Below are positions 1-64,000 of a stretch of 64,000 bases of DNA, one piece after another. Under the pieces are notes generated by a model. It was not told where the DNA came from and did not search any database. It saw only the letters and a list, made by a program, of their open reading frames with translations. The stretch is from positions 60,750-124,749 of the forward strand of contig JBDTMI010000004.1 of NCBI GenBank assembly GCA_039934355.1. The letters are read 5' to 3'. Made by a program: the position numbers and the translations under genes. Each line of letters begins with the position of its first letter. Within the stretch, counting starts at the first letter, position 1. The DNA comes from Gemmatimonadales bacterium (GTDB taxonomy: Bacteria > Gemmatimonadota > Gemmatimonadetes > Gemmatimonadales > GWC2-71-9).

Positions 1-1237
1 GTTGGGCCAGGCCGTCGGTGCCCGTCCCTCGTCTATCGGGCCGATCTACTTCGCTCGCGGTCGAGGGGAGTGTGGCGGGTTCACCGTCCCGGCCATCAAC
101 ATCCGAATGCTCACCTACGAGACGGCACGCGCCGTCTTCCGATCGGCCAAGCGGCGCGACGGTGGGGCGATCCTGCTGGAAATTGCCCGGTCGGAGATCG
201 CCTACACCGACCAGCGCCCCGCGGAATATGTGAGCGTCATCCTTGGCGCGGCGCTGCGCGAGGGGTACTTCCTTCCCATCTTTATTCAGGGCGATCACTG
301 CCAGGTCAACGCGAAGAAGTACCAGGCAGACCCGCGGGCCGAAGTGGACGAGGTGAAGAAGCTGATCGAGGAGGAAATCGGGGCGGGTTTCTACAACATC
401 GATGTGGACACCTCGACGCTGGTGGATCTCTCCCACCCGACCCTGCTGGAGCAGCAGCGGCTGAACTACGAGCACGCCGCCGAGATCACGGCCTTTATCC
501 GGGATCGGGAGCCGAAGGGGATCTCGGTTTCGGTCGGAGCGGAGATCGGCGAAGTGGGCCACAAGAACAGCACGGTGGAGGAACTGCAGGCCTTCATGGA
601 GGGGTACATCCCCGCGCTTCGTCGCCTGGGCGACTACGAGGGGATCTCGAAGATCTCGGTGCAGACCGGCACCAGCCATGGCGGCGTCGTGCTGCCCGAT
701 GGCACCATCGCCAAGGTGAAGCTGGATCTTGACGCGCTGGCCGCACTGTCGAAGGTCGCGCGCGACGAGTACGGAATGTCCGGCGCTGTCCAGCACGGGG
801 CGAGCACCCTGCCACAGGATGCCTTCGGAAATTTTGCCCGGCTGGAGACGGCGGAGATCCACCTCGCCACCAATTTCCAGAGCATGATTTTCGATCATCC
901 CGCGTTGCCGGCGGAGCTGCGGCAGCGGATGTATCAGTGGCTCGACGCGAATGCCGAAAGCGAGCGGAAGACCGGCGACACCCCGGACCAGTTCTACTAC
1001 AAGGCCCGGAAGAAGGCGATCGGTCCGTTCAAGCGGGAGGTCTGGTCGCTGCCGGCCGCCGTCCGCGGGGCGATCGCCGCGGATCTGGAAAAGATGTTCG
1101 ACTTTCTGTTCGACCAGCTCAAGGTTGGCGGCACGGCCGCCCTGGTTCGGACTTACGTCCAGGCGCCCTATCAGGCCCACGCCTCGCTGCAGAAGGCGCT
1201 GGTCACCGCGGTAGATGACGCCGAAGCGGGAGAATGA
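1..1237 (+). CDS. Class II (metal-dependent) fructose/ketose-bisphosphate aldolase family protein, 5' end probably cut by window edge
   Basis: ORF 2..1237. Motifs FTVPAINIR, IQGDHCQV, NIDVDTST, GAEIGEVG, VQTGTSHGG and VQHGASTLP are typical of the class II aldolase TIM barrel. The frame is open to position 1. Confidence 0.85.
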   Translation, partial: LGQAVGARPSSIGPIYFARGRGECGGFTVPAINIRMLTYETARAVFRSAKRRDGGAILLEIARSEIAYTDQRPAEYVSVILGAALREGYFLPIFIQGDHCQVNAKKYQADPRAEVDEVKKLIEEEIGAGFYNIDVDTSTLVDLSHPTLLEQQRLNYEHAAEITAFIRDREPKGISVSVGAEIGEVGHKNSTVEELQAFMEGYIPALRRLGDYEGISKISVQTGTSHGGVVLPDGTIAKVKLDLDALAALSKVARDEYGMSGAVQHGASTLPQDAFGNFARLETAEIHLATNFQSMIFDHPALPAELRQRMYQWLDANAESERKTGDTPDQFYYKARKKAIGPFKREVWSLPAAVRGAIAADLEKMFDFLFDQLKVGGTAALVRTYVQAPYQAHASLQKALVTAVDDAEAGE

Positions 1238-1240
1238 AAC

Positions 1241-1600
1241 ATGGCACGCGATGATGATCGGGAGGTTGTGTACGTCGAGCGGGGCGAGGGTTCGATCAAG
1301 CCGGTCCTGTTCGGCGCGCTCCTGGGGCTGGCGGTCGGTCTGTTGTTCGCGCCACAGAGCGGCGACGAAACCCGCCGGGCGCTGAACCGGCGGATGCGGA
1401 AGATGCGGGCGCTGGCCGAGGAGAAGGTGGACGAGCTGTCAGAGCGCATCAGCGGTGACGATGCTCGACCGACCCGCGAGCGGGAGGATACCCGGGAGGA
1501 TGTTCGCGGCGAGCTCGAACGGCGGGTATCGGAGGCGAGAGCCCGGCGTCGTCGCGCGCCCGCCCCGGTCGATGATGACGACGAGGAGCCCGTCGCCTGA
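1241..1600 (+). CDS. YtxH domain-containing (general stress-like) protein
   Basis: 119 aa. One N-terminal hydrophobic helix ending in LLFAPQSGDETR, followed by a charged helical tail, matching the YtxH family pattern. Starts 3 nt after the upstream stop. Confidence 0.7.
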   Translation: MARDDDREVVYVERGEGSIKPVLFGALLGLAVGLLFAPQSGDETRRALNRRMRKMRALAEEKVDELSERISGDDARPTREREDTREDVRGELERRVSEARARRRRAPAPVDDDDEEPVA

Positions 1601-1623
1601 GGGCGGAAGAGCTCCTCGGACGG

Positions 1624-2532
1624 TTGCGGTCCGCCGGTCCCTTCATCCGGCGAACCCTCACGCAGGCCGACCGGCATAACGTGCCGTTCCTGGCGAGCGC
1701 GCTGACCTTCGACGCGCTGCTGGCGGCCATTCCGTTGCTGCTGCTCCTGCTCGTCGGGCTGACCCACCTGGCTCGGCTCTCGGCGTCGGCCACTGCCCAG
1801 GACCTGCACGCGCTGTTCATGCGGATCGTGCCGCAGGCCACGGGCAACGGCGGCGGTCTCTTCGAGACTGTCGAACAGGCGCTGGCCGGCTTCACCCGTG
1901 CCCGCACCACGGTCTCGCTCTACGCCACGCCGCTCTTTCTCTGGTTCTCCACCCGCCTGTTCGCCTCGATCCGCACCTCGCTCACGCTGGTGTACGATGT
2001 GCCGCGCCGTCCCGAGGGCGGATCGATCGTGCTCGGGTACCTCGGGGGGAAACTCCGGGACACGATGATGGTCCTGCTGACCGTCGTCCTCGTGGCGGTC
2101 AATGCGGTCCTTACCTCGGGCATCCGGATGCTCGACACCCGCGGTCACGCGCTGGTCGGGGCGGTTCCGGTGCTCCGTTTTCTGGTGAGCGGTGTCGGCT
2201 ACCTGATCACGGAGCTGGTGGCCTTCGGCTCCGCGATCTGGCTCTTCTACCTCGTCTTCCGTCACGCCTCGCCGCGCCGGCTCCCGCGCCGCGCCGCGCT
2301 GGTCGGCTCGCTCTTCACTGCCGTGCTGTTCGAAGTCGCGCGGCGGCTGTACAGCTGGTACCTGCACCATCTGGCCGTGGTCGGCCGCTTCTCCACCGAC
2401 GTGAATATCGGTGCGCTGCTGCTGTTCATCGGCTGGCTCTACTACACCGCCGTGGTGTTTTTGCTCGGGGCGGTCGTGGCCGAGACCTGGGACCTGCGCG
2501 CCCGGCAGCGGCGGGCGGCCACGCCGGGCTAG
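1624..2532 (+). CDS. YihY/virulence factor BrkB family membrane protein
   Basis: 302 aa, about 6 TM helices. N-terminal FLASALTFDALLAAIPLLLLL signature of the YihY family. The TTG start is uncertain. Confidence 0.8.
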   Translation: MRSAGPFIRRTLTQADRHNVPFLASALTFDALLAAIPLLLLLLVGLTHLARLSASATAQDLHALFMRIVPQATGNGGGLFETVEQALAGFTRARTTVSLYATPLFLWFSTRLFASIRTSLTLVYDVPRRPEGGSIVLGYLGGKLRDTMMVLLTVVLVAVNAVLTSGIRMLDTRGHALVGAVPVLRFLVSGVGYLITELVAFGSAIWLFYLVFRHASPRRLPRRAALVGSLFTAVLFEVARRLYSWYLHHLAVVGRFSTDVNIGALLLFIGWLYYTAVVFLLGAVVAETWDLRARQRRAATPG

Positions 2533-2619
2533 CCGGTCGTCCAGTGTGGGGTACATTGCCCCAGCGGCACCAATGCCTGGTTCAACCCGTTTCCTGTCTA
2601 CCCCATACCCCCTCCCCAG

Positions 2620-5304
2620 ATGCGCCTGTGCGTCTCTCTGCTTGCCTGCCTGCTGTTCGGGCCGTCCCTGTTGCTCGCGCAGGAATTCGATTTCTACAGC
2701 CGCGGCCCCTACCGCTCGCAGGTACCCAGGCCCGAAGCGCTGCTGGGATATCCGGTCGGCTCGCAGCAGACGATGTATCACCAGCAGCAGCAGGTCCTCG
2801 ACCGGATGATCGAGGCCGCGCCCGACCGAGTGCGCACGGAGATCATCGGACGCACGGCGGAAGGGAAGGTGATGCGGCTGCTGATCATTTCCGCGCCGGA
2901 GAACCTGGCCCGGCTGACGGAGATCCGCGCCAATCTGTCCAAGCTGGCTGATCCACGGCAGAGCACTGCCGAGCAGGCGCGGGCGCTCGCGGACCGGACA
3001 CCGGTTACCGTGCTGCTTACTCATTCGGTGCACGGCAATGAGCCCGCCGGGTTCGAAGCCTCGATGCAGACGGCCTACCAGCTGCTCGCCTCGGAGGAGC
3101 CGGCCACCCTCGACATGCTGCGAAACGCCATTGTGCTCATCAACCCGTCGCAGAACCCCGACGGGCATGAGCGCTTCGCGGCGTGGAGCAATTCGGTCGC
3201 AGTGGGTGCGGACGATCCGGCCGCGCTCGAGCAGACCGAGCCGTGGGCCATCTGGGGCCGGTACAATCATTATCGCTTCGACATGAACCGCGATCTGCTG
3301 GCGCAATCCCAGCTGGAGTCGCAGGCCATTGCCAGCGTCTATGTCCGGTGGCGACCACAGGTCGTGGCGGATCTCCACAGCACCACCAGCCAGTATTTTT
3401 TTCCGCCGGTGGTCGAGGCCCACAACCAGAACCTGCCGCCGCGCACCTACCAGTGGTTCGAACGGTTCGGTCAGAGCAACGCCCAGGCCTTCGACGCCTA
3501 CGGCTGGCAGTACTACGTGCGCGACGTGTTCGACTTCTTCTATCCCGGTTACATCGACATGTGGCCGACGATGCGCGGCGGGCTTGGCATGACCTTCGAG
3601 ACCGATGGCGGACCGGAACTCCGGAAGCGGAAGGACGACGGCTCGGTCACCACCTTTGAAATGGCGATCGCGCATCACTACGTGGCATCGCTCGCGACCG
3701 TCGCCTATGCCGCCCGCACCCGCGTCGAGCGGCTGCAGGACTTTCACGCGTTTCACGCCACCGGACTGGTGGAGGCCCAGAAGCGTCCGTTTCGCCGGGT
3801 CGTGTTCAGTGGCCAGGACGAGGGGCGGGCGCTCTGGCTGGCGCAGCGGCTGGCCCGCGAGGAGATCGAGGTCACCCGCCTGTCGCAGCCGTTCACCACG
3901 CTTCGGGCGAATTCCTACCTCGGCGGCGCGGTCGTGAAGCGGACCTTTCCCGCGGGGGCATACGTGGTGGACCTGGCGCAGCCGGAGGCGCGGCTGGCGA
4001 CCACGATGCTTGAGCCACGCGCGGTCTTCGATTCCGGCTTCGTCCGCAAGCAGCTCGCCGCCTACCAGCGCAATCAGCGCCGGGGTGAGGATGAGAATAA
4101 GGAGGGGTACGAATTCTACGACGTGACCGCCTGGTCGCTTCCGTTGACACTCGGACTGGATGCATGGTGGACCGACGATACCGCCCGGGTGGCGGGCCAG
4201 CGAGTAAATGCCGCCGACGTGGCGGCGCCGCCCACGGCACCGGGGCGGGCGCTATCCGCGTATCTCTTCGCCGATGGCGGTGAAGCCGGTACGCGCCTCG
4301 CCACGCGGCTGCTGCGGGAGGGCTTCCGCGTCGGGATCGCGTCCAAACCCCTGCGTGCCGATGGGACGACCTGGCCGCGAGGCACGTTCGTGGCCCGGGT
4401 CCAGCGCAACGGGCCCACCCTGCACGAGCGGATTGCGATGCTTGCGACGCTGATCGGGGCCCAGGTGACGGCGGTCCGCTCGGCATTTCCCGATTCCGGC
4501 CAGGCGGGCGTTGGCAGCGAGAGCATCCTGCCCCTGCATGCCCCGCGCGTGCTGCTTGCCGCGGGCGATGGGATCGACCAGACATCGTTCGGTGCGGTCT
4601 GGTTCTATCTGGAGAAGGAGCTGGGCCTTCCCGTCACGCCGGTCAATGTCGCGCGTCTGGAGGACATCGACCTCTCGGACTACAATGTGCTTCTTTTTCC
4701 GAACGGGTCGGCCGATCGGCTCTGGCGCGAACTCGGCGAAGATGGCGCCACCGCGCTCAAGGCGTGGGTGCGCTCCGGCGGCGCGATCATCGGAATGGGA
4801 GACGCCGTTGAACTGCTGAGCCGCAAAGAGCTGGAGCTCACCACGGTCAAGGCGCTCGTCGCTGACACCACCGCCGTGAAAGACACGGCGCTCGCCGTCA
4901 CCGCCAGGCCGGGGCCGGTGCTGGTGTCGCCCACCGCGACGGCAGGTTCGGCTCCGGAATTCATTCCCGGCGCCATCTTCCGCGCCACGCTGGATCAGAG
5001 TCACTGGCTCACGCTTGGTTACCAGCAGGACCAGCTCCCGGTCTTCCTCGAAACCTCGAACCTGCTCCAGCCCTCGGCGAAGGGGGCCAACCCGGTGGTG
5101 TTCAGCGGCACCGAATTCACCCTCGGCGGATTCACCTGGCCGAACAACACTGATCGCTTCCTGCGCAACTCGGTCTGGGCTGCCGTCGAAACGGTCGGAA
5201 GTGGCAGTGTGGTGGTCTTCGCGGAAAATCCGGTCTACCGCGGTTTCTGGCGTGGTCCGGCTCGGCTCCTCACCAACGCGATTCTGCTGGCGCCCGGGCG
5301 GTGA
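2620..5304 (+). CDS. Secreted M14 family zinc carboxypeptidase (large multidomain form)
   Basis: 894 aa. Signal peptide MRLCVSLLACLLFGPSLLLAQE. Zn-binding HSVHGNEPAG (HxxE) motif and the later NPDGHERF segment are typical of M14 peptidases. Confidence 0.85.
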   Translation: MRLCVSLLACLLFGPSLLLAQEFDFYSRGPYRSQVPRPEALLGYPVGSQQTMYHQQQQVLDRMIEAAPDRVRTEIIGRTAEGKVMRLLIISAPENLARLTEIRANLSKLADPRQSTAEQARALADRTPVTVLLTHSVHGNEPAGFEASMQTAYQLLASEEPATLDMLRNAIVLINPSQNPDGHERFAAWSNSVAVGADDPAALEQTEPWAIWGRYNHYRFDMNRDLLAQSQLESQAIASVYVRWRPQVVADLHSTTSQYFFPPVVEAHNQNLPPRTYQWFERFGQSNAQAFDAYGWQYYVRDVFDFFYPGYIDMWPTMRGGLGMTFETDGGPELRKRKDDGSVTTFEMAIAHHYVASLATVAYAARTRVERLQDFHAFHATGLVEAQKRPFRRVVFSGQDEGRALWLAQRLAREEIEVTRLSQPFTTLRANSYLGGAVVKRTFPAGAYVVDLAQPEARLATTMLEPRAVFDSGFVRKQLAAYQRNQRRGEDENKEGYEFYDVTAWSLPLTLGLDAWWTDDTARVAGQRVNAADVAAPPTAPGRALSAYLFADGGEAGTRLATRLLREGFRVGIASKPLRADGTTWPRGTFVARVQRNGPTLHERIAMLATLIGAQVTAVRSAFPDSGQAGVGSESILPLHAPRVLLAAGDGIDQTSFGAVWFYLEKELGLPVTPVNVARLEDIDLSDYNVLLFPNGSADRLWRELGEDGATALKAWVRSGGAIIGMGDAVELLSRKELELTTVKALVADTTAVKDTALAVTARPGPVLVSPTATAGSAPEFIPGAIFRATLDQSHWLTLGYQQDQLPVFLETSNLLQPSAKGANPVVFSGTEFTLGGFTWPNNTDRFLRNSVWAAVETVGSGSVVVFAENPVYRGFWRGPARLLTNAILLAPGR

Positions 5305-6212
5305 AGGAGGCATCCCTCACGCTGGTCGTCCTTGCCGCGGGTCTCGGCAGCCGTTACGGAGGGGTGAAGCAGCTGGCTCCGGTTGGCGAGGACGGCGCCA
5401 CGCTCATGGACTATGCGGTCCACGACGCGTGGCGTGCTGGTTTTCGCCGAGTGGTGTTCGTCATTCGCCCCGAGCTGGAGTCCGCTTTCGGGGCATTGAT
5501 CGGGGCGCGCTATCGGGGGCGGATCGAGGTCACCACCGCGCTTCAGCGTCTGGAGGAGGTACCCGCAGGCGTGCTGAGACGCCCCGAACGCACCCGACCA
5601 TGGGGTACGGCGCAGGCGGTCCTCGCCGCTCGGGCGCAGGTGCCGGGCGGATGTGCCGTGCTCAACGCGGATGATTTCTACGGACGCGACGCGCTCGATC
5701 AGGCGGCGCGCTTCCTCCGCGACCTCGATCCGGCCGGGACGCTACATGCGGTGATCGGATACCCGATGGCGCTGACCGCCAGCCCAGCCGGCGGGGTAAA
5801 TCGCGCCGTGCTCGTCACGGGACCGGAGGGATTCCTCGCGAGCATCGAGGAAGTGAAGGAGTTGCAGGAGGTCGCGGGAGGTCGCTTCCGCGGGATGGCG
5901 GGAGCAGAAGTACGGGAGATCGCGGGCGACGCGCTGGTGTCGATGAATCTGTGGGCCTTTGCGCCGACGGTCTTTGGCGCGCTCGACGAGGCCTTTCGCC
6001 GGTTCCTGGCGGGGCAACCCGACGAGCGGGAGGAATGCTACCTGCCCACGGTGGTGGCGGGCATGATCGATTCGGGTCGGGCCCGGGTGCGTGTGCTGCC
6101 CACCGCGAGCCGGTGGTGCGGCATCACCTACGCGGAGGACCGTCCGCGGGTGGAGGCTGAACTCCGGGAGCTGGTGCGGCGGGGCGAGTATCCCGCCCGG
6201 CTGTGGTCGTGA
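5301..6212 (+). CDS. Sugar-phosphate nucleotidyltransferase (NTP_transferase family)
   Basis: 303 aa. N-terminal LVVLAAGLGSRYGGVKQL (GxGxR pyrophosphorylase loop), WGTAQAV and NADDFYG motifs. GTGA overlap with the upstream stop. Confidence 0.8.
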   Translation: MKEASLTLVVLAAGLGSRYGGVKQLAPVGEDGATLMDYAVHDAWRAGFRRVVFVIRPELESAFGALIGARYRGRIEVTTALQRLEEVPAGVLRRPERTRPWGTAQAVLAARAQVPGGCAVLNADDFYGRDALDQAARFLRDLDPAGTLHAVIGYPMALTASPAGGVNRAVLVTGPEGFLASIEEVKELQEVAGGRFRGMAGAEVREIAGDALVSMNLWAFAPTVFGALDEAFRRFLAGQPDEREECYLPTVVAGMIDSGRARVRVLPTASRWCGITYAEDRPRVEAELRELVRRGEYPARLWS

Positions 6213-7309
6213 CCGGCGCCCACGACCCTCGCCAGGCGCTGGCTGCCTTCGCTGTTCGGCAGGTGACAGGACTGAGCCGCCTGACGCGCGGTCATATCAA
6301 CAGTTCGTGGGAGCTGGACGGGGCCGGCCCGCTCGGCACCCGCAGGTACCTGCTGCAGCGTCTCAATCCATCGGTCTTTCCTGACGGTCCGGTGGTCCAC
6401 CGAAACATCGGGGCCCTCACCGATCATCTGCGTCGTGCGGCTGAGCGGGAAGGGGTGCAGGAGGTCGATCGCCGAGTAATGCGGCTGGCCCACCTTCCCG
6501 ACGGCGCCCCTGCGTGGCAGGCACTCGACGGCGCGTGGTGGCGGCTGCTGTTGTACATCGAACACACCAGGACCGTCACTCAGGTGACCGACCCGGCAGA
6601 GGCGGAGCAGGTCGGCCGTGCATTCGGGACGCTGCATCGGTGGCTCGCGGACTACGACGGCCCGCCGATCACCGAGACGCTCCCCAGTTTTCACGACAGC
6701 GCTGCCCGGCTGGCTCGGCTGGAGCTGGTCGTGGCGGAGGATCGACTGGGACGGGTCGCCGAGGTGATCGGTGCGGTGCGGGACGCCCGAAGCCGGAGCC
6801 AGTTCGCGGGGGTGTTGCCGCCGCTCCTCGCGACCGGGGCGCTGCCACGCCGCATCGTGCACAATGATGCGAAGGCGGCCAACGTGCTCCTGGATGCCGT
6901 GTCAGGCGCGTCGCTGGCCGTCGTGGACCTCGACACCGTGATGCCCGGGACGCTGCTCTCGGACGTCGGTGACCTGATCCGCTCCCTCGCCACGCACGCC
7001 GCCGAAGACGAACGGGAGCTCGACCGGATCACGGTCGAACTCCCGCTGGTGGAGTCGCTTGCCGGCGGATTTTTTGCCGAGTGCGGCCGCATCCTCGTGC
7101 CGGCGGAGCGCGAGCAGTTCGTGTTCGCCGGTTTGCTGCTCACCTGGGAACAGGGGGTCCGCTTCCTGACCGATCACCTCGAAGGCGACCGGTACTACGC
7201 CATCCAGCGTCCCGGTCACAACCGCGATCGGGCCCAGGCCCAGTTCCGGCTGCTTGCTGGGCTCGAGCAGTCGCGGGAAGCGCTCGAGTCGTGCGTCGCC
7301 GGGTTGTAG
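6203..7309 (+). CDS. Phosphotransferase enzyme family protein (APH/NahK-like kinase)
   Basis: 368 aa. Catalytic loop HNDAKAANVLLD and VVDLDTV (Brenner and DxD motifs of the APH/choline-kinase fold). Overlaps the nucleotidyltransferase gene by 10 nt. Confidence 0.75.
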   Translation: MVVTGAHDPRQALAAFAVRQVTGLSRLTRGHINSSWELDGAGPLGTRRYLLQRLNPSVFPDGPVVHRNIGALTDHLRRAAEREGVQEVDRRVMRLAHLPDGAPAWQALDGAWWRLLLYIEHTRTVTQVTDPAEAEQVGRAFGTLHRWLADYDGPPITETLPSFHDSAARLARLELVVAEDRLGRVAEVIGAVRDARSRSQFAGVLPPLLATGALPRRIVHNDAKAANVLLDAVSGASLAVVDLDTVMPGTLLSDVGDLIRSLATHAAEDERELDRITVELPLVESLAGGFFAECGRILVPAEREQFVFAGLLLTWEQGVRFLTDHLEGDRYYAIQRPGHNRDRAQAQFRLLAGLEQSREALESCVAGL

Positions 7310-7313
7310 CCCG

Positions 7314-9089
7314 TCAGCTGGTCCGTGCTGAGGACCCCCAGAGTTTCGGAACCAGCCGGAGCAGCCAGATGCCGCTGACGGTGAAGACACTGAGGAAGAC
7401 GAGCGCCTGCGGCGTCCGTCCGTACAGGAAGCTCCCGGTGCCGAAGAGTGCGGAGTAGACGAAAGCGATGCCGAGGGTCCAGCCGAGCAGGGCCTGCGGG
7501 AGGCTGTCGGGGGAGGGGCCGACGCCGGCTTCGGCCTGCACCGATCGCCAGCCAGGACCGGCGGGGCGAACCAGACGGTAGAAGGCGACCAGCCGGGAGC
7601 GTTCCGTTGGCTCGGTGAAGAACGCCGTGGTGATCCAGACGGTGGTCGTGATGGCGACGCTGAGGATGAGTGCGATCGCACCGTCGACCGGGTGGCCGCT
7701 TTTCGCCAGCACGGTAAAGCTGATCGCAAGCACGAAACTCGACAGCATCGCCGCGATCTCGCTCCAGGCGTTGACCCGCCACCAGAACCAGCGCAGCAGG
7801 TAGAGCAGGCCGGTGCCGGCACCGACTGACAGGAGCAGTTCGAACGCCTGACGGGCGCTGTCGAGCACCAGCGTGAATCCCGCCGCGACGACCATCAGCG
7901 CGGCCGTCACCAGTCGCCCCACCATGACATAGTGCCGCTCCTCTCTGCCGGGCTTCAGGAAGCGGCGATAGAAATCGTGCACCAGGTAGGAGGTGCCCCA
8001 GTTAAGATGGGTGCTGATGGTGGAGACGTAGGCCGCCAGCATCCCGGCGATCATCACGCCCAGGAAACCGGTGGGCAGGAACTTGAGCATGGCCGGATAC
8101 GCCATGTCGTGCCCGATCAGCTTCGGGTCGACGTAGGGGAAAGTCCTCGCGATGTCGCCGAGGTCCGGGAAGATGATGATCGAACAGAGGGCCACGATGA
8201 TCCAGGGCCAGCTGCGGATGGCGTAGTGGGCCACGTTGAAGAAAAGTGTTCCGGCCAGCGCGTCCCGTTCGCTCTTCGCGGCCAGCATCCGCTGCGCGAT
8301 ATAACTGCCGCCGCCGGGTTCCGCGCCGGGGTACCAGACCGACCACCATTGCACGGTGAGCGGCATGATCAGGACCGACACGGTGAGCCCCCAGTCGCTG
8401 AAGTCGGGCAGCAGGTTGAGGGTCTTCGGATCGGTCTTGGCAATCAGCCCGGCGAGCCCGCCGATCTCCGGCTGTCGCAGGCAGAAGACCGCGAGCGCAA
8501 TGGCACCGGTCATGGCGATGCCGAACTGGATGAAGTCGGTCACCAGCACGCCCCACAGCCCCGAGGTCGCCGCAAAGGCGATGTTGATCCCCGCGCAGAT
8601 CAGCAGCGTCTGACCGATCGGCCAGCCAAGCACCACATTCGCGATCTTGGCGGCGGCCAGGTTCACCGTCGCCATGATGGCGCAGTTGAAGAACAGCCCG
8701 AGGTAGAGCGCCCGAAACCCGCGGACTAGCGTCGCCGCCCGCCCGGAATACCGCACTTCGTAGAATTCGAGGTCGGTCATCACGCCACTGCGGCGCCACA
8801 AGCGGGCGTAGAAGAACACCGTCGCCATGCCGGTCAGCAGAAACGACCACCAGAGCCAGTTGTTGGCGACGCCCTTCTCGCGGATCAGGTTGGTGACAAG
8901 GTTCGGTGTGTCGGTACTGAACGTCGTCGCAACCATCGAGACGCCGATCAGCCACCACGGCGCGGCCCGGCCCGAGGTGAAGAACTCGGCGGTTGAGGAG
9001 CCGGCGCGGCGGGCGAGCAGGATGGCGGGAATGAAGGAGACGATGATGGACAGCACGACGATGGCCCAGTCGAGCGGCATCAGGTGCAT
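7314..9089 (-). CDS. Sodium:solute symporter (SSF) family transporter
   Basis: 591 aa polytopic membrane protein. N-terminus DWAIVVLSIIVSF...STAEFFTSGRAAPWWLIGVSMVATTFSTDTP is characteristic of the SSF family. Confidence 0.9.
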   Translation of the reverse strand: MHLMPLDWAIVVLSIIVSFIPAILLARRAGSSTAEFFTSGRAAPWWLIGVSMVATTFSTDTPNLVTNLIREKGVANNWLWWSFLLTGMATVFFYARLWRRSGVMTDLEFYEVRYSGRAATLVRGFRALYLGLFFNCAIMATVNLAAAKIANVVLGWPIGQTLLICAGINIAFAATSGLWGVLVTDFIQFGIAMTGAIALAVFCLRQPEIGGLAGLIAKTDPKTLNLLPDFSDWGLTVSVLIMPLTVQWWSVWYPGAEPGGGSYIAQRMLAAKSERDALAGTLFFNVAHYAIRSWPWIIVALCSIIIFPDLGDIARTFPYVDPKLIGHDMAYPAMLKFLPTGFLGVMIAGMLAAYVSTISTHLNWGTSYLVHDFYRRFLKPGREERHYVMVGRLVTAALMVVAAGFTLVLDSARQAFELLLSVGAGTGLLYLLRWFWWRVNAWSEIAAMLSSFVLAISFTVLAKSGHPVDGAIALILSVAITTTVWITTAFFTEPTERSRLVAFYRLVRPAGPGWRSVQAEAGVGPSPDSLPQALLGWTLGIAFVYSALFGTGSFLYGRTPQALVFLSVFTVSGIWLLRLVPKLWGSSARTS

Positions 9090-9261
9090 GGCAGAGCTCC
9101 CGAAGGGGTGGCCGTGCGGTGTGGTCTAGCGACTGAGCAGTGCGGGATGACGCGGCGCCGCGGGGGCGAGCGCATGGCACGCCGGGAAAGACAAAGGGAG
9201 TGTCCCAGGCACCCCGAAGCGACACTGGACATCGCTTAGCGCTGCTACCTCTCGGTCCTGA

Positions 9262-9374
9262 CGCGGTTCGCGCGCCGGCGACCTTCGGACCTGGGACGAG
9301 GGGAGTATAGCCCGCCCGCCCGGCCCGGAATAGGGGCAGCCACCGACCTCGGAGGGGCCGGTGCGCGCTCCGTC
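9262..9374 (+). ncRNA. ffs: Structured RNA candidate, possibly small SRP RNA (4.5S/ffs)
   Basis: A 14-bp closing helix (9265-9278 with 9358-9371; 12 pairs including one G-U, plus 2 mismatches) encloses GGCCCGGAAUAGGGGCAGCC, which resembles the SRP helix-8 motif GGUCCGGAAGGAAGCAGCC. It lies immediately upstream of dnaX, a position conserved for ffs in several phyla. The apical loop and arm lengths are atypical, so this is tentative. Confidence 0.4.
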
Positions 9375-9418
9375 AACCCGTCTAGCCCTCCAACCGCCGA
9401 GCCGACTAGCTTCCCGCC

Positions 9419-11083
9419 ATGGCCCTCGCCCTCGCCCGGAAATACCGCCCCCGCCGCTTCAGCGATCTGCTGGTGCAGGACCACGTGGCCAACGTGCTGC
9501 GCGGCGCCGTGGTGCGCAATCGGGTGGGACACGGGTACCTCCTGACCGGGCCGCGAGGCGTCGGCAAGACGACGGCGGCGCGCATCCTCGCCATGGCGCT
9601 CAACTGCGAACGCAAGGGTGTGGTGGCGCCGGCAGGGGAGCCGTGTGGGAGCTGCGACAGCTGCCAGCGGATCTGGACCGGTGTCGCCAACCTCGATGTG
9701 GTGGAGATCGACGCCGCCTCGAACCGCGGGGTCGACGATGCCCGCGACCTGCGCGAGCGGGCGATGTACGCCGCGTCGCAGGCCGGTCACCACAAGGTCT
9801 ACATCGTCGACGAAGCGCACATGCTGACCCGCGAGGCGTGGAACGCGCTGCTCAAAATTCTCGAAGAGCCGCCGCCGGGCGTGGTGTTCGTCTTCGCCAC
9901 CACGGAGCCGCAGAAGATCGCGCAGACCGCGGCACCGGTCCTGTCGCGCCTGCAGCGGTTCGACTTCCGTCGTATCGGCCCCGCGGCGATCCGGGACCGC
10001 CTCCGGGTCGTGCTGCACGAGGAGCAGATCGAGGCCGACGAAGACGCCCTCACGCTGATCGCCCGGCAGGCCGACGGCGGGATGCGCGATGCCCTGAGTG
10101 TGCTGGACCAGTGCCTGAGTTTCGGTGAGGGTCGTATCACCGCGGCGCGGGTCCGGGAAATCCTCGGCCTGGTGGATGACGAGATCTACACCGAGCTGCT
10201 CGCCATTCTGGCCGAGCGCCAGCCGGCCGGTGTCTTCACGCTGCTTGACCGACTGGACGAGGCAGGCGCGGATCTGATCGAGTTTTCCGGTGGCGTGGGC
10301 CAGATGCTTCGCGCGCTGTTGATGCTGCAGCTTGGGGCGACGCCCGAAGGGCTCACCGAGGCCATGCATCAGGCGCTCGCCGCTTTCCAGGACCGGCTCG
10401 CCGCCGGCGATCTGCTGCGGATGCTCAAACTGCTGGGGGAATCCGAGGCGACGATTCGCCGGAGCGCGACACCGCGCCTCGTCATCGAGACCCTGTTGCT
10501 GCGTTGGGTCCTCCTCGACCGGATGGTGGATCTGGCGGACCTGCTCGAGGGGACCAGTACTCCCCCATCCGCGGGGCCATCGCCCAGGACCACCGTAACG
10601 CCGGCACGGTCGAACCCCACGCCGCGCGCCACCGAGTCTCCGGCACATCCACCCGCCGAGTCGCCCGCCCGCCGCCCCGTGACCTCGATCGACTTCACGC
10701 TCGAGGCCCTGCGCGCGGCCTGGCCCGACCTGGTGCTCCTCGCTCGGGAGCAGAGCCGCTTCCTCGGGGAGGCGCTCAGCGCGGCGCGACCGGTGGCGGC
10801 AGCGCCACCCGCGCTGGCCCTTGAGGTACCGGATGGCAACCCGATGCACCTGGAATCGCTGGGTCGCCAGAAGGAGGCGGTGGAGCGGTTACTCGGACAG
10901 GCGGTCGGCGCTCCGGTGGTGCTGACCGTGACCGATCCCGGGGCGAAGAAGGAAGGCCCGTCTCCCCGCGGCCGACGACTGACCGAGGCGGAGACCCGCG
11001 CCGAACGGCTCAAGGTGCTCCGAACTCGTGATCCCGCCCTGGAGGCGGTGGCGGAGTCCCTGGACCTGGAAGTCATTGAATAG
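9419..11083 (+). CDS. dnaX: DNA polymerase III subunit gamma/tau
   Basis: 554 aa. Starts LARKYRPRRFSDLLVQDHV; Walker A GPRGVGKTT; Zn module CGSCDSCQ; YIVDEAHML box. Pro/Ala-rich linker and tau C-terminal region. Confidence 0.95.
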   Translation: MALALARKYRPRRFSDLLVQDHVANVLRGAVVRNRVGHGYLLTGPRGVGKTTAARILAMALNCERKGVVAPAGEPCGSCDSCQRIWTGVANLDVVEIDAASNRGVDDARDLRERAMYAASQAGHHKVYIVDEAHMLTREAWNALLKILEEPPPGVVFVFATTEPQKIAQTAAPVLSRLQRFDFRRIGPAAIRDRLRVVLHEEQIEADEDALTLIARQADGGMRDALSVLDQCLSFGEGRITAARVREILGLVDDEIYTELLAILAERQPAGVFTLLDRLDEAGADLIEFSGGVGQMLRALLMLQLGATPEGLTEAMHQALAAFQDRLAAGDLLRMLKLLGESEATIRRSATPRLVIETLLLRWVLLDRMVDLADLLEGTSTPPSAGPSPRTTVTPARSNPTPRATESPAHPPAESPARRPVTSIDFTLEALRAAWPDLVLLAREQSRFLGEALSAARPVAAAPPALALEVPDGNPMHLESLGRQKEAVERLLGQAVGAPVVLTVTDPGAKKEGPSPRGRRLTEAETRAERLKVLRTRDPALEAVAESLDLEVIE

Positions 11084-11160
11084 GGTCAGGCTTGCTTGCA
11101 TCCGACCCCACGGACCCCTAGTTTCTTCTTACTTTGCAGCGACTTAGCGATACTGAGCGT

Positions 11161-11469
11161 ATGGCAGATTGGCAGCAGCTCTATCAGTTGAGCCAGCAGA
11201 TGCAGGGGCGGCTTCACCAGCTCCAGCTCGATTTGGCCGACCACACCTATGACACGCAAGCCGGGGCCGGCATGGTCCGGGTGACGGTGGATGGGCAGGG
11301 AGTACTCCGGCGCCTGCACATCGATCCGGAATGCTTTGCGGGGCGGGATGCCGAGTTGCTGGCAGACCTGATCATCGGCGCGGTCGCCGAAGCGCAGCGA
11401 CGGGCCCACGAAGCGATGCAGCAGGAAGTTCGACGCGTGAGTCCCGCGACCCCGAACTTGCCGCTCTGA
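11161..11469 (+). CDS. ybaB: YbaB/EbfC family nucleoid-associated protein
   Basis: The ATG at 11161 gives 102 aa: MADWQQLYQLSQQMQGRL...AGMVRVTVDGQGVLRRLHIDPE...LADLIIGAVAEAQRRA. Conserved dnaX-ybaB-recR synteny. The ORF track's TTG at 11134 is an alternative start. Confidence 0.9.
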   Translation: MADWQQLYQLSQQMQGRLHQLQLDLADHTYDTQAGAGMVRVTVDGQGVLRRLHIDPECFAGRDAELLADLIIGAVAEAQRRAHEAMQQEVRRVSPATPNLPL

Positions 11470-11474
11470 AGATT

Positions 11475-12065
11475 GTGAGCGCAATCGAAGACCTGGTCAC
11501 CGAACTGGCCCGCTTGCCCGGCATTGGCCGGAAGACCGCCCAGCGACTGGCGTTCCACCTCGTGCAGCAACCCGGCGATCGCCTGACCCGGCTGGCCCGC
11601 GCGCTTGTCACCGTCGCAGAGCGGGTCCGGCCGTGTGATGAGTGCGGTCACCTCGCGGAGGGCGAGCGCTGCTCGATCTGTCTCGATCCGCGGCGTGATG
11701 CAGGACTCCTGTGTGTGGTGGAGGAGCCTGCTGCGGTCATGGTGCTGGAGCGCGCCGGCGAGTACCGCGGCCGCTATCATGTGCTGGGCGGTCGGATCGA
11801 TCCCCTGGGCGGCATTGGGCCGGAATCATTGCGGCTGGATCAACTCGTGGCCCGGGTCGATGCCGGCGGCGTGCGTGAGGTGATTCTGGCCACCAACCCC
11901 TCGATGGAAGGGGAGGTGACCGCCACCTACGTGCACCAGTTGCTCGTCGGCCGTGCGGTGAAAGTGACCCGGCTGGCCCGCGGGCTCCCCGTCGGAGGCG
12001 ATCTCGAATATGTCGACGGTGTGACGCTCGCCCTGGCGTTCACCTCCCGACAGGTGGTGGGCTGA
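11475..12065 (+). CDS. recR: Recombination protein RecR
   Basis: A GTG at 11475 in the frame of ORF 11331..12065 gives 196 aa. LARLPGIGRKTAQRLAFHL HhH motif, C4 zinc finger CDECGHL..CSIC, and Toprim segment VILATNPSMEGEVTA. Confidence 0.95.
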   Translation: MSAIEDLVTELARLPGIGRKTAQRLAFHLVQQPGDRLTRLARALVTVAERVRPCDECGHLAEGERCSICLDPRRDAGLLCVVEEPAAVMVLERAGEYRGRYHVLGGRIDPLGGIGPESLRLDQLVARVDAGGVREVILATNPSMEGEVTATYVHQLLVGRAVKVTRLARGLPVGGDLEYVDGVTLALAFTSRQVVG

Positions 12066-12347
12066 GTGCGGCGTCTGGCGGTGGTGTTCGGGGTCGCACT
12101 CGGGGCCGGGATCGGATGGACGCTGGCCCACGACCACATCGAGCGTCACCGGGAGAACCTGTTCAGTCCCCGTCCGTTCCGTCGCCTCGCCGCCCTGGGC
12201 GGGATCGATGCGGCGGGAGAACTCGAAAGTGTGCGTGTGCTGCACGATTACCTCCAGTGGGAGCGCCATCCGGTGCTCCGTCGCCGGGCCCGCGCGATCG
12301 TCCGCCGGCTTGAAGCGGCGCTGGGCTACACTCCACCGGGGACCTGA
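12066..12347 (+). CDS. Hypothetical small membrane-anchored protein
   Basis: 93 aa. GTG start directly abuts the recR stop, and its stop overlaps the mglB ATG by 1 nt. One N-terminal TM helix. G/C-ending codon bias consistent with coding. No family recognised. Confidence 0.5.
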   Translation: MRRLAVVFGVALGAGIGWTLAHDHIERHRENLFSPRPFRRLAALGGIDAAGELESVRVLHDYLQWERHPVLRRRARAIVRRLEAALGYTPPGT

Positions 12348-12838
12348 TGCCTGGGGCTTCCAGCTGGTCGTTCCGTGAAGAAGATTCCCAACGGATCACC
12401 GTGATTCTTTCGGCGTTCCTGCGGGAGTCCAACGCCCGCACGGCGATGATCGTGGACCGCGCCGGTCAGATGGTGTCGACCGTGGGCGAGGAGCCCACCT
12501 TCGATCCCACGGCGTTTGCCTCGCTCACCGCCGCCGATTTCAGTGCCAACGACCAGCTGGCGCGAATGATCGGCGAGCCGGAATTCGGCAGCCTTTTTCA
12601 TCAGGGCGAGAAGGAGTCGATGTACCTCGCCGATATCGCCCGGCGGGTGATCCTCGTCGTGCTGTTCGACAATCGCACGACCTTGGGCATGGTGAAGCTG
12701 CGGGTGCGGCAGACGGTGACGGACCTGCGCCATGTCTTCGAGGAGATGTTCACCCGGGAGCCGAGCGGCAAGCCGCCGGTGGAATCCGGGTTCATGGGTG
12801 AGGCGGAAGATGAAATTGACCGGCTGTTTGGCGCGTGA
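12347..12838 (+). CDS. mglB: Roadblock/LC7 domain protein, MglB-like GTPase-activating protein
   Basis: 163 aa. Close resemblance to Myxococcus MglB as remembered (VDRAGQMVS...ASLTAA...FHQGEKESMYL...VILVVLFDNRTTLGMVKLR). Sits directly upstream of mglA. Confidence 0.8.
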   Translation: MPGASSWSFREEDSQRITVILSAFLRESNARTAMIVDRAGQMVSTVGEEPTFDPTAFASLTAADFSANDQLARMIGEPEFGSLFHQGEKESMYLADIARRVILVVLFDNRTTLGMVKLRVRQTVTDLRHVFEEMFTREPSGKPPVESGFMGEAEDEIDRLFGA

Positions 12839-12854
12839 AGAGGAGTAATACCTG

Positions 12855-13535
12855 ATGTCGATGATCAATTACGCTTCGCGCGAGATCAACTGCAAACTGG
12901 TCTACTACGGCCCTGGGCTGGGCGGCAAGACGACCAATCTCGAATTCGTCTTCGCCAAGGTCGCCCCCAACTCGCGAGGCAAGCTGATCTCGCTCGCCAC
13001 CGAGACCGAGCGGACCCTGTTCTTCGATTTCCTGCCGGTGGATCTGGGCACGATCCGCGGCTTCAAGACTCGATTCCACCTCTACACCGTGCCGGGACAG
13101 GTGTACTACAACGCCTCGCGCAAGCTGATCCTCAAGGGGGTCGATGGCGTCGTGTTTGTCGCCGACAGCCAGATCGAGCGGATGGAGGCCAACATCGAGG
13201 CGATGCAGAACCTGTACGACAACATGGCCCAGCACGGCTACAACCTGACCACCATCCCGTTTGTCATCCAGTATAACAAGCGCGACCTGCCCAACGCGGC
13301 CACGATCCGGGAGCTGCAGGCGGCGCTGAATCCCGGCTGGGCGGTCGAGGATCCCGCCAAGCAGCGGGCGGTCCCCGATCCCTACCACGAGGGCGACTTC
13401 CTGGTCGAGCAGATCGACGGCCAGTGGATCGAGCGCGCGCCGTACTTCGAGGCGGTGGCGATGTCGGGCGATGGGGTCTTCGACACCCTCAAGGCGGTGA
13501 GCAAACAGGTGCTGAAGAGTCTCGGATCGACCTGA
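12855..13535 (+). CDS. mglA: Ras-like small GTPase MglA (gliding-motility/polarity GTPase family) with internal insertion
   Basis: 226 aa. [25 protein letters not shown] (P-loop), FHLYTVPGQ (MglA-type TxxGQ G3) and QYNKRDL (G4). Strong AGAGGAG Shine-Dalgarno 9 nt upstream. Confidence 0.9.
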
Positions 13536-14170
13536 TGTGGAACCTGCCGAACGTGCTCACCCTCGTTCGGATCTGCCTGACGCCGGTGATCGGGCTCCTG
13601 CCGTTCATCGAAGGGTACTGGCCCAAATTCATCTGCTTCCTGGTGTTCATCTTTGCCGCTGTCACCGATGTGGTCGACGGGTACCTCGCCCGGTCCCGCA
13701 ACCTGGTGACCGATCTTGGCAAACTCCTGGATCCACTCGCCGACAAGCTGCTGCTCTTCGCCACGATCATCCCGATCTACTGGATCTCCCGCACCCGCCA
13801 CGACCTCTACGATATCCCAGTCTGGGGCAGCATCCCGCTCTGGGTCTGCCTGCTGCTCATCGGCCGCGAGATCGCGATGACCCTGTTCCGGTTCTGGGCC
13901 AAGCACCGCGGGATTGTCATTCCCGCCGCCGGGGCCGGCAAGCTGAAGGCGACACTGCAGAACATCTATATCGGCGCCACCTTCCTCTGGTTCACCTTTC
14001 GCGACGCGCGCAAGCCGCTCGGCTGGGAACACAACCGGATGGCAGAGTACTGGAATCAGTTCCATGGCGGTGTGGTCGCCCTCACGCTGGCGTTGGCGAC
14101 GATTCTCACCGTCTACTCCTTTGTGGTCTACATCTACACCTATCGCCGCCTCTTTCTCGGTTCGCGCTGA
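13535..14170 (+). CDS. pgsA: CDP-diacylglycerol--glycerol-3-phosphate 3-phosphatidyltransferase (CDP-alcohol phosphatidyltransferase family)
   Basis: The ATG at 13535 overlaps the mglA TGA by 1 nt. 211 aa. [13 protein letters not shown] and the DVVDGYLAR...GKLLDPLADK CDP-alcohol transferase signature. Confidence 0.9.
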   Translation: MWNLPNVLTLVRICLTPVIGLLPFIEGYWPKFICFLVFIFAAVTDVVDGYLARSRNLVTDLGKLLDPLADKLLLFATIIPIYWISRTRHDLYDIPVWGSIPLWVCLLLIGREIAMTLFRFWAKHRGIVIPAAGAGKLKATLQNIYIGATFLWFTFRDARKPLGWEHNRMAEYWNQFHGGVVALTLALATILTVYSFVVYIYTYRRLFLGSR

Positions 14171-14206
14171 TCCACGGCGTCCCTTCCGCCCGACCGATCG
14201 CCCTCC

Positions 14207-15493
14207 GTGCCTGACATCGAACTGCTGACCATCGGAACCGAGCTGCTCCTTGGTCTCACGCTCGACACCAACAGCGCTGAACTCGGCCGGGCACTCGCCG
14301 GGGCCGGCTTCGGTGTCGTCCGACGCACCTCGGTGACCGATCACCCAGCCGCGATCGGGGAGGCGGCCCGCGCCGCACTCGGGCGCACGGGGCTGGTGGT
14401 CTGCACCGGCGGACTCGGCCCCACCGCCGATGACATCACCAAGCGGGTGATCGCCGACCTATTCGACATGCCGCTGGAGTTCCAGCCCGCGCTGTGGCAG
14501 GGACTGGTGGACCGTTTTTCCCGGTTCGGCCGGGTGCCCTCGGAGAAGAACCGCAGCCAGGCCGAAGTGCCCCGCGGGGCGACGGTGCTGCCCAATCGGT
14601 GGGGCACCGCCCCCGGGCTCTGGCTCGAAGGAAGCGTCGATGGTCTGACCGGCGATCCGCAGGTTGCCATTCTCCTGCCCGGCGTCCCCTCCGAGATGCG
14701 CGGCTTGCTGCACCATGAGGTGCTCCCCCGGCTCGCTCGACGCGCGGGGGATCATGTGGTGCGCTCCCGTACCGTGCGGACGACGGGCATTCCGGAATCG
14801 AGCCTCGCAGGACGATTGGGCGAAATCGAAGCCGAGCTCGCCCCACTCTCGCTCGCCTATCTGCCAGGGGTGGCGGGTGTCGACCTGCGACTCACCGCCT
14901 GGAGCCTGCCAGCCGCCGAGGCAGACGCGCGTCTCGCGGTGGGAATTCGACTTCTTGCGGAGCGGGCGGGGCGCTGGGCCTACGGGGAGGAGGACGCCGA
15001 TCTCGCCGAACTGGTCCTGGCCGCGGCCCGACGGAAGGGTTGGCGGCTCGTCGTCGCCGAGTCCTGCACCGGGGGTGGTGTCGGTGCGAGGCTGACGAAC
15101 ATCGCGGGGAGTTCGGACGTTTTTCTTGGCGGAATCATCGCGTATGACAACCAGGTGAAGGTCGAGCAGCTCGGCGTCGCTCCGGAGCTGATCGAACGAC
15201 ATGGGGCCGTGAGTGAAGCGGTCGCACGGGCGATGGCCGTGGGGGTCGCCCGGCTGCTTCGCGCCGAGGCCGCGGTCGCCGTCACCGGCATCGCCGGGCC
15301 GGGCGGTGGGAGCACGGAGAAGCCGGTGGGCCTGGTTTGCATCGGCATCGCCGTGGCCGGCAGTGGGGAGGCCCACTCCCATGTCTTTCCGGGCGACCGG
15401 GGCGAGATCCGAGGTCGTGCTGCGCAGACCGCGCTGTCCTACCTGCTGCAGCGACTGACGCCCACTCCAGCCGAGCTCGGCGCGTTGAAGTAG
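14207..15493 (+). CDS. cinA: Competence/damage-inducible protein CinA (MoCF-biosynthesis domain + nicotinamide-nucleotide amidase PncC domain)
   Basis: 428 aa. N-terminal ELLTIGTELLLG...DTNSAELG and GGLGPTADDIT. C-terminal AESCTGG motif of the PncC domain. Confidence 0.9.
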   Translation: MPDIELLTIGTELLLGLTLDTNSAELGRALAGAGFGVVRRTSVTDHPAAIGEAARAALGRTGLVVCTGGLGPTADDITKRVIADLFDMPLEFQPALWQGLVDRFSRFGRVPSEKNRSQAEVPRGATVLPNRWGTAPGLWLEGSVDGLTGDPQVAILLPGVPSEMRGLLHHEVLPRLARRAGDHVVRSRTVRTTGIPESSLAGRLGEIEAELAPLSLAYLPGVAGVDLRLTAWSLPAAEADARLAVGIRLLAERAGRWAYGEEDADLAELVLAAARRKGWRLVVAESCTGGGVGARLTNIAGSSDVFLGGIIAYDNQVKVEQLGVAPELIERHGAVSEAVARAMAVGVARLLRAEAAVAVTGIAGPGGGSTEKPVGLVCIGIAVAGSGEAHSHVFPGDRGEIRGRAAQTALSYLLQRLTPTPAELGALK

Positions 15494-15611
15494 TGAGCCG
15501 GACCACCCCGCCCGGGGCCGCGCCTCAGGCAGTCCGGTACCCCCGCCGATAGTATCCGGCAGCCACCCTCGCGGTTGGCGGCAAACCCGGTGAGCGGCAA
15601 AGGGATAGGGG

Positions 15612-18600
15612 ATGAGGCAAGCCAGCGCGAAGGAGTCTGGAACCACCACGACCTGCGATGCGGTCGTGGAGGCTTTCAACGCGCATGCGCATGAGATCCG
15701 GTGCCGCAGCGACCGGCTGTTCGCCCTGCTCCTGGTCATCCAGTGGCTCGTCCTTCTCTGGGTGGCGGCCTGGATTTTCCCCGGGACGCTTCCGGCGCAA
15801 CTCGGCATCGCCTCCTATCCGTTCTCCCTCGTCGCCATCGGCACCACGCTTTTCACGCTGCTCCCCGCCGCGTGGGTTCTTGCCTGTCCTGGTCGCCGCC
15901 ACAACGGGCACCTGATCGCGCTGGCCCAGGCACTGGTCGGTACCGCACTGATCCACTTCAGCGGTGGCCGGATCGAATCTCACTTCTACATCTTCGGCGC
16001 GCTCGCAGTGCTGGCGATGTACCGCGACTGGCGCCTCCTCCTCACGTTCACCGTGACGGTCGCCGTGGATCACGCCGTTCGCGGCACGTACTATCCCGCG
16101 TCCGTCTTCGGGGAGGTGCACGTTAACTCGCTCCGCTGGCTCGAACATCCCGGGTGGGTTCTGTTTGAAGGCCTGTTCCTGGTCATCGGGATCGTGCAGA
16201 GCCGGCGGGCAATGTGGGAGACTGCGGCCAGACGGGTCGAGACGGAGACCGCCGCCAGGACCCTGGATCGCCGGATCCGGGAGCGCACAGCGGACCTCGA
16301 CGCGAGCGTCGCTCAGCACCAGGCCATCCTCGAAGCCATGGACCAGGTCCAGATCGAGGCATCACCGAATATGCGCTGGATCAGGCTGTCACCGGCCTGG
16401 GAGCGGATCACCGGGTATTCGGTCGAGGAGAGCATCGGTCGCTCGATCCTCGAGTTCATTCACCCCGACGACCGTGAGACTTCCGTCCAGGATGCCCGCC
16501 GGGCGACGGATGCTGGCGGAGTATCCGTTCGCTCCAGCACCAAGCGCTACCTCCGGAGAGACGGCCAGGTGCGCTGGATTGAAGCTGATCTGGTCGCCCT
16601 GCCGGATGGACGCTTTACCGGGCTGATGCGGGATGTGACGATTCGAAGGGAGGCCGAGGACGCGATCACATTGCAGAGCGAGTTCGAGCGGGGGGTCCTC
16701 GACGCGATGCACGCCCAGGTGGCCGTCCTCGCGGCGGATGGGCGGATCCGGGCGGTGAACCGTGCCTGGCGGGAGTTTGCCGTTGTGAACGCTGCCCACG
16801 ATCAGGCTTGCCCGGCGGAGATGGCGATCGGCTCGAACTATCTCGCCGTATGCCGGCTCGCCACGGGGGAGCGGAGTGACGAGGCTGCTCCGGCGCTGGC
16901 GGGCATCTCCGCGGTCCTCGAGGGCAGATTGTCCAGGTTCGAGCTCGACTACCCCTGCGACTCTCCATCGGAGAAGCGCTGGTTTACGCTGAACGTCACC
17001 CCATTCGGGAAGGCGATCGGCGGGGCGGTGATCGCCCACATCGATATCACCGAGCGCCGGAAAGCGGCAGAGACGCTTCGGCAGGCCCACGAACAACTCG
17101 CGCTCCATCTCGAACACTCTCCCCTCGCTGTCGTCGCGTGGGATGCGGACCACCGGGTCACCCAGTGGACCGGGAACGCAGAATCGATGTTCGGCTGGAA
17201 GGCGGAGGAAGTCGTCGGCAAGCGGCCGGGGGAGTGGGCGTGGATTGTTCCCGGGGAAGAGGAGCGGATTGCCGCGGAGTTGGCACTCCTGGCATCGGGT
17301 CGCGCCGATCAGGTCATTCTGGAGACGCGGAATTTCACGAGCACCGGGGAGATCCGGCACATTCTGTCGTGGAATTCCGTGTCGCGGGACCGCCTCGGCC
17401 GACCGGTCTCCACCTTCTCCCTCATGCAGGACGTGACCGAGATGCGTCGCGCGGAGGCCGCGCTGCAAGAGACCCAGGAACGGTTTGCACTGGCGATACA
17501 AGGGACTTCGGACGGCATCTGGGATTGGGATATCGCCGCCGGTACCGTCTGGCGCTCCCCGCGTCTGCTCCAGATTCTGGGTTTGGACACCGCGACGCTT
17601 TCCAACGCGGCAGAGGCGATCCTGGATCTGGTGCACCCGGAGGATCGGGAGTGGCTGGAGGCCGCGTTGGAGGATCACCTGCGGTGTGGTGTGCCGTTCA
17701 GGATGGAGTATCGCGTGCGGCATGGGGATGGCACGTGGCGCTGGCTCCAGGACCGCGGTCAGGCCGTCTGGTCCGCGGACGGTACCCCGACCCGCTTCGC
17801 GGGCTCCAGCAGTGACGTGACGGATCGGCGTGAGGCGCAGGAGGCGCTGCAGCGCAGCGTCCAGGAACTGGAGGAGGCCCGCGACCGCGCCGAGGCCGGC
17901 ACCCGGGCCAAATCCGAGTTTCTGGCGATGATGAGCCACGAAATCCGGACCCCGATGAATGGCGTCCTTGGCATGACCAGCCTCCTGCTCGACACGGTGC
18001 TTGACGAGGAGCAGCGGGATTGCGCCGAGACGATCAAGACCTCGGGAGATGCGCTCATGTCCATCATCAACGACATTCTGGATTTCTCGAAGATCGAAGC
18101 GGGCAAGATGACGATCGAGTCGGTCGACTGCGACGTGCGGACCGCCGTTGAAGACGTCGTTGACTTGCTCTCGCAACGCGCGGCGGAGAAGTCCATCGGC
18201 CTGACAATTGTCTACCCGGCCAGTGCGCCCGGCCGCCTGATCACCGATCCGGGTCGGCTGCGCCAGATTCTGGTCAACCTGGTGGGTAATGCCATCAAGT
18301 TTACCGAGCAGGGGAGCGTCACCATCGAGGCGAGTACCTCCATCGAGGGAGACCAGCTGCGGCTGACGGTGCGCGACACCGGTATCGGCATCGCCGCTGA
18401 GGCGCTCACCCGCCTGTTCCAGCAGTTCGAGCAGGCCGATGCGACGACGACGCGACGGTACGGTGGGACCGGCCTCGGCCTCACCATCTCGCGACGGCTG
18501 GTGGAGCTCCTGGGCGGATCGCTGGAGGTGGAGAGCATTCCAGGACGGGGAAGTGCCTTCACGGTGACACTGCCCGCACAGCGCGTCTCGCCGGTGACGA

Positions 18601-19073
18601 CGGGCGCGGATTCTGCGCCGAGCGCCGTGCCCGTCACGATGGTCGAGTCGTCCGGGCCCGGTAGCGCCATGCCCCGCGTCCTGCTGGTCGAGGACAACGC
18701 CGTCATGCAAAAGGTCGGATTTCGAATGCTGGACAAGCTCGGCTGTCGCGTCGATCTCGCGGCGAACGGGGTCGAGGCGGTCGAGATGTCGGCCCGGTTC
18801 ACCTATGATCTCGTGTTCATGGATTGCATGATGCCTGAGCTGGATGGCTACGAGGCGACGGTCCGGATTCGGCAACGCGAGGCCGGAGGGCGACGGCTCC
18901 GCATCGTCGCCATGACGGCGAGCGCCATGGCGAGTGATGCCGAACGTTGCCTCACCGCAGGGATGGATGATTACATCTCGAAACCGGTTGCGATGGCGAC
19001 CCTGGCGGAGCTCCTGCGCAAGTGGGTCTCGTCTCCGCGCACCGCACCGGCTCCAGACACTCTGCCAATCTGA
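15612..19073 (+). CDS. Hybrid sensor histidine kinase/response regulator with N-terminal 6-TM domain and multiple PAS domains
   Basis: 1153 aa. About 6 TM helices, then at least 4 PAS-like repeats, H-box [14 protein letters not shown], HATPase N/G boxes ([23 protein letters not shown]), and a receiver domain (VLLVEDN...[14 protein letters not shown]...SKP). Confidence 0.9.
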
Positions 19074-19090
19074 CCAGCCTCCGGGGTACG

Positions 19091-19125
19091 CCCGTTGCTA
19101 TTATCTTTGGCCTACCTGCAACGGG
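19091..19125 (+). promoter_or_regulatory. Inverted repeat CCCGTTGC-N19-GCAACGGG enclosing TATTAT, upstream of grpE
   Basis: Perfect 8-bp arms at 19091-19098 and 19118-19125, with an AT-rich TATTAT at 19099-19104 in the loop. Lies between the kinase stop (19073) and the grpE start (19138). Function (operator, promoter or terminator) is not established. Confidence 0.3.
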
Positions 19126-19137
19126 ACCAAAGCCCAA

Positions 19138-19737
19138 GTGGTGGAAGATCAAGACGTTCGCAACAATGCCGGCGGCGAATCAGACGCCGCGGACTCGATT
19201 GACAATGCCGGGACGGCTGAGCAGCCATTGGCCGCGGCCGAGATCGGCGGGCTGCCGATGGAGCCGGGATCCGAGGCAATCCGCCGGTTGGAAAATGAGG
19301 TCGCCGAAGCCCGGGACCGATACCTGAGGCTCGCCGCCGAGTACGACAATTTCCGCAAGCGGGTGGCACGCGAACGCGAGGAGCTGACCGCCCGGGCGCA
19401 GGCCGCGCTGGCCGTCCGGTTGCTCGATGTTCTGGATGATCTCGATCGGGTCGTGTCGGGAACTGGGCTCGCCGCCGGGCCCGAAGTGATGCAGCAGGCG
19501 CTCGTCCTCATCGATCGGAAGATGCGCAAGGAGCTTGAAGCGGCCGGGCTCGAACGAATCGAGCCCGCGGGTCAGCCGTTCGATCCCAGCCTGCACGAGG
19601 CTGTCTCCGTGCTGGTCCCGCCCGCGCCCGAGGCCGATCACACCGTCAGCGCCACCTTTCAGGCCGGGTACCGGTTCAAGGGCTCGCTGATCCGGCCCGC
19701 CCGGGTCCAGGTGTATTCGTCCGAAGGGCATGCCTGA
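19138..19737 (+). CDS. grpE: Nucleotide exchange factor GrpE
   Basis: A GTG at 19138 in the frame of ORF 18934..19737 gives 199 aa. RDRYLRLAAEYDNFRKRVARE, LDVLDDLDR and GYRFKGSLIRPARVQV motifs. The exact start is uncertain (19138, 19141, or the later ATG). Confidence 0.9.
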   Translation: MVEDQDVRNNAGGESDAADSIDNAGTAEQPLAAAEIGGLPMEPGSEAIRRLENEVAEARDRYLRLAAEYDNFRKRVAREREELTARAQAALAVRLLDVLDDLDRVVSGTGLAAGPEVMQQALVLIDRKMRKELEAAGLERIEPAGQPFDPSLHEAVSVLVPPAPEADHTVSATFQAGYRFKGSLIRPARVQVYSSEGHA

Positions 19738-19739
19738 CC

Positions 19740-20834
19740 GTGGCGAAGGACTTCTACCAGGTCCTTGGCGTTCCGGATAGCGCGACACCTGCGGAAATCA
19801 AGAAAGCTTACCGCCGGCTCGCGAAACAGCACCACCCTGACGCCAATCCCAACAATCCCTCCGCCTCCGATCGCTTCAAGGAGATTTCGGAGGCGCATTC
19901 GGTGCTGGCTGACGCCGACAAGCGCAAGCAATACGACCAGATGCGCCGACTCGGCGCGTTCGATCCCGCGGCCACCCGGCGCGGGCAGGGCGCCGGGTCC
20001 CGCGCCGGTTCCCCGTCCGCGGGCCCGGATGGCGCCGAGTTTTCCGACCTCGGCGGGTTCGGGCTGGGTGACATCTTCTCGTCGATATTCGGGCGCGGAC
20101 GGCAGGAGGCGGAGGAGTCCCAGGCTCTCGAAACCGTGGTGGAGATCCCGTTCCGGATTGCCGCGTTAGGTGGCAAGGTGTCGGTGCGGATTCCGGTGAC
20201 GGAATCGTGCCACGTCTGCTCCGGCAGCGGTGCCGCGCCCGGGGCGAAGGTCACGACCTGTTCCGAGTGCAACGGCCGGGGGACGGTGACGTTCGGCCAG
20301 GGCGGCTTCGCGGTCAGTCGGCCATGCCCGAAATGCCGGGGCCGGGGCAGGACCCCCTCGACACCCTGTCCCAACTGCCACGGTGCCGGGGAAGTGCGGG
20401 TGGAGCGGGAAGTGGCGATCACGGTGCCGCTCGCGACGGAGACCGGGACCAAGGTTCGGATGCGGGGGCAGGGACAGGCCTCCCGGCCCGGCGAGCCGCC
20501 GGGAGATCTGGTGGTCACGTTCCAGGTGCAGCCGGACCGCTTCTTCCGCCGCGAGGGGTTGGACCTCCACTGCGACGTGCCCATCAATCTGGCGCAGGCG
20601 GCGCTCGGGACGCGCCTGCGCGTGCGTACGCTCGATGGCAAGAAGGTGGTGCTGCGGATCCCGGCCGGAACTCAGCCGGGTCGTCGGTTCCGAATCAAGG
20701 GGATGGGATTGGCCAAGGGTGAGCGGAAGGGCGACCAGCTGGTGCAGGTCCAGGTGCAGATCCCGGAGGCACTCTCACCGGAGCAGGAAGAGCTGCTGAA
20801 GAAGTTCGCCGAATCGACCGGGCTGCCGTTCTAG
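19740..20834 (+). CDS. dnaJ: Molecular chaperone DnaJ (type I: J domain, G/F region, four CxxCxGxG zinc motifs)
   Basis: 364 aa. DFYQVLGVP...YRRLAKQHHPD J domain. CHVCSGSG, CSECNGRG, CPKCRGRG and CPNCHGAG. Starts 2 nt after the grpE stop. Confidence 0.9.
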   Translation: MAKDFYQVLGVPDSATPAEIKKAYRRLAKQHHPDANPNNPSASDRFKEISEAHSVLADADKRKQYDQMRRLGAFDPAATRRGQGAGSRAGSPSAGPDGAEFSDLGGFGLGDIFSSIFGRGRQEAEESQALETVVEIPFRIAALGGKVSVRIPVTESCHVCSGSGAAPGAKVTTCSECNGRGTVTFGQGGFAVSRPCPKCRGRGRTPSTPCPNCHGAGEVRVEREVAITVPLATETGTKVRMRGQGQASRPGEPPGDLVVTFQVQPDRFFRREGLDLHCDVPINLAQAALGTRLRVRTLDGKKVVLRIPAGTQPGRRFRIKGMGLAKGERKGDQLVQVQVQIPEALSPEQEELLKKFAESTGLPF

Positions 20835-20864
20835 CCGGTCGCCAGACAGCTGACAGCTGCCAGC

Positions 20865-23048
20865 TCAGACCTGGCGCCCCACTGCCGGGTATTCCCCCGT
20901 CGCCCGGCCCGTCTCCCGATAACTCTCCACCAGCAGCCGATGAGTCGCCAGCTCGGTGTCATCCGACGGCGGGTGCCGCTGGGTGTAATGACCATGGGCG
21001 TCCAACTCCCACGCCTGGCGATTGTCCTGCCACATGAGCCCGAGAATTTCCCGGATCGACTGCCGATGGACCGGATCTTCGATCGGGGCGACCGCCTCGA
21101 TCCGCCGGTCAAGGTTGCGCGGCATCCAGTCCGCGGAGCCGATGTAGACCTCTTCCGCCCCGCCGTTCAGGAAATAGAAGGCGCGGGAGTGCTCGAGGAA
21201 TCGACCGATGATGCTGATCACCCGGATGTGTTCGCTGACGCCGGGGAGACCCGGGCGGAGGCAGCAGATCCCGCGGACGATGAGGTCGATGCGCACGCCG
21301 GCCTGACTGGCCTCGTACAGTGCGCGGATGATGGGCGGGTCCACCAGCGCATTCATCTTGGCGATGATCCGTGCCGGTCGACCGGCACGGGCGTTGGCCG
21401 CTTCGCGCAGGATGAGGGCGATGAACCGTTCCCGCATCCCCCGCGGCGCCACGATCAGCTTGCGATACTCCGCCGGTGCCCCGAACCCGGTGAGGACGTT
21501 GAACAGATCGGTCAGGTCCGCGCCGAGATCGGGGCTGGTGGTGAACAGGCCGAAATCGGTATACAGGCGCGCGGTGCGCGGATGATAGTTGCCGGTGCCG
21601 AGGTGGACATAGCGGCGCATGGTGTCGCCCTCGCGGCGCACCACCAGCATGACCTTGGTGTGGGTCTTGAGTCCCGCGACGCCGTAGCTCACATGGGCGC
21701 CCACATCTTCCAGCCGCTGGGCCCAGCGGATGTTGTTCTCCTCGTCGAATCGCGCCTGCAATTCGATGAGCACGGCGACCTGCTTTCCCCGTTCGGCCGC
21801 GTGCGCCAGCAACCGGGCGATGCTCGAGTCACCACCGGTCCGATACAGCGTCAGCTTGATCGCGAGCACGTCGGGATCATCGACCGCGGTCTGGATGAAC
21901 CGCTCGACCGAACTGGTGAAGCTTTCATAGGGGTGATGCACCAGGACGTCGCCCTCGCGGATCACGTCGAACATGTTGCGTCCGCCGGCCAGCCGTGAAG
22001 GCGTCACGGGATAGTGCGGCGGGTCTTTCAGCACCGGCAGGTCCATGGCGCCGGTGAGGCTCAGCAGGTCGGCGGTATCGAGGAGGCCAGGGACTTCATA
22101 AAGATCGTCCGGTCCCAGCGGGGCAGCCAGCGCGGCCTGCGCCGCATTGAATTCCGCCAGCAGCACCTCCCGGATCGATGCCGGGAGATCCGGGGTCACT
22201 TCCAGCCGCACCACGGAGCCGAACCGGCGGTTGCGCACCTCCGCCTGGATCGTGCTCAGGAGATCCTCGGCCTCGTCGTGGTCCACTTCGAAGTCGGTGT
22301 TGCGCGTGATGCGGAAGGCATGGCATCCGAGGATTTCGACACCGGGGAACAGCGTTTCGATGTTGGCGGTGACGACCTGTTCGAGCGGAACGTACCGGGT
22401 AGGTCCGCCATCGGTCCGCGGTCCCTGGTCGACCGAGACCCAGCGGGGCAGGATCTTGGGCACCTTCACCCGGGCGAACCGCTCTTCGCCGTCCATGTCG
22501 CGGAGCCGGACCGCGAGCGAAAGGCTGAGGTTGGAGATGTACGGAAAAGGATGCGCGGGATCGACGGCGAGCGGAGTGAGGACCGGAAAAACATTGTCCC
22601 GGAAGTACTGGTCGATGTGCGCCCGCTCCGGGCCGGTCAGGTCGCCGACATCCAGCACCGCGACTCCATCGAGTCGCAGCGCCGGCAGAATCTCATCATG
22701 CAGGGAACGGGCGTGGCTCCGGACCATCTCGCGCACGCAGACGGCGATCTGGCGCAACTGCTCATCGGGTGTCAGGCCATCGGGAGTCCGTTCGACATAG
22801 CCCGCGGCCAGCTGATCCTTGAGCCCCGCCACCCTGATCTGGAAGAACTCGTCCAGGTTCGAGCTGAAGATCCCCAGGAACTTGAGGCGCTCGAGCAGGG
22901 GCGTGCGCTGATCCTGGGCTTCGTGCAGCACCCGCCGGTTGAACTCCAGCCAGGACAGTTCGCGGTTGACGTACAGCGCGGGCAGCGAGAGATCGTGGAC
23001 CGGCGCCGGGGCGGGGGGGAGCACGGCCGGAGGAGCGAGATCGGTCAT
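20865..23048 (-). CDS. ppk1: Polyphosphate kinase 1
   Basis: YVNRELSWLEFNRRVLHEA...RLKFLGIFSSNLDEFF N-terminus, HTKVMLVVRRE and HxK phospholipase-D-like motifs. I prefer the ATG at 23048 (727 aa); the ORF track extends to 23099. Confidence 0.95.
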   Translation of the reverse strand: MTDLAPPAVLPPAPAPVHDLSLPALYVNRELSWLEFNRRVLHEAQDQRTPLLERLKFLGIFSSNLDEFFQIRVAGLKDQLAAGYVERTPDGLTPDEQLRQIAVCVREMVRSHARSLHDEILPALRLDGVAVLDVGDLTGPERAHIDQYFRDNVFPVLTPLAVDPAHPFPYISNLSLSLAVRLRDMDGEERFARVKVPKILPRWVSVDQGPRTDGGPTRYVPLEQVVTANIETLFPGVEILGCHAFRITRNTDFEVDHDEAEDLLSTIQAEVRNRRFGSVVRLEVTPDLPASIREVLLAEFNAAQAALAAPLGPDDLYEVPGLLDTADLLSLTGAMDLPVLKDPPHYPVTPSRLAGGRNMFDVIREGDVLVHHPYESFTSSVERFIQTAVDDPDVLAIKLTLYRTGGDSSIARLLAHAAERGKQVAVLIELQARFDEENNIRWAQRLEDVGAHVSYGVAGLKTHTKVMLVVRREGDTMRRYVHLGTGNYHPRTARLYTDFGLFTTSPDLGADLTDLFNVLTGFGAPAEYRKLIVAPRGMRERFIALILREAANARAGRPARIIAKMNALVDPPIIRALYEASQAGVRIDLIVRGICCLRPGLPGVSEHIRVISIIGRFLEHSRAFYFLNGGAEEVYIGSADWMPRNLDRRIEAVAPIEDPVHRQSIREILGLMWQDNRQAWELDAHGHYTQRHPPSDDTELATHRLLVESYRETGRATGEYPAVGRQV

Positions 23049-23082
23049 GGGCAGGAATGTACCGGCGCGTGTAACGGGCGTG

Positions 23083-23472
23083 TCACGGCGGCCCGCCACC
23101 CACGACCCGAACTTCTTTCTCCCCCACGACGATGGAAAGGAAAAGGCTGACCAGGCTGATCAGGAGTCCGGCCCAGAACGCCGGCCAGAATCCGTTCACC
23201 ATGAACCCGAGATCGAATTGGGCCGAGATCCACGCGGTGACGAGCAGCAGCAGCGCATTGATCACGAAGAGAAAGAGACCGAGGGAAACCAGGACGAGCG
23301 GACAGGTCAGCAGCGTAAGGAGTGGCCGGAAGATGGCATTCACCAGGCCGAACAGTACGGCCACCAGCAGGAGTCCGACCGGACCGCGATCGTAGTCCAC
23401 GCCGGGTACCACCTGAACCGCCACGTAGAGCGCCAGGGTATTGATGAGCCAGCGAACCAGGAGGGTGCGCAT
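23083..23472 (-). CDS. DUF360 / 'phage holin family' (YvlD-like) small membrane protein
   Basis: 129 aa from the ATG at 23472 (MRTLLVRWLINTLALYVAVQVVPGV...), 4 TM helices. The start overlaps the upstream peptidase stop by 1 nt. Confidence 0.75.
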   Translation of the reverse strand: MRTLLVRWLINTLALYVAVQVVPGVDYDRGPVGLLLVAVLFGLVNAIFRPLLTLLTCPLVLVSLGLFLFVINALLLLVTAWISAQFDLGFMVNGFWPAFWAGLLISLVSLFLSIVVGEKEVRVVGGGPP

Positions 23473-25490
23473 CAGGACCGGGCGCGGAGGTAGGTGTCCA
23501 TCCAGTCGAGCACGGTGGACCACCAGAGGCGCCGGTTCCTCGCCCGGGTGACGAAATGATCCTCGTCCGGGAAGTACAGAAACTTGCCCGGCAGTTTTCT
23601 GAGCTTGAGCGCGGTAAACGCCTGCATACCCTCCGAGAGATCCACCCGATAGTCGTTCTGGCTGTGCACCACCAGCATCGGAGTGGCCCAGTTGCTGATG
23701 TAGTTGGCCGGGGACCACTTCTCCATCAGTGCGCGGGCGGCCGGCTGCTGCGGTGGACCGCCAAACTCCCAGAGCGGGAACCACTGCTCCTCCGTTGTTC
23801 CAGCCATGCTCAGCGGATTGAAGATGCCGTCGTGGGCGACCAGTGCCTTGAAGCGATTAGTGTGGCCCGCCATCCAGTAGACCATGTATCCGCCATACGA
23901 TCCGCCCGCGGCACCCATGCGCGTGCTGTCGACGTAGGAGCGGTGTGCCATCACGTCGAGCCCCTTCATGAGGTCGTCGTAGGGCAAGCCGCCCCAGTTG
24001 CGTGAGATACTGTTGGTGAACGCCTGCCCATATCCCGTCGAGCCGTGAAAATTGACCGCGGCGACCACATACCCGCGGGAGGCGAACAGGGCATAGTTCC
24101 ACCGGCTGTGCCATTGGTCGAGCCAGGCACCCTGCGGTCCGCCGTGGATCAGGTAGATGAGTGGATAGCGCTTCAAGGAATCGAACGCCGGTGGCTTGAT
24201 GAGCCAGCCGAAGACCGAATCGCCCCTCGCACCGACAAACCCGAACGACTCTGCCGGCCGGACATCCAGACTATCGAAACTGGCGTCGTTCACGTGGGTG
24301 AGCTGGCGGGGATTCCTTCCCTCCGCCGTCGCCGTCCACACTTCGGCGGCGCGCGCGGCGGTCTGCTTGAGGTAGGTGATCACGTCGCCGCGTGCCGACA
24401 CCTGCAGATTGGTGAGCAGGCCGCCATCGAGCACTTTGGAGGTCTTGCCCGAGGGCACCTCCACCCGATAGAACGCATGCCCGCCCCGTTCCTCGACCTC
24501 CGCCAGAATCGCCCGTGAATCGGGCAGCCAGCGATAGTCCTGGATGCTGAGGTCCCACTTGGGTGTCAGGGGGGTGCGCCGGCCACTGGCGCGTTCATAC
24601 AGGGCCAGTTGCTGGCGGTCGGCTTCGAATCCCGGCGTGGCCATCGCGAGGTAGGCGATCAGCCGGCCGTCAGGTGAGTATTGCGGTGAGTGATCGTTGC
24701 CCGCGCTCGTGGTGATGGCCTGGCGTTCCGACCCATCCGGCCCCATCACGAACACGTCGTTGTTGGTGCTGGTCGCCACGCTGGAATCAGGATTGTAGAC
24801 GATCGCGAGTTCGGTCCCGACCGGCGAGACGGCGACATCCCGTCCCCCGAGCGCCAGTGGAGGGACATCCCGGTCGATCGGGGTGATGTCGGTGAATGCA
24901 CCATCCGCAACGTTCACACGGAAGACATGGGACCGCAGACCGAGGCGCCATTCATTCCAGTGGCGGTAGAAGAGCGAGGTCCAGATCTTCGCCTCGGTGG
25001 GCCAGGGCGATGCACGGCGCGCCGATTCCAGCGAGTCGCCCACCGCGACATCGGTCCAGAAGAAGAGGGTCTTGCCGTCGGGCGACCAGACGAAGTCGGC
25101 GATGCCATCAGGCACCTTCGTGACGCGGGTCGCCTCGCCGCCCCGGATCGGCAGACGCCAGATCTGCGACGTCCCGTCGCGGGTTGAAATGAAGGCCAGG
25201 ATCTTTCCGTCAGCCGACCAGCGCGGGGCGCGGTCGTTGCCCGCACCGCTCAGCGCCTGCCAGCTCTCGCCGGTGGCGACGTCCGCGAGCCAGATCTTGG
25301 TGCTGGTCCGATTGCTGTCGAGGGAAGGTGTGGCGATCGTGAAGGCGACCAGCCCCCCGTCCGGCGTCAGCTGCGGATCGCCGACGGTGGGTGTGGTGAT
25401 GAACCCCTCGATCGTGAGCGGCCGCTTCTCCTGCGCACCGAGCGTGGTCGCGGTGCCAGCCAGCAACATGAAAACAACGGAGCGACGCAT
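23472..25490 (-). CDS. S9 family serine peptidase (prolyl oligopeptidase/acylaminoacyl-peptidase type) with N-terminal beta-propeller
   Basis: 672 aa. Signal peptide. TolB/WD40-like repeats (SPDG.. motifs). C-terminal alpha/beta hydrolase with nucleophile elbow GGSYGGYM and a downstream D/H. Confidence 0.9.
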   Translation of the reverse strand: MRRSVVFMLLAGTATTLGAQEKRPLTIEGFITTPTVGDPQLTPDGGLVAFTIATPSLDSNRTSTKIWLADVATGESWQALSGAGNDRAPRWSADGKILAFISTRDGTSQIWRLPIRGGEATRVTKVPDGIADFVWSPDGKTLFFWTDVAVGDSLESARRASPWPTEAKIWTSLFYRHWNEWRLGLRSHVFRVNVADGAFTDITPIDRDVPPLALGGRDVAVSPVGTELAIVYNPDSSVATSTNNDVFVMGPDGSERQAITTSAGNDHSPQYSPDGRLIAYLAMATPGFEADRQQLALYERASGRRTPLTPKWDLSIQDYRWLPDSRAILAEVEERGGHAFYRVEVPSGKTSKVLDGGLLTNLQVSARGDVITYLKQTAARAAEVWTATAEGRNPRQLTHVNDASFDSLDVRPAESFGFVGARGDSVFGWLIKPPAFDSLKRYPLIYLIHGGPQGAWLDQWHSRWNYALFASRGYVVAAVNFHGSTGYGQAFTNSISRNWGGLPYDDLMKGLDVMAHRSYVDSTRMGAAGGSYGGYMVYWMAGHTNRFKALVAHDGIFNPLSMAGTTEEQWFPLWEFGGPPQQPAARALMEKWSPANYISNWATPMLVVHSQNDYRVDLSEGMQAFTALKLRKLPGKFLYFPDEDHFVTRARNRRLWWSTVLDWMDTYLRARS

Positions 25491-26560
25491 CAGGCGATGA
25501 TTCCGCCGCCGAGCACCTGGTGATCGGCGGCATAGAGAACGCCGGACTGCCCCGGCGTGATGGCCCGGACCGGTGTGGCCAGAGCGAGGTCGAGTCCATC
25601 GGGGCCGCGCGAGATGACCGTGGCGGGCACGGCGCGCGAGCGGTAGCGGATCTGGGCAAGGCAGCTGTCGCCCTCCTGCAGTGGTGTCGCCAGCCAGTTC
25701 AGTTCCTCGAGCCGCAGTCGGTGACCGAGCAGGTCCTCCGCCGAACCGACCACCACCTCACGCGTCTCTGGCCTGATCGCAACGACGAACCGCGGCTCGG
25801 CGCTGCCACCGGGCAGGCCCTTCCGCTGGCCGATGGTAAATCGGGCGAAGCCGGCGTGCTCGCCAATCCGCTCGCCACTGGTCGTCACCAGCGGCCCCGG
25901 TGCCAGCGCCGGTGCCTCGGCCGGCAGGTGCTCCTCCAGCACGGACACGTAATCGTCGTTTGGCACGAAGCAGATTTCGACCGATTCCGGCTTGTCCGCG
26001 GTCACGAGTCCGAGGCGGCGCGCCATGGCCCGAGTCTCCACCTTCGTGAGCTCGCCGACCGGAGTCAGCATTCGGGCCACGACCGCCCGGTCGATTCCCC
26101 ACAGGAAATAGCTCTGATCCTTCGCCGGATCGCTGCCCCGGTACAGTTTGCCCTCACGCGCGGTGGCGTAGTGCCCGGTCGCAATTCCGTCACAGCCCAG
26201 CGAGTCGGCGTGGGCCAGCAGGTCACGGAACTTGGTGAATGAGTTGCAACGCACGCAGGGAATCGGGGTCCGCCCCCGGCTGTACTCCGACACGAAGTTG
26301 CCGATCACGTCCCGGCTGAACCGGTCCTCGAGATTCAGCACATAGTGCGGAATCCCGAGCGTGTGGGCGACATCACGGGCGTCATTGATGGAATCGAGGG
26401 AGCAGCAGGGACGATCGGGGACGCTGTCGCCATAGCAGAACAGCTTCATCGTCGCGCCGATCACGTCGTACCCCTGGTCGACGAGCACCGCGGCCGCGAC
26501 GGAGCTGTCCACGCCGCCACTCATGGCCACCAGGACCCGGCGCTTGCGTGGATCAGCCAT
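25490..26560 (-). CDS. mnmA: tRNA 2-thiouridine(34) synthase MnmA
   Basis: The ATG at 26560 gives 356 aa. PP-loop VLVAMSGGVDSSVAA, CCS..D and catalytic Cys regions (RCNSFTKF). The ORF track's upstream extension to 26824 is Pro/Ser-rich and implausible. Confidence 0.95.
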   Translation of the reverse strand: MADPRKRRVLVAMSGGVDSSVAAAVLVDQGYDVIGATMKLFCYGDSVPDRPCCSLDSINDARDVAHTLGIPHYVLNLEDRFSRDVIGNFVSEYSRGRTPIPCVRCNSFTKFRDLLAHADSLGCDGIATGHYATAREGKLYRGSDPAKDQSYFLWGIDRAVVARMLTPVGELTKVETRAMARRLGLVTADKPESVEICFVPNDDYVSVLEEHLPAEAPALAPGPLVTTSGERIGEHAGFARFTIGQRKGLPGGSAEPRFVVAIRPETREVVVGSAEDLLGHRLRLEELNWLATPLQEGDSCLAQIRYRSRAVPATVISRGPDGLDLALATPVRAITPGQSGVLYAADHQVLGGGIIA

Positions 26561-27728
26561 GCAGCGATCCGGCGGCATGGCGCAGGGTGTTGATGGTGGC
26601 GGGGACAACGGAGGCGGCGCGGGCGATGTCGGCGCTGGTGGTTTCCCAACCGAGACTGAATCGGATGGCGCTATGGGCGAGATCGGGAGCGATCCCCATC
26701 GCGAGCAAAACGTGCGACGGTTCGATGGCTCCGGTGGCACACGCCGAGCCTCCGGACGCGGCGATGCCGGCAAGGTCGAGATGCATGAGGAGTGACGCCG
26801 TGTCCGTACCGGGGACAAGCACATTCAGGACGTGAGGGGCACGTTCCTCCGATCCGCCGACCACCACGAGGTCGGGGATGCCCGCCCGAAGCGCTGCGGC
26901 GAGCTCCTCGAGGAGGCGACGCAGGCGTGCCGATTCCTCGGCCACGTGACCGGCGGCAAGTGTGGCGGCCCGTCCAAGGCCGACGGCGCCGGCGATGTTC
27001 TCGGTGCCGGGCCGCAGTCCGCGCTGCTGGCTCCCGCCGTGGATGAGCGGTGCGAGCCGCGAGCGATCGCGGACCAGAAGGGCGCCGATGCCCTTCGGGG
27101 CACCGATCTTGTGGCCCGAGATGGTGGCGAGCCCGATCGGATGATCACCGAGTGTGAACGGCACCTTGCCGAACGCCTGCACCAGGTCGGAATGAAAAGC
27201 GACACCGGCGGCCTCCGCGCGACGGGCGATCGCGGCGACGGGTTGGATGACGCCAGTTTCGTTGTTTACCAGCATCACCGACAGCACTGCCGGCCGCTCG
27301 GAGAGGATGCGGTCCAGCACGCCCATGTCGATCAGGCCATGGCTCGTCACCGGGACGACCCGCTCGGCACCACCCAGATGAGTGACTTCGTGCGCGGCAG
27401 CAAGCACAGCCTTGTGTTCCGTGGCGGCGACCGCGACCAGCATCCGCTCTCCGCGATCCCGGGCGGACAGGGCACTCCCGATGATGGCGAGGTTGTTGGC
27501 CTCGGTTCCCCCCGAGGTGAACACCACACTCCCGGGCTCAACTCCAAGTGCGGCCGCGACTTCCCGACGCGCTCCTTCGAGCGCCGCATGCGCGTCCCGC
27601 CCGAAGCGATGACCACTGGAGGGGTTGCCGAACAGCTCCCCGCCCAACAGCGGGAGCATGGCCTCCAGCACCTCCGGACGGACCGGAGTCGTGGCGGCGT
27701 GATCGAGGTAGACCGGCGGGAAATTCAC
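26553..27728 (-). CDS. Cysteine desulfurase (NifS/IscS/YrvO-like, class V aminotransferase)
   Basis: 391 aa. VYLDHAATTP N-terminus, PLP-lysine motif SGHKIGAPKGIGAL, C-terminal SGGSACA active-site Cys loop. Overlaps mnmA by 8 nt. Confidence 0.95.
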   Translation of the reverse strand: MNFPPVYLDHAATTPVRPEVLEAMLPLLGGELFGNPSSGHRFGRDAHAALEGARREVAAALGVEPGSVVFTSGGTEANNLAIIGSALSARDRGERMLVAVAATEHKAVLAAAHEVTHLGGAERVVPVTSHGLIDMGVLDRILSERPAVLSVMLVNNETGVIQPVAAIARRAEAAGVAFHSDLVQAFGKVPFTLGDHPIGLATISGHKIGAPKGIGALLVRDRSRLAPLIHGGSQQRGLRPGTENIAGAVGLGRAATLAAGHVAEESARLRRLLEELAAALRAGIPDLVVVGGSEERAPHVLNVLVPGTDTASLLMHLDLAGIAASGGSACATGAIEPSHVLLAMGIAPDLAHSAIRFSLGWETTSADIARAASVVPATINTLRHAAGSLHG

Positions 27729-27761
27729 CCCCCAAAGATACCTGATCCCCTCCGGCCGCAG

Positions 27762-28478
27762 CTACATGCTCTTTACTTCGAGGGCCACGACGTCATCCAC
27801 CCGGACCGTTTCGTCGGTATGGAACGGCTCGCCATAACGGGTGCGGATCAGAGAGCCGTAGTGCGCGTTCTGCACCTGCACGAGGGAGTAGAGGTCCTGG
27901 CCAGTCGGGAAGATCTCGCCGGCGCTGTCTGCCCCGTCGAACTGGCTCGCATAGCAGCGGATCGCCTGCATCTTCCGCTCGAACTGGGCGCTGATGTCCA
28001 CCACGAAGGTTGGCTTGACCGGATCTTCGCGGTAGGCCAGTGCATAGAGGATCTTCGAGGGTCGGTGCGGTGCCCCAGGTGCATCGTAGCGCGCCAGCCC
28101 AGCCAGAAAGCAGGCGTCGCGGCCCAACTCCGACGCCAGCCGATGATCCGGGTGGCGGCCGACGGGGTAGGGGAGGATCACGACGCTCGGCGCGAAGTGC
28201 CGAATGTGCTCGACCAGGATGCGTCGGGTTGCGTCGGTATTCTGAATCCCCGCGTCCGGAAGCCCGGCGTTCCGGCGTTCCGTCACGCCGAGAATCGCTG
28301 CGGCGCTGGTCGCCTCGGCACCGCGCAGTTCGGCGCTGCCACGTGTGCCCATTTCTCCCGCGGTCAAGTCCAGAATGCCGGTGCGATGGCCCTGATCACG
28401 CGCTCGCAGCAGCGTGCCGCCGCAGGTGAGTTCGATGTCGTCGCGGTGTGCGGCAATGGCGAGCAGGTCGACAGGCAT
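27762..28478 (-). CDS. bshB1: PIG-L/LmbE family deacetylase, BshB1-like (bacillithiol biosynthesis deacetylase)
   Basis: 238 aa. LLAIAAHRDDIELTCGGTL...GILDLTAGEMGTRG pattern matches BshB1 as remembered. Zn-binding H/D residues present. Confidence 0.7.
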   Translation of the reverse strand: MPVDLLAIAAHRDDIELTCGGTLLRARDQGHRTGILDLTAGEMGTRGSAELRGAEATSAAAILGVTERRNAGLPDAGIQNTDATRRILVEHIRHFAPSVVILPYPVGRHPDHRLASELGRDACFLAGLARYDAPGAPHRPSKILYALAYREDPVKPTFVVDISAQFERKMQAIRCYASQFDGADSAGEIFPTGQDLYSLVQVQNAHYGSLIRTRYGEPFHTDETVRVDDVVALEVKSM

Positions 28479-28509
28479 GGGGAAGGGGAAGAGGGAAAGG
28501 GGAAAGGGG
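28479..28509. repeat. Polypurine G-run tract (GGGG-AA-GGGG-AAGA-GGG-AAA-GGGG-AAA-GGGG), G-quadruplex-capable
   Basis: Read directly. Five G3-4 runs separated by 2-4 nt A-rich loops on the + strand, abutting the bshB1 start codon (28476-28478, minus strand). Confidence 0.8.
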
Positions 28510-28582
28510 AACGGCGAACCGGGAAGAATCTACACCGGCTTCCGTCACCCCGATCCCCGTTGGGCGACCCTCCACTATGGTC

Positions 28583-29479
28583 CTAGAGTCCGCGCCGCCC
28601 TTTCCACAGCCGCCGCAGCAGCCAGAGGGCTCCGAGGAGCAGCGCACCCAGCGGCACGAAGACGCCCGAGGACGCGATCGCGCCGGCGATGAAGTTGACG
28701 AAATTACGCCATGCCTGCCGGAAGGCCTCGCCGATCACACCGCCACTGCCAACCTCCCCAACCAGCGGGGCCTTTTCGTGGACCGTGATGCTGAGGGTGC
28801 TCATGGAGGCGTGGGCCTTGAGGTAGCGCAGGCGACCCTCCATCCGCTCGATCTCTTCCCGCACCCTGGCAAGTTCGCGCTCGATCTCCAGCACATCCGA
28901 CAGCTTGCCGGTCCGGGTTGCCAGCAGCTCGATCAGCCGCTGCTCCAGCCGCCTGGCATTGGCGACGCGGGCGGTGACATCGGTGAATTCCTCGCCCACA
29001 TCCTGCGCGCTGACGTTCACGAACTCCACCCGACCCAGCGGCGAGAGCCCGTTGACGAGGGCATCGAAGCGTTCGGAGGGCACCTTCAATTCAAGTGTAG
29101 CTGTGCGGATCTGTTCGGCGCCCAGCTGTGTCTGGCTATTGCTGATATAGCCGCCGAACTGCTGGGCGAGGCGCCGCACGGCGGTTATCGCCGGCTCCAG
29201 TGAGTCGATCTCGACACTCGCCTGCCCGGTACGAATGAGCATCGGGCCGGTGGTGGCGGGGTCGTGCGGGACATCGGGAAGGGGCGACTCTCCGGAGACG
29301 GCCTGATCGGCGGCCAGTTCCCTGCTCTCCATACCGCGCGCGACGGACATCGCGGGCGCCGGTGCGGAGGCCACCTCGTCCTTGGTGGCGTTCCCGAATG
29401 TGCTGGTCGGGGCGCCCTGGCCACAGGCGACCAGCAGGATGAGCGCGCCGAGTACGGCGTGGCGGAGATTGACCGACAT
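28583..29479 (-). CDS. DUF4349 domain-containing lipoprotein
   Basis: The ATG at 29479 gives MSVNLRHAVLGALILLVACGQ (lipobox LVAC). The central region LELKVPSERFDALVNGL...VSAQDVGEEFTDV...RLEQRLIELL and a C-terminal TM segment fit the DUF4349 pattern. Confidence 0.75.
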   Translation of the reverse strand: MSVNLRHAVLGALILLVACGQGAPTSTFGNATKDEVASAPAPAMSVARGMESRELAADQAVSGESPLPDVPHDPATTGPMLIRTGQASVEIDSLEPAITAVRRLAQQFGGYISNSQTQLGAEQIRTATLELKVPSERFDALVNGLSPLGRVEFVNVSAQDVGEEFTDVTARVANARRLEQRLIELLATRTGKLSDVLEIERELARVREEIERMEGRLRYLKAHASMSTLSITVHEKAPLVGEVGSGGVIGEAFRQAWRNFVNFIAGAIASSGVFVPLGALLLGALWLLRRLWKGRRGL

Positions 29480-29571
29480 GAGGTGGCTGTCCGGGTTGGG
29501 GGTGCGTGGGGATGCGCCGGTTGCGAGATGTTGCACATCGATCGTGAGGATTGCTCGGCGTCCTTACCGTC

Positions 29572-30810
29572 CTATTCGTGCCTCAACGCCTCCACCGGGT
29601 CCATCGCGGCGGCTCGATTCGCCGGGATCAGGCCAAACGTCAGGCCGATCAGGACGCTCACCAGCGTCGCGAGGACGGCGCTCCAGAGCGGGACACCCGA
29701 CTGGAGGCCCAGCACCACCTTGAGCAGTTGGCCTGCGCCGAGTCCCACCAGGATGCCGATCAGGCCCCCGATCAGGGTGAGGGTAGCGGCCTCCACCAGG
29801 AACTGCCAGAGGATTTCCCGATTGGTCGCGCCGAGCGCCTTGCGAAGCCCGATTTCGCGGGTGCGGTCCGTGACCGACACCATCATGATCGCCATGACGC
29901 CGATCCCCCCGACCAGCAGGGCGACGCTCGAGAGCGCCACCATCACGGCGAAGAACGCCGTGGTCAGGCTGCTGATGGTATCGAGGATCTGGTCCTGGGT
30001 GATGATGTCAAAGGTGTTGGGGAGGCCCGGCCGCAGGCGTCGCACCTTCCGCAACGCGGCGATGGTGAGGTCGGTGGCGACCGGAACCGGAATCTCAGGC
30101 CAGGCTTTGACAGAAAGGAACAGGCCGTTGGTCTCGTCGTAGCGGTAGTTGTACTTGGCGGTGCGAAAAGGAATGATGGCCCCGGTCTGCTGACCCGGTG
30201 GCTCGAAGATATTCTCGGGGCGCTGATAGATCCCGATCACGGTCAGGGCCACGCCACCGATCCGGATGCGCTTGCCCAGCGGATCGATCCGGCCGAACAA
30301 CCGTTCCGCCGACTCCTCCTCCACCACGGCGACCGGCTCCCCCGTCAGTTCGGAGACGGCGAAGAATCGCCCCCGGAGGAGGGTACCGCCCAGGATCTCC
30401 ATGTAGTGCTCGTCCGCGCCATAGACCGAGACGGTCTGCGTCGAGGCGTCCTGGTACTCCATCTTGACGAACAGCTGAACCCAGATTCCCGCGTACTGGA
30501 TCTCAGGCACCCGTCGGACGGCCGCGGCATCGCTTTCCTGAATCACGGGGCGGATCCGGACTTCGTACGGCAAGTTGTCCGGATTGAGCGGGGTCTGGGA
30601 AAAGAATCGCATGACATAGAACGCGGTGGGGCCGGCGGTGCTCATCGCGTTGAAGATCTGGGCCCGGATACCTTCGACGATCGACGCCATGGCCATCACG
30701 GTGGACACGCCGATGACGACACCCAGGATGGTGAGCGCGGAGCGGAGTTTGTTGGCCCGCAGGGAGTCCAGCGCGATCGCGACGCCTTCGTCGATATTGC
30801 GGAGGATCAT
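29572..30810 (-). CDS. ABC transporter permease, MacB/FtsX family (type B paralogue, copy 2)
   Basis: 412 aa. N-terminal TM (ALDSLRANKLRSALTILGVVIGV), large periplasmic domain, C-terminal FtsX 3-TM module with ERTREIGLRKALGA and DPVEALRHE. Confidence 0.9.
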   Translation of the reverse strand: MILRNIDEGVAIALDSLRANKLRSALTILGVVIGVSTVMAMASIVEGIRAQIFNAMSTAGPTAFYVMRFFSQTPLNPDNLPYEVRIRPVIQESDAAAVRRVPEIQYAGIWVQLFVKMEYQDASTQTVSVYGADEHYMEILGGTLLRGRFFAVSELTGEPVAVVEEESAERLFGRIDPLGKRIRIGGVALTVIGIYQRPENIFEPPGQQTGAIIPFRTAKYNYRYDETNGLFLSVKAWPEIPVPVATDLTIAALRKVRRLRPGLPNTFDIITQDQILDTISSLTTAFFAVMVALSSVALLVGGIGVMAIMMVSVTDRTREIGLRKALGATNREILWQFLVEAATLTLIGGLIGILVGLGAGQLLKVVLGLQSGVPLWSAVLATLVSVLIGLTFGLIPANRAAAMDPVEALRHE

Positions 30811-32051
30811 TCTGCCCTGAGCGCGGTGATCGGGTCCAGACGGGCGGCCCGGGTCGCGGGATAGACGCCAAAGAGGATGCCGGTCCCCGCCCCCAGCGCG
30901 AGCGCCAGCCCAATGGACCAGGAAGTGACCCGGGCGGGCAACGGGGTGAATTCAGCCACTGCCGCGCTCAGCAGCCAGCCCCCGGCGACACCGGCGATCC
31001 CCCCGAGCGTTGACAGCACGATGGCCTCGACCAGGAACTGGCGACGGATGTCGCGCCGGGTGGCGCCGAGGGATTTGCGGATGCCGATTTCGCGGGTCCG
31101 CTCATTCACCGACATCAGCATGATGTTCATGATCACAATCCCGCCCACGACGATGCCGATGCACACCACGGCGGGGACCACCGTGAACAGGACCTTGGTC
31201 AGGCTCTGCCAGAACGCCACCAGGGCATCGGCCTTGTCCACCGAGAAGTCGTTGTCTTCGTCGGGCCGGAGCCGATGGGCCAGGCGCATCGCTTCTTCCG
31301 CCCGATTCATCGCCGCGGTGAGGTCCGCGCCATCGGGCATTTTCACCGATACCGTGGTGGTCTTCCGCCGGCCGTAGAGCATCTCGAATGTCGTGATGGG
31401 GATCAACGCGAATCCGTCAAACGACTGGCCCAGGACCCGTCCTTTCTTGGCCGTGACGGCCTTGATGCTCATTTCCCGCCCGGCGATCCGGATATTCCGC
31501 CCGATGGCCTGCTCCGGGCTGCCGAAAAGCTTGTCGGCGACATCGAAGCCCACCACGGCGACCAGCCGGCGTTCCCGGATGTCGGGGTCCGTGAGCGGCG
31601 TGCCCGCCGCGAAGCGGTAGTCCTGGACCGTCTGATAGGGCGGGGTGACACCGAAGATGAGCACATCGCCGACGGTGCGGTTCCGAAAGGAAATATCGCT
31701 CGTCGGAGTGGGCCAACCGGACTGAATCGAGACCGCCCTCGCGTCGGGAATCGCCCGCTGCACCGCCTCGGCGTCCAGCCGGGAGATCCGGGGCCGCTTG
31801 GCAATCTGTCGGACTTCATCGTTGCTCAGCAGCCCGATCGCAATCGGGGTCCGGCGCACCTGGAAGGCGCTGGTGCCGATGACGGCCCCAGTGACATTCT
31901 CCTTCACATAGGCGTTCATCCCCTGAATCACGGCGACCACAGTGACAAGGAATCCAACCGACACAATGATGCCGAGGAGAGTGAAGAACGAACGGAGCTT
32001 GGCGGTGAGGATCGACTGGACGGCGAGGCGGAACGCTTCGGCGACAGGCAT
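30807..32051 (-). CDS. ABC transporter permease, MacB/FtsX family (type A paralogue, copy 2)
   Basis: 414 aa. MPVAEAFRLAVQSILTAKLRSFFTLLGI, ERTREIGIRKSLGA, DPITALRAE. 4-nt overlap with the downstream permease. Confidence 0.9.
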   Translation of the reverse strand: MPVAEAFRLAVQSILTAKLRSFFTLLGIIVSVGFLVTVVAVIQGMNAYVKENVTGAVIGTSAFQVRRTPIAIGLLSNDEVRQIAKRPRISRLDAEAVQRAIPDARAVSIQSGWPTPTSDISFRNRTVGDVLIFGVTPPYQTVQDYRFAAGTPLTDPDIRERRLVAVVGFDVADKLFGSPEQAIGRNIRIAGREMSIKAVTAKKGRVLGQSFDGFALIPITTFEMLYGRRKTTTVSVKMPDGADLTAAMNRAEEAMRLAHRLRPDEDNDFSVDKADALVAFWQSLTKVLFTVVPAVVCIGIVVGGIVIMNIMLMSVNERTREIGIRKSLGATRRDIRRQFLVEAIVLSTLGGIAGVAGGWLLSAAVAEFTPLPARVTSWSIGLALALGAGTGILFGVYPATRAARLDPITALRAE

Positions 32052-32095
32052 GGGGGAAAGATAGCTGGAACGGAGTGGACGGTAGAAAGGGGAGC

Positions 32096-32173
32096 GACGG
32101 CAGGGGCGGTAGGGACGGTAGAGGAACGATACCGTCCTTACCGTCTATTAGCGTCCCTGCCGCCCTTGCCGTC
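32096..32173. repeat. Long imperfect palindrome built from GACGG(T/C)A(G/A)GG units, between permease pairs
   Basis: Positions 32096-32117 pair with 32152-32173 (22 positions: 20 Watson-Crick plus 2 G-T). A further copy of the unit lies just upstream of the left arm and two more, in reverse orientation, lie inside the 34-nt loop. The right arm includes the stop codon of the 32173..33414 gene. Confidence 0.7.
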
Positions 32174-33414
32174 TACTCGTACCGCAACGCCTCCACCGGA
32201 TCCAGCTTGCTCGCTTTGTTCGCCGGATAGAGCCCGAAGCAGATGCCGGTGATTGTCGATGCGACAACCGCGACCATGACGGACCAGAGCGGAACCTGGG
32301 CGGGAATCGGGGTGAACTTGTTGATCCCCACGGCGATCAGGCCGCCCAGGATCATGCCCGCCAGGCCGCCCACCAGCGTGAGCGTCGCCGCTTCGATCAG
32401 GAACTGGAACATGATTTCGCGGCGGGTGGCGCCCAGCGCCTTGCGGACCCCGATCTCGCGGGTGCGCTCGGTGACGGAGATCATCATGATCGCCACCACT
32501 CCGACGCCGCCCACCATCAACCCGACACTGGAGAGGGCCAGCATCACCACGAAGAAGCCGCTGGTCACGCTGTTGAAGCTCTCCAGCAGCTTGTCCTGGC
32601 TCACCAGCGAGAAGTTGTTGTCCTGCGACGGCTTCAGCCCGCGGTAAGCCCGCAGGGCCGCAGTTACCCGGTCCTGCGCCTCGGCCACGGTGAGCTCCGG
32701 TTCCGGGATGACCGCGAACATCATCCACCCCTTCCAGTAGTCCACTACCTTCGTGAACGTGGAATGAGGCATGACCATCATCGGCGACTCCGAATCACCG
32801 AAGAGGCTCTTGGGCTCGCTGTAGAGGCCGACGACCTGGAAGGGTTCGCCGGCGACCTTGATCCGCTTGCCGATCGGATCGAGGCCGGGATAGAGCTGCT
32901 CCGCCAGCCGATCGTTGATGACCACGACCCGGGAGTTCGCGGCGAACTCCAGCTGGGTGTAGTTCCGTCCCGCCACGATCGTACCCCCCTGCGTCAGGAT
33001 CCAGTCCGGGCTGAACCCCTGAATGTCCACCGAACTCAGGTTGACGTCACCGGCGCTCACTGGCCCGTTCGCGTTCTCCCGCCAGGTGACGCTCCGGAGG
33101 CCAGACACCTGCTGCAGCATCTTCGCTTCCGCAACATTGAGATGCGGATTGCGCCGCCACGGCGACATCTCGTCGGAGCCGTCGCTGATATGGAGCCCAC
33201 CCTGGAAATACCGGAAGACGAAGAAGGTCTTGGGGCCGAGCGTTTCGATCTGGGCCGTGACGCTGCGGTTGACTCCGGTGATCGCGGCGGCCATGGCGAT
33301 CACGACCATCACTCCGATCGCGACGCCCAGAATGGTCAGCGCGGCGCGGACTTTGTTGCCCCGGAGCGAATCCAAGGCGATGCCAACACCTTCGAAGACG
33401 CGGCCAATGGACAT
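32173..33414 (-). CDS. ABC transporter permease, MacB/FtsX family (type B paralogue, copy 1)
   Basis: 413 aa. GIALDSLRGNKVRAALTILGVAIGV, ERTREIGVRKALGA, DPVEALRYE. Confidence 0.9.
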   Translation of the reverse strand: MSIGRVFEGVGIALDSLRGNKVRAALTILGVAIGVMVVIAMAAAITGVNRSVTAQIETLGPKTFFVFRYFQGGLHISDGSDEMSPWRRNPHLNVAEAKMLQQVSGLRSVTWRENANGPVSAGDVNLSSVDIQGFSPDWILTQGGTIVAGRNYTQLEFAANSRVVVINDRLAEQLYPGLDPIGKRIKVAGEPFQVVGLYSEPKSLFGDSESPMMVMPHSTFTKVVDYWKGWMMFAVIPEPELTVAEAQDRVTAALRAYRGLKPSQDNNFSLVSQDKLLESFNSVTSGFFVVMLALSSVGLMVGGVGVVAIMMISVTERTREIGVRKALGATRREIMFQFLIEAATLTLVGGLAGMILGGLIAVGINKFTPIPAQVPLWSVMVAVVASTITGICFGLYPANKASKLDPVEALRYE

Positions 33415-33420
33415 GGGGAC

Positions 33421-34662
33421 CTACTCCGCCCGGAGGGCAGTGATCGGGTCGAGCTGGGCAGCCCGGCTCGCGGGATAAACGCCAGCAACCATGCCCACCA
33501 GCATGCCCACGCCGACCCCGACCCCAATCGACCAGGGCGCGACCGCGGCGGGAAGCGGGGTAAACGCGCGGACCAGGTAGGCCAGCCCGATGCCGGTCGC
33601 CACGCCGAACATCGCGCCGACCGTGGACAGCGTGGCACTCTCGATGACGAATTGGGCCAGGATATCGCGCCGCTTGGCGCCGAGCGCCTTGCGGATGCCG
33701 ATCTCGCGGGTACGCTCCGCCACGGCCATCAGCATGATGTTCATGATGACGATGCCGCCAACCACCAGCGAGACGGCGACCAGCAACGGCAGGGCGGTGA
33801 TCAGGACCTTCGAGATCTTCTTCCAGCCTTCCAGCGCGCCCGAGGCGTTCTGCAGGTCGAAATTATTCTCCTGCTCCGGCCGGAGCCCCCGGCGGGTTCG
33901 CATCAGCGCCTCGGTTTCGCCCATTGCGGCCAGCATCAGCGTCGGGTTGGCCGCCTTGATCTCCAGTTCGTCCAGGACATTCAACGGGCAGATGTAGCGA
34001 CGGGCCGGCGCCCGGAACGGCATCACCGCGAACTTGTCGAGCGAAATGCCGAACAGCGTGCCCCGCTTGGCCGCGACCCCGATCACGCGATAGGGCAGGC
34101 CCGCGATCATGACGACCTTTCCGAGCGGGTCCTGCCCTTCAAACAGCTTCTCGCCGATCTCGCTGCCCACGACCAGCACCGGCACGCCGGCCCGCACTTC
34201 CTGCGGGGTGAAGATCCGGCCGCTGGCAATGTCGACGTTCTTGATCTCGAAATAGCTGGGCTCCGTGCCCATCAACTCGATGTCCTTCGCCTGCTTGCCG
34301 TTGTACATCAGCGTCATGCGGTCGGAGCAGTACTTGGCCGTCACCGCCGGCGTCTGCAGCCGTTCGGTGATGTAATCGGCATCGGCGTAGCTGATGCGCG
34401 GGCGGCGCTGCCAGGCACGCCAGGTCTCCTCGGTGGTGTTGCCGGTGTTGATCCCCGGCTGGCGCCGGAGCGTGAAGGTGTTCAGGCCGATCAGCCGGTT
34501 GGCGAACTGATCCTCCATGTACACGTTCATGCCCTGGACAATCGAGACCACCGCGATCAGAAACGTCACCCCGATCAGCACGCCGATCAGGGAGAAGAAG
34601 CTCTTGAGTTTCTGGGACACGATGGTGCGGAGCGCCATCCGCACCGCCTCAAAGACTGGCAT
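33421..34662 (-). CDS. ABC transporter permease, MacB/FtsX family (type A paralogue, copy 1)
   Basis: The ATG at 34662 (MPVFEAVRMALRTIVSQKLKSFFSLIGV) gives 413 aa. ERTREIGIRKALGA, DPITALRAE. Starts 1 nt after the ATPase stop. Confidence 0.9.
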   Translation of the reverse strand: MPVFEAVRMALRTIVSQKLKSFFSLIGVLIGVTFLIAVVSIVQGMNVYMEDQFANRLIGLNTFTLRRQPGINTGNTTEETWRAWQRRPRISYADADYITERLQTPAVTAKYCSDRMTLMYNGKQAKDIELMGTEPSYFEIKNVDIASGRIFTPQEVRAGVPVLVVGSEIGEKLFEGQDPLGKVVMIAGLPYRVIGVAAKRGTLFGISLDKFAVMPFRAPARRYICPLNVLDELEIKAANPTLMLAAMGETEALMRTRRGLRPEQENNFDLQNASGALEGWKKISKVLITALPLLVAVSLVVGGIVIMNIMLMAVAERTREIGIRKALGAKRRDILAQFVIESATLSTVGAMFGVATGIGLAYLVRAFTPLPAAVAPWSIGVGVGVGMLVGMVAGVYPASRAAQLDPITALRAE

Positions 34663-34663
34663 C

Positions 34664-35365
34664 TTATGCCGCCACCCGGGTGTTGGGGGTATCGCTGTGG
34701 AGCAGGCCGTCCCGCAGGACAACGACCCGCTCGGCGTGTTCCGCGATGCTCGGTTCGTGGGTCACCACGATGATCGTCTGGCCTTCGGCGTGCAACTCGG
34801 CGAACACCTTCATGATCTCCTCGCTGGTCGTGCTGTCGAGGTTGCCGGTCGGCTCGTCGGCCAGGAGGATCGAGGGCTCGTTGACCAGCGCCCGGGCGAT
34901 CGCGACCCGCTGCCGCTGGCCGCCGGACAGCTCGTTCGGCTTGTGGGTCATACGGTGTTCCAGCCCCACTCGTGTCAACGCCTTGACCGCCCGCTCCCGC
35001 CGCTCCCGGGACGACACCCCGGCGTAGACCAGTGGCAGTTCCACATTGTGCAGTGCCGTCGCCCGCGGCAGCAGGTTGAAGGTCTGGAACACGAAGCCGA
35101 TCTCCTTGTTCCGCACCCGAGCGAGCGCATCGTCCGACAGCCGGGAGACCTCCTGGCCGTTGAGCCAGTAGCTCCCCCCGCTTGGCGTATCGAGGCAACC
35201 GATCAGGTTCATGAAGGTGGACTTGCCCGAGCCGCTCGGCCCCATGATCGCCACGTACTCGTTGCGGCGGATGGTCAGCGTGAGTCCCCGCAGCGCCAGG
35301 ACCCGTTCCGCGCCCATCACGTATTCGCGCGCGAGCGTCTCCACGTGGATGATGCGGTCGCTCAT
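34664..35365 (-). CDS. ABC transporter ATP-binding protein (MacB/LolD-type stand-alone NBD)
   Basis: 233 aa. Walker [11 protein letters not shown]-loop, signature [15 protein letters not shown], Walker [13 protein letters not shown]. Confidence 0.95.
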
Positions 35366-36636
35366 GGCTTCTTGCCCTTGGCCGAATCACTCACGGCGGC
35401 CTTCACCTTGGTGCTGTCCTTCAGGTCGCGGATGGCCTGGTAGGTGCCGGCGACGATCGTCTCGCCCGCCTTGACCCCCTCGAGGACCTCGAAATACTCG
35501 TCCCCCGCGATGCCGACCTTCACCGGACGGAACCTGGCGATCCCGCCGGTCACCACGAACACGCCTTCGGCTTCCTTCTTCTTGCGCGAGGCACTGTCTC
35601 CCGGCACGGCCGGCACGGCTTCGTTGGGCAGCTTCTGGTGGTCGCGCACCGTGAGCGCGATGATCGGTACTGCCAGCGTTCCGCGCCGCACGTCCGTCAC
35701 GATGCGGGCGGTGGCGGAGAGATCCGGCCGGATATCCTTCGGCGGATTCGTCAGCGTGATCTCCACGTCGAAGTCCACCGCCCGGTCGCTGGAACCCGAG
35801 GCCGTCGAGGTGGAGGTGAGCTGAGCGCTGTTGGCGATCTTGGTGACCGTGCCGACGAAGGTCGAGTCGGGAAAGGCGTCGATCGAGACCTCGACCGAGT
35901 CGCCCTGGGCCAGCCGCACCACATCGGTCTCATCCACCTGCACCTTGGCGAGGATCACCGAGAGGTCCGCAATCGTCATGAGCAGGCCGACGTCGCGCGA
36001 GAAGGTGCCGGGCACCGCGACTTCCCCCTCCTCCACCGACAGCCGGGTGATGCGCCCCGAGATCGGCGCCACGATCCGGGTCTTGCGGAGGTTGTCCTCT
36101 GACTCCTGGAGGCTGGCGCGCGCCTGATCGACCGAGGCCTGACTGGCGTTCAGGTTCGCCTCCGCCACGGCATAGCCCGTCACCGCCTGCTCCACCGATT
36201 CCGTGGTGATCAGGCTGGTGTTGGTCTTCTGCAGCTCGAGCGCCCGGTCGCGGGCCCGGCGGGCCTGGTCGAGGTTCGCCCGGGCCCGGAGCAGATCGCT
36301 CTGCGAGGAGGCCAGGAAGGCCTGCGACCGGCTGACCGCCGCCTGGTAGATCGCGGCGTCGATCTGGATGAGGAAGTCGCCCTTGTGGACGTAGTCGCCT
36401 TCCTTGACGCCGAGCTTGGTGATCCGGCCCTGGATGTCGGACAGGACGTCGACCTTCGTGTCCGGTTCGATCTTGCCGCTGGCCGTCACCACCGCCACGA
36501 GATCGCGGGTGCCGACCTGTTCGAGCCGGACCTCGACCGCCTTGTTCTTGCTCTTGGCCGCACCGAGCGCGGCAATGCCGCCCACCACGACCACCAGCAG
36601 CCCGGCGATCAATCCCAGCTTCATACGACGCGACAT
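35362..36636 (-). CDS. Efflux transporter periplasmic adaptor subunit (HlyD/MacA membrane fusion protein family)
   Basis: 424 aa. N-terminal TM anchor, lipoyl/barrel-sandwich segments flanking a long coiled-coil ([11 protein letters not shown]...[17 protein letters not shown]). 4-nt overlap with the ATPase gene. Confidence 0.9.
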
Positions 36637-36654
36637 GGTCTCTTCCTCTGTTGG

Positions 36655-38178
36655 CTATTGACGGAGCGGGCGACCGACAGCTGCTTCGAGCGCGGCGAGA
36701 GTCTTGTGGTAATCGTAGATCGCGTTCACATAGTCGCCCTCGGCGCGCTGCACCGAGTTCTGGGCGTCGGACACCTCCAGTGCGGTGCCGCTGCCCAGCC
36801 GATACCGGTCCTGCGCCAGGCGGAGCTGGTCGCGGGCCGCGTCGCGGCTCTGCGCCTGCACTGCGATGGCCCGGAAGGCGGTGTTGAGCCCGAGGTAGCG
36901 CCCGTGCACGTCGCTCTCGACTTGCAGCGCCTGGGCCCGCACACCCTCGTCCGCATCACGGGCCTGCTCGCGGGCCTGCTGCAGCCGGAGTGACCGACCG
37001 AAGCCGGTGAACAGCGGCAGGGAGATTGTCAGGCTGGCGCCGAAAGGCTGCTTGGTGAAGTCGAACGGGAAGGCATTGTTGCTGTTCGTGATCGCGCGCC
37101 GCGCCTGGGGCGTGAGCGCCGTGCCCGTCCCATTGAGCCCCGCCGCGGTGAAGCAGGAGGCCGGTCCACTGAGCGTATGGCCGGGAATGCCGGCCTGTAG
37201 CGTGTCCTGGAAATTGCAGCTTGCCGCGGAGCCGACCGCGCCAGCCAGTCCCTGGCTGAGCAGCAGGCTGCCGTCAGTCGCCTGCTGCGTGAAACCGCTC
37301 CAGCCCGCCCGCATCGAGAGACTGGGGAGGAAGGCGGTCTTCGCCGAGGTCACGCCGACATCGGCCTGGTGCCGCCGGGCTTCCAGCGCACGGATGGCGG
37401 GGTTCTGGTCCTTCGCCTGGGTCAGCAGCGTGGAGAGGTCGTACCGTGGTTCCTGCACCGGGAACGAATCGCTCAGCGCAATTTGTTCGAGCGCGACCGG
37501 CGGCGTAATCCCGATCCGCCGGAACAGCTCCAGCTTCGCTTCGGCCTCGGTCTGGACCGCGCGCAGCAGCGCCACGTCGGATTGGGCCTTCAGCACTTCG
37601 GCCTGCCGCACCTCAATCAGTGTGCCCTGGCCGACCCGATACTTCGCGCTGGCGAGATCCAGGAAATTCTGGTTCCGTTCCACCTGCTGCCCCGCCACGG
37701 CCACCTGCGCCGTCGCCTGGAGCACGCTCAGATATTGGGTCGTCACGCTGAAGCGGAGGCCGCTCTCCTCGTTCGCGATGTCCTCATCAACCGCGCGCTG
37801 GTTGGCCTTCTGTTCCCGCGGGGCCACGAGGCGCCCACCATCGATCTGCCACGAGAGTCCCGCGCTGTAATTGGAGCCCACCACCGCGGAAGTCTGGCGG
37901 ATGAAGCCCGATCCGAAGTTGGCCGACCCGGCGCCGGTGTAATCCGCACCGGCGGAGACCGAGGCACCCGGCAGCAGCTGACCGTACGCGTTCCGCACCT
38001 GCATCCGGGCGGTCGCGGTGTTGTTCAGCCGTTGCTGATACAATGGATTGTGATTGTGGGCCTGCTGCAGCGCCTCGCTCAGGCTGAGCGTGGCAGCGGT
38101 CGGTACTTCCACCGGTGCCTGTGCCCTGATAGATGCCGGCACAAGCAGGACGGAGACGATGAGCCAGCAGCGTCGCAT
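36655..38178 (-). CDS. TolC family outer membrane efflux protein
   Basis: The ATG at 38178 gives signal peptide MRRCWLIVSVLLVPASIRAQ. Two-repeat OEP architecture with a typical LSLSEALQQA start and a C-terminal YHKTLAALEAAVG end. Confidence 0.9.
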   Translation of the reverse strand: MRRCWLIVSVLLVPASIRAQAPVEVPTAATLSLSEALQQAHNHNPLYQQRLNNTATARMQVRNAYGQLLPGASVSAGADYTGAGSANFGSGFIRQTSAVVGSNYSAGLSWQIDGGRLVAPREQKANQRAVDEDIANEESGLRFSVTTQYLSVLQATAQVAVAGQQVERNQNFLDLASAKYRVGQGTLIEVRQAEVLKAQSDVALLRAVQTEAEAKLELFRRIGITPPVALEQIALSDSFPVQEPRYDLSTLLTQAKDQNPAIRALEARRHQADVGVTSAKTAFLPSLSMRAGWSGFTQQATDGSLLLSQGLAGAVGSAASCNFQDTLQAGIPGHTLSGPASCFTAAGLNGTGTALTPQARRAITNSNNAFPFDFTKQPFGASLTISLPLFTGFGRSLRLQQAREQARDADEGVRAQALQVESDVHGRYLGLNTAFRAIAVQAQSRDAARDQLRLAQDRYRLGSGTALEVSDAQNSVQRAEGDYVNAIYDYHKTLAALEAAVGRPLRQ

Positions 38179-38296
38179 CGAACGATCCTGTGGTTGAATA
38201 AGGGAGTACGGCCGAAGTCGCATACGGAGAGGGGTTCCAACGAGTTTCAGGATGGGACGGGTGATGAAGCAGGGCCGGCGTGCCGGCCAGCCGAAA

Positions 38297-38953
38297 TCAA
38301 TTGGGGGCGCGGACCGCCTCCAGCCCGAGGCTGGGAACGGAAATGCTCAGCAATTCGCCGTTGGTTCCCAGGTGAATCTCCGCCTCCACCTCACCGGTCA
38401 GGCGGATCAGGCTGCCGGTGGCGGTGGGGGAGCGCCGGGCGGTGAAAACCACACGGCGGGCCTCAGGCAGGACGACGGCAGTGAGTGCGCTCCCGGCCTC
38501 GGTGGCGAGCGCGGCCGCCTGCAGATAGGGAGCAAAGACGCTGTCGGCGAGGATGATGAGGGTGGCTCCACCAGGCAGTTCCGTCGCCTGATCGGCACCA
38601 CGCGCGACCCGGCGCACCGTCAGGCGATTGCGCTTCTGAACGGCGTACGTCTGTCGGCCGCTGACCGCACCGCGGGACTCCAGCTGGAAGGCGAACTCCT
38701 CGCCGCTGGCTCGATCGAGGCTGGCGGTCAGCTCGGGCGCCGGACGGGGGCCGTTATACACCACATGGGAGGTGAGCTTGATGCCCTTGGCGGTGGTGGT
38801 CACGCTGAAGGTTTCCGTGCCGACATCCCGATCCCGGGCCCGCACGAGCAGTGTGCCGGTGTCGGTGGCCTGTGCGGCCATCGGCCCCGCGGTAAGCCCC
38901 GGCGCGAGGAGTCCGAGACCGAGTCGAATAATGACGTGAAAGGAAGGGCGCAT
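38297..38953 (-). CDS. Hypothetical secreted protein (first gene of the minus-strand efflux cluster)
   Basis: 218 aa. Signal-like N-terminus (...LLAPGLTAGPMAAQA). Beta-rich composition, coding-like codon bias. No family recognised. Confidence 0.6.
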   Translation of the reverse strand: MRPSFHVIIRLGLGLLAPGLTAGPMAAQATDTGTLLVRARDRDVGTETFSVTTTAKGIKLTSHVVYNGPRPAPELTASLDRASGEEFAFQLESRGAVSGRQTYAVQKRNRLTVRRVARGADQATELPGGATLIILADSVFAPYLQAAALATEAGSALTAVVLPEARRVVFTARRSPTATGSLIRLTGEVEAEIHLGTNGELLSISVPSLGLEAVRAPN

Positions 38954-38963
38954 GCGTCCTCAA

Positions 38964-38969
38964 TATAAT
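38964..38969 (+). promoter_or_regulatory. Perfect TATAAT hexamer, candidate -10 box for the giant kinase gene
   Basis: TATAAT read at 38964-38969, in the 65-bp divergent spacer between the 38953 (minus) and 39019 (plus) starts. No convincing -35 element. A conspicuous AT hexamer in very GC-rich DNA. Confidence 0.3.
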
Positions 38970-39018
38970 CGTCGCTTTGCCGTGCCGCTCCGCCCCGCCC
39001 CGCGCTAACTTGCCTTCC

Positions 39019-42000
39019 ATGATTGCTCCGAGCGTGAACGCAGCCCGTCGTGCCGCGTGGCTGGTGATGGCCGCAACCGTGGTCGCGGCCGAATGGCTGC
39101 GGCAGCCGGCCCCCTGGTGGGGGATTGTCGCGGTCGGGCTGACGATCATCGGGCTGCTTCTCGCGCGACGCGCGGGGTTGCGGGTCTGGCTAGTCGCGGT
39201 GGCGACAGGGGCGGTCGCCAGCGCAATCGTGCTGGGCCAGTCGCACATGGGACGAGTCGCCGCGGAGTGGCCGGTGGAGCGGGAGCGTCGGGTCACGGAG
39301 GTCTTCCGGCGCCTGAGTCGGGAACTGCACGCGACGCTGCTGCAGGTCGACAATCTGGCTCGCTCCGCCCTCCCGCTCGCCGACGCCGACCGGACCGTCG
39401 CATTCTCCCACCTCGACCGCGAGCTGCCGAGGGACGGGCCAGAGATGGCGGTGGCTATTCTCGATCCGACTGGGATGCCGTGGGCCTGGGCCGGACGCCA
39501 GCGCCTGGTCCCGGAGCCTGAGGGCGATTCGCTCGCCGCGCGGTTTACCCGATTCTACGCTGTGCTCGAAAGCCGGCGCCGGGCACCCTCGGGTCGGGTG
39601 GTGGTCGCCACCGTCCTGGTCTGGGCCGATTCCGCTGTCCCCCGTCCCGACCGGAGTCTGGCCGCGCGCTTCGGAGCGGAGGCCGGTGTTCAGGTCGAGG
39701 TATTCCCGCCCGGCGGTGCGCCTCCCAGCCGTGATGTATTCGATTACTCCGAGCCGACCACCGCCGGCGATCGACTGTTGTTCAGTCTCCTCCCTGTCGC
39801 GCCGGAAGAGGCGGCGGTACAGACCGAGGTGAACAACGCGGCCGCGGCAGGTGTCGCGCTCACCCTCGTTCTGCTGCTTGCGGTCGGGCTCGTGACGGCC
39901 CAGGCGTCGCTGGAGCGCTTCCTTCTCCTGGCGACACTCCTCTGGGCGGTGCTGCGCGCCCCACTCGGCGCGGCGGTGGGTTTCGATGACCTGTTTTCCG
40001 CTGGGACATTCTTCCGCGGGTCATTCCGTCCGTTCTCGAGTTCTGCCGGCAACCTGCTGGTGACCGGCAGCGTGCTGCTGATCCTGGGCGTCTGGCTCTG
40101 GGGGCGACGTGGACCGCTGCCTCGGTGGGGCGCGGCAATTGGTGTGTTGCTACTGCTGGCCACCCCCTACCTCATCAGCGATCTCGGGAGAGGGATTTCT
40201 CCGCCGGTGACCGGAGTGCCACCCGACCTCTGGATTACCTGGCAAGTCAGCCTGACGATGGTCACGGCGGCCATCGTGCTGCTGGCCGGGGCTCTGGTCT
40301 GGCGCGCACTGCCGCTGACCGGCGGTCCGGGCTGGATCGGCGTGGGAGCGGCCTGTGGGATTGCGGCGGCGGCGGCGGGTCTGCTGCTGTGGGAACCACG
40401 TGCCGGTTGGCCTGAGTGGTATCCGCTCCTCTGGTTTCCCGCCCTCCTGCTGGTGGCCCGCCCCGGGCCACGCTGGGCGGTGCTGCTGGCGACCTCGATT
40501 GTCGCTGGATCGGCTGCCGCGCTGGTGACCTGGGGCGCGGAACTGGATGGCCGGCTCCTCGCAGCCCAACGCGACCTCGCCCGGCTCGGTGACGTCGAGG
40601 ATCCCCTGGCGGTCCCGCTGCTCGAGCGACTCGGCGATGATGCGGTGCAGGGCATCGAGCCCACGGCGGCGTCCACCCTCTACCTGCTCTGGCGTGCCTC
40701 CGATCTCGGTGGACAGGAGTTTCCCGTGCGCCTGGCGCTATGGAACAGGGACGGCGTCCGCCTGGATGAGCTGGCGCTCGATTCGGTCGACGTGCCGACC
40801 TCCTTGCTCTCCGCGCTGGTGCTCAGTCTGGACTCCACCCAACCCCGCACCGTGGTCCCGCTGTTGCGCGTGCCGGGCCGCCACTATGTGCTCCTGCAGC
40901 ACCTGCCGAGCGGGCGGATCCTGACGGTCGTCGCGGGGCCGCGCTCCCGCCTGCTTGCGCCGGGGCGCCTCGCCCGCCTCCTGCGGCGGCCCGACGCCGG
41001 CCCGCCGTTGTACGAAATGTCCCTTTCCCCTCCATTCGAGTCCGGCAGAGTCCGGCCGGTCGCCGCCGCGTGGGAGCGCAGCGGAACCCGGCTCCGGATC
41101 GACCGCCTGCTGACGCTCCCGGGCGGCAATCGACACGTTTACGTCGTGGTGGGGCAGGGCGCTTTCTCGCTGCTGCTGGTGCGCGGTGCGCTGCTGACCG
41201 CCCTCGATCTCGTCGTGCTGGCGCTGCTCTGGTGGGTGACGGTGCTTCGTCCCGGATCGCTGCGGCGATCGGTCGAGGTCCGCCGGAAGGCGCGCTCCTT
41301 TCAGGTGCGGCTCGCCCTCACACTCGCGGCGTTTTTCATCGTCCCTGCCGCGGGCTTCACAGTCTGGGGACTGGGGCGACTCACGGATGAAGTCGATCAC
41401 ACCCGTGATCTGCTGATCTCCGCGGCGCTGCGGGATGCGGTGCTGACTGCCGGGGGATTGCTGCGGGAACCGGGCGACTACCTCGTCCAGGGACTCGGCG
41501 AGCTGTCCAACCGGCTGGAAGCGGACCTGCTGCTCTACAGCGGCGGTCGCCTCATTGCGACCAGCGCGCCAATCCTTGAGGACCTGTCGCTGGTCGAACC
41601 GCTCCTGGATGCGCGCGTGTTCCAGCGTCTCGCCCTCGGCGACGAACTCGAGCTCACCCGGCAGGCCACGACCTACGTGGCCCCGGTGCGGGTGGGATAT
41701 CGTGTGGCACAGGCGGGCCCACCTGGCGGAGTCGGCATTCTGGCGACGCCGCAGCTCGCCTATGACTGGGCCCGCACCCAGGACCAGCGCGATCTCGCCG
41801 CGGTACTGCTGCTCGCCTTGCTTACCGGGATCGGCGCATCGTTCCTCGGCGCGCAGTGGGCGGCGCGCGCGCTCTCCCGGCCCGTCGCCGATCTGCGACG
41901 CTCGGCCGCTGCCATCGGACAGGGCCTTCCGCTCCCCGCCGTGGCGATGCCGCCGGTCGAGTTCGAGCAGGTATTCGTCGCCTTTCAGCGCATGGCGGCA

Positions 42001-43014
42001 GATATCCGGAACTCGCAAGCGGCGCTGGAGGACGCCCGTCAGCGCACGGCGCTGGTGCTGGCCAACGTCGCCACCGCGGTCGTGGCGCTCGATCCCGAGG
42101 GACGGGTTCTCCTGGCCAATCCGCGCGCCGCCGAAGTGCTCGCGACTCCGTTGGTACCTGGGGACGCGCTCGCCCAGGTACTGGCCGGCGAGTGGTCACC
42201 CCTGCTGCGGGTCGTCGAGGATTTCCTCGGCCGGAGCGCGCCCGCGTATGCGGTGGAGGTCGAGGTCAACGGTCGCACGTATCGTCTCCAACTGGCCCGG
42301 CTCGGTGAGGCGCCGGGGGGCTCCGTGCTCGCGATCAACGACCTCACCAACGCCACCCAGGCGGCGCGGGTCCTGGCCTGGGGCGAGATGGCCCGACAGG
42401 TCGCCCACGAAATCAAGAATCCGCTCACCCCCATTCGGCTCGGCATCCAGCACCTGCAGCGCGTCAGGCGGGACCGGCCCGAGCAGCTGACCAGTCTGGT
42501 GGACGATACGGCGGTGCGCATCCTCGGTGAAATCGATCGACTGGACACGATCGCACGCGCCTTCAGTCGCTTCGGCATGCCGGGCGGCGAGGCGGTCCCG
42601 CTCGCCCGGCTCGATCTCGAGCCGGTGGCCCGGGAGGTGGCAGGCTTGTACGGCCTGACCGCAGAGGGGGTCGAGGTTGTTGTCGAGGTCGCGACGGGCG
42701 GCGTGCCACCGCAACTGGCGCGGCAGGACGAAGTGAAGGAAGTGCTGGGCAATCTGGTCGAAAATGCCCGCAGCGCCGAGGCACGCCGGATCGTGATACG
42801 ACTGCGCCCCGACGGATTCGATGTCGAGGACGATGGCACCGGCATTCCCGCCGCGCTCCTCCCGCGCATCTTCGAGCCGCGCTTCTCGACGACGACCAGC
42901 GGGGCGGGGCTCGGCCTGCCTATTGTCAGGCGACTGGTCGAGAGCTGGGGCGCGACGGTCGTGGTGGAGAGTGGCACGGGCCGCGGATCGGTGGTGCAGG
43001 TCCGGTGGCCGTGA
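39019..43014 (+). CDS. Very large multi-pass membrane sensor histidine kinase, NtrY-like transmitter (HAMP-PAS-HisKA-HATPase)
   Basis: 1331 aa from the ATG at 39019 (the ORF track TTG at 38977 is an alternative). About 14 hydrophobic helices and two long extracytoplasmic segments. HAMP then PAS. H-box AHEIKNPLTPIRLGIQHL (NtrY type). N/G boxes NLVENA, DDGTGIP, GAGLGLPI. Confidence 0.9.
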   Translation: MIAPSVNAARRAAWLVMAATVVAAEWLRQPAPWWGIVAVGLTIIGLLLARRAGLRVWLVAVATGAVASAIVLGQSHMGRVAAEWPVERERRVTEVFRRLSRELHATLLQVDNLARSALPLADADRTVAFSHLDRELPRDGPEMAVAILDPTGMPWAWAGRQRLVPEPEGDSLAARFTRFYAVLESRRRAPSGRVVVATVLVWADSAVPRPDRSLAARFGAEAGVQVEVFPPGGAPPSRDVFDYSEPTTAGDRLLFSLLPVAPEEAAVQTEVNNAAAAGVALTLVLLLAVGLVTAQASLERFLLLATLLWAVLRAPLGAAVGFDDLFSAGTFFRGSFRPFSSSAGNLLVTGSVLLILGVWLWGRRGPLPRWGAAIGVLLLLATPYLISDLGRGISPPVTGVPPDLWITWQVSLTMVTAAIVLLAGALVWRALPLTGGPGWIGVGAACGIAAAAAGLLLWEPRAGWPEWYPLLWFPALLLVARPGPRWAVLLATSIVAGSAAALVTWGAELDGRLLAAQRDLARLGDVEDPLAVPLLERLGDDAVQGIEPTAASTLYLLWRASDLGGQEFPVRLALWNRDGVRLDELALDSVDVPTSLLSALVLSLDSTQPRTVVPLLRVPGRHYVLLQHLPSGRILTVVAGPRSRLLAPGRLARLLRRPDAGPPLYEMSLSPPFESGRVRPVAAAWERSGTRLRIDRLLTLPGGNRHVYVVVGQGAFSLLLVRGALLTALDLVVLALLWWVTVLRPGSLRRSVEVRRKARSFQVRLALTLAAFFIVPAAGFTVWGLGRLTDEVDHTRDLLISAALRDAVLTAGGLLREPGDYLVQGLGELSNRLEADLLLYSGGRLIATSAPILEDLSLVEPLLDARVFQRLALGDELELTRQATTYVAPVRVGYRVAQAGPPGGVGILATPQLAYDWARTQDQRDLAAVLLLALLTGIGASFLGAQWAARALSRPVADLRRSAAAIGQGLPLPAVAMPPVEFEQVFVAFQRMAADIRNSQAALEDARQRTALVLANVATAVVALDPEGRVLLANPRAAEVLATPLVPGDALAQVLAGEWSPLLRVVEDFLGRSAPAYAVEVEVNGRTYRLQLARLGEAPGGSVLAINDLTNATQAARVLAWGEMARQVAHEIKNPLTPIRLGIQHLQRVRRDRPEQLTSLVDDTAVRILGEIDRLDTIARAFSRFGMPGGEAVPLARLDLEPVAREVAGLYGLTAEGVEVVVEVATGGVPPQLARQDEVKEVLGNLVENARSAEARRIVIRLRPDGFDVEDDGTGIPAALLPRIFEPRFSTTTSGAGLGLPIVRRLVESWGATVVVESGTGRGSVVQVRWP

Positions 43015-43227
43015 TCGGGACGGCGGGAGTGTTCGCCGCGGCCGACCGCGGTGCCTTCGGTTGCGAAATCCTTCGTCGGCGTGCATCGTACCGGTCGGGT
43101 TCCGATGGAACTTCGGGAGCTTTTTAGCGGTTCCAGGGATGGGTGTTGGCGGTCGGCCCGAGTCATGCTACTTCGGTAGAACGCGCAGAGCCGGTCACTC
43201 ACGCGCACCTCCCAAGGACGATCTGTC

Positions 43228-43689
43228 ATGAATCCTGAGCCCATCCCGGTGAGTTTGCTGGCGGTCCACGACCTCCTCAGGGAAACCCTTGCCACTGCAA
43301 GGGATAACAACGGCCCGTTCCAATACGGAGTCGCGGTCTTTCCGCGCACCGGACGGTTCGGGGCTCCGGTATTCGGGATCGCGACCAGTGGCGGTGAGTC
43401 CACAGTGCTGACCTACCGGATGCTACAGTCGCTGGTGGAGCTTCCGGTGTACCTGTCCGGCCGGGTTCCCGCCACCATCCGGGAAGGTCTCAGTTACGGA
43501 CCGCCGCGGGTGATTCCCGTCGCCCTGCTCGACCAGCCGGTTCTGCGGGTGGGTTTCACCTGCTGCATCGGTGCGAGCCGGGACGATCTCGATCGGACCC
43601 AGCCGCTGGAAACCAGCGTCTTCGCCGGCGACCTCACGGCACCGCTGATCCTGCTGCTCGACGCTCGTCCCGACGGCTGGCCGCAGTAA
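43228..43689 (+). CDS. Hypothetical protein (orphan ORF, lower GC3 than its neighbours)
   Basis: 153 aa ORF with an ATG start. Followed by a hairpin plus T5 tract. Noticeably more A/T-ending codons than flanking genes. No family recognised. Confidence 0.5.
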   Translation: MNPEPIPVSLLAVHDLLRETLATARDNNGPFQYGVAVFPRTGRFGAPVFGIATSGGESTVLTYRMLQSLVELPVYLSGRVPATIREGLSYGPPRVIPVALLDQPVLRVGFTCCIGASRDDLDRTQPLETSVFAGDLTAPLILLLDARPDGWPQ

Positions 43690-43701
43690 CGACCGCCCGC
43701 C

Positions 43702-43737
43702 ACCGCTCGCGGCGCCGAGCGTCGTCCGCGGTTTTTC
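43702..43737 (+). terminator. Candidate intrinsic terminator after the orphan ORF
   Basis: ACCGC (43702-43706) pairs with GCGGT (43728-43732), immediately followed by TTTTT, a rare T-run in this sequence. The stem is short and the loop long, so it is weak. Confidence 0.35.
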
Positions 43738-43818
43738 TCCGCCTTCCTGCTTCAATACGGTAACCGATCCACGCCTCCGAACTGCGATGATGCTCCGGCC
43801 TCTTCCGGAGAACCACGC

Positions 43819-45372
43819 ATGCTCGCCTGTGTTCACGCCGCCACTCTGTTCGGGATCGACGCTTGCCCGGTCGCCGTTGAAGTCGACCTGAGCCCGGGCC
43901 TGCCCGGTTTCGCCACGGTCGGGCTGGCACAGGGTGCCGTGAAGGAGAGTCGAGAGCGGGTGACTGCGGCGTTGTCGAACAGCGGATTTCAGCTTCCGCT
44001 CAAGCGCATCACGGTGAACCTGGCCCCGGCGGACCTCCGGAAGGAGGGTTCCGGCTTTGACCTGCCGATCGCCGTCGCGCTGCTGGAGGCGAGTGGGCAG
44101 TTGCCGGAGGGAGCGGCGGCGGGACTGCTGGTGCTGGGGGAGCTCGGCCTCGAGGGAGACCTGCGTCCGGTGCGTGGCGCCCTGTCGGTCGCGCTCCGCG
44201 CCCGGGCTGAGGGGCTACGTGGCGTCATCGTCCCGGCAGCCAACGCGAATGAGGCCGCGGTCGTCGCCGGCCTCGAGGTCATCGGCGCGCGCTCGCTGCG
44301 GGATGTGGCGAGGCACCTCTCGGGGGAGTCGCCCCTTCCGGTCACACCCCACGATCCCGCGGCCTTCGCGGCGCTGCCGGTGCCGGATGCGGTGGATTTC
44401 GCCGACGTCCGCGGGCAACCGGCGGCCAAACGCGCGCTCGAAGTCGCGGCGGCGGGAGGTCACAATCTCCTCCTCATCGGGCCCCCGGGCGCGGGGAAGA
44501 CGATGCTCGCCCGGCGCCTGCCGACCATTCTGCCCGCACTGTCGGTTGAGGAAGCGATCGACACGACCCGCATCCACAGCGTCGCCGGCCTGCTCCCCGC
44601 CGGCCGAGCCCTGCTCACCGCCCGCCCCTTCCGAGCGCCGCACCATACCATCAGCGATGCCGGTCTCATTGGGGGCGGCGCGACGCCGCGGCCGGGGGAG
44701 GTGAGCCTGGCCCATGGCGGGGTGCTTTTTCTTGATGAGTTGCCGGAATTCCGTCGCAACGTGCTCGAGGTCCTGCGCCAGCCGCTCGAGGATGGGGTCG
44801 TCACCCTGAGCCGCGCCGCGATGAGCCTTACCTACCCGGCGCAGTTCACACTCATCGCCGCGATGAATCCCTGTCCCTGCGGCTTCGCGGGCGACGCACG
44901 GCGTTCCTGTACCTGCGAGCCTGCCCTGGTCGAGCGCTACCTGAGCCGGCTGTCGGGACCGCTGCTCGACCGGATCGACATCCAGCTCCGGGTGCCGGCG
45001 GTCCTCGCGACCGAGTTGACCGGGGACCAGCTCGAAGAGCCGAGTCAGGCGATCCGGCTGCGGGTCGAGGGGGCCCGCGCCCGGCAGCGGCGTCGCTTCC
45101 CGCCCGGCACCGGGGTCGCGAGCAATGCCTGCCTCGCCCCGCGCGAGCTGCGTCGCTACTGCCGCCCCGATCCGGCCGCCGAAGAGTTGTTGCGCGCCGC
45201 ACTGACCCGGCTGGGTCTTTCGGCCCGGGCCTACCACCGGGTTCTCAAGGTGGCACGGACGATCGCGGATCTGGCGGGAGAGGAGACGGTGGGCACGGCG
45301 CACATCAGTGAGGCCATTCAGTACCGGACCCTGGACCGCGCGGCGTTCGGGCGGGCGCGGGCGGCGGGGTAG
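43819..45372 (+). CDS. comM: YifB/ComM family Mg-chelatase-like AAA+ ATPase
   Basis: 517 aa. N-terminal Lon-like domain (GIDACPVAVEVDLSPGLPGFATVGL...ESRERV). Walker A GPPGAGKT, LFLDELPEF Walker B, C-terminal SARAYHRVLKVARTIADL. Confidence 0.95.
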   Translation: MLACVHAATLFGIDACPVAVEVDLSPGLPGFATVGLAQGAVKESRERVTAALSNSGFQLPLKRITVNLAPADLRKEGSGFDLPIAVALLEASGQLPEGAAAGLLVLGELGLEGDLRPVRGALSVALRARAEGLRGVIVPAANANEAAVVAGLEVIGARSLRDVARHLSGESPLPVTPHDPAAFAALPVPDAVDFADVRGQPAAKRALEVAAAGGHNLLLIGPPGAGKTMLARRLPTILPALSVEEAIDTTRIHSVAGLLPAGRALLTARPFRAPHHTISDAGLIGGGATPRPGEVSLAHGGVLFLDELPEFRRNVLEVLRQPLEDGVVTLSRAAMSLTYPAQFTLIAAMNPCPCGFAGDARRSCTCEPALVERYLSRLSGPLLDRIDIQLRVPAVLATELTGDQLEEPSQAIRLRVEGARARQRRRFPPGTGVASNACLAPRELRRYCRPDPAAEELLRAALTRLGLSARAYHRVLKVARTIADLAGEETVGTAHISEAIQYRTLDRAAFGRARAAG

Positions 45373-45509
45373 GGGCGAAGCTATGAGCCGGGTCGGGAGA
45401 TCAAGGCGGTTGCTGCTCCCTCACCCGCTTCGTCCCGGTGCCCACCGAGTCGGAGATGGCATCCAGATCATCACCCAGTCACGACCCGGCTGCAACTGCT
45501 TTCGGAGCG

Positions 45510-45656
45510 ATTCACACGGCGAATGCCGACCTGCACAGCGCTAACGGCGGTGTGCACCGTGCTAACAGCGGTCCGCACATCGCTAACGGCCGCCTGCACA
45601 CTGCTAACGGCAGTCTTCACAGCACTCCCCGCGCCTTCCACACCCCTTTCCTCTGG
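45510..45656. repeat. Tandem array of about 7 x 21-bp direct repeats (core NNGCAC-NNN-GCTAAC(G/A)GC-NNN)
   Basis: Read directly. Four well-conserved units lie at 45531-45614, flanked by degenerate units that retain the CAC. The period is exactly 21 bp. Confidence 0.9.
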
Positions 45657-45847
45657 CTCGTCACCGGCGCCTAACACTCCGCATCATCTGGCACGCCGCT
45701 CGCGTTGCCTCCCCTCCGCCAGGCTCGGTGTGGGCCGGTCCTGGTCGTCGCGCCGCCGCTCCCCGAAGCGCTCGGCACCGTTGGTCCCCCGTGGTTCTCG
45801 GACCGCTTATACGGTGTCGTCGTATGCAATGCTATCTTCGTATCGGT

Positions 45848-46387
45848 CTCCACGCCGGGCCGATGGATTACACGCCGGGCATCTTCGACATTCTGAGGCA
45901 GCGGGCCGGCGGACCCCCCGCCCGGCCGCAAGATTCACGGGTCCGCGCCGCGCTGGCCAAGCAGCTCACACTGTATGTCGTGCTCGACTCACCACTGCAG
46001 ATGGCGGCGGACTTGCCCGAAAACGACGAGGGGCAGCCGGTGTTCCAGTTCATCCGCGACGTTGCGGTGGATTGGGACACGACCCGCGTGCTCGACGGCC
46101 GGATCGGCAACTACGTGGCGGTCGCACGCCGGAAGCGCGGGGGCCAGTCCTGGTTCGTGGGTGCCATCACGGATGGGCAGGGCCGCACCCTCGACGCCCC
46201 GCTTTCGTTCCTGACGCCGGGCCGGAAGTATGTCGCAGAGATCTACGCCGACGGCCCGAAGGCCAACTGGCTGGACAACCCATCGCCCGTCACCATCACC
46301 CGACGGCCGGTGACCGCCGCGACTCGGCTGCGCGTCGTGCTGGCGCCGGGAGGCGGGCAGGCCATCCGGATCCACCCCGCGAGATGA
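45848..46387 (+). pseudogene. Glycoside hydrolase family 97 remnant (C-terminal ~175 residues only; N-terminal and catalytic regions missing)
   Basis: HAGPMDYTPG..., QLTLYVVLDSPLQMAADLPEN, FIRDVAVDWDTTRVLDGRIGNYVAVARRKRGGQSWFVGAITD and LRVVLAPGGGQAIRI match the C-terminal part of SusB-like GH97 enzymes (about 650-740 aa) as remembered. Similarity stops abruptly upstream of about 45848. Confidence 0.7.
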
Positions 46388-46399
46388 TTCTGGCTGCGC

Positions 46400-48340
46400 A
46401 TGGATGAACTGAGGGCGCTCCGCGCGCTCGCCAGGACGATGGGGGTCCACACCCGTTACACCGACGGGTTGGGCAAACGCGTCATTGTGGCGCCTGAGAC
46501 GCTGGTGCGGGTCTGCGACGCGCTGGGCGCTCCCGTTGCGCGACCGGCCGATGCCGCAGACGCGCGGCGTGCCTACAGCGCGGGCCGGAGGCGGGGGCAG
46601 CTTCCACCGGTTGCTCTCGCCTGGGATGGGAGCCTCCCACCGCTCGCCGTGCCCGCCTCCGGCCCGGTCGACGGACGGCTTCAGCTCGCTGACGGCGAGC
46701 TCGTCATACTCGAGCGCGTTGGAGCGGAGCTGCAGCTCAATCGCCGTCTGCCCGCCGGGTACCACCGCCTGACGGTCGAGGCCCATGGACGGGCTCAGAC
46801 GTGCACGGTCATCGCTGCCCCGGTACATGCGTGGCGCCGGCCCGGCGCGCATCGGAGTTGGGGAGTCGGGACCCACCTCGCGGCTCTCCGCTCAGCGCGC
46901 AGCCGCTCCCTGGGCGACCTCCGGGATCTCCAGTTGCTTTGTCGCTGGGTGCGTCAGCGCGGTGGGGACCTGGTGACCGCCCTGCCGCTCCTTCCCACTT
47001 TCAATACAGAGTGGCCGGAACCGAGTCCGTACTCCCCGGTGAGCCGGCTCTTCTGGTCCGAGTTGATCCTCGATCTGGGCGAGCACCATCACCCGTCGCC
47101 TGGACCCGCGATGCTGGACGTGACCGCAGCGGATGCCGAGGTCCGCCTGGCGCTGGCCGGGTATCCGGTCCCGGATGCATCGCTGCTGGACGAGGAGCTG
47201 CGTCGTTACGCACGGTTCCGCGGCGCGCAGGCCCGGCTCGGCAGGAACTGGCGGGATTGGCCCTCGAAGGCGCGCGCCGGACTGCTCAGAGCCGACGACG
47301 TGGACGCCGAGGTTGAGCGATTCCACCTCGTGGCCCAGACGATGGCGCGGGGGCAGCTGAACGACCTCCGGGCGCACCTGGAGCACGATGGAATGCGCCT
47401 GGGCCTGGACCTCGCGGTGGGCGTGCATCCGGATGGATACGACCCATGGTCGCGTCAGGGACTGTTCGGCGAAGGGATGTCGGTCGGCGCCCCACCCGAC
47501 CAGGGCTTTCCGAGCGGGCAGGACTGGGGCTTCTCGCCGGTGCTGCCGGAAGCGTCTCGCCGCGAGGGCCACCGGTACCTGGCGGCGTCCATCGCCCACC
47601 AGGCCGGTCTTGCCGGTGTGCTTCGGGTCGACCACGTCATGGCCTGGAGCCGTCTCTACTGGATCCCGCACGGCCTCGGGCTGCATGAGGGCACGTACGT
47701 CTCGTATCCCACCGACGAGCTCTTTGCCATCCTGTCGCTGGAGTCGAATCTCCACCGGTGCGAAGTCGTGGGGGAGAACTTGGGCACGGTGCCTCCCGAG
47801 ATCTTCGAGGCGCTGCCACGTCACCGGATCTGGGGGATGTATCTCGCGATGTTCCAGGCGTCCGCCGGACCTAACGTCGCCCCCCCAACGGCCGCGGATA
47901 TGGCACTCGTGGGCACCCACGACACCCCGACCGTTGCGGGTTGGCTCGCCGGCAATGACATCGCCGACCGGGTGCGTTATGGCCTCCTGGCCCCGCCGGC
48001 GGTCCACGCCGTCGCCGAAGAACGGTTGAGGGCCACGGGGTGGCTCGCAGCCCAACTGGGCGCCAGTGTGGGTGACCCTCGCGACTTTCTGAGTCGATTG
48101 CTGGAATGGCTCGGTCAGTCCGACAGCCCGCTCGTGGTGGCCTGGCTCGAGGACCTGTGGCTCGAACCCGTTGCGGTCAACCTTCCCGGGACGCCGTCGT
48201 CGGTGCGTCCCAACTGGCAGCGTCCGATGCGACTGCTGCTGGATGAAATCTTTGCCAACCCCGATGTGGACGAGTTGCTTCGTCGCCTCCAGCGGGCTCG
48301 AACTTCCAACGTGAGCGACCTCCCGCCCGTCACCCCTTGA
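46400..48340 (+). CDS. malQ: 4-alpha-glucanotransferase (amylomaltase, GH77)
   Basis: 646 aa. N-terminal extension then the GH77 core: GDLRDLQLL..., LPLLPT, SPYSPVSRLFW, LGLDLAVGVHPDGYDPW, LRVDHVMAW, VVGENLGTVPPEI, VGTHDTPT. Confidence 0.9.
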   Translation: MDELRALRALARTMGVHTRYTDGLGKRVIVAPETLVRVCDALGAPVARPADAADARRAYSAGRRRGQLPPVALAWDGSLPPLAVPASGPVDGRLQLADGELVILERVGAELQLNRRLPAGYHRLTVEAHGRAQTCTVIAAPVHAWRRPGAHRSWGVGTHLAALRSARSRSLGDLRDLQLLCRWVRQRGGDLVTALPLLPTFNTEWPEPSPYSPVSRLFWSELILDLGEHHHPSPGPAMLDVTAADAEVRLALAGYPVPDASLLDEELRRYARFRGAQARLGRNWRDWPSKARAGLLRADDVDAEVERFHLVAQTMARGQLNDLRAHLEHDGMRLGLDLAVGVHPDGYDPWSRQGLFGEGMSVGAPPDQGFPSGQDWGFSPVLPEASRREGHRYLAASIAHQAGLAGVLRVDHVMAWSRLYWIPHGLGLHEGTYVSYPTDELFAILSLESNLHRCEVVGENLGTVPPEIFEALPRHRIWGMYLAMFQASAGPNVAPPTAADMALVGTHDTPTVAGWLAGNDIADRVRYGLLAPPAVHAVAEERLRATGWLAAQLGASVGDPRDFLSRLLEWLGQSDSPLVVAWLEDLWLEPVAVNLPGTPSSVRPNWQRPMRLLLDEIFANPDVDELLRRLQRARTSNVSDLPPVTP

Positions 48341-49001
48341 GGTACCGGTCGATCATGGGATGACACGCTGCAACCGCTCGAAGAAGTTGTCGAGGGATTC
48401 CTGCTCGGCGTCCAGCCGGCCCTCCGCTCGCCACTTCTCGATGAGGGTCGGCGGCAGATTCACCGGCTCGTCCCGCTCCGTCAGTACCATCCGGGAGCGT
48501 GGGGACGAGCTTGCAATCGACGGTGAAGCGTTCGACCTCGTACCACTCGGCGAACCGGGATCGCCTCTGGTTGGCGAGCAGATCCTTCCACGCCCAGAAA
48601 CTGGTTCCGGTATGGTTCCACGAGTAGTCGATGATGATGTGCATCCCGCGCCGGTGGACTTCGCGTACCAGGGCAAGGAAGAGGCTGTCCGCGGCGGTCC
48701 ACTTCCACGTGGATGGGTCCGCGGGGCTCTCGGCGGCGATGGTCGCTTCGTCGCGGCGCGGATCGGGGCCGAAGTTGCGATCCGGCGAGTAGCCCGCGAT
48801 GTCGTGCGCGGTCGGATCGTTGGTGCTGTCGCCGTTGCGGAATCGTTCGACGAAGATCTGGTACCAGATGACGTCTGCCGACCAGGCGGGGACCGCGAGA
48901 GTCGGGGTGGCGTCGGGCCGGGCTACTGGCGCTTCCCGTGCGCATCCCGATGCGAGACCCAGTGCGAGCACCATCGCGCCTCGGCGGGCAACGTTGGTCA
49001 T
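48330..49001 (-). pseudogene. GH13 alpha-amylase-family lipoprotein remnant (internal gap, frame change and missing C-terminal two-thirds)
   Basis: Lipobox MTNVARRGAMVLALGLASGC. VIWYQIFVERFRNGDSTNDP and HRRGMHIIIDYSWNHTG (GH13 region I) are present, but the segment expected between them is absent. Homology ends after FAEWYEVERF. A second frame (48353..48676) ends in a different coding-like tail. Confidence 0.6.
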
Positions 49002-49063
49002 TACGGCCTCCGTTGGATCGGAAAGGTCAGGGCGTTGTCGGGCCGTGAGGCGCCAGCAGGCGC

Positions 49064-49678
49064 TCACGCAAGAATCCGGTCGATCAGTGCCAGCTCTTCG
49101 GCTGCAAACTCAAGATTCCGTGTGGCGCCGACGCAGTCCTCGATCTGGCTGACGCGGCTCGCGCCGATCAGGGCGCTGGTGACAATCGGATGGCGCAGCA
49201 CCCACGCCAGCGCCATCTGCGCCAGGGTCTGCCCGCGCGATTGGGCGACATCATCAGGTCGGTGGGAATAGAGGATGTCAACGTATGGCAGTCCCAGCCG
49301 TTTCAGCGATTGATCGAGTGAGGCCAGGAGGCTCTTCCTCGAGCCCCTTTCACCGTAAGGCCCGGGCCACATGGCGTACCCCGCCTTGGTGGTCACGATC
49401 ATCTCGTCGCGCCACCGTCCGAGGTCTTCACCCAGGATGCGGCCGAAGGATTCCTCCGCCGATCCTTCGGGCGGACCGTAATTGTTGGCCAGGTCGAAAT
49501 GGGTGATGCCGAGGTCGAAGGCCCGGCAGACCATTGCGCGGGCGTTGCAGTGGGAATCCTGCGCCCCAAAGTTGTGCCAGTGGCCCAGCGAGATCCGCGG
49601 GAGTGCGACGCCCGAATGACCGCACCGGCGAAAAAAGTCTGGCCGGTTGTACCGGGCTGCATCGGGCGCGTGCGTCAT
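49064..49678 (-). pseudogene. Aldo/keto reductase (YghZ/Tas-like) with a large in-frame internal deletion
   Basis: 204 aa from the ATG at 49678. Collinear with E. coli YghZ as remembered up to ...VDILYSHRPDD, then jumps directly to AQSRGQTLAQMALAWVL...LIGASR...LALIDRIL, the C-terminal helices. About 140 residues of the TIM barrel are missing around 49245-49255. Confidence 0.7.
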
Positions 49679-49774
49679 TCCTGTGTCACTCCCTCGGCTG
49701 AGGGGACAACCTCGGCTTGGACGAGGCCGAATGTGCAGCAACCGGTCACAGCGCCGCAAGGGAGTTGGAGACCG

Positions 49775-50584
49775 CTACCGTGGAGTCCAGGTCGGCTGAC
49801 CGGTGAACAATCCGTGCACCACGCCGACCTGATACGCGATAAGTATCCCGAACGCCAGGCTGATGACACCGGCGGAGAGCCGGAGCGCCGCGCCAATCCG
49901 CGTGGAGCGGGTCCCGGCGTAGACGAACGGTACGGCGATGGCCGCGGTGATCACCATCATCCCGGCGATGGTACCGAGTCCGAACACCAGCAGGTAGAAC
50001 ACTCCCCAGCGTGGCTCGGCGATCGTGGCGAGGACGAGCAGGGCCACCGCCGCGGAGCCGGCGAGGCCGTGCACGACTCCGACCACGAGCGGGCGCACCC
50101 CGCCATAGAGCGTAACCCCGACGAGGTGCCGGTCCAGCCAGCCCACCGGAGTCCGGTCCGGGTCATGGGGGTGACGCTCGGGATCGTGCCCGTGGGCATG
50201 GTCATGGATATAGTCGCCGTGACTGTGCGGATGGGCGTGCGTTGACAGGTGGTCGGACGGCTTCCTGCCACGGTACTCCGCGATCAGCCGCCAGAGCCCG
50301 GTCAGGTTCATCAGACCGAGTCCAATCAGCATCACCCCCACGAAGAACTCCATGGAAAGCCCGACTCGGGGCGGGATGACCCAATGGCCAAGGATGATGC
50401 CACCCCCCACGACGAGAATGGTGAGGGTGTGACCCAGACCCCAGAGGGCCCCGATCCACGCGGCACTTCCGGCCCGGCGATGTCGAGACACGATGGTGGT
50501 GATCGCGATGACATGATCCGGATCGGTCGCGTGGCGCATGCCCAGGAAGAATCCCAGCGCGAGGATGGCGAAGGTATCGGTCAT
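49775..50584 (-). CDS. Nickel/cobalt transporter, NicO/RcnA-like, with histidine-rich loop
   Basis: 269 aa from the ATG at 50584. HX4DH-type signature GMRHATDPDHV in TM2. Central loop HLSTHAHPHSHGDYIHDHAHGHDPERHPHDPD. About 6 TM helices. Confidence 0.7.
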   Translation of the reverse strand: MTDTFAILALGFFLGMRHATDPDHVIAITTIVSRHRRAGSAAWIGALWGLGHTLTILVVGGGIILGHWVIPPRVGLSMEFFVGVMLIGLGLMNLTGLWRLIAEYRGRKPSDHLSTHAHPHSHGDYIHDHAHGHDPERHPHDPDRTPVGWLDRHLVGVTLYGGVRPLVVGVVHGLAGSAAVALLVLATIAEPRWGVFYLLVFGLGTIAGMMVITAAIAVPFVYAGTRSTRIGAALRLSAGVISLAFGILIAYQVGVVHGLFTGQPTWTPR

Positions 50585-50600
50585 CGTGTTGCCCTCGTCG

Positions 50601-51173
50601 TCAACCGCGGTCCGAGAACTCGAATGGCTCGCCACGTCCATCGCCGCTCCGGCGACCGCCCATGCGCGGGCGACGCTCAGACGATGACCCTTCCTGTTCT
50701 CGGGTGTCGCGCGGACCCCGGCGTCGCTCGACAAACGATTCGATCGCCTCGACTCCCAGGAGGACGGCAAGCGTTACCAGTGTAATCACAACCGCGGCGG
50801 CGAAGTGCCCGATGCCGATGAGGCTGCCGATCGCGGCCAGTACCCAGATGACCGCCGCAGTCGTGACACCCAGGAGGCGGCCCTCCCGGGTCAGGATCAC
50901 TCCCGCCCCGAGGAAACCAATGCCGGTGACGACCTGCCCAAGCACCCGGGTGGCATCGCTCCGATCAGGGGCGGTCGTCACGCCGAGGGCGACAAAGAGG
51001 GAGGTCCCCAGGCAGATCAGAATGCTGGTACGCACACCGGCGGCCTTGCCCCGAATCTGCCGTTCGAGGCCAATGGTGCCGCCGCAGAGGAGGGCAACGC
51101 CCAGATGGAACCAAAAGACGGGAGTCTCGGGCGAAAGGGAGTCAGGCGGCATGGTGAACGCCTCTCTTTCCAT
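50601..51173 (-). CDS. MgtC/SapB family membrane protein
   Basis: 190 aa. LLCGGTIGLERQIRGKAAGVRTSILICLG and VVTGIGFLGAGVIL motifs. Start ambiguous (51173 or 51152). Confidence 0.85.
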   Translation of the reverse strand: MEREAFTMPPDSLSPETPVFWFHLGVALLCGGTIGLERQIRGKAAGVRTSILICLGTSLFVALGVTTAPDRSDATRVLGQVVTGIGFLGAGVILTREGRLLGVTTAAVIWVLAAIGSLIGIGHFAAAVVITLVTLAVLLGVEAIESFVERRRGPRDTREQEGSSSERRPRMGGRRSGDGRGEPFEFSDRG

Positions 51174-51334
51174 GAGAGTGTGAATCGAGGGTCGGCCCCG
51201 AGCAAGATACGGTGTGTCGCATAGTGAGGCACACCGGGGGAGGTGGCCGCCTTCCGACCGCCGACCTCACCCCTACGCTGGCCGTGCCTGCCCTCTCAGC
51301 GTAACTTTCGAGCATCCAATTCCCTGAGCGCATA

Positions 51335-51949
51335 CTGTACCCAGTCGCCCGCACTCTACCCCTCGCGGGCCTTTTCCTGCTCGCATGTACTCCGCTCGGC
51401 GCATGGGTCTACGACGACCCGTCCTTCCAGCTCACCCGGGTAGAGGCGCGCCACCCCGGCGCCTCGGGGCTGGAAGCGGATTCGGTGAACCTGGTGTTCC
51501 TCGCCTGCAACCGGAACGACTACGACCTGCAGTTGCGGCGGGTCTCCGCCCGGCTCGCCGTCACCGGTCGCGCCGCGAGCCCGCTGGGCCGCTCGGACAA
51601 CTACACCCTGCCCACCCGCACCATGAGCGAAATCATGGTAACCGTCTCGCTGGCCGACTCGGCGATCGCCGCCGACCAGGAGCATCGTCGTTTCGAGCTG
51701 CTGGGCGAGACCACAGTGACCACGCCAGGTGGAGACCGGGTCGTGGCGTGGCAGCAGCGCGGGCAGGTGTGGAAGCGCGGCGACTCGCTCCACTGGGTCG
51801 GGGAGCAGGGCGTGGCCTGTCGGCCAGGGCTGTCACAGCTCCCCACCTATTTCGCACCGCTACCCAAGATCGGTCCACTGGTCAAGGAGCCGCTGCCAAG
51901 CATGATGAACCCTGACTCGAACCCGCCCACACGGCCTTCAAGACCCTGA
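51335..51949 (+). CDS. LEA_2 (LEA14/NDR1-HIN1-like) domain lipoprotein; start codon non-canonical or lost
   Basis: The frame is open from 51305. It encodes ..YPVARTLPLAGLFLLAC|TPLGAWVYDDPSFQLTRVEAR.. (lipobox LLAC) upstream of the first canonical start (GTG at 51485). The only start-like codons before the signal peptide are CTG 51335, ATA 51332 and ATC 51314. The body (NLVFLACNRNDYDLQLRRVSARLAVTGR...) resembles LEA_2. Confidence 0.55.
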   Translation: MYPVARTLPLAGLFLLACTPLGAWVYDDPSFQLTRVEARHPGASGLEADSVNLVFLACNRNDYDLQLRRVSARLAVTGRAASPLGRSDNYTLPTRTMSEIMVTVSLADSAIAADQEHRRFELLGETTVTTPGGDRVVAWQQRGQVWKRGDSLHWVGEQGVACRPGLSQLPTYFAPLPKIGPLVKEPLPSMMNPDSNPPTRPSRP

Positions 51950-52016
51950 ACCGGGAGTATTGAGCAGCGAAATCCTGCGCTGAAGCTGTCCGCGAGTGCG
52001 CTCGCTCGGCCCGCCC

Positions 52017-53015
52017 TCACTCCCGTGCTGCCCGCTCCAGCCGATCCCGGACCGCCGCCCATTCGCCGCTCGCCGGCGGCTGCTCAATCAGGATAAGCTC
52101 GACCCCGGCCGCATCCAGCACATGCAGGGACTGGTACAGCGAGCGGGCATAGCCCGCGGGGTCGTCCGGCAGGATGATCGTCTGATCCGCCGTCGGCCTC
52201 GCCTCGCAGACTAGCGCCCCAACTTTCCCGCCCCGTGCCCTGACATCATCGGCTATGACCCGCGTTGCCTCCACCGCCCCCCGCTCGAAGAGTCGGACCG
52301 CCGCCGCGGGGGCATAGTGGCGTTCGAGCATGCCCGGCGAGGGCCGGGGCGCGGCGTGCGAGTGCGGGGCAGCGGGCAGCGCCAGGCGGCCCAGCTCCTC
52401 TTCCAATTCGCGCTGCGACACCATCCCCGGTCGGAGCAGCACCGGCGGCTCTGCCGAAAGGTCGACCACGGTGGATTCGATCCCCACCTGGCAGGCACCG
52501 CCATCCAGAATCAGCGGCACCCGTCCCCCGAGCCCGCGGGCCACATGAACCGCCATCGTGGGTGACACCTGCCCGGAACGATTGGCGCTCGGCGCCGCCA
52601 GCGGGATGCCGGCGACCTGTAGCAGCGCCAGTGCGACGGGATGGGCCGGCACCCGCAGGGCGACCGTGTCCAGTCCCGCAGTGACGGCGTCGGGAACGTT
52701 CGCGGACTTCGGCAGCACGAACGTCAGCGGACCGGGCCACCAGCGCGCCGCCAGGCGGTCCGCCTCCTCGGGCCACTCCCGTGTCAGGCGGCGTGCGGCC
52801 GCGACATCCGGAACATGCACGATCAACGGATTGTAGGCCGGGCGGCCCTTCGCGGCATAGATCCGCGCGACCGCCGCCGGATCGAGAGCGTGCGCGCCGA
52901 GGCCGTAGACGGTTTCGGTGGGAAAGGCGACGAGGTGTCCGGCGCGGAGCATGCCCGCTGCTCGCGCCAGCAGCTCCGGATCGGGGTGCCGCCCGTCGAT
53001 CGTCTCGATCGTCAC
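52017..53015 (-). CDS. tsaC: L-threonylcarbamoyladenylate synthase (Sua5/YwlC long form of TsaC)
   Basis: 332 aa. LVAFPTETVYGLGA, AKGRPAYNPLIVHV, SANRSG motifs plus the C-terminal Sua5 domain. Confidence 0.9.
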   Translation of the reverse strand: MTIETIDGRHPDPELLARAAGMLRAGHLVAFPTETVYGLGAHALDPAAVARIYAAKGRPAYNPLIVHVPDVAAARRLTREWPEEADRLAARWWPGPLTFVLPKSANVPDAVTAGLDTVALRVPAHPVALALLQVAGIPLAAPSANRSGQVSPTMAVHVARGLGGRVPLILDGGACQVGIESTVVDLSAEPPVLLRPGMVSQRELEEELGRLALPAAPHSHAAPRPSPGMLERHYAPAAAVRLFERGAVEATRVIADDVRARGGKVGALVCEARPTADQTIILPDDPAGYARSLYQSLHVLDAAGVELILIEQPPASGEWAAVRDRLERAARE

Positions 53016-53024
53016 CGGCGGAGG

Positions 53025-53462
53025 TCAGTCATCGGGCTGCGGCCGCTGACGGTCCCGTTTGCGGGCCGCCTGGGTCTTCTTCTGTGCCAGGCGGCGCTCC
53101 TTGGACGCCTTGGTGGGGCGGGTCGCCCTGCGCATGCGTGGGATGGCGACCGCCCGGGCGAGCAGGTGCTGAAATCGCTCAAACGCTTCGGCCTTGTTCT
53201 GGGCCTGGCTGCGTGACGCGGCGGCCACCAGCCGCAACATCCCCTCCGCGGTCAATCGGGTGCCGAGTCGCTCGAGGACCCGGGCCCGCTGATCGGGTGT
53301 CAGGCTGGGACTCTGCGCCGCATCCCACCACAGCTCGATTCGGGTTGACGAACGATTGACGTGCTGGCCGCCCGGACCACCGCCCGTCGTCGCGCGCAGC
53401 GTGAGCTCGGAGAGCGGAATGCTGAGGCTGGTGGTAATCGGCAGGGGATCGGGGGTGGGCAT
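53025..53462 (-). CDS. arfB: Alternative ribosome-rescue factor ArfB (peptidyl-tRNA hydrolase, GGQ domain + basic tail)
   Basis: 145 aa. GGGPGGQHVNRSSTRIEL GGQ motif. Lys/Arg-rich C-terminal tail (RPTKASKERRLAQKKTQAARKRDR). Confidence 0.9.
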   Translation of the reverse strand: MPTPDPLPITTSLSIPLSELTLRATTGGGPGGQHVNRSSTRIELWWDAAQSPSLTPDQRARVLERLGTRLTAEGMLRLVAAASRSQAQNKAEAFERFQHLLARAVAIPRMRRATRPTKASKERRLAQKKTQAARKRDRQRPQPDD

Positions 53463-53500
53463 GGGGGGAGGGGCGCGCGCCGCGCCCCGGCGGCGAGCAG

Positions 53501-54109
53501 CTACGCCTTGGCGACGGCTGCGCTCTTGGGGATCTGGTCAAAGCGTTCGATGATCTTGCCCACCAGGCCGTACTGGATCGCGGTGGATGCGTCGAGCCAG
53601 AAATTGCGGTGGGTGTCGTCCTCGATCCGCTCCAGGCTCTGCCCGGTGGCTTTGGCGAATACCTTGTTGAGCCGGTCCCGCATCCGCAGGATTTCCTTCG
53701 CCTCGATTTCAATATCCGAGGCCGTGCCACCGGAGCCGCCCGCGGGCTGATGCAGCAGGAAGCGCGTGTTCGGCAGGCAGAAGCGCTGGTCGATCGGGAC
53801 CGACACAAAGATCAGCGCGCCCGCGCTCGCGACCCAGCCGGTACCGATGATGCGCACTTTCGGCGTGATGAACCGGATCATGTCGTGAATCATGTCCCCC
53901 GATTCCACATGCCCGCCCGGCGAGCTGATGTAGATCGTGATGTCATCCTGCGAATCGGCCGCCAGTGCGAGCAGTTGCGCGGTCACCGACGCGGCAAGTC
54001 GCTGCGTGACCTCGCCGCTGATGATGAGGGTCCGGGAGCGGAACAGCCGCTCGGCCATCTGGTTGGACAGGGCGGCCGCCGGCCGCTCCGAAGGATCTGG
54101 ATATTCCAT
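53501..54109 (-). CDS. clpP: ATP-dependent Clp protease proteolytic subunit (ClpP paralogue, no adjacent clpX)
   Basis: 202 aa. [10 protein letters not shown], catalytic Ser context GWVASAGAL, His context FLLHQP, and a downstream RD. Confidence 0.85.
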
Positions 54110-54221
54110 CGCGCTGCTCGTGGTGGTAGTGAGAGAAGCGGAATCCTACCCGGCGCCAGCATGCTGCCGCAAGCGGTGGGCAAGGCTGTCGCCACCCGGG
54201 GGAACGGCTTACGTTTTTGCC

Positions 54222-55031
54222 ATGCTCTCCCTGGCAGCACTCGAGGCGCAACTCCGCACGCTCGGCCGCGTGGTGCTCGGCTATTCCGGAGGGGTGGACT
54301 CCGCCCTCCTTGCGCTGGCCGGCCGGCGGGCGCTGGGGCGCGAGAGGCTGCTGGCGGTGATCGGCCGGAGCCCATCCTATCCAGAGGTGCAGTACCAGGC
54401 GGCCCTTGCCACGGCCCGCACCTTCGACATCCCGCTGCTCGAAGTCGAGACCCACGAACTGGAGGATGACCGTTACCGCGCGAATCCCACCAACCGCTGT
54501 TACTTCTGCAAGGCCGAACTATGGCGCGTGCTTGGCCGCATCGCGGTGGAGCGCGGGGCGGACACGATCGTCGACGGCACCAACGCCGATGACCTCGGAG
54601 AGCACCGGCCCGGGGTGCGGGCCGCGGGCGAGCACCAGGTCCGTTCCCCACTCGCCGAACTGGGGTGGACCAAAGCCATGGTCCGCGAGGCCGCCGCAGC
54701 CCTCGGGCTTCCCACGTGGGATGCCCCAGCCGCTCCGTGCCTGGCCAGCCGGATCCAGTACGGTCTCGAAGTGACGCCGGAGCGATTGCGTCAGGTGGAG
54801 CAGGCGGAGGCGCTGCTCCGCTCGCACGGCGTGACCGGCGACCTCCGAGTGCGGCATCGTGGCGATCACGCCTCCGTGGAGCTGTTGCCCGCCGAGCACG
54901 CCCTGGTCGCGGAACAGTGGGAGGACGTCAGGCGCGAGCTTGAAGCAGTGGGCTTCAACTCCGTGGTGCTCGATCCGCGGGGGTATCGGCGCGGCGGCCT
55001 CCTTGCCGGGCTGCCGGTGCTCGACCGCTGA
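54222..55031 (+). CDS. larE: PP-loop ATP-utilising enzyme, LarE-like (TIGR00268-type sulfur transferase family)
   Basis: The ATG at 54222 gives 269 aa. PP-loop VLGYSGGVDSALLA, NRCYFCK, TNADDLGEHRPG and APCLASRI motifs. Confidence 0.8.
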   Translation: MLSLAALEAQLRTLGRVVLGYSGGVDSALLALAGRRALGRERLLAVIGRSPSYPEVQYQAALATARTFDIPLLEVETHELEDDRYRANPTNRCYFCKAELWRVLGRIAVERGADTIVDGTNADDLGEHRPGVRAAGEHQVRSPLAELGWTKAMVREAAAALGLPTWDAPAAPCLASRIQYGLEVTPERLRQVEQAEALLRSHGVTGDLRVRHRGDHASVELLPAEHALVAEQWEDVRRELEAVGFNSVVLDPRGYRRGGLLAGLPVLDR

Positions 55032-55675
55032 TGCGGCTCTGGACCCTTCCGTTCCGATTGCTTGGCCTGCTCGGGCTGTCGCTCCTGATCAGCGTCGGCT
55101 GGTTGTTGCGCAAGGAGATTCTTGGGATGGTCCGGCCCCAGGTGGCTCGCGTGGCCGAAGTGATCGAGCAGCGCGGTGCCACGTCGATCACCTCGCCCGC
55201 CGACGCCGCGCGGGACAAGGTCGACAGTCTGCACGGCTGGAGCGCGGACTCCGTGGTACTGACCGCCGCTGAGATGACCGCGTTGCTGCTCGACGGCCTG
55301 CCGGCCGAGGCGCGGGGTCACCTTGATTCGGTGAAGGTGACGCTGGGACAATCGCGAGTGTCCATTCAGGGGCTGCTCGAAACCAGTCAGATCCCGCGTG
55401 ATCTGCTCGGACCGCTGGCCGGGGTCGTGCGCACGTGGGAGCCGGTGACGGTGGCGGGAGACGTCGCGATACCGCGGCCGGGTCACGCCGAATGGAAGGT
55501 GGATGCGTTGACGCTGCGGGGTATCACGTTGCCCGCCGATGCCAGTCGGGCGCTGATCGAACGGGCCCTGCCGGGTGCCAGGGAGGGTCGTGTCCCGCTC
55601 ACGCTCCCGGACGGGGTGTCCCGAATCACGGTCCGTCCGGCCGGGGTGGCAGTTTTCCGGGAGCAGACGCGATGA
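55031..55675 (+). CDS. Hypothetical membrane-anchored protein
   Basis: 214 aa. One N-terminal TM helix (LLGLLGLSLLISVGWLL). The ATG overlaps the larE TGA by 1 nt, and the stop overlaps the regulator ATG by 4 nt. No family recognised. Confidence 0.6.
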   Translation: MRLWTLPFRLLGLLGLSLLISVGWLLRKEILGMVRPQVARVAEVIEQRGATSITSPADAARDKVDSLHGWSADSVVLTAAEMTALLLDGLPAEARGHLDSVKVTLGQSRVSIQGLLETSQIPRDLLGPLAGVVRTWEPVTVAGDVAIPRPGHAEWKVDALTLRGITLPADASRALIERALPGAREGRVPLTLPDGVSRITVRPAGVAVFREQTR

Positions 55676-57042
55676 CCCGACGACTGCTCGTGGTGGACGA
55701 CGAGCCTGGGATCCGGGCGGCGCTCAAGCAAGTCCTCGAGTACGAGGGGATCGAGGTCAAACTCGCTTCCTCCGGTGGCGAAGGGCTCAGACTGTTCGAA
55801 GAGTTCCGTCCCAATGTCGTGGTCCTCGACGTCAAGATGGCCGGACTCGACGGCCTTAACACCCTGGCCCGGCTGCGCGAACTCAACCCAGACGCGACGG
55901 TCGTGATGATCTCCGGCCACGGAACCATCGCCACCGCCATTGAAGCCACCCGACGCGGCGCCTTCGACTTCCTGGAGAAGCCCCTCGACAGTGACCGGCT
56001 GCTCCTGACCATCCGCAACGCGATGGCGCATGCCGCGCTGGCGGGGGAAAACACCCGCTTCCGACGGGAGGTGGTCGCCCGGCATGAGATGATCGGCGGC
56101 AGTCGCGCGCTCAAGGAAGTGCGGGATGTCGTCACCCGGGTCAGTCCCACAACGGCGCGCGTGCTGATCACCGGGGAGAGCGGTACCGGGAAGGAACTGG
56201 TGGCGCGCGCTATCCACGATGGCTCCCCCCGACACGACCGCCGCTTCGTCGAGGTCAACTGTGCCGCCATCCCCTCGGAGCTGATCGAGAGCGAACTGTT
56301 CGGTCACATGAAGGGCTCCTTTACTGGCGCCGTGTCCGATCGGGAGGGCAAGTTCGAGCAGGCCGATGGTGGCACGCTCTTCCTGGATGAGATCGGGGAC
56401 ATGTCGCCTGCCGCGCAGGCCAAGGTGCTGCGGGCGCTGCAGGAGGGCGTGGTGACCCGGATCGGCGGCAACAAGCCCGTGACGGTTGACGTCCGCGTCC
56501 TGGCGGCCACTAACAAGCCTGTGGAGGAGGAGATCGCGTCGGGGCGTTTCCGCGAGGACCTTTACTATCGTCTCAACGTGGTCCCCATCCACGTGCCGGC
56601 GCTGCGCGACCGCCGGGAGGATATCCCGGCACTGGTCGCCTACTTCGTGAAGCGCATTGCCGGCGGTGCCGCGGTCAAGGGAAAGATGTTTGAGCCGGCC
56701 GCCCTCGAGCGGCTGCAGGAACGTCACTGGGCTGGCAATGTGCGCGAGCTGCGGAACGCCGTGGAGCGGCTCCTGATCCTCGCGCCGGGCAAGGCGGTGC
56801 GGGCGTTCGATGTCAGCCGTCTGCTGGGCGAGAGCACGATCGCGGAGACCATCGGCGAAGTGTCCACCGCCAAGTACGGGACCTTCGAAGCGTTCCGGGA
56901 GGATGTGGAACGGATGTGGCTTGCCGGGAAGCTGAAAGAGAACGACTGGAACATCACGGAGACGGCGAAAGTCCTGAAGATGCCGCGCTCCAATCTGTAC
57001 AAGAAACTCGAGCAGTTCGGCATTGCGAGGGATGAGTCATGA
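55672..57042 (+). CDS. Sigma-54-dependent Fis-family response regulator (NtrC/NtrX type)
   Basis: The ATG at 55672 gives 456 aa. Receiver domain (LLVVDDEPGIR...VVLDVKMAGLDG...EKP). AAA+ domain with GESGTGKE and GSFTGA (GAFTGA variant). C-terminal HTH ETAKVLKMPRSNLYKKLEQFGI. Confidence 0.95.
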   Translation: MTRRLLVVDDEPGIRAALKQVLEYEGIEVKLASSGGEGLRLFEEFRPNVVVLDVKMAGLDGLNTLARLRELNPDATVVMISGHGTIATAIEATRRGAFDFLEKPLDSDRLLLTIRNAMAHAALAGENTRFRREVVARHEMIGGSRALKEVRDVVTRVSPTTARVLITGESGTGKELVARAIHDGSPRHDRRFVEVNCAAIPSELIESELFGHMKGSFTGAVSDREGKFEQADGGTLFLDEIGDMSPAAQAKVLRALQEGVVTRIGGNKPVTVDVRVLAATNKPVEEEIASGRFREDLYYRLNVVPIHVPALRDRREDIPALVAYFVKRIAGGAAVKGKMFEPAALERLQERHWAGNVRELRNAVERLLILAPGKAVRAFDVSRLLGESTIAETIGEVSTAKYGTFEAFREDVERMWLAGKLKENDWNITETAKVLKMPRSNLYKKLEQFGIARDES

Positions 57043-57509
57043 GCGACCAGCCTCGGAACTGGGACAAGGAGATGGCCGACATCGACCGGCTGATGGCGAA
57101 TCCCTCTGCCCAGCCTCCGGTAAAGAGCGGCGGCCTGGCTGCGCCCGTCGCGCGCGGCGGCACATTTCCCGTGGCCACCGGGGGGCGGATGACGACTTTC
57201 ACCACCTGGCTGCGGGTCCTGCTCGGCGTCGGTCTCGCTGTGGGGATGACGCAGTGGCCCTACCCGACGGCCTGCGGGTTCAACCTCGCCGTGTACCTCG
57301 GTGCCATCTCGACCGTGGTCGTCGCCGGTCTCTGGAGCAGTGTGACCTCCTGGCAGCGGCGGCTCGGTCTGGCCCACGTACTCTCCATGCTGGTCCTGCT
57401 CTGGGGCCTGGTACTTTCCGCGCGAGAAATACTGCCGCGGATCGGTTACGCCCGCCACGCCCGGGTCTGGAATTGCCCGACGGGGAACAGCGTCGAGGCA
57501 CCGCAGTAA
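57039..57509 (+). CDS. Hypothetical membrane protein
   Basis: 156 aa. ATGA overlap with the regulator stop. Soluble N-terminal region followed by about 3 TM helices. No family recognised. Confidence 0.6.
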   Translation: MSDQPRNWDKEMADIDRLMANPSAQPPVKSGGLAAPVARGGTFPVATGGRMTTFTTWLRVLLGVGLAVGMTQWPYPTACGFNLAVYLGAISTVVVAGLWSSVTSWQRRLGLAHVLSMLVLLWGLVLSAREILPRIGYARHARVWNCPTGNSVEAPQ

Positions 57510-57576
57510 GAGGGGCCGTTCACCGTTAGTCGTCCGCCGTCAATTGCCAGCTCAGTTCCCCCTCGCCTCGCTCACG

Positions 57577-59064
57577 ATGCCCTCCACATTCAAGAACCTG
57601 ATCGACGGGAAGTGGGTCGCCCCCTCCACCCGGCGCTATCTCGAGAATCGTAATCCGGCCGACATGCGGGATCTCATCGGTCGCTTCCCCGACTCCGCCG
57701 CCGACGATGTGCAGCGTGCCGTGGCGTCCGCGCTCGGCGCCTTCCCGCGCTGGCGGCGGGTGCCGGCCCCGGCGCGGGGAGACCTGTTGCGTCGTCTCGG
57801 GGATCTGCTGGCGCGGGACAAGGAATCGCTCGCCAACGGGATGACGCGCGAGATGGGCAAGGTGCTCGCGGAGGCGCGCGGGGACGTCCAGGAAGGCATT
57901 GATACCGCCTACTACGCCGGCAGCGAATGCCGACGCCTGTTCGGCAAGACGGTGCCGAGCGAACTGCGCGACAAGTGGGCGATGAGCTGGCGTCGCCCGA
58001 TCGGGGTCTGCGGGCTGATCGCGCCCTTCAACTTCCCGCTGGCGATCCCGACCTGGAAGATGTTTCCCGCGCTCGCCTGCGGAAACACGGTGGTCCTGAA
58101 GCCCTCGGAGGATGTGCCGCACACCGCGCACCGCCTGGTGGAACTGGCGCTTGAAGCCGGCTTCCCGCCGGACGTGATCCAGCTGGTACACGGACGCGGG
58201 GCATCGGTCGGCCGTGCGCTGGTGGAACATCCCGACGTGCCGGTGATCTCATTCACCGGCTCGACGGCCACGGGGTCGGAGATCGGTGAGAGCTGCGGTC
58301 GGCAGCACAAGCGGCTCTCGCTCGAGATGGGAGGCAAGAATGCCGTGATCGTGCTGGACGATGCCGATCTGGACCTCGCCGTCGATGGCGTGCTCTGGGG
58401 TGCGTTCGGAACAACGGGCCAGCGATGCACAGCGACAAGTCGTCTGCTCCTGCACAAGAAGGTGCACGATCGCTTCCTGGCGCGGCTGATCGAGCGGACC
58501 GAGCGGCTGCGGCTGGGCGACGGGAGGAAGCGAGGGGTCGACGTCGGTCCGCTGATCCACGAGGCCGCGCTGCACAAGGTCGAGTCGTACGTCGCCCTCG
58601 GTCGCGGGGAAGGGGCGACGCTGGAAACCGGGGGCCGCCGTCCGCGTCGTGCCGGGCTGACCCATGGGTGGTTCATCGAGCCGGCGATCTTCACCGGGGT
58701 TCGGCCGGAGATGTGCATTGCCCAGGAAGAGATCTTCGGACCGGTGCTCTCGGTGATCCGCATTGGCTCGCTGGCCGAGGCACTGACCGTCGCCAACGGC
58801 GTCCGCTACGGGCTGTCGAGTTCCCTCTACACCGGAAACGTGCGGGCGGCGTTCCAGGCCATGGAGTCGCTCGACACCGGCATCACCTACATCAACGCGC
58901 CGACGATCGGCGCCGAGGCGCACCTGCCATTCGGCGGGGTGAAGCAGACAGGGAACGGGCACCGCGAAGGCGGCTGGGGAGTGTACGATTTCTATTCCGA
59001 GGTCAAAGTCGGCTATGTCGACTACTCGGGAACGCTGCAGCGGGCCCAGATCGACAACTACTAG
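57577..59064 (+). CDS. NAD(P)-dependent aldehyde dehydrogenase family protein
   Basis: The ATG at 57577 (MPSTFKNLIDGKWV) gives 495 aa. FNFPLAI, SLEMGGKN (catalytic Glu) and GQRCTATSR (catalytic Cys) motifs. Substrate not assignable. Confidence 0.9.
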   Translation: MPSTFKNLIDGKWVAPSTRRYLENRNPADMRDLIGRFPDSAADDVQRAVASALGAFPRWRRVPAPARGDLLRRLGDLLARDKESLANGMTREMGKVLAEARGDVQEGIDTAYYAGSECRRLFGKTVPSELRDKWAMSWRRPIGVCGLIAPFNFPLAIPTWKMFPALACGNTVVLKPSEDVPHTAHRLVELALEAGFPPDVIQLVHGRGASVGRALVEHPDVPVISFTGSTATGSEIGESCGRQHKRLSLEMGGKNAVIVLDDADLDLAVDGVLWGAFGTTGQRCTATSRLLLHKKVHDRFLARLIERTERLRLGDGRKRGVDVGPLIHEAALHKVESYVALGRGEGATLETGGRRPRRAGLTHGWFIEPAIFTGVRPEMCIAQEEIFGPVLSVIRIGSLAEALTVANGVRYGLSSSLYTGNVRAAFQAMESLDTGITYINAPTIGAEAHLPFGGVKQTGNGHREGGWGVYDFYSEVKVGYVDYSGTLQRAQIDNY

Positions 59065-59065
59065 C

Positions 59066-59185
59066 GGTCAGCAGTCAGCGGCCAGCATTCAGCGGCCCTC
59101 CAGTCACCCCGCCGGGGCTCGCCGATTAGCGGTCGTCGTCGCCCGATCGACACCTGCTGAATGCTGACGGCTGAACGCTGAAAGC
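59066..59185. repeat. 120-bp imperfect palindrome with arms made of (T)CAGC pentamer iterations
   Basis: An 11-bp perfect core (59083-59093 with 59156-59166, CAGCATTCAGC) extends outward to 59068/59181, about 26 positions per arm with a few mismatches. 62-nt loop. Begins 2 nt after the aldehyde dehydrogenase stop. Confidence 0.75.
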
Positions 59186-59271
59186 TCCATGCCAATTGCT
59201 CCTTGCGCCCCTTTTTTCGCCCGGCTAAGGTTCTCCAGTAGAATTTTCCTGCCGGTGGTGAGGCCCCGCAC

Positions 59272-60144
59272 ATGCGACCCATGCGAGTTGGTTCAGGCAA
59301 GCGAGGCTCGTCGAGTTTCGACGAGGGTTCGCTTGACCAGTATCTCCGCGAGATCAGCCGGTATCCGCTGATCAATCAGGAGGAGGAGGTTCGTCTCGCC
59401 CAATGCATTCGCGCTGGCGATGCCGAGGGCCTGGACAAGCTGGTCCGCAGCAACCTCCGCTTCGTCGTCTCCGTCGCCAAGAAATACCAGAACCAGGGTG
59501 TCTCGCTCTCCGATCTCATCAACGAAGGCAACCTCGGTCTGATCCGCGCCGCCCACAAGTTTGACGAGACCAAAGGGATCAAGTTCATCTCGTACGCAGT
59601 GTGGTGGATCAGGCAGGCCATCCTCCAGGCGCTGGCGGAGCAGAGCCGGATCGTCCGCGTCCCGCTCAACCGGGCTGGAACCCTGCACCGGATCGGCAAG
59701 CGGTCGGCGGCGCTGCTGCAGGAACTCGGACGGGAACCGACGCCGGCGGAAATCGCCGAGGGCATGGATATCACGATCGAGGAGGTGCAGAAGACGCTCT
59801 CGATCAGCCAGACCCATCTCTCCCTCGATGCGCCGCTGACCCCGGGCGAGGACAACAAGCTGCTCGACTACCTGCCGGATCTGGTGAATGCCGGACCCGA
59901 TGCGGAGACCTTCGAGAAGGCGCTGACGGAATCGATCGAGGAAGTCCTGTCTTCGCTGAAGGAACGGGAGGCCAAGATTCTCCGGCTGTATTTCGGCCTC
60001 GACGGACCGGAACCCATGACGCTGGAGGAAATCGGCGGACAGCTCGGGATCACCCGGGAGCGGGTGCGTCAGATCAAGGAAAAGGCGCTGACGCGGCTGC
60101 GCCATGTCAGCCGGGCCCGCGCCCTCGAGAGTTTTCTGTCCTGA
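59272..60144 (+). CDS. rpoD: RNA polymerase sigma-70 family factor, short Bacteroidetes-type RpoD architecture (no region 1.1)
   Basis: 290 aa. LDQYLREISRYPLI (region 1.2), NLRFVVSVAKKYQNQG, DLINEGNLGLIRAAHKFD, KFISYAVWWIRQAILQALAEQSRIVRVPLN (regions 2.3-2.4/3.0), and LEEIGGQLGITRERVRQIKEKALTRLRH (region 4.2). Confidence 0.85.
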   Translation: MRPMRVGSGKRGSSSFDEGSLDQYLREISRYPLINQEEEVRLAQCIRAGDAEGLDKLVRSNLRFVVSVAKKYQNQGVSLSDLINEGNLGLIRAAHKFDETKGIKFISYAVWWIRQAILQALAEQSRIVRVPLNRAGTLHRIGKRSAALLQELGREPTPAEIAEGMDITIEEVQKTLSISQTHLSLDAPLTPGEDNKLLDYLPDLVNAGPDAETFEKALTESIEEVLSSLKEREAKILRLYFGLDGPEPMTLEEIGGQLGITRERVRQIKEKALTRLRHVSRARALESFLS

Positions 60145-60165
60145 ACGGCCGGACCCCGGCTGCCG

Positions 60166-60573
60166 TCAGCGTCGTCGCAACGACGCGACCAGCATCATGC
60201 CGAGGTTGGCTCCCGCACACGCTCCTCCCGCGATCAGCAGTCCCCGTCCGGCCTCCCGCAGGAAATCGAATTCCTTCACGCTCAATCCCACCAGCAGCAC
60301 CTTGATCGACAGCAGTGTGATCGCGGACGAAAACAGGATGACCTGCAACAGCAGCAGCGGTCGATAGCCCAGCCCGCCATAGAGCCAGTAAAGGGCGGCA
60401 GCGGCAAGGAGCCACGCCAGGATTGCGGTGCGGGTGGTCTGGCCCAGCGGCAGGGCCCGGATCAGCGGGCCGATGACGACAAGGGCGACAAGCCAGAGCG
60501 CCAGGCGGACACTCGCCGCCCTGAGTTCGCTGGGGGTCGCCTGTTCTGCCGTGTGTTCTGCTGGTCCGGGCAT
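60166..60573 (-). CDS. Hypothetical membrane protein (4 TM helices)
   Basis: 135 aa hydrophobic ORF downstream of metX on the same strand. No family recognised. Confidence 0.55.
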   Translation of the reverse strand: MPGPAEHTAEQATPSELRAASVRLALWLVALVVIGPLIRALPLGQTTRTAILAWLLAAAALYWLYGGLGYRPLLLLQVILFSSAITLLSIKVLLVGLSVKEFDFLREAGRGLLIAGGACAGANLGMMLVASLRRR

Positions 60574-60606
60574 GCGCGCCGCCTGTGAGATGTCCCTTCC
60601 AGCCCG

Positions 60607-61650
60607 CTATCTCGCTTCGCCCGCGGGGATCCGAAGCAATCGTTCGACCTGATCGAATTCGATCAGGAACGCATCGTGCCCGTAGATGCTGCCGATCTGT
60701 TCGTACCGGGCCACCGCGCCCGCGGCCGCATAGGCCGCGACCCAGCCGCGCACCTCGGCCGGATAATATAGAATGTCGGTGTCGATCCCGACCCCCACGA
60801 CCTCGCCCACGCACCCCGCCGTCTGGCGTGCGGCCGCGGCCAGGTCGCCGACATCATGCGTGTCCATCGCCTGCATCAGGGCGACATAGCTGCGGGCGTC
60901 GAACCGCTCCACGAGTTTCTGGCCATGTCGCCGCAGGTAGTGGTCGACATCGAATCGTCCCGGGTCGCGGGTCTGCCGCCGCCCGAAGCGCTGCTCGAAT
61001 TCCGTCACGGACCGATAGGTGATCATGGCGATCGCGCGGGCCGCAGCGAGCCCGGCCGCGGGCCCTGCGCCAGCGGGGTACTCCCCTCGCTCCCAGGCCG
61101 GATCGGCTTCGATCGCCATCCGTTGCGCAACATTCCATCCGATGGCTTGTGCGCTGGTGCGCACTGGCGCTGCGAACACGACCAGGCGATCCACCGGCAC
61201 TGGTGTGACGCACCCCCACTGCAACGCGACCATCCCGCCGAGGGAACCCCCGGTGGCCAGGGCGATGCGCTGGATACCAAGTGACTCGATCAGCCGGACG
61301 TGTGCCCGGGCCAGGTCCGCGGTGGTGAGGGTGGGGAAGGTACCGTCCGTGATACTCACGGGACCGGAGGATCCGTAGCAACTGCCCAGCAGATTCGCCG
61401 CGACGACCGCATGTCGGGTGGTGTCGAGCGCACGACCCGGGCCCAGCACCGGTGCCCACCAGTCGTCGATGTCCGCGCTGCCGGTCAGTGCATGAAATAC
61501 CAGTATCCAGCCGTTCGCGTGTCCCAGCGACGGGTCACCGAAGACGCGGTAGCGCAGGCGGGCATCCCGGATCACTCCGCCTGACTCGGGGTGGAAGTCT
61601 CCCAGTGGGAGCTCCACGGGCAGCCCACGCAGCGGGCCCGCGACGGTCAT
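60607..61650 (-). CDS. metX: Homoserine O-acetyltransferase
   Basis: ILVFHALTGSADIDDWW, nucleophile elbow GGSLGGMVALQW, C-terminal YGHDAFLIE. I prefer the ATG at 61650 (347 aa), which avoids a 41-nt overlap with ask; the ORF track gives 61704. Confidence 0.9.
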   Translation of the reverse strand: MTVAGPLRGLPVELPLGDFHPESGGVIRDARLRYRVFGDPSLGHANGWILVFHALTGSADIDDWWAPVLGPGRALDTTRHAVVAANLLGSCYGSSGPVSITDGTFPTLTTADLARAHVRLIESLGIQRIALATGGSLGGMVALQWGCVTPVPVDRLVVFAAPVRTSAQAIGWNVAQRMAIEADPAWERGEYPAGAGPAAGLAAARAIAMITYRSVTEFEQRFGRRQTRDPGRFDVDHYLRRHGQKLVERFDARSYVALMQAMDTHDVGDLAAAARQTAGCVGEVVGVGIDTDILYYPAEVRGWVAAYAAAGAVARYEQIGSIYGHDAFLIEFDQVERLLRIPAGEAR

Positions 61651-61663
61651 CGACACTGGTCGG

Positions 61664-62679
61664 TCACGACGCGCGCGCGATCTGTCGGGGGAGTGGCGGG
61701 ACAAAAATGCTGTGGATGACCCGCGTCGCCGCGCCCGCCTGCTCGGCCGGAACCAGAAAGCGGGGGCCGTCCGGACCAGGGTGAATGTCGAGCAGCGGAA
61801 TGAAGGCGGCTCGCAGCGCTTCCCGGATCAGTTCCCAGGTCCCGGAGGGGGGAGTGATTCCCGCGGCGATGGCGGAAATCTCCGCGATCTCGCCCTTGAT
61901 GTTCGTCGCCACCGCACGCAATCCGTCGCGTGGCGTATCGGCGGTGATCCGCGTCTCGCTGGCCTCGCTGGCGAGCGACACGAACTCGAGCGGGAGCGAC
62001 TCGGAGTGTGCGAGGCGTGCGGCGTCAGGCTGAACCACCTGTGCGCCGGCGGTCGTGAGTGCGCAGAGGAAGGCGTGCGAAGCGCAGGGTATGGCCTGCG
62101 CGTCGGCCACGAGTTTGGGATCGGCAGTGCGGAGGCCTTCCGTATCCTTCACGAACACCAGGCGCGGACTCCGCAGTGCGGCGGCCAGCGCGACCGCCGA
62201 AGTATCGGTGCCGCCCCGGCCCAGGGTTACGACTCGCCCGCGACGCCAGCCCTGGAAACCGGCGATGACCGGAAGTTCACCCCGCGCGAGGCGTCGGAGG
62301 ACCCGGCCGGTCTCGATCTTGCGGATGCGTGCCCGGCCGAAGCTGCCAGCGCCGAGGACCCCCGCCTCCCGGGCGTCAAGCGAGACCGCCGGAATTCCGA
62401 GTTCATCCAGTGCCAGTGCGAGCAGCGCGGCGGAGACCACTTCACCGGTCGCGAGGGCACGATCTGCTTCGGCGTGCGGGCGAGTACTGCCACCGGTGGC
62501 GTCCCGGATCTCCCGAACCAGGCCAAGGAGGTGATCGGTGACGCCGCGGCGGGCGCTCGCCACCGCCACGACCGGTCCCTCGGCGGCCAACCGGCGGATC
62601 CGCTCTGCCGCGGCGAGGATGCGCGCGGGGGAGGCGAGCGCGTCGCCCCCGAGCTTGATCACGATCGGACGCTCAGGCA

Positions 62680-62680
<1 letters not shown>
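61664..62680 (-). CDS. Aspartate kinase-like amino-acid kinase (short form, apparently one ACT-like C-terminal domain)
   Basis: 338 aa. VIKLGGDALASP N-terminus, RGGTDTSAVALAAAL and VKDTEGLRTADPK motifs of the aspartokinase fold. The start overlaps the metY stop by 1 nt. Confidence 0.75.

Positions 62681-64000
<1,320 letters not shown>

Follow-up and report, generated by a model that had tools for sequence, protein, structure and literature searches.

The MglA GTPase encoded in a 64-kb stretch of DNA (the window) from a soil bacterium (order Gemmatimonadales) carries a 35-residue insertion in the loop between alpha4 and beta6 (aa 160-194; 13332..13436, forward strand). The insertion is a gap in the alignment with PDB sequences: its 35 residues replace 3 residues of Myxococcus xanthus MglA, and the overall lengths are 226 and 195 aa, respectively. 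It is present at one fixed position, restricted to one lineage, conserved and predicted to be ordered. We infer, with about an even chance of being right, that it is a lineage-specific protein-docking surface on an otherwise orthodox Group-1 MglA/MglB switch. Among bacterial small GTPases, MglA is the best studied and one of the most strongly conserved. A folded 35-residue module kept throughout a phylum-level lineage, at a loop that in almost every close relative has about 3 residues, would represent a binding surface that is missing from the Myxococcus and Thermus models. This surface could serve as a handle for finding the role of MglA in the Gemmatimonadota. This soil phylum is abundant and little studied, and a cultured representative possesses a 225-aa MglA orthologue.

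The MglA/MglB pair

The mglA gene (12855..13535, forward strand; GC3 0.90) encodes a 226-aa GTPase of MglA Group 1 and is preceded by a GAGGAG Shine-Dalgarno sequence. The mglB gene (12347..12838, forward strand), located 16 nt upstream, encodes the Roadblock/LC7 GAP of MglA (Pfam Robl_LC7, 4.3e-11) and is adjacent to mglA in all 75 Gemmatimonadales loci with upstream sequence. MglA contains (i) the P-loop GPGLGGKT at residue 19, (ii) R53-T54 aligned with the arginine finger R53-T54 of M. xanthus MglA and invariant in the relatives, (iii) the G3 motif TVPGQ at residues 78-82, replacing DxxGQ, (iv) the G4 motif NKRD at residue 141, and (v) the G5 motif AVA at residue 200. It scores above the cut-off of the Pfam Arf family, and TVPGQ is among the criteria for Group-1 MglA given by Wuichet and Sogaard-Andersen (2015; PMC4316618). 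The bacterial-type insertion between G1 and G2 is also present, with residues 1-159 ungapped against M. xanthus MglA and strands at residues 3-5 and 45-47 of the structural model.

A phmmer search of PDB aligned residues 1-159 with residues 1-159 of M. xanthus MglA and residues 195-223 with residues 163-191 (E 4.9e-85). Identity is 75% and 62% in these two segments, respectively, and 73% over the 188 aligned residues. The preliminary description had placed the extra segment between the NKxD strand and the G5 region, and this placement stands, but the boundaries that it gave, nt 13326-13425, are amended to 13332-13436, about 10 nt downstream.

Residues 10-162 of MglB align with M. xanthus MglB (6izw_B; E 1.3e-33), and its C-terminal acidic helix GEAEDEIDRLFGA (12794..12835, forward strand) aligns with the Ct-helix MSDDDIDNLF of M. 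xanthus, for which a role has been described (Baranwal et al. 2019; PMC6785124). Following the criterion of the same work, a conserved D/E-rich C-terminal helix is found beyond the Roadblock fold. The lysines K213 and K217 in alpha5 of MglA correspond to K181 and K185 of M. xanthus MglA and are invariant in the relatives. As judged from the sequence, both the catalytic and the MglB-interaction motifs are thus intact, and the motifs, Pfam matches and PDB alignments confirm that the MglB-MglA module recognized earlier by its hallmark motifs is a genuine Group-1 pair. We propose that the locus encodes an orthodox switch, in which R53 would serve as the intrinsic arginine finger and Q82 as the catalytic glutamine, and in which the acidic C-terminal helix of the GAP would dock on the retained lysines K213 and K217.

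Phyletic distribution of the insert

Most Group-1 MglA proteins from other phyla have lengths of 186-202 aa. Among the 140 best scoreable representatives of 6425 hits from an exhaustive search, the alpha4-beta6 linker is 2-4 residues long in 135, and the other 5 have this insert, with 35-36 residues. Each of the 120 best database homologues (223-226 aa) has the insert, and so does each of the 80 best GTDB species-representative loci; these loci come from Gemmatimonadales/Gemmatimonadaceae MAGs (76 of them named Gemmatimonad*) and rule out an assembly or sequencing artefact as the source of the insert. P0125 represents a 50% cluster of 526 members. The preliminary description had allowed that the segment might be a common variable loop; because 135 of the 140 representatives have a linker of 2-4 residues, it is instead a discrete lineage-specific insertion.

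One lineage that possesses the insert is only 59-66% identical in MglA. The lineage represented by locus L081 has kept the insert and lost the adjacent mglB gene, which speaks only against an MglB-dependent role. We suggest that the 3-residue loop was converted to a 35-residue acidic segment in an ancestor that the Gemmatimonadales would share with at least one lineage of greater divergence and identical synteny.

Two groups of candidates for other insertions at this site were rejected. Long representatives of 300-890 aa have G5 at about residue 167, and their extra length is a C-terminal tail rather than a giant insertion. A 210-aa representative from a 742-bp contig (P0128), considered as a second insert type, diverges past 'LNP' and never regains G5; it was treated as a frameshifted or chimeric fragment. 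A homology search with the insert only (52 aa) returned four short MglA fragments; since the word index is ill-suited to short queries, this search is uninformative on the spread of the insert.

Predicted structure of the insert

An AlphaFold2 model built from a 74-sequence alignment has a mean pLDDT of 86.9, with values of 92-95 across residues 151-200. DSSP assigned a beta-hairpin in the insert of this model (aa 182-187 and 190-193; 13398..13433, forward strand), directly followed by beta6 (aa 197-201). The hairpin was also seen in an earlier, shallow model (45 near-identical sequences; mean pLDDT 50.8) that was unusable overall. In a Foldseek comparison, the core of the MglA model matched M. 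xanthus MglA with a target-normalised TM-score of 0.93-0.94 (E 2.9e-28), and no PDB chain covered the insert; a sequence search of PDB with the insert only gave nothing up to E 10.

According to the model, the insert is probably folded as well as conserved. It would form a small beta-rich module composed of two short bridges, one helical turn and the hairpin 182-187/190-193 leading into beta6, and would sit on the face opposite the nucleotide. The modelled topology also permits a beta-meander pairing of the hairpin with beta6, which could place the hairpin tip near the G5 loop.

Conservation of the insert and its possible roles

The relatives share the insert motif NPGW..[DE]P..Q+..PDP.H.GE.LV....G.W[IV]ER. 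The frequency of the top residue is 0.73 in the insert and 0.91 in the rest of MglA, and dN/dS is about 0.30 in the insert and about 0.11 in the core. The rate of evolution of the insert is thus about three times that of the core, as would be expected of a tolerated and entrenched decoration that serves folding or stability, without a partner or a regulatory role of its own. Consistently with such a decoration, no partner or correlated gene was found, and the presence or absence of orf93 (see below) and mglB does not track the insert. Nevertheless, a dN/dS of about 0.3 indicates clear purifying selection. Across all 81 examined loci, the lineage with 59-66% identity in MglA among them, the insert keeps a fixed length of 35-36 residues and a strict motif, and the conserved charged residues D166, D175, H178, E181, E193 and R194 exceed what folding would be expected to need. 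We consider a purely structural decoration unlikely, although it deserves to be kept in mind.

The preliminary description suggested that an insertion beside the base-binding loop could change nucleotide exchange. In this scenario, nucleotide binding, exchange or hydrolysis would be modulated via the neighbouring G5 loop or allosterically via beta6. The insert ends five residues before the AVA motif of G5, the hairpin tip could reach the level of G5 in the beta-meander topology, and MglA is allosterically regulated from a distal pocket (PMC6785124). However, G4, G5 and their flanks are the same as in MglA proteins that lack the insert, variability within the insert is highest at the hairpin tip, which has a 1-residue indel, and the hairpin is predicted to join beta6 at the end opposite G5. 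The core positions that covary with the insert belong to the alpha3-beta5 loop, alpha4 and the C-terminal half of alpha5, and none of them to the G motifs; this covariation signal is weak (Neff about 53) and confounded by phylogeny. Since the base-binding motifs and the lysines of the MglB Ct-helix pocket are unchanged, a nucleotide-binding modifier is not favoured, and the earlier suggestion is at most weakly supported; we give it a rather slim chance, an allosteric effect being conceivable.

The predicted hairpin lies beside the edge strand beta6, and this high-confidence feature of the model could alternatively extend the edge of the beta-sheet, so that MglA would form dimers or oligomers by strand pairing, comparably to the alpha4-alpha5 lobe contacts of Ras. 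Tetrameric arrangements of Thermus thermophilus MglA-GDP crystals, known from PDB titles, agree with such self-association. At the same time, the net charge of the insert (-5; mean -3.6 over the relatives) disfavours homotypic contacts, no sign of oligomerisation was seen, and the consecutive conserved hydrophobic residues L183-V184 and W191-I192 point to a hairpin whose two faces both pack within the molecule. A self-association surface is therefore, in our opinion, very unlikely.

For the docking surface that we prefer, we propose the following mechanism. The module would add a surface to the G domain away from the switch regions. Its binding partner could be a polar landmark, an effector or an anchor, bound largely independently of the nucleotide state, and the insert would leave the core GTPase cycle and the control of this cycle by MglB unchanged. 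The variability of the hairpin tip and the position of the covarying core residues outside the G motifs lend weak support to this location.

Gene order of the mglBA locus

The mglBA genes belong to an array with the order dnaX-ybaB-recR-(orf93)-mglB-mglA-pgsA-cinA, which is kept across the relatives; all the genes listed here lie on the forward strand. The array starts from an open reading frame for the DNA polymerase III tau/gamma subunit (dnaX, 9419..11083), whose homologues were found by tblastn in most loci with enough upstream sequence; the homologue in L081 has DNA_pol3 Pfam domains. It is followed by the gene for the nucleoid-associated protein YbaB/EbfC (11134..11469; Pfam YbaB_DNA_bd, 8.5e-23) and recR (11475..12065; Pfam RecR_HhH, ZnF, Toprim_4 and RecR_C). 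The mechanically called recR reading frame opens at 11331, within ybaB; the start is most plausibly the GTG at 11475, 5 nt past the ybaB stop. The RecR protein of L081 is 195 aa long. Downstream of mglA, a pgsA-type CDP-alcohol phosphatidyltransferase gene (13535..14170; Pfam CDP-OH_P_transf, 5.5e-36) is a conserved neighbour in 79 of 80 loci, the exception being L050, which stops just past mglA. The array ends with the competence/damage-inducible gene cinA (14207..15493; Pfam CinA, MoCF_biosynth and CinA_KH), assigned also by synteny.

The tight junctions noted earlier are borne out by the reading frames of the window: the GTG start of orf93 immediately follows the recR stop, which ends at 12065 (0 nt), the TGA of orf93 and the ATG of mglB have one base in common (12347), and so do the TGA of mglA and the ATG of pgsA (13535). 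The preliminary description called these genes translationally chained. The tight operon order is indeed conserved, but junctions of 0 or 1 nt are not a general feature: among the relatives, mglA and pgsA overlap at one extreme and lie more than 100 nt apart at the other, and 11 loci lack orf93. Counts of predicted promoters and terminators in the region 9000-20900 were not above the shuffled expectation and so provide no evidence on transcription units.

The small membrane protein orf93

The orf93 gene (12066..12347, forward strand) encodes a small conserved protein of 93 aa, which has a transmembrane helix at its N-terminus and is rich in Arg in its C-terminal part. Its homologues were found in L081 and in 59 of the 70 Gemmatimonadales loci with both recR and mglB, and were absent from the other 11. 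The product of orf93 is a real small membrane protein; its database record (MEO8634179.1) is labelled as a hypothetical protein, and profile searches of orf93 against Pfam and PDB gave nothing significant and no known family. One member of the family matched HEAT_2 with an E value of 0.024, and this 'HEAT-like' look is a lead only.

In five loci, orf93 and mglB share one reading frame. An exact look-up of four of the fusion products gave no match, possibly because other start codons had been called. These occasional fusions suggest a membrane-anchored GAP, an idea that fits the recent evidence of lipid binding by M. xanthus MglB (PMC13408092).

The cytoplasmic part of orf93 has a net charge of +5 (mean +7 over the relatives). 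The acidic insert of MglA might dock on this basic part of the co-encoded single-pass membrane protein, a specific pairing that we regard as a long shot. If it were true, the Gemmatimonadota would run a membrane-tethered module of MglA, MglB and an anchor, and the switch would be localised independently of its nucleotide state, unlike the RomR-RomX recruitment in Myxococcus. The adjacency of pgsA could then tie the module to anionic-lipid domains at the cell poles.

Comparison with known systems

The P-loop, R-T in G2, TVPGQ, NKRD and AVA of the MglA described here are the same in the M. xanthus (PDB 5YMX, 6IZW, 6H17) and T. thermophilus (3T12) proteins. The adjacent Roadblock protein MglB, its acidic Ct-helix and the conserved alpha5 lysines are likewise shared with the Myxococcus and Thermus systems. 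The difference is in the alpha4-beta6 loop, which has 3 residues in Myxococcus and Thermus MglA and a 35-residue, predictedly structured insert here. The genomic context also differs, since mglBA is located within a housekeeping array (dnaX-ybaB-recR ... pgsA-cinA) rather than in a stand-alone mglBA operon. No genes for RomR, RomX, MglC, Frz, type IV pili or Glt/Agl were found in the 64-kb window; type IV pilus genes have been reported to be widespread in the Gemmatimonadota (PMC10581226).

The Group-1 MglA GAU_1115 of Gemmatimonas aurantiaca T-27 has been listed with a length of 225 aa and the arrangement MglB>MglA> (PMC4316618). Of the protein itself that work gives only the length, and its main text does not mention an insertion at the alpha4-beta6 site. 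By its phylum, gene arrangement and length, GAU_1115 is almost certainly the orthologue with the same insert in a cultured strain. Searches of a literature library found nothing on MglA in the Gemmatimonadetes beyond Wuichet and Sogaard-Andersen (2015) and nothing useful on budding and motility of Gemmatimonas. The MglA described here is a lineage-wide variant of a known and already catalogued protein and resolves no long-standing question, and for these reasons we consider the value of the finding moderate.

Added sequence is also found in M. xanthus SofG and in the long-tailed MglA-like proteins, which have Group-1-like G domains; in these proteins, however, the extra sequence forms an N- or C-terminal tail and lies outside the G domain, and the alpha4-beta6 loop is normal. 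Parallels in position come from other GTPases. The Rho insert of the eukaryotic Rho-family GTPases, a helix about 13 residues long that is located in the beta5-alpha4 loop, is clade-specific, lies between G4 and G5, and provides an extra effector surface with little effect on nucleotide binding. The MglA insert is likewise clade-specific and located between G4 and G5, but it is 35 residues long, beta-rich in the model and placed between alpha4 and beta6, and the two inserts are not homologous. The G' subdomain of the EF-G-type translational GTPases is a folded insertion of about 90 residues that serves as a docking site; it also lies between G4 and G5, in a different class of GTPases and with an unrelated sequence.

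Lineage-specific insertion in MglA

Comparison of the 226-aa MglA of the window with its match, M. xanthus MglA (E 4.9e-85), confirmed an insertion: (i) residues 1-159 align gap-free with M. xanthus residues 1-159 (119 of 159 identical), (ii) 35 residues, 160-194 (nt 13332-13436), replace a stretch of three in M. xanthus, and (iii) residues 195-223 align with M. xanthus residues 163-191 (18 of 29 identical). The preliminary description had recognized the insertion, with a nucleotide range lying about 10 nt upstream of its actual position.

HMMER, run exhaustively against 1.84 billion representative proteins, gave 6425 matches, and the linker from the G4 segment to the beta6/alpha5 segment was scored in the best 150 of them, 10 of which were left unscored as truncated or frameshifted. 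The linker comprises 2-4 residues in 135 of the 140 scoreable proteins, which rules out a common variable loop, and 35-36 residues in the remaining five (P0125, three fragments, and the divergent P0132), all with the same insert as the window MglA. The proposed lineage specificity is thus borne out. Bigger loops in long representatives were also rejected, as their loop is normal and their length comes from C-terminal tails. In 126 of the best 150 representatives (P0136-P0274), a normal MglA domain is followed by a Pro/Ala/Glu-rich C-terminal tail, giving 300-890 aa in total; the tails terminate in a basic amphipathic ..KKRGFFKRLFG or a conserved EITVPLxLxPEDLExGVVLRL.

The best 120 homologues are 223-226 aa long and 88-99% identical, the named entries among them being Gemmatimonadales or Gemmatimonadota, and the 50% cluster under the representative P0125 has 526 members. 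A scan that took a single genome for each GTDB species found 573 relatives; all of the best 80 loci align across the insert, and 76 of them are named Gemmatimonad*. The insert is shared by P0132 and P0291, which form a small divergent clade (59-66% identity). The P0291 locus L081 (GCA_040394885.1, JBEBRK010000004.1, 7700-8672), whose MglA is 59-66% identical and carries the insert, has the synteny of the window, dnaX-ybaB-recR-small ORF-mglA-pgsA-cinA-grpE-dnaJ, with no mglB between the small ORF (an orf93 homologue, see below) and mglA. Judged from these sequences, the insert predates Gemmatimonadales and its presence is independent of a neighbouring mglB.

Constraint, structure, and possible role of the insert

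Among 74 sequences, the insert keeps a steady length of 35-36 residues, follows the motif NPGW-x-[VI]-x-[DE]-P-x-+-Q-+-x-x-PDP-x-H-x-G-E-x-L-V-x(4-5)-G-x-W-[IV]-E-R, and varies most at the tip of a hairpin. Its conserved residues are concentrated at the insert start and the hairpin base. The mean top-residue frequency is 0.73 in the insert vs 0.91 in the core, and dN/dS (Nei-Gojobori) is ~0.30 vs ~0.11, with synonymous sites near saturation. An entrenched structural decoration, to be weighed against this conservation pattern, is in our view unlikely.

AlphaFold2 with a shallow alignment reached a pLDDT of only 50.8; with 74 more diverse sequences, the mean pLDDT was 86.9 and the pTM 0.87, residues 151-200 scoring 92-95. 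The predicted secondary structure consists of alpha4 (151-158), then within the insert two bridges (162-163 and 173-174), a turn (167-169), and the hairpin (182-187/190-193), followed by beta6 (197-201) and alpha5 (208-225). The core of the model is superimposed by Foldseek on M. xanthus MglA with TM-scores of 0.93-0.94 (target-normalised) and 0.79-0.80 (query-normalised); the extra module is covered by no solved structure in Foldseek, and no sequence relative of the insert is detectable in PDB.

In the model, the insert would meet beta6 opposite the G5-loop end, and both G4 and G5 are unchanged. Mutual information, a weak and phylogeny-confounded signal in 324 unique sequences (Neff ~53), connects the insert with core residues 126-134 (alpha3-beta5 loop), 150-157 (alpha4), and 215-224 (C-terminal alpha5), with no G-motif residue among the co-varying positions. 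The suggested effect on nucleotide exchange is therefore unsupported by what could be tested, and an action of the insert on nucleotide handling, either allosteric or direct, seems quite improbable. With a net charge of -5 (relatives' mean -3.6), the insert is acidic. A self-association surface is another possible role, which we regard as very unlikely. The probable position at the beta6 end opposite G5, the unchanged G4 and G5, the conservation pattern, the covariation, and the acidity favour a lineage-specific docking surface, probably on the G-domain face remote from the switches, a reading to which we give an even chance.

Gene array and the orf93 protein

All genes at 9419-15493 of the window (G+C ~67%; a Gemmatimonadales MAG) are tightly packed on the + strand. 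The array starts with dnaX (9419-11083), followed after 50 nt by ybaB (11134-11469; Pfam YbaB) and then by recR (11475-12065; Pfam RecR). The mechanical recR ORF starts at 11331, inside ybaB, its RecR domains beginning at ORF residue 52; the most likely start is a GTG at position 11475, separated from the ybaB stop by 5 nt, which yields a 196-aa RecR resembling that of L081. The 93-aa orf93 (12066-12347; no Pfam match) begins with GTG immediately after the recR stop, and the ATG of mglB (12347-12838; Pfam Robl_LC7) overlaps its TGA by one base. A 16-nt spacer with GAGGAG precedes mglA (12855-13535; Pfam Arf above cut-off), whose TGA is overlapped by one base by the ATG of pgsA (13535-14170; Pfam CDP-OH_P_transf); cinA (14207-15493; Pfam CinA) follows after 36 nt. 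The recR/orf93, orf93/mglB, and mglA/pgsA junctions of the preliminary description are correct, since ORF coordinates and Pfam assignments agree.

The order dnaX-ybaB-recR-(orf93)-mglB-mglA-pgsA-cinA recurs in essentially every locus with sufficient flanking sequence, whereas overlap at the junctions is not a general feature: between mglA and pgsA, the spacing runs from an overlap (loci L005 and L065) to >100 nt. MglA is the most conserved protein of the array (80-94% identity vs 35-91% for its neighbours). No sigma-70-type promoter or terminator signals were found above chance.

By sequence, orf93 is a real gene: of 70 Gemmatimonadales loci, 59 have a homologue in the recR-mglB interval, as does L081, while in the 11 loci lacking it this gap (18-152 nt) is too small to fit it. 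The protein has a conserved hydrophobic N-terminal helix, its single predicted transmembrane helix, a C-terminal part rich in Arg (HR-x-DLFSPRPLRRLAALG ... VRLLRDYLAWER-P-LRRRA), and a net charge of +5 (relatives' mean +7.3); it matches no family or solved structure. The window orf93 and MglB are exact matches of NCBI MEO8634179.1 and MEO8634180.1. A single unbroken reading frame runs through orf93 and mglB in five loci that represent at least three lineages (L006; L042; and L032, L035, and L043), which predicts a membrane-anchored MglB of ~258 aa; exact look-up gave no match for the fusion products. Such Rosetta-stone-type evidence hints at a joint action of orf93 and MglB, with orf93 perhaps serving as a membrane anchor. 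M. xanthus MglB binds lipid interfaces and brings MglA there (PMC13408092).

Genomic surroundings

Genes for type IV pili, Glt/Agl, RomR, RomX, or Frz are absent from the 64-kb window. Type IV pilus genes are reported for Gemmatimonadota genomes of all environments except marine (PMC10581226), which makes a role of MglA/MglB in pilus polarity plausible. Between cinA and the grpE/dnaJ region lies a gene for a 1153-aa hybrid histidine kinase (15612-19073, +) with several PAS domains, HisKA, HATPase_c, and a receiver; in L081, grpE and dnaJ come directly after cinA. At 29572-38223 (-), MacB/FtsX-type permease genes occur as four tandem paralogues, after which come genes for an ABC ATPase, an adaptor of the HlyD type, and an efflux protein of the outer membrane; together they read as an unusually multiplied MacAB-TolC-like export locus. 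A further histidine kinase of 1345 aa (38977-43014, +) has no Pfam match at E <= 1e-4 in its first ~1100 residues.

Comparison with known MglA and MglB proteins

All motifs were found in the window MglA (GPGLGGKT, R53-T54, TVPGQ, NKRD, and AVA), R53 being by motif the intrinsic arginine finger adjoining the G2 threonine T54; these P-loop, R-T, TVPGQ, NKRD, and AVA motifs are the Group-1 MglA criteria of Wuichet and Sogaard-Andersen (PMC4316618). MglB aligns over residues 10-162 with M. xanthus MglB (E 1.3e-33), including the C-terminal acidic helix (EAEDEIDRLF vs M. xanthus SDDDIDNLF). In Myxococcus, alpha5, beta2, and the beta2-beta3 loop make up an MglA pocket that binds this helix, with contacts to K181 and K185 (PMC6785124); the counterparts of these lysines, K213 and K217, are invariant across Gemmatimonadales MglA. 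The aligned helix and the invariant lysines point to intact canonical switch and GAP machinery, as far as can be read from sequence.

No description of the insert was found in the searchable literature, and the main text of the 2015 catalogue mentions only an older G1-G2 insertion (PMC4316618). The cultured type strain of Gemmatimonas aurantiaca has a second Group-1 MglA, GAU_1409 (229 aa), flanked by PATAN-domain genes (Table S2, PMC4316618). In the same catalogue, Group-1 MglA of other phyla are mostly 186-202 aa long, and G. aurantiaca GAU_1115, in the order MglB>MglA>, has 225 aa (PMC4316618). The window MglA is a variant of a well-known protein, already in databases and catalogued by length.

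Follow-up and report, generated by a model that had tools for sequence, protein, structure and literature searches.

Gene content of the locus

The window analysed here is a 64,000-nt stretch of DNA from a soil bacterium of the Gemmatimonadales. Its minus strand carries, in this order, genes for a secreted protein, a TolC-like outer-membrane channel (OMP), a MacA/YknX-type periplasmic adaptor (MFP), a 233-aa ABC ATPase (NBD) and four permeases arranged A1-B1-A2-B2. All the genes listed in the initial annotation were found on this strand with the same coordinates. The OMP gene (36655..38223) encodes 522 aa from its first ATG and matched Pfam OEP (E 7.6e-53); other gene callers place the start at Met16 (38178), which gives 507 aa. 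The TIGR01844 model type_I_sec_TolC also matched this protein, but under its cut-off. The adaptor (35362..36636) has an N-terminal membrane anchor and the Pfam domains HlyD_D23, HlyD_3 and Biotin_lipoyl_2. It scored 160.8 bits against TIGR01730 RND_mfp, above the cut-off of 94.9, and matched MacA PRK11578 (E 2.4e-35); Beta-barrel_YknX and YknX_C are among its precomputed domain matches. The ATPase (34664..35365; Pfam ABC_tran) is of the MacB/LolD/FtsE type, its top NCBIfam match being the NBD part of MacB (E 1.4e-80), with LolD next.

The permeases A1 (413 aa, 33421..34662) and B1 (413 aa, 32173..33414) form pair 1, and A2 (414 aa, 30807..32051) and B2 (412 aa, 29572..30810) form pair 2. B1 starts 6 bp past the A1 stop in an unchanged frame, and the start of B2 shares 4 bp (ATGA) with the stop of A2. 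All four contain MacB_PCD and FtsX domains with scores above the gathering thresholds (PF12704, E 2e-31 to 4e-36; PF02687, E 1e-20 to 2e-24), and they show the architecture of MacB or type VII permeases, that is, a periplasmic core domain between TM1 and TM2 followed by a C-terminal FtsX domain (TM2-TM4). The locus has a single NBD, a single MFP and a single OMP; no further FtsX permease or matching ATPase was found within the window. The adaptor and channel are co-encoded as in MacAB-TolC-type systems, and the Pfam matches to OEP, HlyD, ABC_tran and MacB_PCD plus FtsX support the earlier proposal of a MacAB-TolC-like tripartite pump, here with its ATPase as a separate protein. Judged from its sequences, the locus is a variant of a known pump type, a predicted type VII (MacB-family) ABC tripartite export system.

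The 218-aa secreted protein at the head of the cluster (38297..38953, minus strand) has a signal peptide without a Cys lipobox. It gave no Pfam match even at E 10, and none in NCBIfam or PADLOC, in agreement with its initial description as unassigned. Its gene lies directly 5' of the OMP gene in most related Gemmatimonadales loci, and of its 54 homologues, the few with a named source all belong to Gemmatimonadales. The AF2 model of the protein (pLDDT 88.6) is all-beta, with 16 strands and one helix. No significant match to it was found among PDB folds, the best being DUF1089 PA1994 (TM 0.44-0.50), and the similarity to LolA/LprG was insignificant (for LolA, Foldseek E ~0.7, TM 0.25-0.33). At the other end, a DUF4349 lipoprotein gene (28583..29536, minus strand; Pfam E 2.9e-56, lipobox-like N-terminus) sits between B2 and bshB1. 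This gene had been thought to bracket the cluster. That role was not borne out, as it was seen in only a minority of relatives (about 19 related loci), and it is a variable insert and probably no part of the pump.

Two permease types and their conservation in pairs

The four permeases are not equidistant. Amino acid identity is 40% between A1 and A2 and 41% between B1 and B2, against 33-35% between types, and the difference holds along the whole permease length. Bootstrap support in a neighbor-joining tree (142 permeases, 32 loci) was 100/100 for the separation of A from B as well as for each of the clades A1, A2 and B2, and 98/100 for B1. Both the alignments and the tree confirm the two types and the A-B-A-B order put forward in the initial annotation, and the topology ((A1,A2),(B1,B2)) is the one predicted by its further proposal, the duplication of a two-gene A+B unit.

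The dichotomy is modest in size and is located in the membrane and cytoplasmic parts rather than in the periplasmic domain. A comparison of 71 A and 71 B sequences gave nine residues that discriminate between the types. They all map to TM1, to TM2 with its cytoplasmic end, or to TM4; the periplasmic domain has none. In MacB structures the dimer interface is formed by TM1 and TM2. The coupling loop and C-terminal tail are highly conserved in all four permeases, with 56-87% identity among the coupling loops and 23-29% among the periplasmic domains. A2 is the most conserved of the four, with orthologues of 61-93% identity in 80 Gemmatimonadota genomes, and the A2B2 pair is better conserved than A1B1. 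The A1 clade is more variable and is the one that duplicates.

A survey of related genomes, as had been suggested, showed that the paired A-B array is conserved across Gemmatimonadales with one to four pairs. Among 51 complete loci, the A count equals the B count in strict alternation in every one, and the gene order O-M-(N)-permeases (OMP, MFP, NBD where present) is kept. Two pairs are found in 45 of these loci, three pairs in 3, four pairs in 2 and a single pair in 1. Extra pairs arose by co-duplication, the A and B subtrees being congruent, and both the gains and the single loss always involved whole pairs. The junctions within pairs are tight: the A-to-B distance has a median of 3 bp and is at most 10 bp in 79% of cases (n=140), as opposed to a median of 85 bp for the B-to-A spacers, of which 7% are at most 10 bp long (n=69). 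In other phyla, the A-like-then-B-like order was seen in 6/6 full pairs checked, several of them behind MFP and NBD genes, and the layouts O-M-N-A-B or M-N-A-B recur there.

The B1-A2 spacer and candidate transcription units

The 121-bp spacer between B1 and A2 encodes a long RNA hairpin (32092..32178, minus strand) that overlaps the B1 stop codon and is a candidate terminator or transcript-end stabiliser. Its minimum free energy is -51.6 kcal/mol (z = -4.2), a value equalled by none of 200 shuffles, and it has no clear U tract. Nearly all related loci carry a long, near-perfect hairpin in the same place; the sequences of these hairpins are unrelated and often consist of short tandem repeats.

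Past the hairpin, the start codon of A2 is preceded at 5 nt by a TATCTTT box (32057..32063, minus strand), a candidate -10 element for leaderless transcription of A2-B2. A -10 box at 6-8 nt from the start codon is a recognised signature of leaderless operon-first genes (PMC6028130). A TAnnTT motif 5-9 nt upstream of the start was found in 55/78 A2 orthologues, versus 0/383 for the OMP, MFP, NBD, A1, B1 and B2 genes. On both strands of the window there are six TAnnTTT sites, four of which lie 5-8 nt 5' of a long-ORF start; for the shorter TAnnTT, 9 of the 32 sites in the window are placed 6-9 nt 5' of such a start. A simple sigma-70 scan found no promoter at the A2 TAnnTT box, and the box could serve translation rather than promoter function. 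Taken with the hairpin, these data suggest that A2-B2 is probably its own leaderless transcription unit and that the four permeases do not form one operon. A separate transcript is not universal, given that the Gemmatimonadaceae with three or four pairs have short B-to-A spacers without a hairpin. Another such box, TATATT (38962..38967, minus strand), lies 8 nt 5' of the ATG of the 218-aa gene and belongs to the nine TAnnTT sites just mentioned. It could be the -10 element from which a first transcription unit, also leaderless, is read; this promoter is uncertain because only 3/30 orthologues of that gene have the box.

If the reading of the box holds, there is a lesson for the annotation of these genomes: a long hairpin followed by TAnnTT at 5-9 nt upstream of a start codon would mark a transcription-unit boundary inside an apparent operon.

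Proposed pump assembly and comparison with known systems

Evolutionary distances in 33 genomes gave partial correlations of 0.52 for A1-B1 and 0.68 for A2-B2. The values were 0.19 and 0.20 for permeases of the same type (A1-A2 and B1-B2, respectively), and -0.06 and -0.07 across pairs (A1-B2 and A2-B1). This rate covariation within pairs, the tight junctions, the congruent co-duplication and the presence of type-specific residues in TM1 and TM2 indirectly suggest that the working unit is A+B, most likely acting as a heterodimer. Two possibilities had been raised at the outset, LolCE-like heterodimers and a mixed complex. Two alternative A+B heterodimers best fit the comparative evidence, although they are not LolCE-like by sequence, and the mixed complex is disfavoured by the contrast between 0.52 or 0.68 within pairs and about -0.06 across them. 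Tight linkage of the pair could by itself yield rate covariation and co-duplication, through block recombination or transfer.

As a whole, the explanation that we consider best, and moderately probable, is that of two A+B heterodimer pumps on a shared chassis, with pair 2 on its own transcript. A1B1 and A2B2 would be separate heterodimers. The cytoplasmic coupling helices of each would bind two molecules of one common ATPase, and the same adaptor hexamer and channel would cap either of them. With these three components shared, two alternative pumps could be built on one chassis. The A or B identity in TM1, TM2 and the coupling loop would set the seat of a subunit in the dimer. What each pump takes from the periplasm or the outer leaflet and expels by mechanotransmission would depend on the periplasmic domains, which have diverged strongly in all four permeases. 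Pair 1 would be co-transcribed with the chassis genes and pair 2 would be read from a leaderless transcript starting past the spacer hairpin, so that the two pumps could be dosed independently.

In this reading the ATPase, adaptor and channel would be common to both pairs. Points for a shared chassis are the single NBD, MFP and OMP, the conserved coupling loop, the layout of locus L045 (OMP-MFP followed directly by A2-B2, without another permease) and the VarACDEF system described below. Seven related loci, from at least four lineages, have no NBD gene in the operon. The permeases thus have no strict need of an ATPase encoded in their own operon, and the NBD can be supplied in trans; this makes a single shared NBD less convincing as a design principle. 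A tentative extension, to which we give somewhat less than even weight, is a cassette system for envelope export in Gemmatimonadales, in which interchangeable heterodimeric A+B cassettes would set the cargo, through their periplasmic domains, for one adaptor-channel chassis and one promiscuous ATPase, even one acting in trans. Pair duplication would have brought the cassettes to between one and four, at least one with its own leaderless mRNA, and specificity would be switched by the cassette expressed and not by separate pumps.

The alternative that survives best, which we regard as unlikely, is that only A1B1 serves as the pump permease and that A2B2 is a neighbouring machine, using an ATPase in trans without adaptor or channel, for example to extract lipids or lipoproteins from the membrane or to regulate a periplasmic enzyme, in the manner of LolCDE or FtsEX. 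In favour of this, A2 seems to open a separate unit after the hairpin, A2B2 is the more conserved pair, and insertions of 1-5.6 kb split B1 from A2 in four loci (L009, L068, L073 and L075); orphan A-B pairs without an adjoining MFP, OMP or NBD also occur elsewhere (L087 and L089). However, A2B2 adjoins pump genes in 80/80 loci with the flank present, in L045 it follows the OMP and MFP genes as the sole permease pair, and in Gemmatimonadaceae it comes after other pairs with spacers of 9-87 bp. Moreover, its sequences are of the MacB type and not of the LolC/E or FtsX type.

Slightly less credence is due to four homodimers like MacB that would share the ATPase, adaptor and channel, the A/B alternation being no more than a chance legacy of a single tandem duplication. 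The MacB-type transporters with solved structures are all homodimeric, and the plasmid homologues of other phyla, which mostly have a lone permease gene behind those for the MFP and NBD, point to the homodimer as the common family state. Against this stand the equal A and B counts in 51/51 loci with gains and one loss by pairs, the tightly coupled A-to-B junctions, the pair-specific rate covariation, the confinement of type-specific residues to TM1 and TM2, and the ordered A-then-B pair kept across phyla even though its partners share only about 40% identity. Free mixing (A1B2, A2B1), or a larger assembly under one adaptor ring giving a combinatorial set of pumps, is improbable: the coupling loop and C-terminal tail are indeed highly conserved in all four permeases and A1 has the same type-defining residues as A2, as does B1 as B2, but the cross-pair correlations are near zero, translational coupling and the proposed separate transcription favour assembly within pairs, and MacA is known to form a hexamer over a single permease dimer (PMC8277102).

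If the A+B pairs of the favoured explanation are obligate heterodimers, they would represent a naturally occurring asymmetric form of the mechanotransmission machine, widespread in such poorly studied phyla as Gemmatimonadota, Acidobacteriota and Verrucomicrobiota. To our knowledge, almost all insight into MacB-type pumps comes from homodimers with a fused NBD. Obligate heterodimers would allow three questions to be tested: how the halves of the periplasmic cavity share the work, how several permease dimers can be served by a single ATPase and adaptor, and how duplicating a two-gene module widens the substrate range. Three or four pairs are present in cultured Gemmatimonas species, which makes the system experimentally accessible.

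Several known families were considered and rejected. MacB proper (NF007826, at least 966 bits) is ruled out since the permeases scored 150-187 bits and the NBD 271, and the NBD and permease genes are separate. ADOP proteins (TIGR03434, at least 622 bits) have about 800 aa in two units, in contrast to 115-150 bits and one unit of 412-414 aa here. DevC scored 20-25 bits (cut-off 290) and the FtsX models 19-33 bits (cut-offs 225-255), which excludes DevBCA and FtsEX. LolC/E identity is likewise rejected, with 31-60 bits against 362 for TIGR02212, 24-47 against 473 for LolC PRK10814 and 22-33 against 439 for LolE.

LolC and LolE, the textbook heterodimer of the superfamily (PMC5985334, PMC8277102), resemble the present locus in having two different FtsX-fold permeases side by side and a separate ATPase (LolD2). 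Yet the match to the LolC/E models is confined to the FtsX part at the C-terminus (PDB LolC, 1e-8 to 1e-10) and the Lol partner is LolA, with no adaptor or channel. That mode of action was discarded for the present locus, which has an MFP and an OMP and whose 218-aa protein has no significant LolA match. Spr0693-0695 and YknXYZ also have a separate NBD, and Spr0695 (5xu1) matched over the full permease length (E 1e-39 to 1e-40), but these systems have one permease and form homodimers. In fused two-unit permeases such as YbbP and ADOP, a transporter is formed from two units that differ (PMC5985334). Two-unit proteins of 799-851 aa were among the best representatives, whereas the permeases of the window are unfused.

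The MacAB-TolC systems of E. coli, Acinetobacter and Aggregatibacter share the adaptor type and the channel with the locus, as well as, presumably, mechanotransmission from the periplasm outwards, and MacB structures, with Spr0695 the nearest solved ones, matched the whole permease including its periplasmic core domain (E 1e-43 to 1e-49). MacB, however, is a homodimer of one chain with a fused N-terminal NBD, in place of the separate NBD and four permease genes found here. The locus agrees in gene content with the two-permease pump VarACDEF of Vibrio cholerae, composed of the MFP VarA, the OMP VarC, the ATPase VarF and the 4-TM permeases VarD and VarE, which exports macrolides and Hoechst 33342 in dependence on the outer-membrane channel (PMC5595328). 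Both have a separate ATPase and separate 4-TM MacB-like permeases with large periplasmic domains; the likeness is one of gene content, and the precedent shows that a MacB-type transporter with two permeases and a separate ATPase can work with an MFP and an OMP. The arrangement had been called uncharacterised, which applies to its multi-pair variant but not to the one-pair version known from VarACDEF (PMC5595328). VarACDEF differs in its regulator, the LysR-type VarR, and in having a single permease pair instead of two to four, two being the number at the present locus.

Pump locus and its neighbourhood

Gene calls and the Pfam and NCBIfam assignments agreed with the gene set and order that the initial annotation had proposed for the pump. 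On the minus strand of the window, whose G+C content is 65-70%, a TolC-family channel (OMP, 36655-38223), a membrane-fusion adaptor (MFP, 35362-36636) and a 233-aa ABC ATPase (NBD, 34664-35365), all three identified with Pfam and NCBIfam, precede four permeases of 412-414 aa carrying MacB_PCD and FtsX domains: A1 (33421-34662), B1 (32173-33414), A2 (30807-32051) and B2 (29572-30810). We refer to A1-B1 and A2-B2 as pairs 1 and 2, and to channel, adaptor and ATPase jointly as the chassis. The pump genes are preceded on the same strand by the gene of a 218-aa secreted protein (38297-38953) and followed by a DUF4349 lipoprotein gene (28583-29536) and by bshB1 (27762-28478), whose product scored above the TIGR04001 cut-off for bacillithiol deacetylase. 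A scan of the window for more FtsX permeases or related ATPases found none beyond the pump locus. A defence-system reading was discarded because the PADLOC matches were only trivial FtsX-domain ones.

The closest relatives of the window are metagenome-assembled genomes of Gemmatimonadales, and the best 120 matches in a search for A2 homologues were all close Gemmatimonadota orthologues, which made that search uninformative on more distant contexts. Scanning one genome per species recovered 80 loci, all from Gemmatimonadota, with A2 orthologues 61-93% identical. The gene order (u)-OMP-MFP-NBD-A1-B1-A2-B2-(DUF4349)-bshB1, where u is the 218-aa protein gene, was kept throughout. The operon is without an ATPase gene in seven loci (L042, L043, L044, L045, L047, L056 and L079), where the adaptor gene abuts A1 or, in L045, A2; as these loci occupy at least four separate places in the A2 tree, the NBD gene was lost or moved more than once. 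In two Gemmatimonadaceae loci, L073 and L075, an insertion of about 5 kb separates B1 from A2 and includes an opposite-strand ORF of 946 aa with FtsX similarity (6287-9127 and 6294-9134, respectively, minus strand) that is possibly a duplicated ADOP-like permease. L075 has an additional distant B-like gene (3146-4378, plus strand).

The 218-aa protein, which belongs to no Pfam family, has an identical counterpart among the hypothetical proteins of a Gemmatimonadales MAG. It has 54 homologues, the few source-named ones coming from Gemmatimonadales, and judged by this distribution it is restricted to close relatives. Its confident AF2 model is all-beta, with 16 strands and one helix, and found no match in the PDB with Foldseek at E ≤1e-3, the best being DUF1089 protein PA1994; LolA and LprG matches in this search were insignificant, and a LolA-like carrier was therefore rejected. 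The protein may serve the pump as a periplasmic accessory specific to this lineage. The DUF4349 gene is present in a minority of related loci. bshB1 follows B2 in nearly all of them, often with a TAnnTT box of its own, and is probably merely a neighbour. The segment downstream of the pump (25490-28478, minus strand) contains bshB1, a class-V aminotransferase or cysteine-desulfurase-like gene that has a TATCTTT box of its own, and an ORF judged by eye to be MnmA-like. On the other side, a divergent gene 65 bp from the 218-aa gene encodes a 1331-aa multi-pass membrane histidine kinase with C-terminal HisKA and HATPase_c domains (39019-43014, plus strand). Its position is kept in almost all related loci; with no adjoining response regulator, it was not accepted as a dedicated two-component regulator and we record the synteny alone.

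A candidate transcriptional boundary between B1 and A2

Junctions within pairs are tight, with a median of 3 bp from A to B (≤10 bp in 79%, n=140), whereas the B-to-A spacers have a median of 85 bp (≤10 bp in 7%, n=69). The corresponding values in the window are 6 bp for A1-B1, 121 bp for B1-A2 and a 4-bp overlap for A2-B2. The B1-A2 spacer contains a hairpin (32092-32178, minus strand) with a minimum free energy of -51.6 kcal/mol (z = -4.2), an energy reached by 0 of 200 shuffles. A long, near-perfect hairpin occupies the same spacer in nearly every related locus, across dozens of Gemmatimonadales (B-to-A spacers of L001-L078). Its structure is kept but its sequence is not, and it often consists of short tandem repeats paired with reverse-complementary copies, for example GGTGAACGGTGAAC... 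and GGACAGATGGACAG.... These hairpins could be terminators lacking a U-tract or a fast-evolving class of palindromic repeats. A second, similar element lies at 59063-59186 of the window.

A TATCTTT box was located 5 nt upstream of the A2 start codon (32051). Considering ORFs of at least 100 aa, four of the six strict TAnnTTT sites on both strands of the window fall 5-8 nt before an ORF start, as do 9 of 32 relaxed TAnnTT sites (128 kb, both strands) at 6-9 nt. The starts with a TAnnTT(T) box 6-9 nt before them are 3409, 9419, 11134, 39019 and 54222 on the plus strand and 38953, 32051, 27728 and 23048 on the minus strand; they include those of the 218-aa gene (38953), A2 (32051), the divergent kinase (39019) and the cysteine-desulfurase-like gene (27728). 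Across related loci, the box stands before 55 of 78 A2 and 17 of 53 bshB1 genes, and before none of the OMP (0/52), MFP (0/60), NBD (0/52), A1 (0/73), B1 (0/77) or B2 (0/69) genes. The motif resembles the -7 element TAnnTTTG of Bacteroidetes, and the boxes suggest that leaderless transcripts are frequent in this Gemmatimonadales genome. A -10 box 6-8 nt from the start codon is an established hallmark of operons whose first gene is leaderless (PMC6028130). Together, the hairpin, the distribution of the A2 box and the leaderless signature point to two units, u218-OMP-MFP-NBD-A1-B1 and A2-B2, and the array is probably split between B1 and A2. The DUF4349 gene possibly belongs to the second unit. 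In Gemmatimonadaceae with three or four pairs, the short spacers indicate that the array is probably one operon. A generic scan for sigma-70 promoters and intrinsic terminators gave nothing useful in the locus, and terminator-like sites were rarer than expected.

A candidate promoter of its own, and the orphan pairs seen elsewhere, would also suit A2B2 as a separate machine working without adaptor or channel. We regard this as unlikely, since its adjacency to the pump genes is invariant and L045 has the layout OMP-MFP-A2-B2. The reading that we favour, and hold to be reasonably probable on comparative grounds, is that every A+B pair would be a heterodimeric MacB-type permease, and that A1B1 and A2B2 would serve as alternative inner-membrane modules for a common ATPase dimer, adaptor and channel. 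Their diverged periplasmic domains would confer different cargo ranges, and pair 2 could be expressed independently of pair 1.

Two permease types and their evolution in pairs

The sorting of the permeases into two types, proposed at first from their termini, held up: A1-A2 and B1-B2 identities were 40% and 41%, against 33-35% in all A-B comparisons. In a neighbour-joining analysis of 142 permeases drawn from 32 loci, A separated from B with a bootstrap of 100/100; the A1, A2 and B2 clades also obtained 100/100 and the B1 clade 98/100. Over 27 four-gene loci, the A1-A2, B1-B2 and A-B identities were, respectively, 51%, 54% and 29-37% in the N-terminus and TM1, 38%, 55% and 25-30% in TM2, 87%, 76% and 56-62% in the TM2-TM3 coupling loop and 29%, 29% and 23-26% in the periplasmic core domain, which makes the four periplasmic domains nearly equidistant. 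Nine alignment positions discriminated all 71 A from all 71 B sequences. Three of them map to TM1, five to TM2 with its cytoplasmic end and one to TM4; the periplasmic domain has none. The MacB dimer interface in published structures is formed by TM1 and TM2. Mean identity within orthogroups was 68% for A2, 63% for B2, 60% for A1 and 59% for B1, pair 2 thus being the more conserved.

In the 51 loci whose array lies entirely within a contig, A and B genes alternate and are equal in number without exception; the seeming deviations were frameshifted genes in long-read assemblies. Two pairs are present in 45 of these loci, three in 3, four in 2 and one in 1, the last being L045, which has neither pair 1 nor an NBD gene. 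Arrays with at least three pairs occur in two separate lineages. The additional pairs fall in the A1 and B1 clades, and the congruence of their A subtree with their B subtree shows that duplication acted on whole pairs. Partial correlations from the distance matrices of 33 genomes were 0.52 for A1-B1 and 0.68 for A2-B2, with 0.54 for OMP-MFP, and -0.06 for A1-B2, -0.07 for A2-B1, 0.19 for A1-A2 and 0.20 for B1-B2, although linkage alone can inflate such covariation, as well as the co-duplication signal. Four homodimers, one from each permease, would not readily explain why gain, loss, coupling and covariation all follow the pairs so strictly, and seem to us quite improbable. Free mixing of the subunits, akin to the mixed complex that the initial annotation had allowed for, is very improbable because covariation across pairs is near zero. 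The alternative A+B heterodimers, which it had also put forward, fit the comparative data best.

Related permeases and known systems

A profile built from the four window permeases matched 224,614 representative protein clusters at E ≤1e-3 and 22,461 at ≤1e-30. When the best 150 representatives were placed in a tree, the A and B clades of Gemmatimonadota fell on opposite sides, each with outside sisters whose named members include Candidatus Polarisedimenticolia (Acidobacteriota) and Verrucomicrobiae. In the contexts of seven outside proteins, a permease was directly followed by another in all seven, and in the six typable pairs the A model gave the higher score for the first gene and the B model for the second. 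These loci comprised OMP-MFP-NBD-A-B (L088), MFP-NBD-A-B (L090, L091), orphan A-B pairs (L087, L089) and a short contig (L086) on which an NBD and an A-like permease are followed by the beginning of a second, overlapping gene. The seventh context, the contig of protein P0339 (JGI 3300041966), encodes Yip1, OMP, MFP, NBD and three consecutive MacB_PCD+FtsX permeases of 405, 423 and 423 aa, so uneven arrays exist outside Gemmatimonadota; the P0339 protein cluster includes a Verrucomicrobiae member. Plasmid homologues from Proteobacteria, Deinococcus and Bacillus mostly have one permease, and the two contexts inspected were (OMP)-MFP-NBD-one permease; with nearly all of its 222 records single-permease, the plasmid collection was set aside as a source of outside multi-permease loci. 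The outside A-then-B contexts indicate that A followed by B is a sub-architecture that is old and widespread and has received little study. Gemmatimonadales stand out in having multiplied the pair in tandem behind a single chassis.

Among the same 150 representatives are single chains that each hold two complete MacB_PCD+FtsX units (P0175, 824 aa; P0258, 799 aa; P0270, 851 aa; P0317, 838 aa), lengths that leave no space for additional linker helices. Either genuine fusion or read-through in gene calling could account for them, and as the assignment of their halves to A and B was not clean, we did not use them as "Rosetta stone" evidence of A-B fusion.

All four window permeases aligned with MacB of three species over the full length at E 1e-43 to 1e-49, and with the split permease Spr0695 at 1e-39 to 1e-40, whereas LolC matched them over the C-terminal FtsX part only (1e-8 to 1e-10). 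Scores with the LolC/E, DevC, FtsX and ADOP family models were far under the cut-offs for all four. By sequence, then, all four are MacB-type; the family scores do not bear out the LolCE-like character first given to the heterodimers, and with the PDB matches they led us to reject a LolCDE reading of the locus. The architecture is conserved and approachable by experiment in cultured Gemmatimonas, and could give insight into the workings of asymmetric type VII ABC transporters. Literature searches turned up no paper dealing with pumps of Gemmatimonadota or with MacB-type arrays of several pairs. The arrangements known from reviews are homodimers (MacB, FtsX), the LolCE heterodimer and fused two-unit forms (PMC5985334; PMC8277102). 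A characterised tripartite pump, VarACDEF of Vibrio cholerae, has its ATPase and its two MacB-like permeases as separate proteins; it confers macrolide resistance and requires an outer-membrane channel (PMC5595328). The pump components and the one-pair design are already known, and the present locus is a variant of the two-permease MacB-type tripartite pump that has more than one pair.

Follow-up and report, generated by a model that had tools for sequence, protein, structure and literature searches.

A tandem array of seven 21-bp units lies just downstream of comM in DNA from a Gemmatimonadales bacterium; the stretch analysed, here called the window, is 64,000 nucleotides long and has a GC content of 67%. 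The array is real and unique, looks non-coding, is absent from relatives and sits at a junction. Most probably it is a neutral and degenerate minisatellite within non-coding orphan DNA, which forms the left junction of a lineage-specific mosaic next to comM. Its origin by slippage and its neutrality are inferred. An earlier, sequence-only reading of this DNA had preferred a protein-binding array (iterons, a centromere or operators), with a periodic-histidine peptide and a neutral minisatellite as alternatives. The last of these is favoured because the array is absent from close relatives, and its non-coding character and random-like variation agree with that choice.

TRF placed a period-21 repeat at 45531-45623 and scored it at 102, with 72% matches and no indels over 4.4 copies. 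The runner-up in the 64 kb scored 56, and the 21-bp array is the strongest tandem repeat of the window. An 84-bp sliding comparison gave a self-match of 59/84 at lag 21, against a maximum of 46 anywhere in the window for the other lags from 12 to 39. The core units are identical to one another at 13-18 of the 21 positions (62-86%). The three outer units (45510, 45615 and 45636) matched the core consensus in register at 12, 14 and 11 of 21 positions, respectively, compared with a mean of 5.8 for random 21-mers of the window (P = 0.004, 0.00015 and 0.015). As the outer units are significant in register, a count of seven, made up of four good and three decayed units, is defensible; the edges of the array are more decayed than its centre. 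The seven units and the exact 21-bp period of the sequence-only reading were thus borne out, three of the units being degenerate, and its transcription of the letters was correct. The array is present in a single copy in the window. The coordinates of the array and its surroundings are collected in the table.

Table. Features of the array and its surroundings, in positions of the window.
Feature	Position	Strand	Basis or remark
comM/yifB, Mg-chelatase-like AAA ATPase, intact, 517 aa	43819..45372	+	Pfam; last conserved-backbone gene on the left
Lineage-specific mosaic, ~5.9 kb, between comM and the LEA_2-like gene	45373..51330	.	Right edge approximate
Orphan non-coding spacer with the array, about 475 bp	45373..45847	.	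From the comM stop to the GH97 breakpoint
Open frame of 78 codons, xHxANGx heptads	45438..45674	+	Judged not a gene
Open frame of 68 codons, TAVSxVQ heptads, coiled-coil-like	45471..45677	-	Judged not a gene
Partial unit CTGCA-ACTGCT, possibly an eighth, lacking 1 nt	45490..45500	.	Local alignment to unit 5; weak
Tandem array, seven in-register 21-bp units	45510..45656	.	TRF, lag-21 autocorrelation, flank-unit test
Core of four good units	45531-45614		Consensus CTGCACAGCGCTAACGGCGGT
Decayed in-register units	Starts at 45510, 45615, 45636
GH97 C-terminal remnant, about 179 of ~670-690 residues	45848..46387	+	Pfam GH97_C, tblastn
malQ (4-alpha-glucanotransferase)	46400..48340	+	Pfam; part of transplanted starch-locus fragment
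LEA_2-like lipoprotein gene, where the backbone resumes	51395..51856	+	Directly after comM in L092-L094

The nearest relatives of both comM and malQ are Gemmatimonadales MAGs. The same strain was found in four Logan assemblies, which probably sample one population, and the region 45360-45760 was 100% identical in all four. The edges of the mosaic were placed by blastn and tblastn mapping of the backbone against three related loci (L092-L094). In these, the backbone consists of efflux genes, a 1329-aa sensor kinase, a conserved 153-aa protein, comM, the LEA_2-like lipoprotein, a 182-aa protein, UPF0114, Sua5, ArfB and NadE. The order HK, 153-aa protein and comM is shared with L091-L094, and homology ends at or just before the comM stop. 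In the window, the backbone is interrupted directly after the comM stop at 45372, and the LEA_2-like gene beyond the mosaic is again recognizable in the relatives (tblastn 43.5% identity over 154 aa, E = 2e-36; blastn 85-92% over 40-52 bp). The mosaic contains, in order, the spacer with the array, the GH97 remnant (GH97'), malQ, a truncated alpha-amylase gene (minus strand), a short aldo-keto reductase (AKR) gene (minus strand, possibly truncated), NicO (minus strand) and MgtC (minus strand).

The earlier placement of the array between an intact comM and the breakpoint of a truncated GH97 gene was correct, and the suspected rearrangement was supported, as the array lies at a real junction in lineage-specific DNA adjoining comM. 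Searching with the full-length GH97 proteins of relatives (L087-L089, 669-693 aa), tblastn found 79-80% identity from residue ~497 onwards, which corresponds to position 45848. The remnant is called as a protein of 174 aa starting at 45863 in the Logan assemblies and of 187 aa starting at 45824 by NCBI. The intact starch locus of the relatives comprises GH2, GH97, malQ, an MFS transporter and an amylase, and the malQ that follows their full-length GH97 is 75-79% identical to the malQ of the window.

The spacer is C/T-rich on the plus strand, with a GC content that is mostly 57-64% and rises to 71-75% at 45650-45799. No significant blastn similarity of the spacer to the relatives, the rest of the window, plasmids or phages was found. 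A derivation from the 5' sequence of GH97 was considered and rejected for want of significant similarity; comparison of proteins did not corroborate the one 34-bp match to the 5' region of the L089 GH97 gene (E 0.001-0.02). The genes next to comM on its downstream side in L091 (encoding a 71-aa membrane protein and an SSF transporter) and in L092-L094 were rejected as sources on the same ground.

The comparison with related strains that the sequence-only reading had proposed was carried out, and the array was absent from three sister-lineage assemblies with comM proteins of 92-93% amino acid identity; by that reading's own terms, absence in close relatives would speak for a neutral minisatellite. 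One of them (L091) shows 83% nucleotide identity to the window over 2.3 kb, and the blastn homology stops at the comM stop codon. It is followed there by 88 bp and then, on the minus strand, by the genes for the 71-aa membrane protein and the sodium:solute symporter (SSF). The other two (L096 and L097) are different again downstream of comM. At least three different fillings are seen among close relatives. In more distant Gemmatimonadales, the array was not found. As the sister assemblies differ downstream of comM, its 3' flank is a variable junction in the clade, and the array lies in lineage-specific DNA. In this clade of Gemmatimonadales, the DNA immediately downstream of comM is a hotspot of recombination. 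With respect to copy number, the array is identical in the four assemblies (probably one population) and is missing as a whole in the sister lineages.

The blocks that the sequence-only reading had taken as conserved did not stand out from chance. Random placement of as many differences as each unit shows leads one to expect 11.8 invariant columns among the four core units; 13 were seen (P = 0.23), and the longest invariant run was likewise unexceptional (P = 0.21), so that both the number and the clustering of the invariant columns match the random expectation. Only the retention of CAC by every one of the seven units is slightly out of the ordinary (P about 0.02-0.06). The claimed lack of synonymous drift holds in the xHxANGx frame used by that reading; it does not hold in the CTxLTAV frame, where 5/10 codon changes are synonymous, or in the minus-strand TAVSxVQ frame, where 2/8 are. 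The proportion of synonymous changes is significant in none of the frames.

A weak 7-bp sub-period was also present within the unit. Matches at lags 7 and 14 reached 0.415 compared with 0.248 in column permutations that keep the 21-bp structure (P about 0.016-0.017). The sub-period is clearest in unit 5, which can be written as CTGCACA / CTGCTAA / CGGCAGT. The heptamers that make up the unit differ in sequence and have only GC at positions 3-4 in common. This sub-period points to an origin at the DNA level, by higher-order amplification of a short motif, rather than to a codon-level constraint.

Arrays of this calibre are not rare. About eight were found in the 0.91 Mb of bacterial loci collected, which corresponds to a base rate of roughly one per 100 kb. 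They include, in a Bacteroidales MAG (L034), an AT-rich intergenic array with 7/14/21-bp periods some 75 bp beyond the end of comM and, in the sensor kinase of L015, a 21-bp heptad repeat that does encode protein. A pattern scan of metagenomes yielded two arrays with similar units. One is on a human-gut contig (L085), with 5.4 copies of GCACAAGGCTAACAGCGGCGC downstream of apparent chromate-transporter genes; the other is on a metagenome contig (L086), with 2.5 copies of CTGCACACTGCTAACTGCTAC adjoining a 7/14-bp array. Because the pattern required two adjacent units and 21-bp satellites are very numerous, these matches are indistinguishable from chance; they show that arrays of this kind recur in intergenic DNA.

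The array resembles the bacterial intergenic minisatellites of the VNTR type in its head-to-tail units of more than 10 bp, its imperfect repeats with decayed edges, its lineage-specificity and its lack of associated genes. The tandem copies of a unit of at least 10 bp are significant, and their location is non-coding, as in these minisatellites. In the four assemblies, which are identical over the array and probably sample one population, no copy-number polymorphism was seen, and to that extent the array differs from them. With 14-38% divergence between its core units, the array is an old one that has probably stopped expanding.

Translation of the array was weighed both as a live micro-ORF and as a relic. 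The statement that all frames stay open across the array had to be narrowed to four of six, since one plus frame has TAA and one minus frame has TAG in every core unit. The 78-codon plus ORF and the 68-codon minus ORF are both open with GTG starts, and in the plus frame GC peaks at third codon positions (0.68-0.71); these features would fit a live gene for a periodic-histidine xHxANGx peptide of 78 aa or a TAVSxVQ peptide of 68 aa. Against this, the codon usage is not native. A log-likelihood ratio (LLR) trained on 15 confident genes of the window gave 0.43 +/- 0.17 for genuine 70-codon windows (5th percentile 0.18) and -0.48 +/- 0.38 for out-of-frame windows. The xHxANGx ORF scored -0.10, the TAVSxVQ ORF about 0 (0.00) and the CTxLTAV frame -0.31. 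The three main open frames together span -0.31 to +0.05, each below more than 98% of real in-frame windows, and the adjoining GH97 remnant is still native (0.41). The GC3 of the array frames is 0.62-0.71, compared with 0.80-0.84 in the flanking genes. No gene is called over the array in any of the four Logan assemblies, and the NCBI protein accessions MEO8634204 (comM) and MEO8634205 (GH97') are consecutive, so that no protein record lies between them. No convincing Shine-Dalgarno sequence was seen by eye upstream of any micro-ORF start, and the micro-ORFs are absent from the sister lineages.

Database searches did not provide a family for either peptide. Word-index protein searches with both micro-ORFs gave no match, the minus ORF having none at E <= 10. 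The array frames, including CTxLTAV, matched no Pfam or NCBIfam family above threshold; against PHROGs, there were sub-threshold matches only, including one to a tail-fibre family, and the CTxLTAV frame had no match in any of the three collections. A sub-threshold Pfam match of the minus ORF was Trypco1, at 17.6 bits against a cut-off of 24.6, and is of low complexity; its PDB matches were coiled coils, likewise sub-threshold and of low complexity. A full HMMER scan of the plus ORF returned 15 proteins (best E = 6e-9), heterogeneous and matching only inside their own heptad repeats. Judged by sequence, the set includes LINE-associated, Plasmodium-like and fish-like eukaryotic proteins together with bacterial coiled coils. 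Tracing the protein closest to unit 3 (P0158, GVHRVNS) led to a eukaryote-like contig, where it comes from a 21-bp satellite, GTACACAGGGTGAACAGCGGT. These proteins were rejected as homologues of the plus ORF, being unrelated heptad-repeat proteins, one of them a traced eukaryote-like satellite, and we read the matches as probable translated minisatellites and not as a protein family. An equation of the minus ORF with the 71-aa gene of L091, which has the same position and strand, was rejected as well; the shared position and strand are judged coincidental, as there is no sequence similarity. Of what would be expected of a heptad-repeat protein or micro-ORF, the open frame is present, and a coherent family of homologues, native codon usage and native GC3 are lacking. 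A live micro-ORF on either strand is therefore very unlikely, and the periodic-histidine peptide of the sequence-only reading finds no support.

The array could instead be the relic of a once-coding heptad-repeat, coiled-coil-like segment, brought in by the rearrangement and since decayed to a piece of a pseudogene. Its period is divisible by three, and the array leaves four of the six frames open; half of the codon differences in the CTxLTAV frame are synonymous; and the minus-strand TAVSxVQ units have constant hydrophobic and variable surface positions. The sub-threshold coiled-coil and repeat matches point the same way, the neighbouring genes are truncated remnants, and coding 21-bp heptad arrays do exist, as in the coiled coil of the L015 sensor kinase. 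However, neither the repeat nor the flanking ~330 bp has a homologue in any frame, and codon usage is non-native in every frame. The enrichment of differences at third positions (4/8 variable sites) is not significant, with a binomial P of about 0.26, calculated by hand and before correction for six frames, and a 7-bp sub-period is unexpected for codon-level repeats. On balance, a coding relic is an unlikely explanation.

The array could also be a platform for a DNA-binding protein. Its units might be operators through which GH97'-malQ is regulated, iterons or a centromere; or they might be the multi-site or arm-type end of a transposon or integrative element that entered beside comM, at the 3' flank, and has since decayed. 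Such a platform would account for the exact spacing of seven units at two helical turns with no indel and for the invariant CAC. It would also fit the position of the array at the left edge of a ~5.9-kb lineage-specific insertion adjoining comM, and a comM 3' flank that differs between close lineages as it would at an integration hotspot. The expected company of such a platform was not found. A PWM was built from the four core units and scanned on both strands. Neither orientation yielded a further copy in the 64 kb, the right edge of the insertion included (best score elsewhere 14.4; array units 25.8-31.1), and roughly 0.9 Mb of loci from relatives and elsewhere contained none except for unrelated minisatellites. 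The search for other copies that the sequence-only reading had suggested thus came back empty for the 64 kb and for the homologous regions of relatives. No Rep, ParA/B (parM/parR), integrase or transposase was present among the called genes within +/-10 kb, and the backbone is chromosomal housekeeping DNA, in synteny with the chromosomes of relatives. There are no att-like direct or inverted repeats flanking the inserted segment and no tRNA or tmRNA integration site. The plasmid and phage blastn searches gave no match, and a pattern scan of viral contigs gave 0 matches. The per-position conservation, as described above, is not above chance.

Among known systems, plasmid iterons and partition-site arrays resemble the array in having exact tandem repeats of ~20 bp, about 4-7 copies and a period of roughly two helical turns. 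Tandem repeats of 17-22 bp, as in plasmid iterons, are present here; an adjacent rep gene and DnaA boxes with an AT-rich region are absent, as are the adjacent parA/parB or parM/parR genes of a parS/parC-type centromere. The array is unlike these systems in its chromosomal-housekeeping context and in its lack of rep/par genes, a DnaA box, an AT-rich unwinding region and plasmid similarity. The idea of an oriC, raised by the resemblance of TnCACA to DnaA boxes, was rejected, as the window contains neither a consensus box (TTWTNCACA) nor a GC-skew switch. No AT-rich tract adjoins the array; the lowest GC of the spacer region, 57%, is at 45800-45899, about 150 bp beyond it. The ends of Tn7-, Mu- and Tn402-type transposons carry several transposase-binding sites of ~20-22 bp, and Tn7-like AbaR elements are known to target comM. 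The array, with its ~21-bp units clustered in tandem beside comM at the edge of an insert, is reminiscent of such ends; it differs from them in that no inverted copies occur at the other edge and no transposase genes or target-site duplication are present, and in that comM has stayed intact and the inserted DNA is a mosaic of pieces of metabolic genes. A binding platform, the preferred interpretation of the sequence-only reading, has a low probability. It is quite unlikely that the array is the surviving transposase or integrase arm-type end of a decayed element at the comM hotspot, or a member of a cross-phylum regulatory 21-bp family with the motif GCAC-N3-GCTAAC (L085, L086). These two readings stay alive because the copy search spans 64 kb, the comM flank is hypervariable and the register is perfectly kept.

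The array was also weighed as an RNA element, which could offer an RNA-binding protein several copies of its target or form a structure in the comM 3' UTR or malQ leader. A scan found no promoter-like or terminator-like site in the array region, and as no intrinsic terminator was detected between comM and GH97'-malQ, read-through transcription is plausible. The heptamer sub-structure would be in keeping with such an element, as would the similar 21-bp units in the two metagenome contigs. The cyanobacterial STRR heptamers are direct repeats of heptamers in intergenic DNA. For the intergenic TAACTGA heptamer repeats of Beggiatoaceae, Cyanobacteria and Bacteroidetes, a post-transcriptional function has been proposed (PMC4679880), which provides a precedent. 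The array is like these repeats in its 7-bp sub-period, and heptamer-based 7/14/21-bp intergenic arrays also occur in L034 and L086. It is unlike them in that its sub-period is weak, its three heptamers differ from one another and from TAACTGA, to which its sequence is unrelated, and it occupies one locus, with no family elsewhere in the 64 kb, where the known repeats have many per genome. Nor is it just upstream of a start codon, being more than 160 bp from either proposed start of GH97' (45824 by NCBI, 45863 in Logan). The excess of RNA folding over shuffled sequences was nil on either strand (z -0.82 and -0.40). Rfam gave nothing at the locus at a permissive setting and, at the gathering threshold, only an SRP RNA elsewhere in the window; the two metagenome matches are compatible with chance. 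An RNA-level element is thus extremely improbable.

A neutral minisatellite would have formed as follows. A 21-bp unit with weak internal 7-bp structure may have been amplified head-to-tail by replication slippage or unequal recombination. This amplification would have taken place inside the ~475-bp orphan non-coding stretch that forms the left junction of the ~5.9-kb mosaic of mostly truncated genes. The copies would then have gathered point mutations roughly at random, leaving the core 62-86% identical and the edges further decayed. The array would now have no demonstrable sequence-specific function and, at most, be passively transcribed with the 3' region of comM or the 5' region of GH97'-malQ. 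Several observations count against this account. The seven units are in exact 21-bp register with no indel and an invariant CAC, and the kept register and CAC could reflect weak constraint. The period is a multiple of three with four frames open, and no copy-number instability was seen in the four identical assemblies, which are probably one population. What probability the rival readings retain comes from the location at a hotspot, the unbroken register of the units, their shared CAC and a search that spans 64 kb of this genome.

The array matters little in itself, as an ordinary feature of a known kind. Its analysis removes a tempting false lead, namely an iteron or centromere array or a periodic-histidine peptide, and illustrates that a 21-bp minisatellite in a high-GC genome can mimic both a phased binding array and a heptad-repeat ORF. 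A mildly useful by-product is the hotspot downstream of comM, which is filled here by a mosaic of pieces from starch-utilisation genes, among them a surviving malQ.

Comparison of window positions 45373-51395 with the sister-lineage assemblies L091, L096 and L097 and the related genomes L092-L094 shows that, in this Gemmatimonadales clade, the interval directly following comM is hypervariable. The window carries a mosaic of ~5.9 kb at this position. A LEA_2-like gene directly follows comM in L092-L094, L091 has a membrane protein of 71 aa together with a sodium:solute symporter at this place, and L096 and L097 have yet other content. No integrase or transposase was seen in the comM-downstream interval. 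Upstream of comM, a 153-aa protein sits between a large sensor kinase and comM in all relatives examined. Clustering at 90% identity groups it with others in a set of 153 members, of which all the named ones are Gemmatimonadales/Gemmatimonadota MAGs. The gene after the LEA_2-like gene in the relatives is absent from the window; it encodes a 182-aa protein that contains LQxD/VSAVQAG-type internal repeats as well as a His-rich stretch (HHHHH). The short VSAVQ.G likeness of this protein to the TAVSxVQ heptads in the minus frame of the window's 21-bp array was not significant (E=0.12). The features are listed in the table.

Features in the window and in the compared loci
Feature	Location	Strand	Details
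Bacterial small SRP RNA	window 9200-9296	-	Rfam RF00169, 50.8 bits
G/A-rich heptamer repeat	window 28479-28525		GGGAAAG/GGGGAAG, about 5-6 copies
153-aa protein	window 43228-43689	+	directly upstream of comM; no Pfam match
GH97 remnant	window 45848-46387	+	C-terminal ~179 aa
Truncated GH13 alpha-amylase	window 48330-49067	-	
182-aa protein	L092 12965-13513		next after LEA_2-like gene
7/14/21-bp tandem array	L034 2394-2495		Bacteroidales MAG; AT-rich, TTGAGAT/TTAAGAT, about 14 heptamers
21-bp array	L085 5667-5780		metagenome contig; GCACAAGGCTAACAGCGGCGC x5.4
21-bp array	L086 3994-4141		metagenome contig; CTGCACACTGCTAACTGCTAC x2.5, beside about 12 heptamers ACTGCTC/ATTGCTC
Long 21-bp satellite	L095 3000-4900		eukaryote-like contig with NIDO-domain genes; GTACACAGGGTGAACAGCGGT
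21-bp tandem array	L015 10319-10436		Nitrospiria locus; EELQSQ-type heptads

The GH13 alpha-amylase fragment keeps the lipoprotein signal and the N-terminal region as far as the DYSWNHTG motif, with unrelated sequence thereafter. The fragment is convergent with malQ, the 3' end of which it overlaps by 11 bp, and full-length homologues are found in L087 and L089, two relatives with a full-length GH97. The adjoining aldo-keto reductase (204 aa) also looks short. The GH97 remnant, annotated by NCBI as a 187-aa protein, has native codon usage (log-likelihood ratio 0.41) and is still about 80% identical in aa sequence to its full-length relatives, so that either the truncation is recent or the remnant is still expressed along with malQ.

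The SRP RNA was the sole Rfam family above the gathering score in the window. The G/A-rich heptamer repeat adjoins the ATG of a minus-strand ORF (27762-28478), and so forms a polypyrimidine tract directly upstream of the start on the coding strand.

Tandem arrays of similar period were present in other loci. The L034 array lies roughly 75 bp 3' of the L034 comM stop; it is alike in position to the window's array, but not in sequence. The units of the L085 and L086 arrays resemble those of the window, the L086 unit matching window unit 5 exactly over its first 15 nt, and this likeness may reflect either chance or a shared repeat family. The significant HMMER matches to the window's plus-strand ORF (45438..45674) included a spurious translation of the L095 satellite (GVHRVNS repeats), an illustration of how protein databases come to contain translated satellites. 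The L015 array appears to be coding, apparently for a sensor-kinase coiled coil, and is a useful positive example of the appearance of a coding 21-bp heptad array.

Follow-up and report, generated by a model that had tools for sequence, protein, structure and literature searches.

Stubs of Four Sugar Genes and a Reductase Gene, Probably Young Pseudogenes, around an Intact malQ in an Uncultured Gemmatimonadales Population

In a metagenome-assembled genome of a Gemmatimonadales bacterium, malQ is flanked by stubs of four sugar genes (GH97, MFS, GH13a, and GH13b) and by a gutted aldo-keto reductase (AKR) gene (positions 45848-49678). Here, we describe this locus within the window (the whole stretch of DNA analyzed; 64 kb). 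Its features are as follows.

45373..45847, no strand: non-coding spacer from comM to the GH97 breakpoint, the partner sequence of the left-hand junction
45531..45623, no strand: tandem array, 21-bp unit, 4.4 copies (Tandem Repeats Finder)
45848..46387, plus strand: GH97 remnant, last 173 codons of 672, stop at 46385-46387
46400..48340, plus strand: malQ, GH77 4-alpha-glucanotransferase, 646 aa, intact (Pfam Glyco_hydro_77 and MalQ_N)
48355..48379, plus strand: MFS sugar-transporter stub, ~8 codons from the gene start (alignment with related loci L013, L014, and L007)
48330-49067, minus strand: GH13 hybrid open reading frame (ORF), made of GH13b pieces and an inverted GH13a piece
48380..48524, minus strand: fragment of GH13a (MalS-like alpha-amylase), residues ~204-255 of 565 (tblastn, blastn)
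48525..48782, minus strand: GH13b fragment, residues 162-247 (tblastn, 77% to L007 GH13b 162-247)
48783..49001, minus strand: GH13b N-terminal fragment, residues ~1-80 (tblastn, 54% to L007 GH13b 2-80)
49064-49759, minus strand: AKR remnant ORF, 204 aa, YghZ-like (aligns to PDB 3erp 21-167 and 285-349)
49064..49254, minus strand: AKR C-terminal piece, from 'DVAQSRGQTLAQMALAW...' to the stop (3erp 285-349)
49255..49678, minus strand: AKR N-terminal piece, to '...YSHRPD' (3erp 21-167)

The intact state of malQ, proposed in the original prediction, was confirmed: the protein is as long as in L013, L014, and L016, full-length matches were found in 80 loci (64-82% identity), and the gene was 100% identical across every Logan contig covering it. 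It was spared by all losses and is still under purifying selection. No second malQ, GH97, or GH13 was detected in the window by tblastn. In relatives, malQ is followed by an MFS gene of 514-529 aa; in the stub, TGA has taken the place of the third codon. The stub and the inverted GH13a piece meet inside a common CGCTC (48375-48379), and L013 and L014 share homology with the window only up to 48377.

What is left of GH97 (residues 500-672 of 672) is the complete C-terminal domain, preceded by ~70 residues from the end of the catalytic barrel. Nucleotide homology begins at 45848-45857 against 12 relatives (blastn), and the translation aligns to residues 500-672 of L007 GH97 (80%; tblastn), to PDB 5hqb 483-658, and to PDB 2d73 552-724. 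Because homology starts at residue ~500 of the full-length protein, ~499 N-terminal residues are absent, in agreement with the predicted loss of about 500 amino acids, abrupt start at 45848, and normal C terminus. Pfam covers only positions 205-274 of 275 of Glyco_hydro_97, plus 1-96 of 97 of GH97_C. The catalytic and Ca-binding glutamates of SusB presumably precede residue 552 and hence the remnant. Its frame is open, with a possible ATG at 45863, and its stop lies only 12 nt from the malQ start.

The adjoining spacer matched none of the related loci by blastn or tblastn, had no Rfam match, and contained no gene called in the Logan contigs. Its GC content by codon position was flat in six frames (0.59-0.71) versus a third-position GC of 0.77-0.86 in genes and remnants; since the latter is still gene-like in the stubs, they appear to be young. 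The array (period 21, 72% matches, score 102), found at one edge of the patch as predicted, ends 225 nt before GH97 homology begins, and its degenerate 21-bp pattern had four matches in the window, all in the array, versus 0.16 expected by chance. The left flank (comM plus spacer) was syntenic with none of the relatives compared, so GH97 may have been truncated by a translocation or an inversion instead of a deletion.

The hybrid GH13 gene call is 223 aa long, with its start at ATG 49001. The N-terminal fragment retains a lipoprotein signal, LGLASGC, which we take to be a lipobox from its sequence and the PROSITE PS51257 pattern, and the barrel start 'WYQIFVERFRNGD'. The second GH13b fragment, with blastn limits of exactly 48525-48782 in 13 relatives, carries conserved region I (DYSWNHTG), and only positions 69-120 of 446 of Pfam Alpha-amylase match it. 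At about 48782/48783, 81-83 codons were deleted in frame (a 243-249-nt gap after 'cgacatcgcggg' in the nucleotide alignment), and everything past codon 247 is lost, with homology ending at 48525, after WYEVERF. Only region I of the four conserved regions is retained; regions II-IV, the site of the catalytic Asp-Glu-Asp, are missing. Thus, the description of a gutted gene that kept its signal, barrel start, and region I but lost its middle and all that follows WYEVERF held (tblastn, blastn), but its tail, thought to be unrelated, is in fact ~50 codons of the inverted neighboring paralogue GH13a. This fragment has 68-77% nucleotide identity to about 20 relatives, on the opposite strand every time (blastn), and 56% identity to L007 GH13a 218-253 (tblastn; 'TVDCKLVPTLPD' matches 'TVDCTLVATLPD'). 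The homologous segment sits on the malQ strand in every relative possessing GH13a; here it is joined in frame to GH13b, in an orientation inverted relative to all of them. A single-base insertion near 48488 in the alignment accounts for the frame switch noticed earlier around 48500. The GH13b/GH13a hybrid junction is exactly in register.

The AKR remnant resembles AKR14A1 and E. coli YghZ (structures 3n6q, 4aub, and 3erp; E = 1e-73 to 3e-79), and what it retains shares 72-85% identity with full-length relatives. The N-terminal piece, which keeps the YghZ-type block including YSHRPD, matches positions 1-112 of 291 of Pfam Aldo_ket_red and 1-142 of 346 of the NCBIfam L-glyceraldehyde 3-phosphate reductase, and the total NCBIfam score, 267.8, falls short of the 448 cut-off. 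The in-frame deletion at 49254/49255 measures exactly 378 nt (126 codons), seen as a 378-column gap against the full-length L085 and L086 genes, with microhomology of 'tga' only; 126 residues of the full-length protein P0002 are likewise absent. The predicted jump from YSHRPD to the C terminus was therefore real (3erp), but it spans 126 rather than ~140 codons, and its junction, placed near 49250 in the prediction, is at 49254/49255. Unlike the intact enzymes, the remnant lacks about residues 168-284 of 3erp, the middle third of the barrel, and a product of 204 aa is unable to form a closed (alpha/beta)8 barrel. Judging from AKR structures, most cofactor-binding loops are presumably missing as well. 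AKR adjoins the glucan locus here and lies outside it in every relative examined. From these losses, we infer that the GH97, GH13, and AKR stubs cannot have enzyme activity.

Related loci give the ancestral arrangement. Locus L007 is intact, with the order GH2-GH97(672)-MalQ-MFS(529)-GH13a(565,+)-GH13b(634,-). Of the 80 related Gemmatimonadales loci, many have full-length genes in the order GH97-MalQ-MFS-GH13a(+)-GH13b(-); none has the state seen in the window. Three other lineages have their own, different losses around a kept malQ: L014 is ~90-92% identical in nucleotides to the intact L013, yet has only three GH97 patches left; L016 has 25 GH97 codons left and neither MFS nor GH13; and in L062, malQ is followed directly by the gene found beyond GH13b in L007. 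The right-hand neighbors of malQ in L016 are those of the window (a 154-aa gene, sua5, arfB, clpP, and nadE), and in L081, nicO is found about 2 kb past GH13b; therefore, the right flank is ancestral to the clade. The polarity of events is read by parsimony across metagenome-assembled genomes at about 64-82% MalQ identity, rather than from a resolved phylogeny. With full-length relatives and breakpoints sharp at the nucleotide level, this comparison, proposed in the original prediction, bore out the erosion of an alpha-glucan utilisation locus through multiple deletions, of which two are in frame. One event, however, was an inversion or template switch and not a plain deletion, and the list of decayed genes, though right in placing all three, overlooked the MFS stub and the second GH13.

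The architectures of the 174-aa GH97, 223-aa GH13, and 204-aa AKR proteins were found in no second species among 5.8 billion database proteins, and the short forms conserved in many genomes that had been raised as a counter-explanation were looked for and not found for any of the three. In the list of 120 AKR matches, 119 proteins measure 329-349 aa, and the single short one, at 204 aa, is the protein encoded by the window itself. The sole full-coverage match of the GH13 ORF is likewise itself. The next-best GH97 match is only 82% identical, so no near-identical intact copy is on record. A 173-aa "GH97_C-only" call in related contig L174 was rejected as a conserved short form, being a disrupted full-length gene. 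The mean p-distance of the GH97 stub to relatives was 0.218, compared with 0.155 among intact pairs that are equally distant in MalQ. With a residual of +0.066, the stub ranks first among 28 taxa (27 of them intact relatives) for excess amino-acid divergence. The AKR excess was small (+0.5 to +2.9%). Two haplotypes, L003 and L004, have different single-nucleotide polymorphisms (SNPs) and the same junctions. All 8 SNPs found in ~21 kb of their contigs fall in stubs, amino-acid changes included; they form two clusters only, one of two SNPs in GH13b fragment 48525..48782 (L003) and one of six in the GH97 stub (L004), the latter 80-125 nt from the end of a contig that stops within that stub. Divergence and SNP placement indicate relaxed constraint.

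Since the source is a metagenome-assembled genome and L004 attests to strain variation, strain collapse or chimeric joins might have made the junctions from genes that are really full-length, as the original prediction allowed. This has almost no probability: the window is matched by contigs from eight separately assembled runs, each run covering parts only, and by an NCBI contig of 139,652 nt. The Logan contigs of runs SRR26386572, -599, -622, and -621 each span some of 45001-50000, and there they were 99.84-100% identical to the window without gaps; four further runs carry the AKR and GH13 junctions. The AKR, GH13, and GH97 junctions are crossed by 8, 7, and 3 contigs, respectively, no repeats able to cause collapse flank them, and the protein collection, which includes the same runs, holds no near-identical full-length GH97, GH13b, or AKR. 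It could also be argued that selection keeps functional short proteins, namely a GH97 C-terminal domain that stands alone and is coupled to MalQ, a lipoprotein of small size, and a reductase with half a barrel, which would explain the preserved frames. All stubs are still ORFs and three junctions are in frame (chance of ~1/27 if independent and unbiased), so some stub function or selection on translation may, to judge from these frames, still be present; the candidate GH97 start, its close spacing to malQ, the retained YSHRPD block, and the ordinary enzyme names given by the NCBI annotation fit the same idea. As an account of the cluster it is nevertheless very improbable, given architectures confined to one species, a GH97 stub evolving faster than all 27 intact relatives, a frameshift in the hybrid GH13, family scores far under curated cut-offs, and polymorphism concentrated in the stubs. 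Sister lineages L014 and L016, moreover, destroyed the same GH97 region further and kept malQ.

Most or all junctions could instead stem from a single catastrophic replication-based event with serial microhomology-mediated template switching. All five junctions are packed into 3.4 kb, one of the fragments has been inverted, microhomology at the junctions is short (CGCTC, tga, and 1-2 nt), the decayed AKR adjoins glucan genes to which it is functionally unrelated, and all haplotypes share all junctions. We consider such an event unlikely: the stepwise, differing losses across L013, L014, and L016 demonstrate that this locus does erode piece by piece; the 1-nt frameshift is a small mutation in its own right; and ordinary illegitimate deletions also show 1-5 nt of microhomology. 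That 45848-49067 is a glucan-locus fragment inserted by illegitimate recombination or transfer, with an intact locus possibly elsewhere in the genome, would fit neighbors that are unusual for malQ: comM, AKR, and mgtC adjoin it in 0 of the 80 loci, nicO is nearby only in L081, and in the more distant L147, the ~3 kb separating comM from arfB-nadE contains no glucan genes. Such an insertion is highly doubtful against an ancestral right flank, stubs as identical to relatives as malQ is (72-82% in nucleotides), uniform GC, the single set of glucan genes in the window, and a protein collection without a near-identical intact copy, and it leaves the GH13b internal deletion and the AKR deletion unexplained.

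The stub cluster is thus very probably a set of young, lineage-specific pseudogenes around a selectively retained malQ. The number and order of decay events can be proposed as follows. An ancestor would have had a GH97 alpha-glucosidase, MalQ, an MFS sugar transporter, a same-strand MalS-like GH13a, and a convergent lipoprotein GH13b. A rearrangement would have stripped GH97 of its first ~499 codons, along with all that lay upstream in the ancestor, and joined codon 500 to the spacer downstream of comM. GH13b (to codon 247) would have been fused to GH13a (from codon ~204), most simply by inversion between the convergent paralogues; a deletion with 5-nt microhomology (CGCTC) would next have removed MFS codon 8 through GH13a codon ~255. 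The hybrid GH13 would have been damaged further by the internal deletion and the 1-nt insertion, and the neighboring YghZ-like AKR would have lost its 126 codons. The frames would still be open because the events are recent.

Hybrid genes from inverted paralogues offer a parallel, in that convergent GH13a and GH13b gave a head-of-one/tail-of-other fusion with the donor piece inverted, as expected from inversion between both genes. Unlike in such cases, GH13a and GH13b are only ~24% identical in protein and the junction sequence is unalignable, so ordinary homologous recombination is unlikely; and because deletion has taken both the reciprocal product and the remainder of the hybrid, we infer the inversion rather than observe it. 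Compared with known starch/maltodextrin loci, the ancestral Gemmatimonadales locus had a SusB-type GH97, GH77 MalQ, MFS, a MalS-like GH13, and a lipoprotein GH13 resembling neopullulanase/maltodextrin glucosidase, and L174 has adjoining SusC/SusD-type genes; the window, by contrast, keeps MalQ alone, with 8 codons of transporter and a GH97 that aligns to SusB from residue 552.

Removal of bacterial pseudogenes through deletions is documented (Kuo & Ochman 2010, PMC2916853; Danneels et al. 2018, PMC6054270). Genes that are not essential are first inactivated and later lost bit by bit through deletions whose junctions share little or no homology, leaving young, lineage-specific remnants beside a retained useful gene, as here; the inversion or template switch that fused two paralogues sets this locus apart from those accounts. 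PMC6054270 also reports that small deletions in bacterial pseudogenes are biased toward 3n lengths. The 378-nt and 243-249-nt in-frame losses match this, and their lengths may by analogy reflect a mechanistic bias, although the published bias concerns small deletions rather than hundreds of bases, in genomes undergoing reductive evolution rather than an uncultured, presumably free-living bacterium.

The NCBI annotation names the short proteins of the malQ region as normal enzymes. The phenomenon itself is already known, being ordinary gene decay; for this Gemmatimonadales population, it means that the genome annotation mislabels the stubs as ordinary enzymes.

The genes flanking malQ in the window are read here as young, lineage-specific pseudogene remnants around a retained malQ. 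The remnant region (GC content of the window, 64-74% in 400-nt windows) is bounded by comM and nicO-mgtC and holds the following features.

43819-45372, comM, left boundary
45373-45847, spacer of 475 nt without a coding-type codon-position GC signature, Rfam match or homologue in related loci
45531-45623, tandem array inside the spacer, 21-bp unit in 4.4 copies, pattern absent elsewhere in the 64-kb window; it lies at the edge of the patch, where the original prediction had placed it
45728-46387, GH97 ORF
46400-48340, malQ, complete
48330-49067, minus strand, GH13 ORF
48355-48379, first 8 codons of a sugar transporter gene (MFS), between malQ and an inverted piece of GH13a; overlooked in the original prediction
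49064-49759, ORF of a YghZ-like aldo-keto reductase (AKR)
49775-51173, nicO-mgtC, right boundary

A scan with the MalQ of the window as query (one genome per species) returned 80 loci, all from uncultured Gemmatimonadales/Gemmatimonadota (protein identity, 64-82%). In L007, a relative's malQ locus with intact genes, the order is GH2-GH97-MalQ-MFS-GH13a(+)-GH13b(-), an order common to many relatives. GH13a (L007 12026-13723), the second GH13 of the ancestral locus, is a MalS-like alpha-amylase, and GH13b (L007 13929-15833) is the convergent lipoprotein GH13. MalQ of the window, expected to be intact amid decayed genes, matched Glyco_hydro_77 (E = 1.8e-68) and MalQ_N in Pfam as a full-length GH77, was colinear with relatives over residues 1-646, and was invariant across haplotypes; judged from sequence, malQ would be the sole working gene left of the former locus. 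In the related contig L174 (CRIT18-1 scaffold_1150, 1-12522), genes for a TonB-dependent receptor (SusC-like) and SusD-like proteins and a further GH13 lie beside GH97-malQ-MFS-GH2, a Bacteroidota-style layout for polysaccharide utilisation, with adjoining genes at ~70-80% protein identity to Gemmatimonadales ones. In the long-read genome L175 (contig_74232, 4461-8091), GH97 is followed directly by MFS with no malQ between them, and GH97 and GH13a are split over several frames, which may reflect real pseudogenes or long-read indel errors.

The GH97 stub lacks its N-terminal ~500 aa, as predicted. Only positions 205-274 of the 275-position Pfam GH97 catalytic profile were matched, together with GH97_C (positions 1-96 of 97, E = 2e-31); GH97_N had no Pfam match in the ORF, and residues 1-499 of the L007 orthologue had no match anywhere in the 64-kb window. 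The stub corresponds to residues 500-672 of that 672-aa orthologue (26% of its length), aligns over residues 483-658 with 5hqb, a structure of 669 residues, and, against SusB (2d73), aligns from residue 552 on. Nucleotide homology to 12 relatives starts at 45848-45857. A complete catalytic (beta/alpha)8 domain is absent, and the catalytic and Ca-binding glutamates of SusB, located before residue 552, would lie outside the stub.

Two parts of the GH13 ORF align with GH13b, at residues 2-80 and at residues 162-247; the block boundary falls at exactly 48525-48782 in 13 relatives, and homology to GH13b stops at residue 247 of 634. Pfam Alpha-amylase matched positions 69-120 of 446 only, corresponding to region I (24.8 bits), and PDB alignments covered chain residues 136-164 and 232-287 only, of 589. 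Conserved region I is kept, regions II-IV are missing, and no complete barrel with the catalytic Asp, Glu and Asp was found. The gutted lipoprotein of the original prediction was thus borne out in its two GH13b blocks and the end of its homology, but the tail called unrelated is a piece of GH13a: 48380-48524 matches GH13a residues ~204-255 at 68-77% nucleotide identity in about 20 relatives. Since this segment lies on the malQ strand in every relative and on the opposite strand in the window, the piece sits in inverted orientation, and one additional base near 48488 shifts its frame. The ORF is therefore not colinear with any single gene and constitutes a frameshifted mosaic of GH13b 1-80, GH13b 162-247 and GH13a ~204-255, to which no second full-coverage match was found. 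The inverted piece joins the stub of MFS, the gene that follows malQ in relatives, within a shared CGCTC. Retained lengths are 26% (GH13b), 9% (GH13a) and 1.5% (MFS).

The AKR ORF aligns with YghZ-type reductases in two blocks (3erp residues 21-167 and 285-349), separated by a single clean 378-nt gap whose junction falls between 49254 and 49255 (nucleotide alignment, two full-length relatives). An in-frame deletion near 49250 had been predicted correctly; its size, given as ~140 aa, is 126 central residues, so that 62% of the length is kept. The NCBIfam NF007388 score was 267.8 against a cut-off of 448 (427.5 for a full-length relative, covered end to end), and the ORF falls short of the ~330 aa that make up a full-length (alpha/beta)8 barrel. 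Among the best 120 matches listed, the 119 closest other proteins have 329-349 aa and the window's own short form (204 aa) stands alone. The N-terminal block is kept and well aligned ('DLANNYG', 'TTKAG', 'YSHRPD') and presumably carries the catalytic Asp-Tyr-Lys-His tetrad of YghZ-type enzymes. AKR adjoined the glucan genes in no relative examined; in the genome that supplied the malQ locus L081, ~35 kb of one contig separate it from the glucan locus. Neighbours of the full-length AKR in L085 and L086 differ and vary and do not point to one ancestral position.

The junctions are not an assembly artefact. Exact-protein look-up recovered the same MalQ and 204-aa AKR on contigs of eight separately assembled runs and on the NCBI metagenome-assembled genome (MAG) contig of 139,652 nt, all gapless and 99.84-100% identical to the window. 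Three contigs run across the GH97 junction, 7 across those of GH13 and 8 across that of AKR, and haplotypes with 2 and 6 SNPs (two contigs) carry identical junctions. Direct or inverted repeats that might account for the junctions or indicate a mobile element were limited to short chance-level matches, none flanking a junction. Assembly collapse with chimeric joins, offered as an alternative in the original prediction, is discarded on the agreement between runs, the sharing of junctions by haplotypes and the lack of flanking repeats.

We conclude that the stubs would be non-functional remnants, because GH97 starts past its catalytic region, GH13 is without regions II-IV, and AKR has lost 126 residues and scores low. 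The contrary reading, that they belong to genuine short families conserved in many genomes, found no counterpart among the database matches to AKR, GH13 and GH97. Numerous 173-174-aa entries consisting of GH97_C only looked like such a family at first; most of the ~174-aa entries lie on ~1-kb contigs and hence were probably truncated where the contig stops. An interior case, L174, has GH97 residues 2-420 directly upstream and so is a disrupted full-length gene, and a further one, L175, comes from a long-read assembly with frameshifts. The best foreign match to the GH97 stub has 82% identity. Length loss of the kind that marks pseudogenes, large and restricted to one lineage, was observed: the same stub forms occur in no other genome, and among loci with enough flanking sequence, the combination of partial GH97, no MFS, 9% of GH13a and 26% of GH13b is confined to the window. 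That a stub has taken on a new role is highly improbable.

Constraint appears, from sequence comparison, to have been relaxed after disruption. In a regression of GH97 C-terminal divergence against MalQ divergence (n = 28 taxa with both genes), the window had the largest positive residual (+0.066); its stub had a mean p-distance of 0.218, and intact pairs of equal MalQ distance had 0.155. Compared with its nearest full-length relatives, the AKR stub is 0.5-2.9% farther from outgroups, a small but consistent excess. Synonymous sites are probably already saturated across these distances. All eight SNPs in ~21 kb of the population contigs L003 and L004 fall inside the GH97 and GH13b stubs, and 3 change amino acids; every other contig matches the window exactly. 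Those of L004 comprise 6 in a 46-nt stretch inside the GH97 stub (46284-46330), near the end of that contig, and those of L003 comprise 2 in a 15-nt stretch inside the GH13b stub (48681-48695). With two clusters only, the SNPs are a weak sign of relaxed constraint, and the clustering could also stem from a tract of recombination or an effect of the contig end. Third-position GC is gene-like in the stubs (0.77-0.86), and GC by codon position is flat in the spacer; therefore, the events are recent. Fast removal of pseudogenes by deletion has been documented (PMC2916853).

Little homology is present at the junctions (AKR, 'tga'; GH13b internal deletion, about 2 nt; GH13b/GH13a join, ≤1-2 nt; MFS/GH13a join, CGCTC), as is characteristic of illegitimate, microhomology-mediated events. 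Most simply, an inversion would have taken place between GH13a and GH13b, which are convergent, giving a GH13b-head::GH13a-tail gene on the minus strand; a deletion reaching from MFS codon 8 as far as GH13a codon ~255 would have followed. A bias toward 3n deletions in bacterial pseudogenes, ascribed to end-joining at microhomologies, is reported in PMC6054270 and makes the in-frame lengths less surprising, although the deletions studied there were small.

The in-frame hybrid junction (48524/48525) falls exactly 30 residues past the region-I histidine in both paralogues, as counted on alignments (H218 to residue 248 in GH13b; H174 to T204 in GH13a). Under random breakpoints, an in-register join is roughly a 1-in-1000 coincidence, less extreme if the match may be off by a few residues. 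GH13a and GH13b gave no alignment beyond region I (~24% identity overall), and homologous recombination between them was rejected as a simple source of the hybrid: proteins ~24% identical, no alignable sequence at the junction and microhomology of ≤1-2 nt. The frame, the shared 30-residue register and the lack of junction homology are what speak for a relic of a once-functional hybrid enzyme, in which in-register inversion of barely similar paralogues would have given rise to a reciprocal pair of full-length hybrid amylases; the pair would have been tolerated as long as the locus remained in use, the locus decaying only afterwards. Speculatively, both genes may still have been required when the inversion took place, only an in-register exchange surviving. 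Alternatively, one multi-step template-switching event could conceivably have made all of the junctions; to our knowledge, microhomology-mediated template switching is rarely documented in bacteria. We regard as doubtful the proposal that GH13b::GH13a is such an enzyme relic or else that the five-junction patch is one microhomology-mediated template-switching event.

Stepwise decay, the reading preferred here, has parallels in relatives. L013, L014 and L016 (JANMYS010000105.1, JAWXBX010000389.1 and JANOFA010000108.1) share ~90% mutual nucleotide identity and an unchanged 646-aa malQ. GH97 is intact in L013, is reduced to three patches in L014 (residues 393-418, 463-518 and 652-672), and retains its last 25 codons in L016, which has no MFS or GH13. 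In L062 (JALYPB010000287.1, 1546-2363), the relative with the top MalQ identity (82%), malQ is followed ~0.8 kb on by a homologue of the gene beyond L007 GH13b; MFS, GH13a and GH13b are absent there with no detectable remnants. The breakpoints differ from those of the window, so these losses are independent events, and malQ with at least ~70-85 nt upstream was spared in every one. A short ORF beside malQ in L016 (3652-4002; 'MGKKRRAFTPELKQEAVRQV...') had no Pfam match; its start may resemble the N-terminus of an IS3-family transposase OrfA, which, if true, would indicate insertion-sequence activity at the locus.

On the right, the window shares its neighbours with L016 (a 154-aa gene, sua5, arfB, clpP and nadE), and nicO lies ~2 kb past GH13b in L081; therefore, this flank is ancestral and decay on that side took place in situ. 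On the left, comM and the 475-nt spacer have no counterpart beside GH97 in any relative examined, so the GH97 truncation may mark the breakpoint of a larger rearrangement. A comM-neighbourhood scan of metagenome contigs gave relatives at ≤68% identity, the only downstream genes in common being arfB/nadE of L147 (JGI10216J12902_100479902, 1-5184), a more distant relative. There, comM is just ~3 kb from arfB and nadE, and this distance is 8-9 kb in the window; from this difference, the intervening stretch may be a variable island. Rfam searches at permissive E-values (43000-52000) gave no matches, and scans for sigma-70 promoters and intrinsic terminators (45200-49900) gave no sites, consensus scans telling little for this phylum.

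The case represents bacterial gene decay of the textbook type rather than a new kind of system, in a soil-type lineage that is uncultured, and leaves current understanding unchanged; its distinction lies in unusually legible junctions and parallel examples in relatives. The practical lesson concerns annotation, as the stubs were deposited as ordinary enzymes: the NCBI MAG lists the 204-aa P0001 (49064-49678) as 'aldo/keto reductase' and the 223-aa P0241 (48330-49001) as 'alpha-amylase family glycosyl hydrolase', both with no pseudogene flag. The genome almost certainly lacks the GH97, GH13 and AKR functions with which Pfam-based counting would credit it, and carbohydrate-active enzyme inventories of MAGs would thus overstate starch-use capacity. 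The window joins L014, L016 and L062 in a small natural series in which a glucan-uptake locus was dismantled repeatedly and independently in Gemmatimonadales. The series adds a few well-resolved deletion junctions (microhomology, 1-5 nt; 3n lengths) from a presumably free-living bacterium. That malQ was kept in every independent loss suggests that MalQ serves internal glycogen/maltodextrin turnover, not scavenging.
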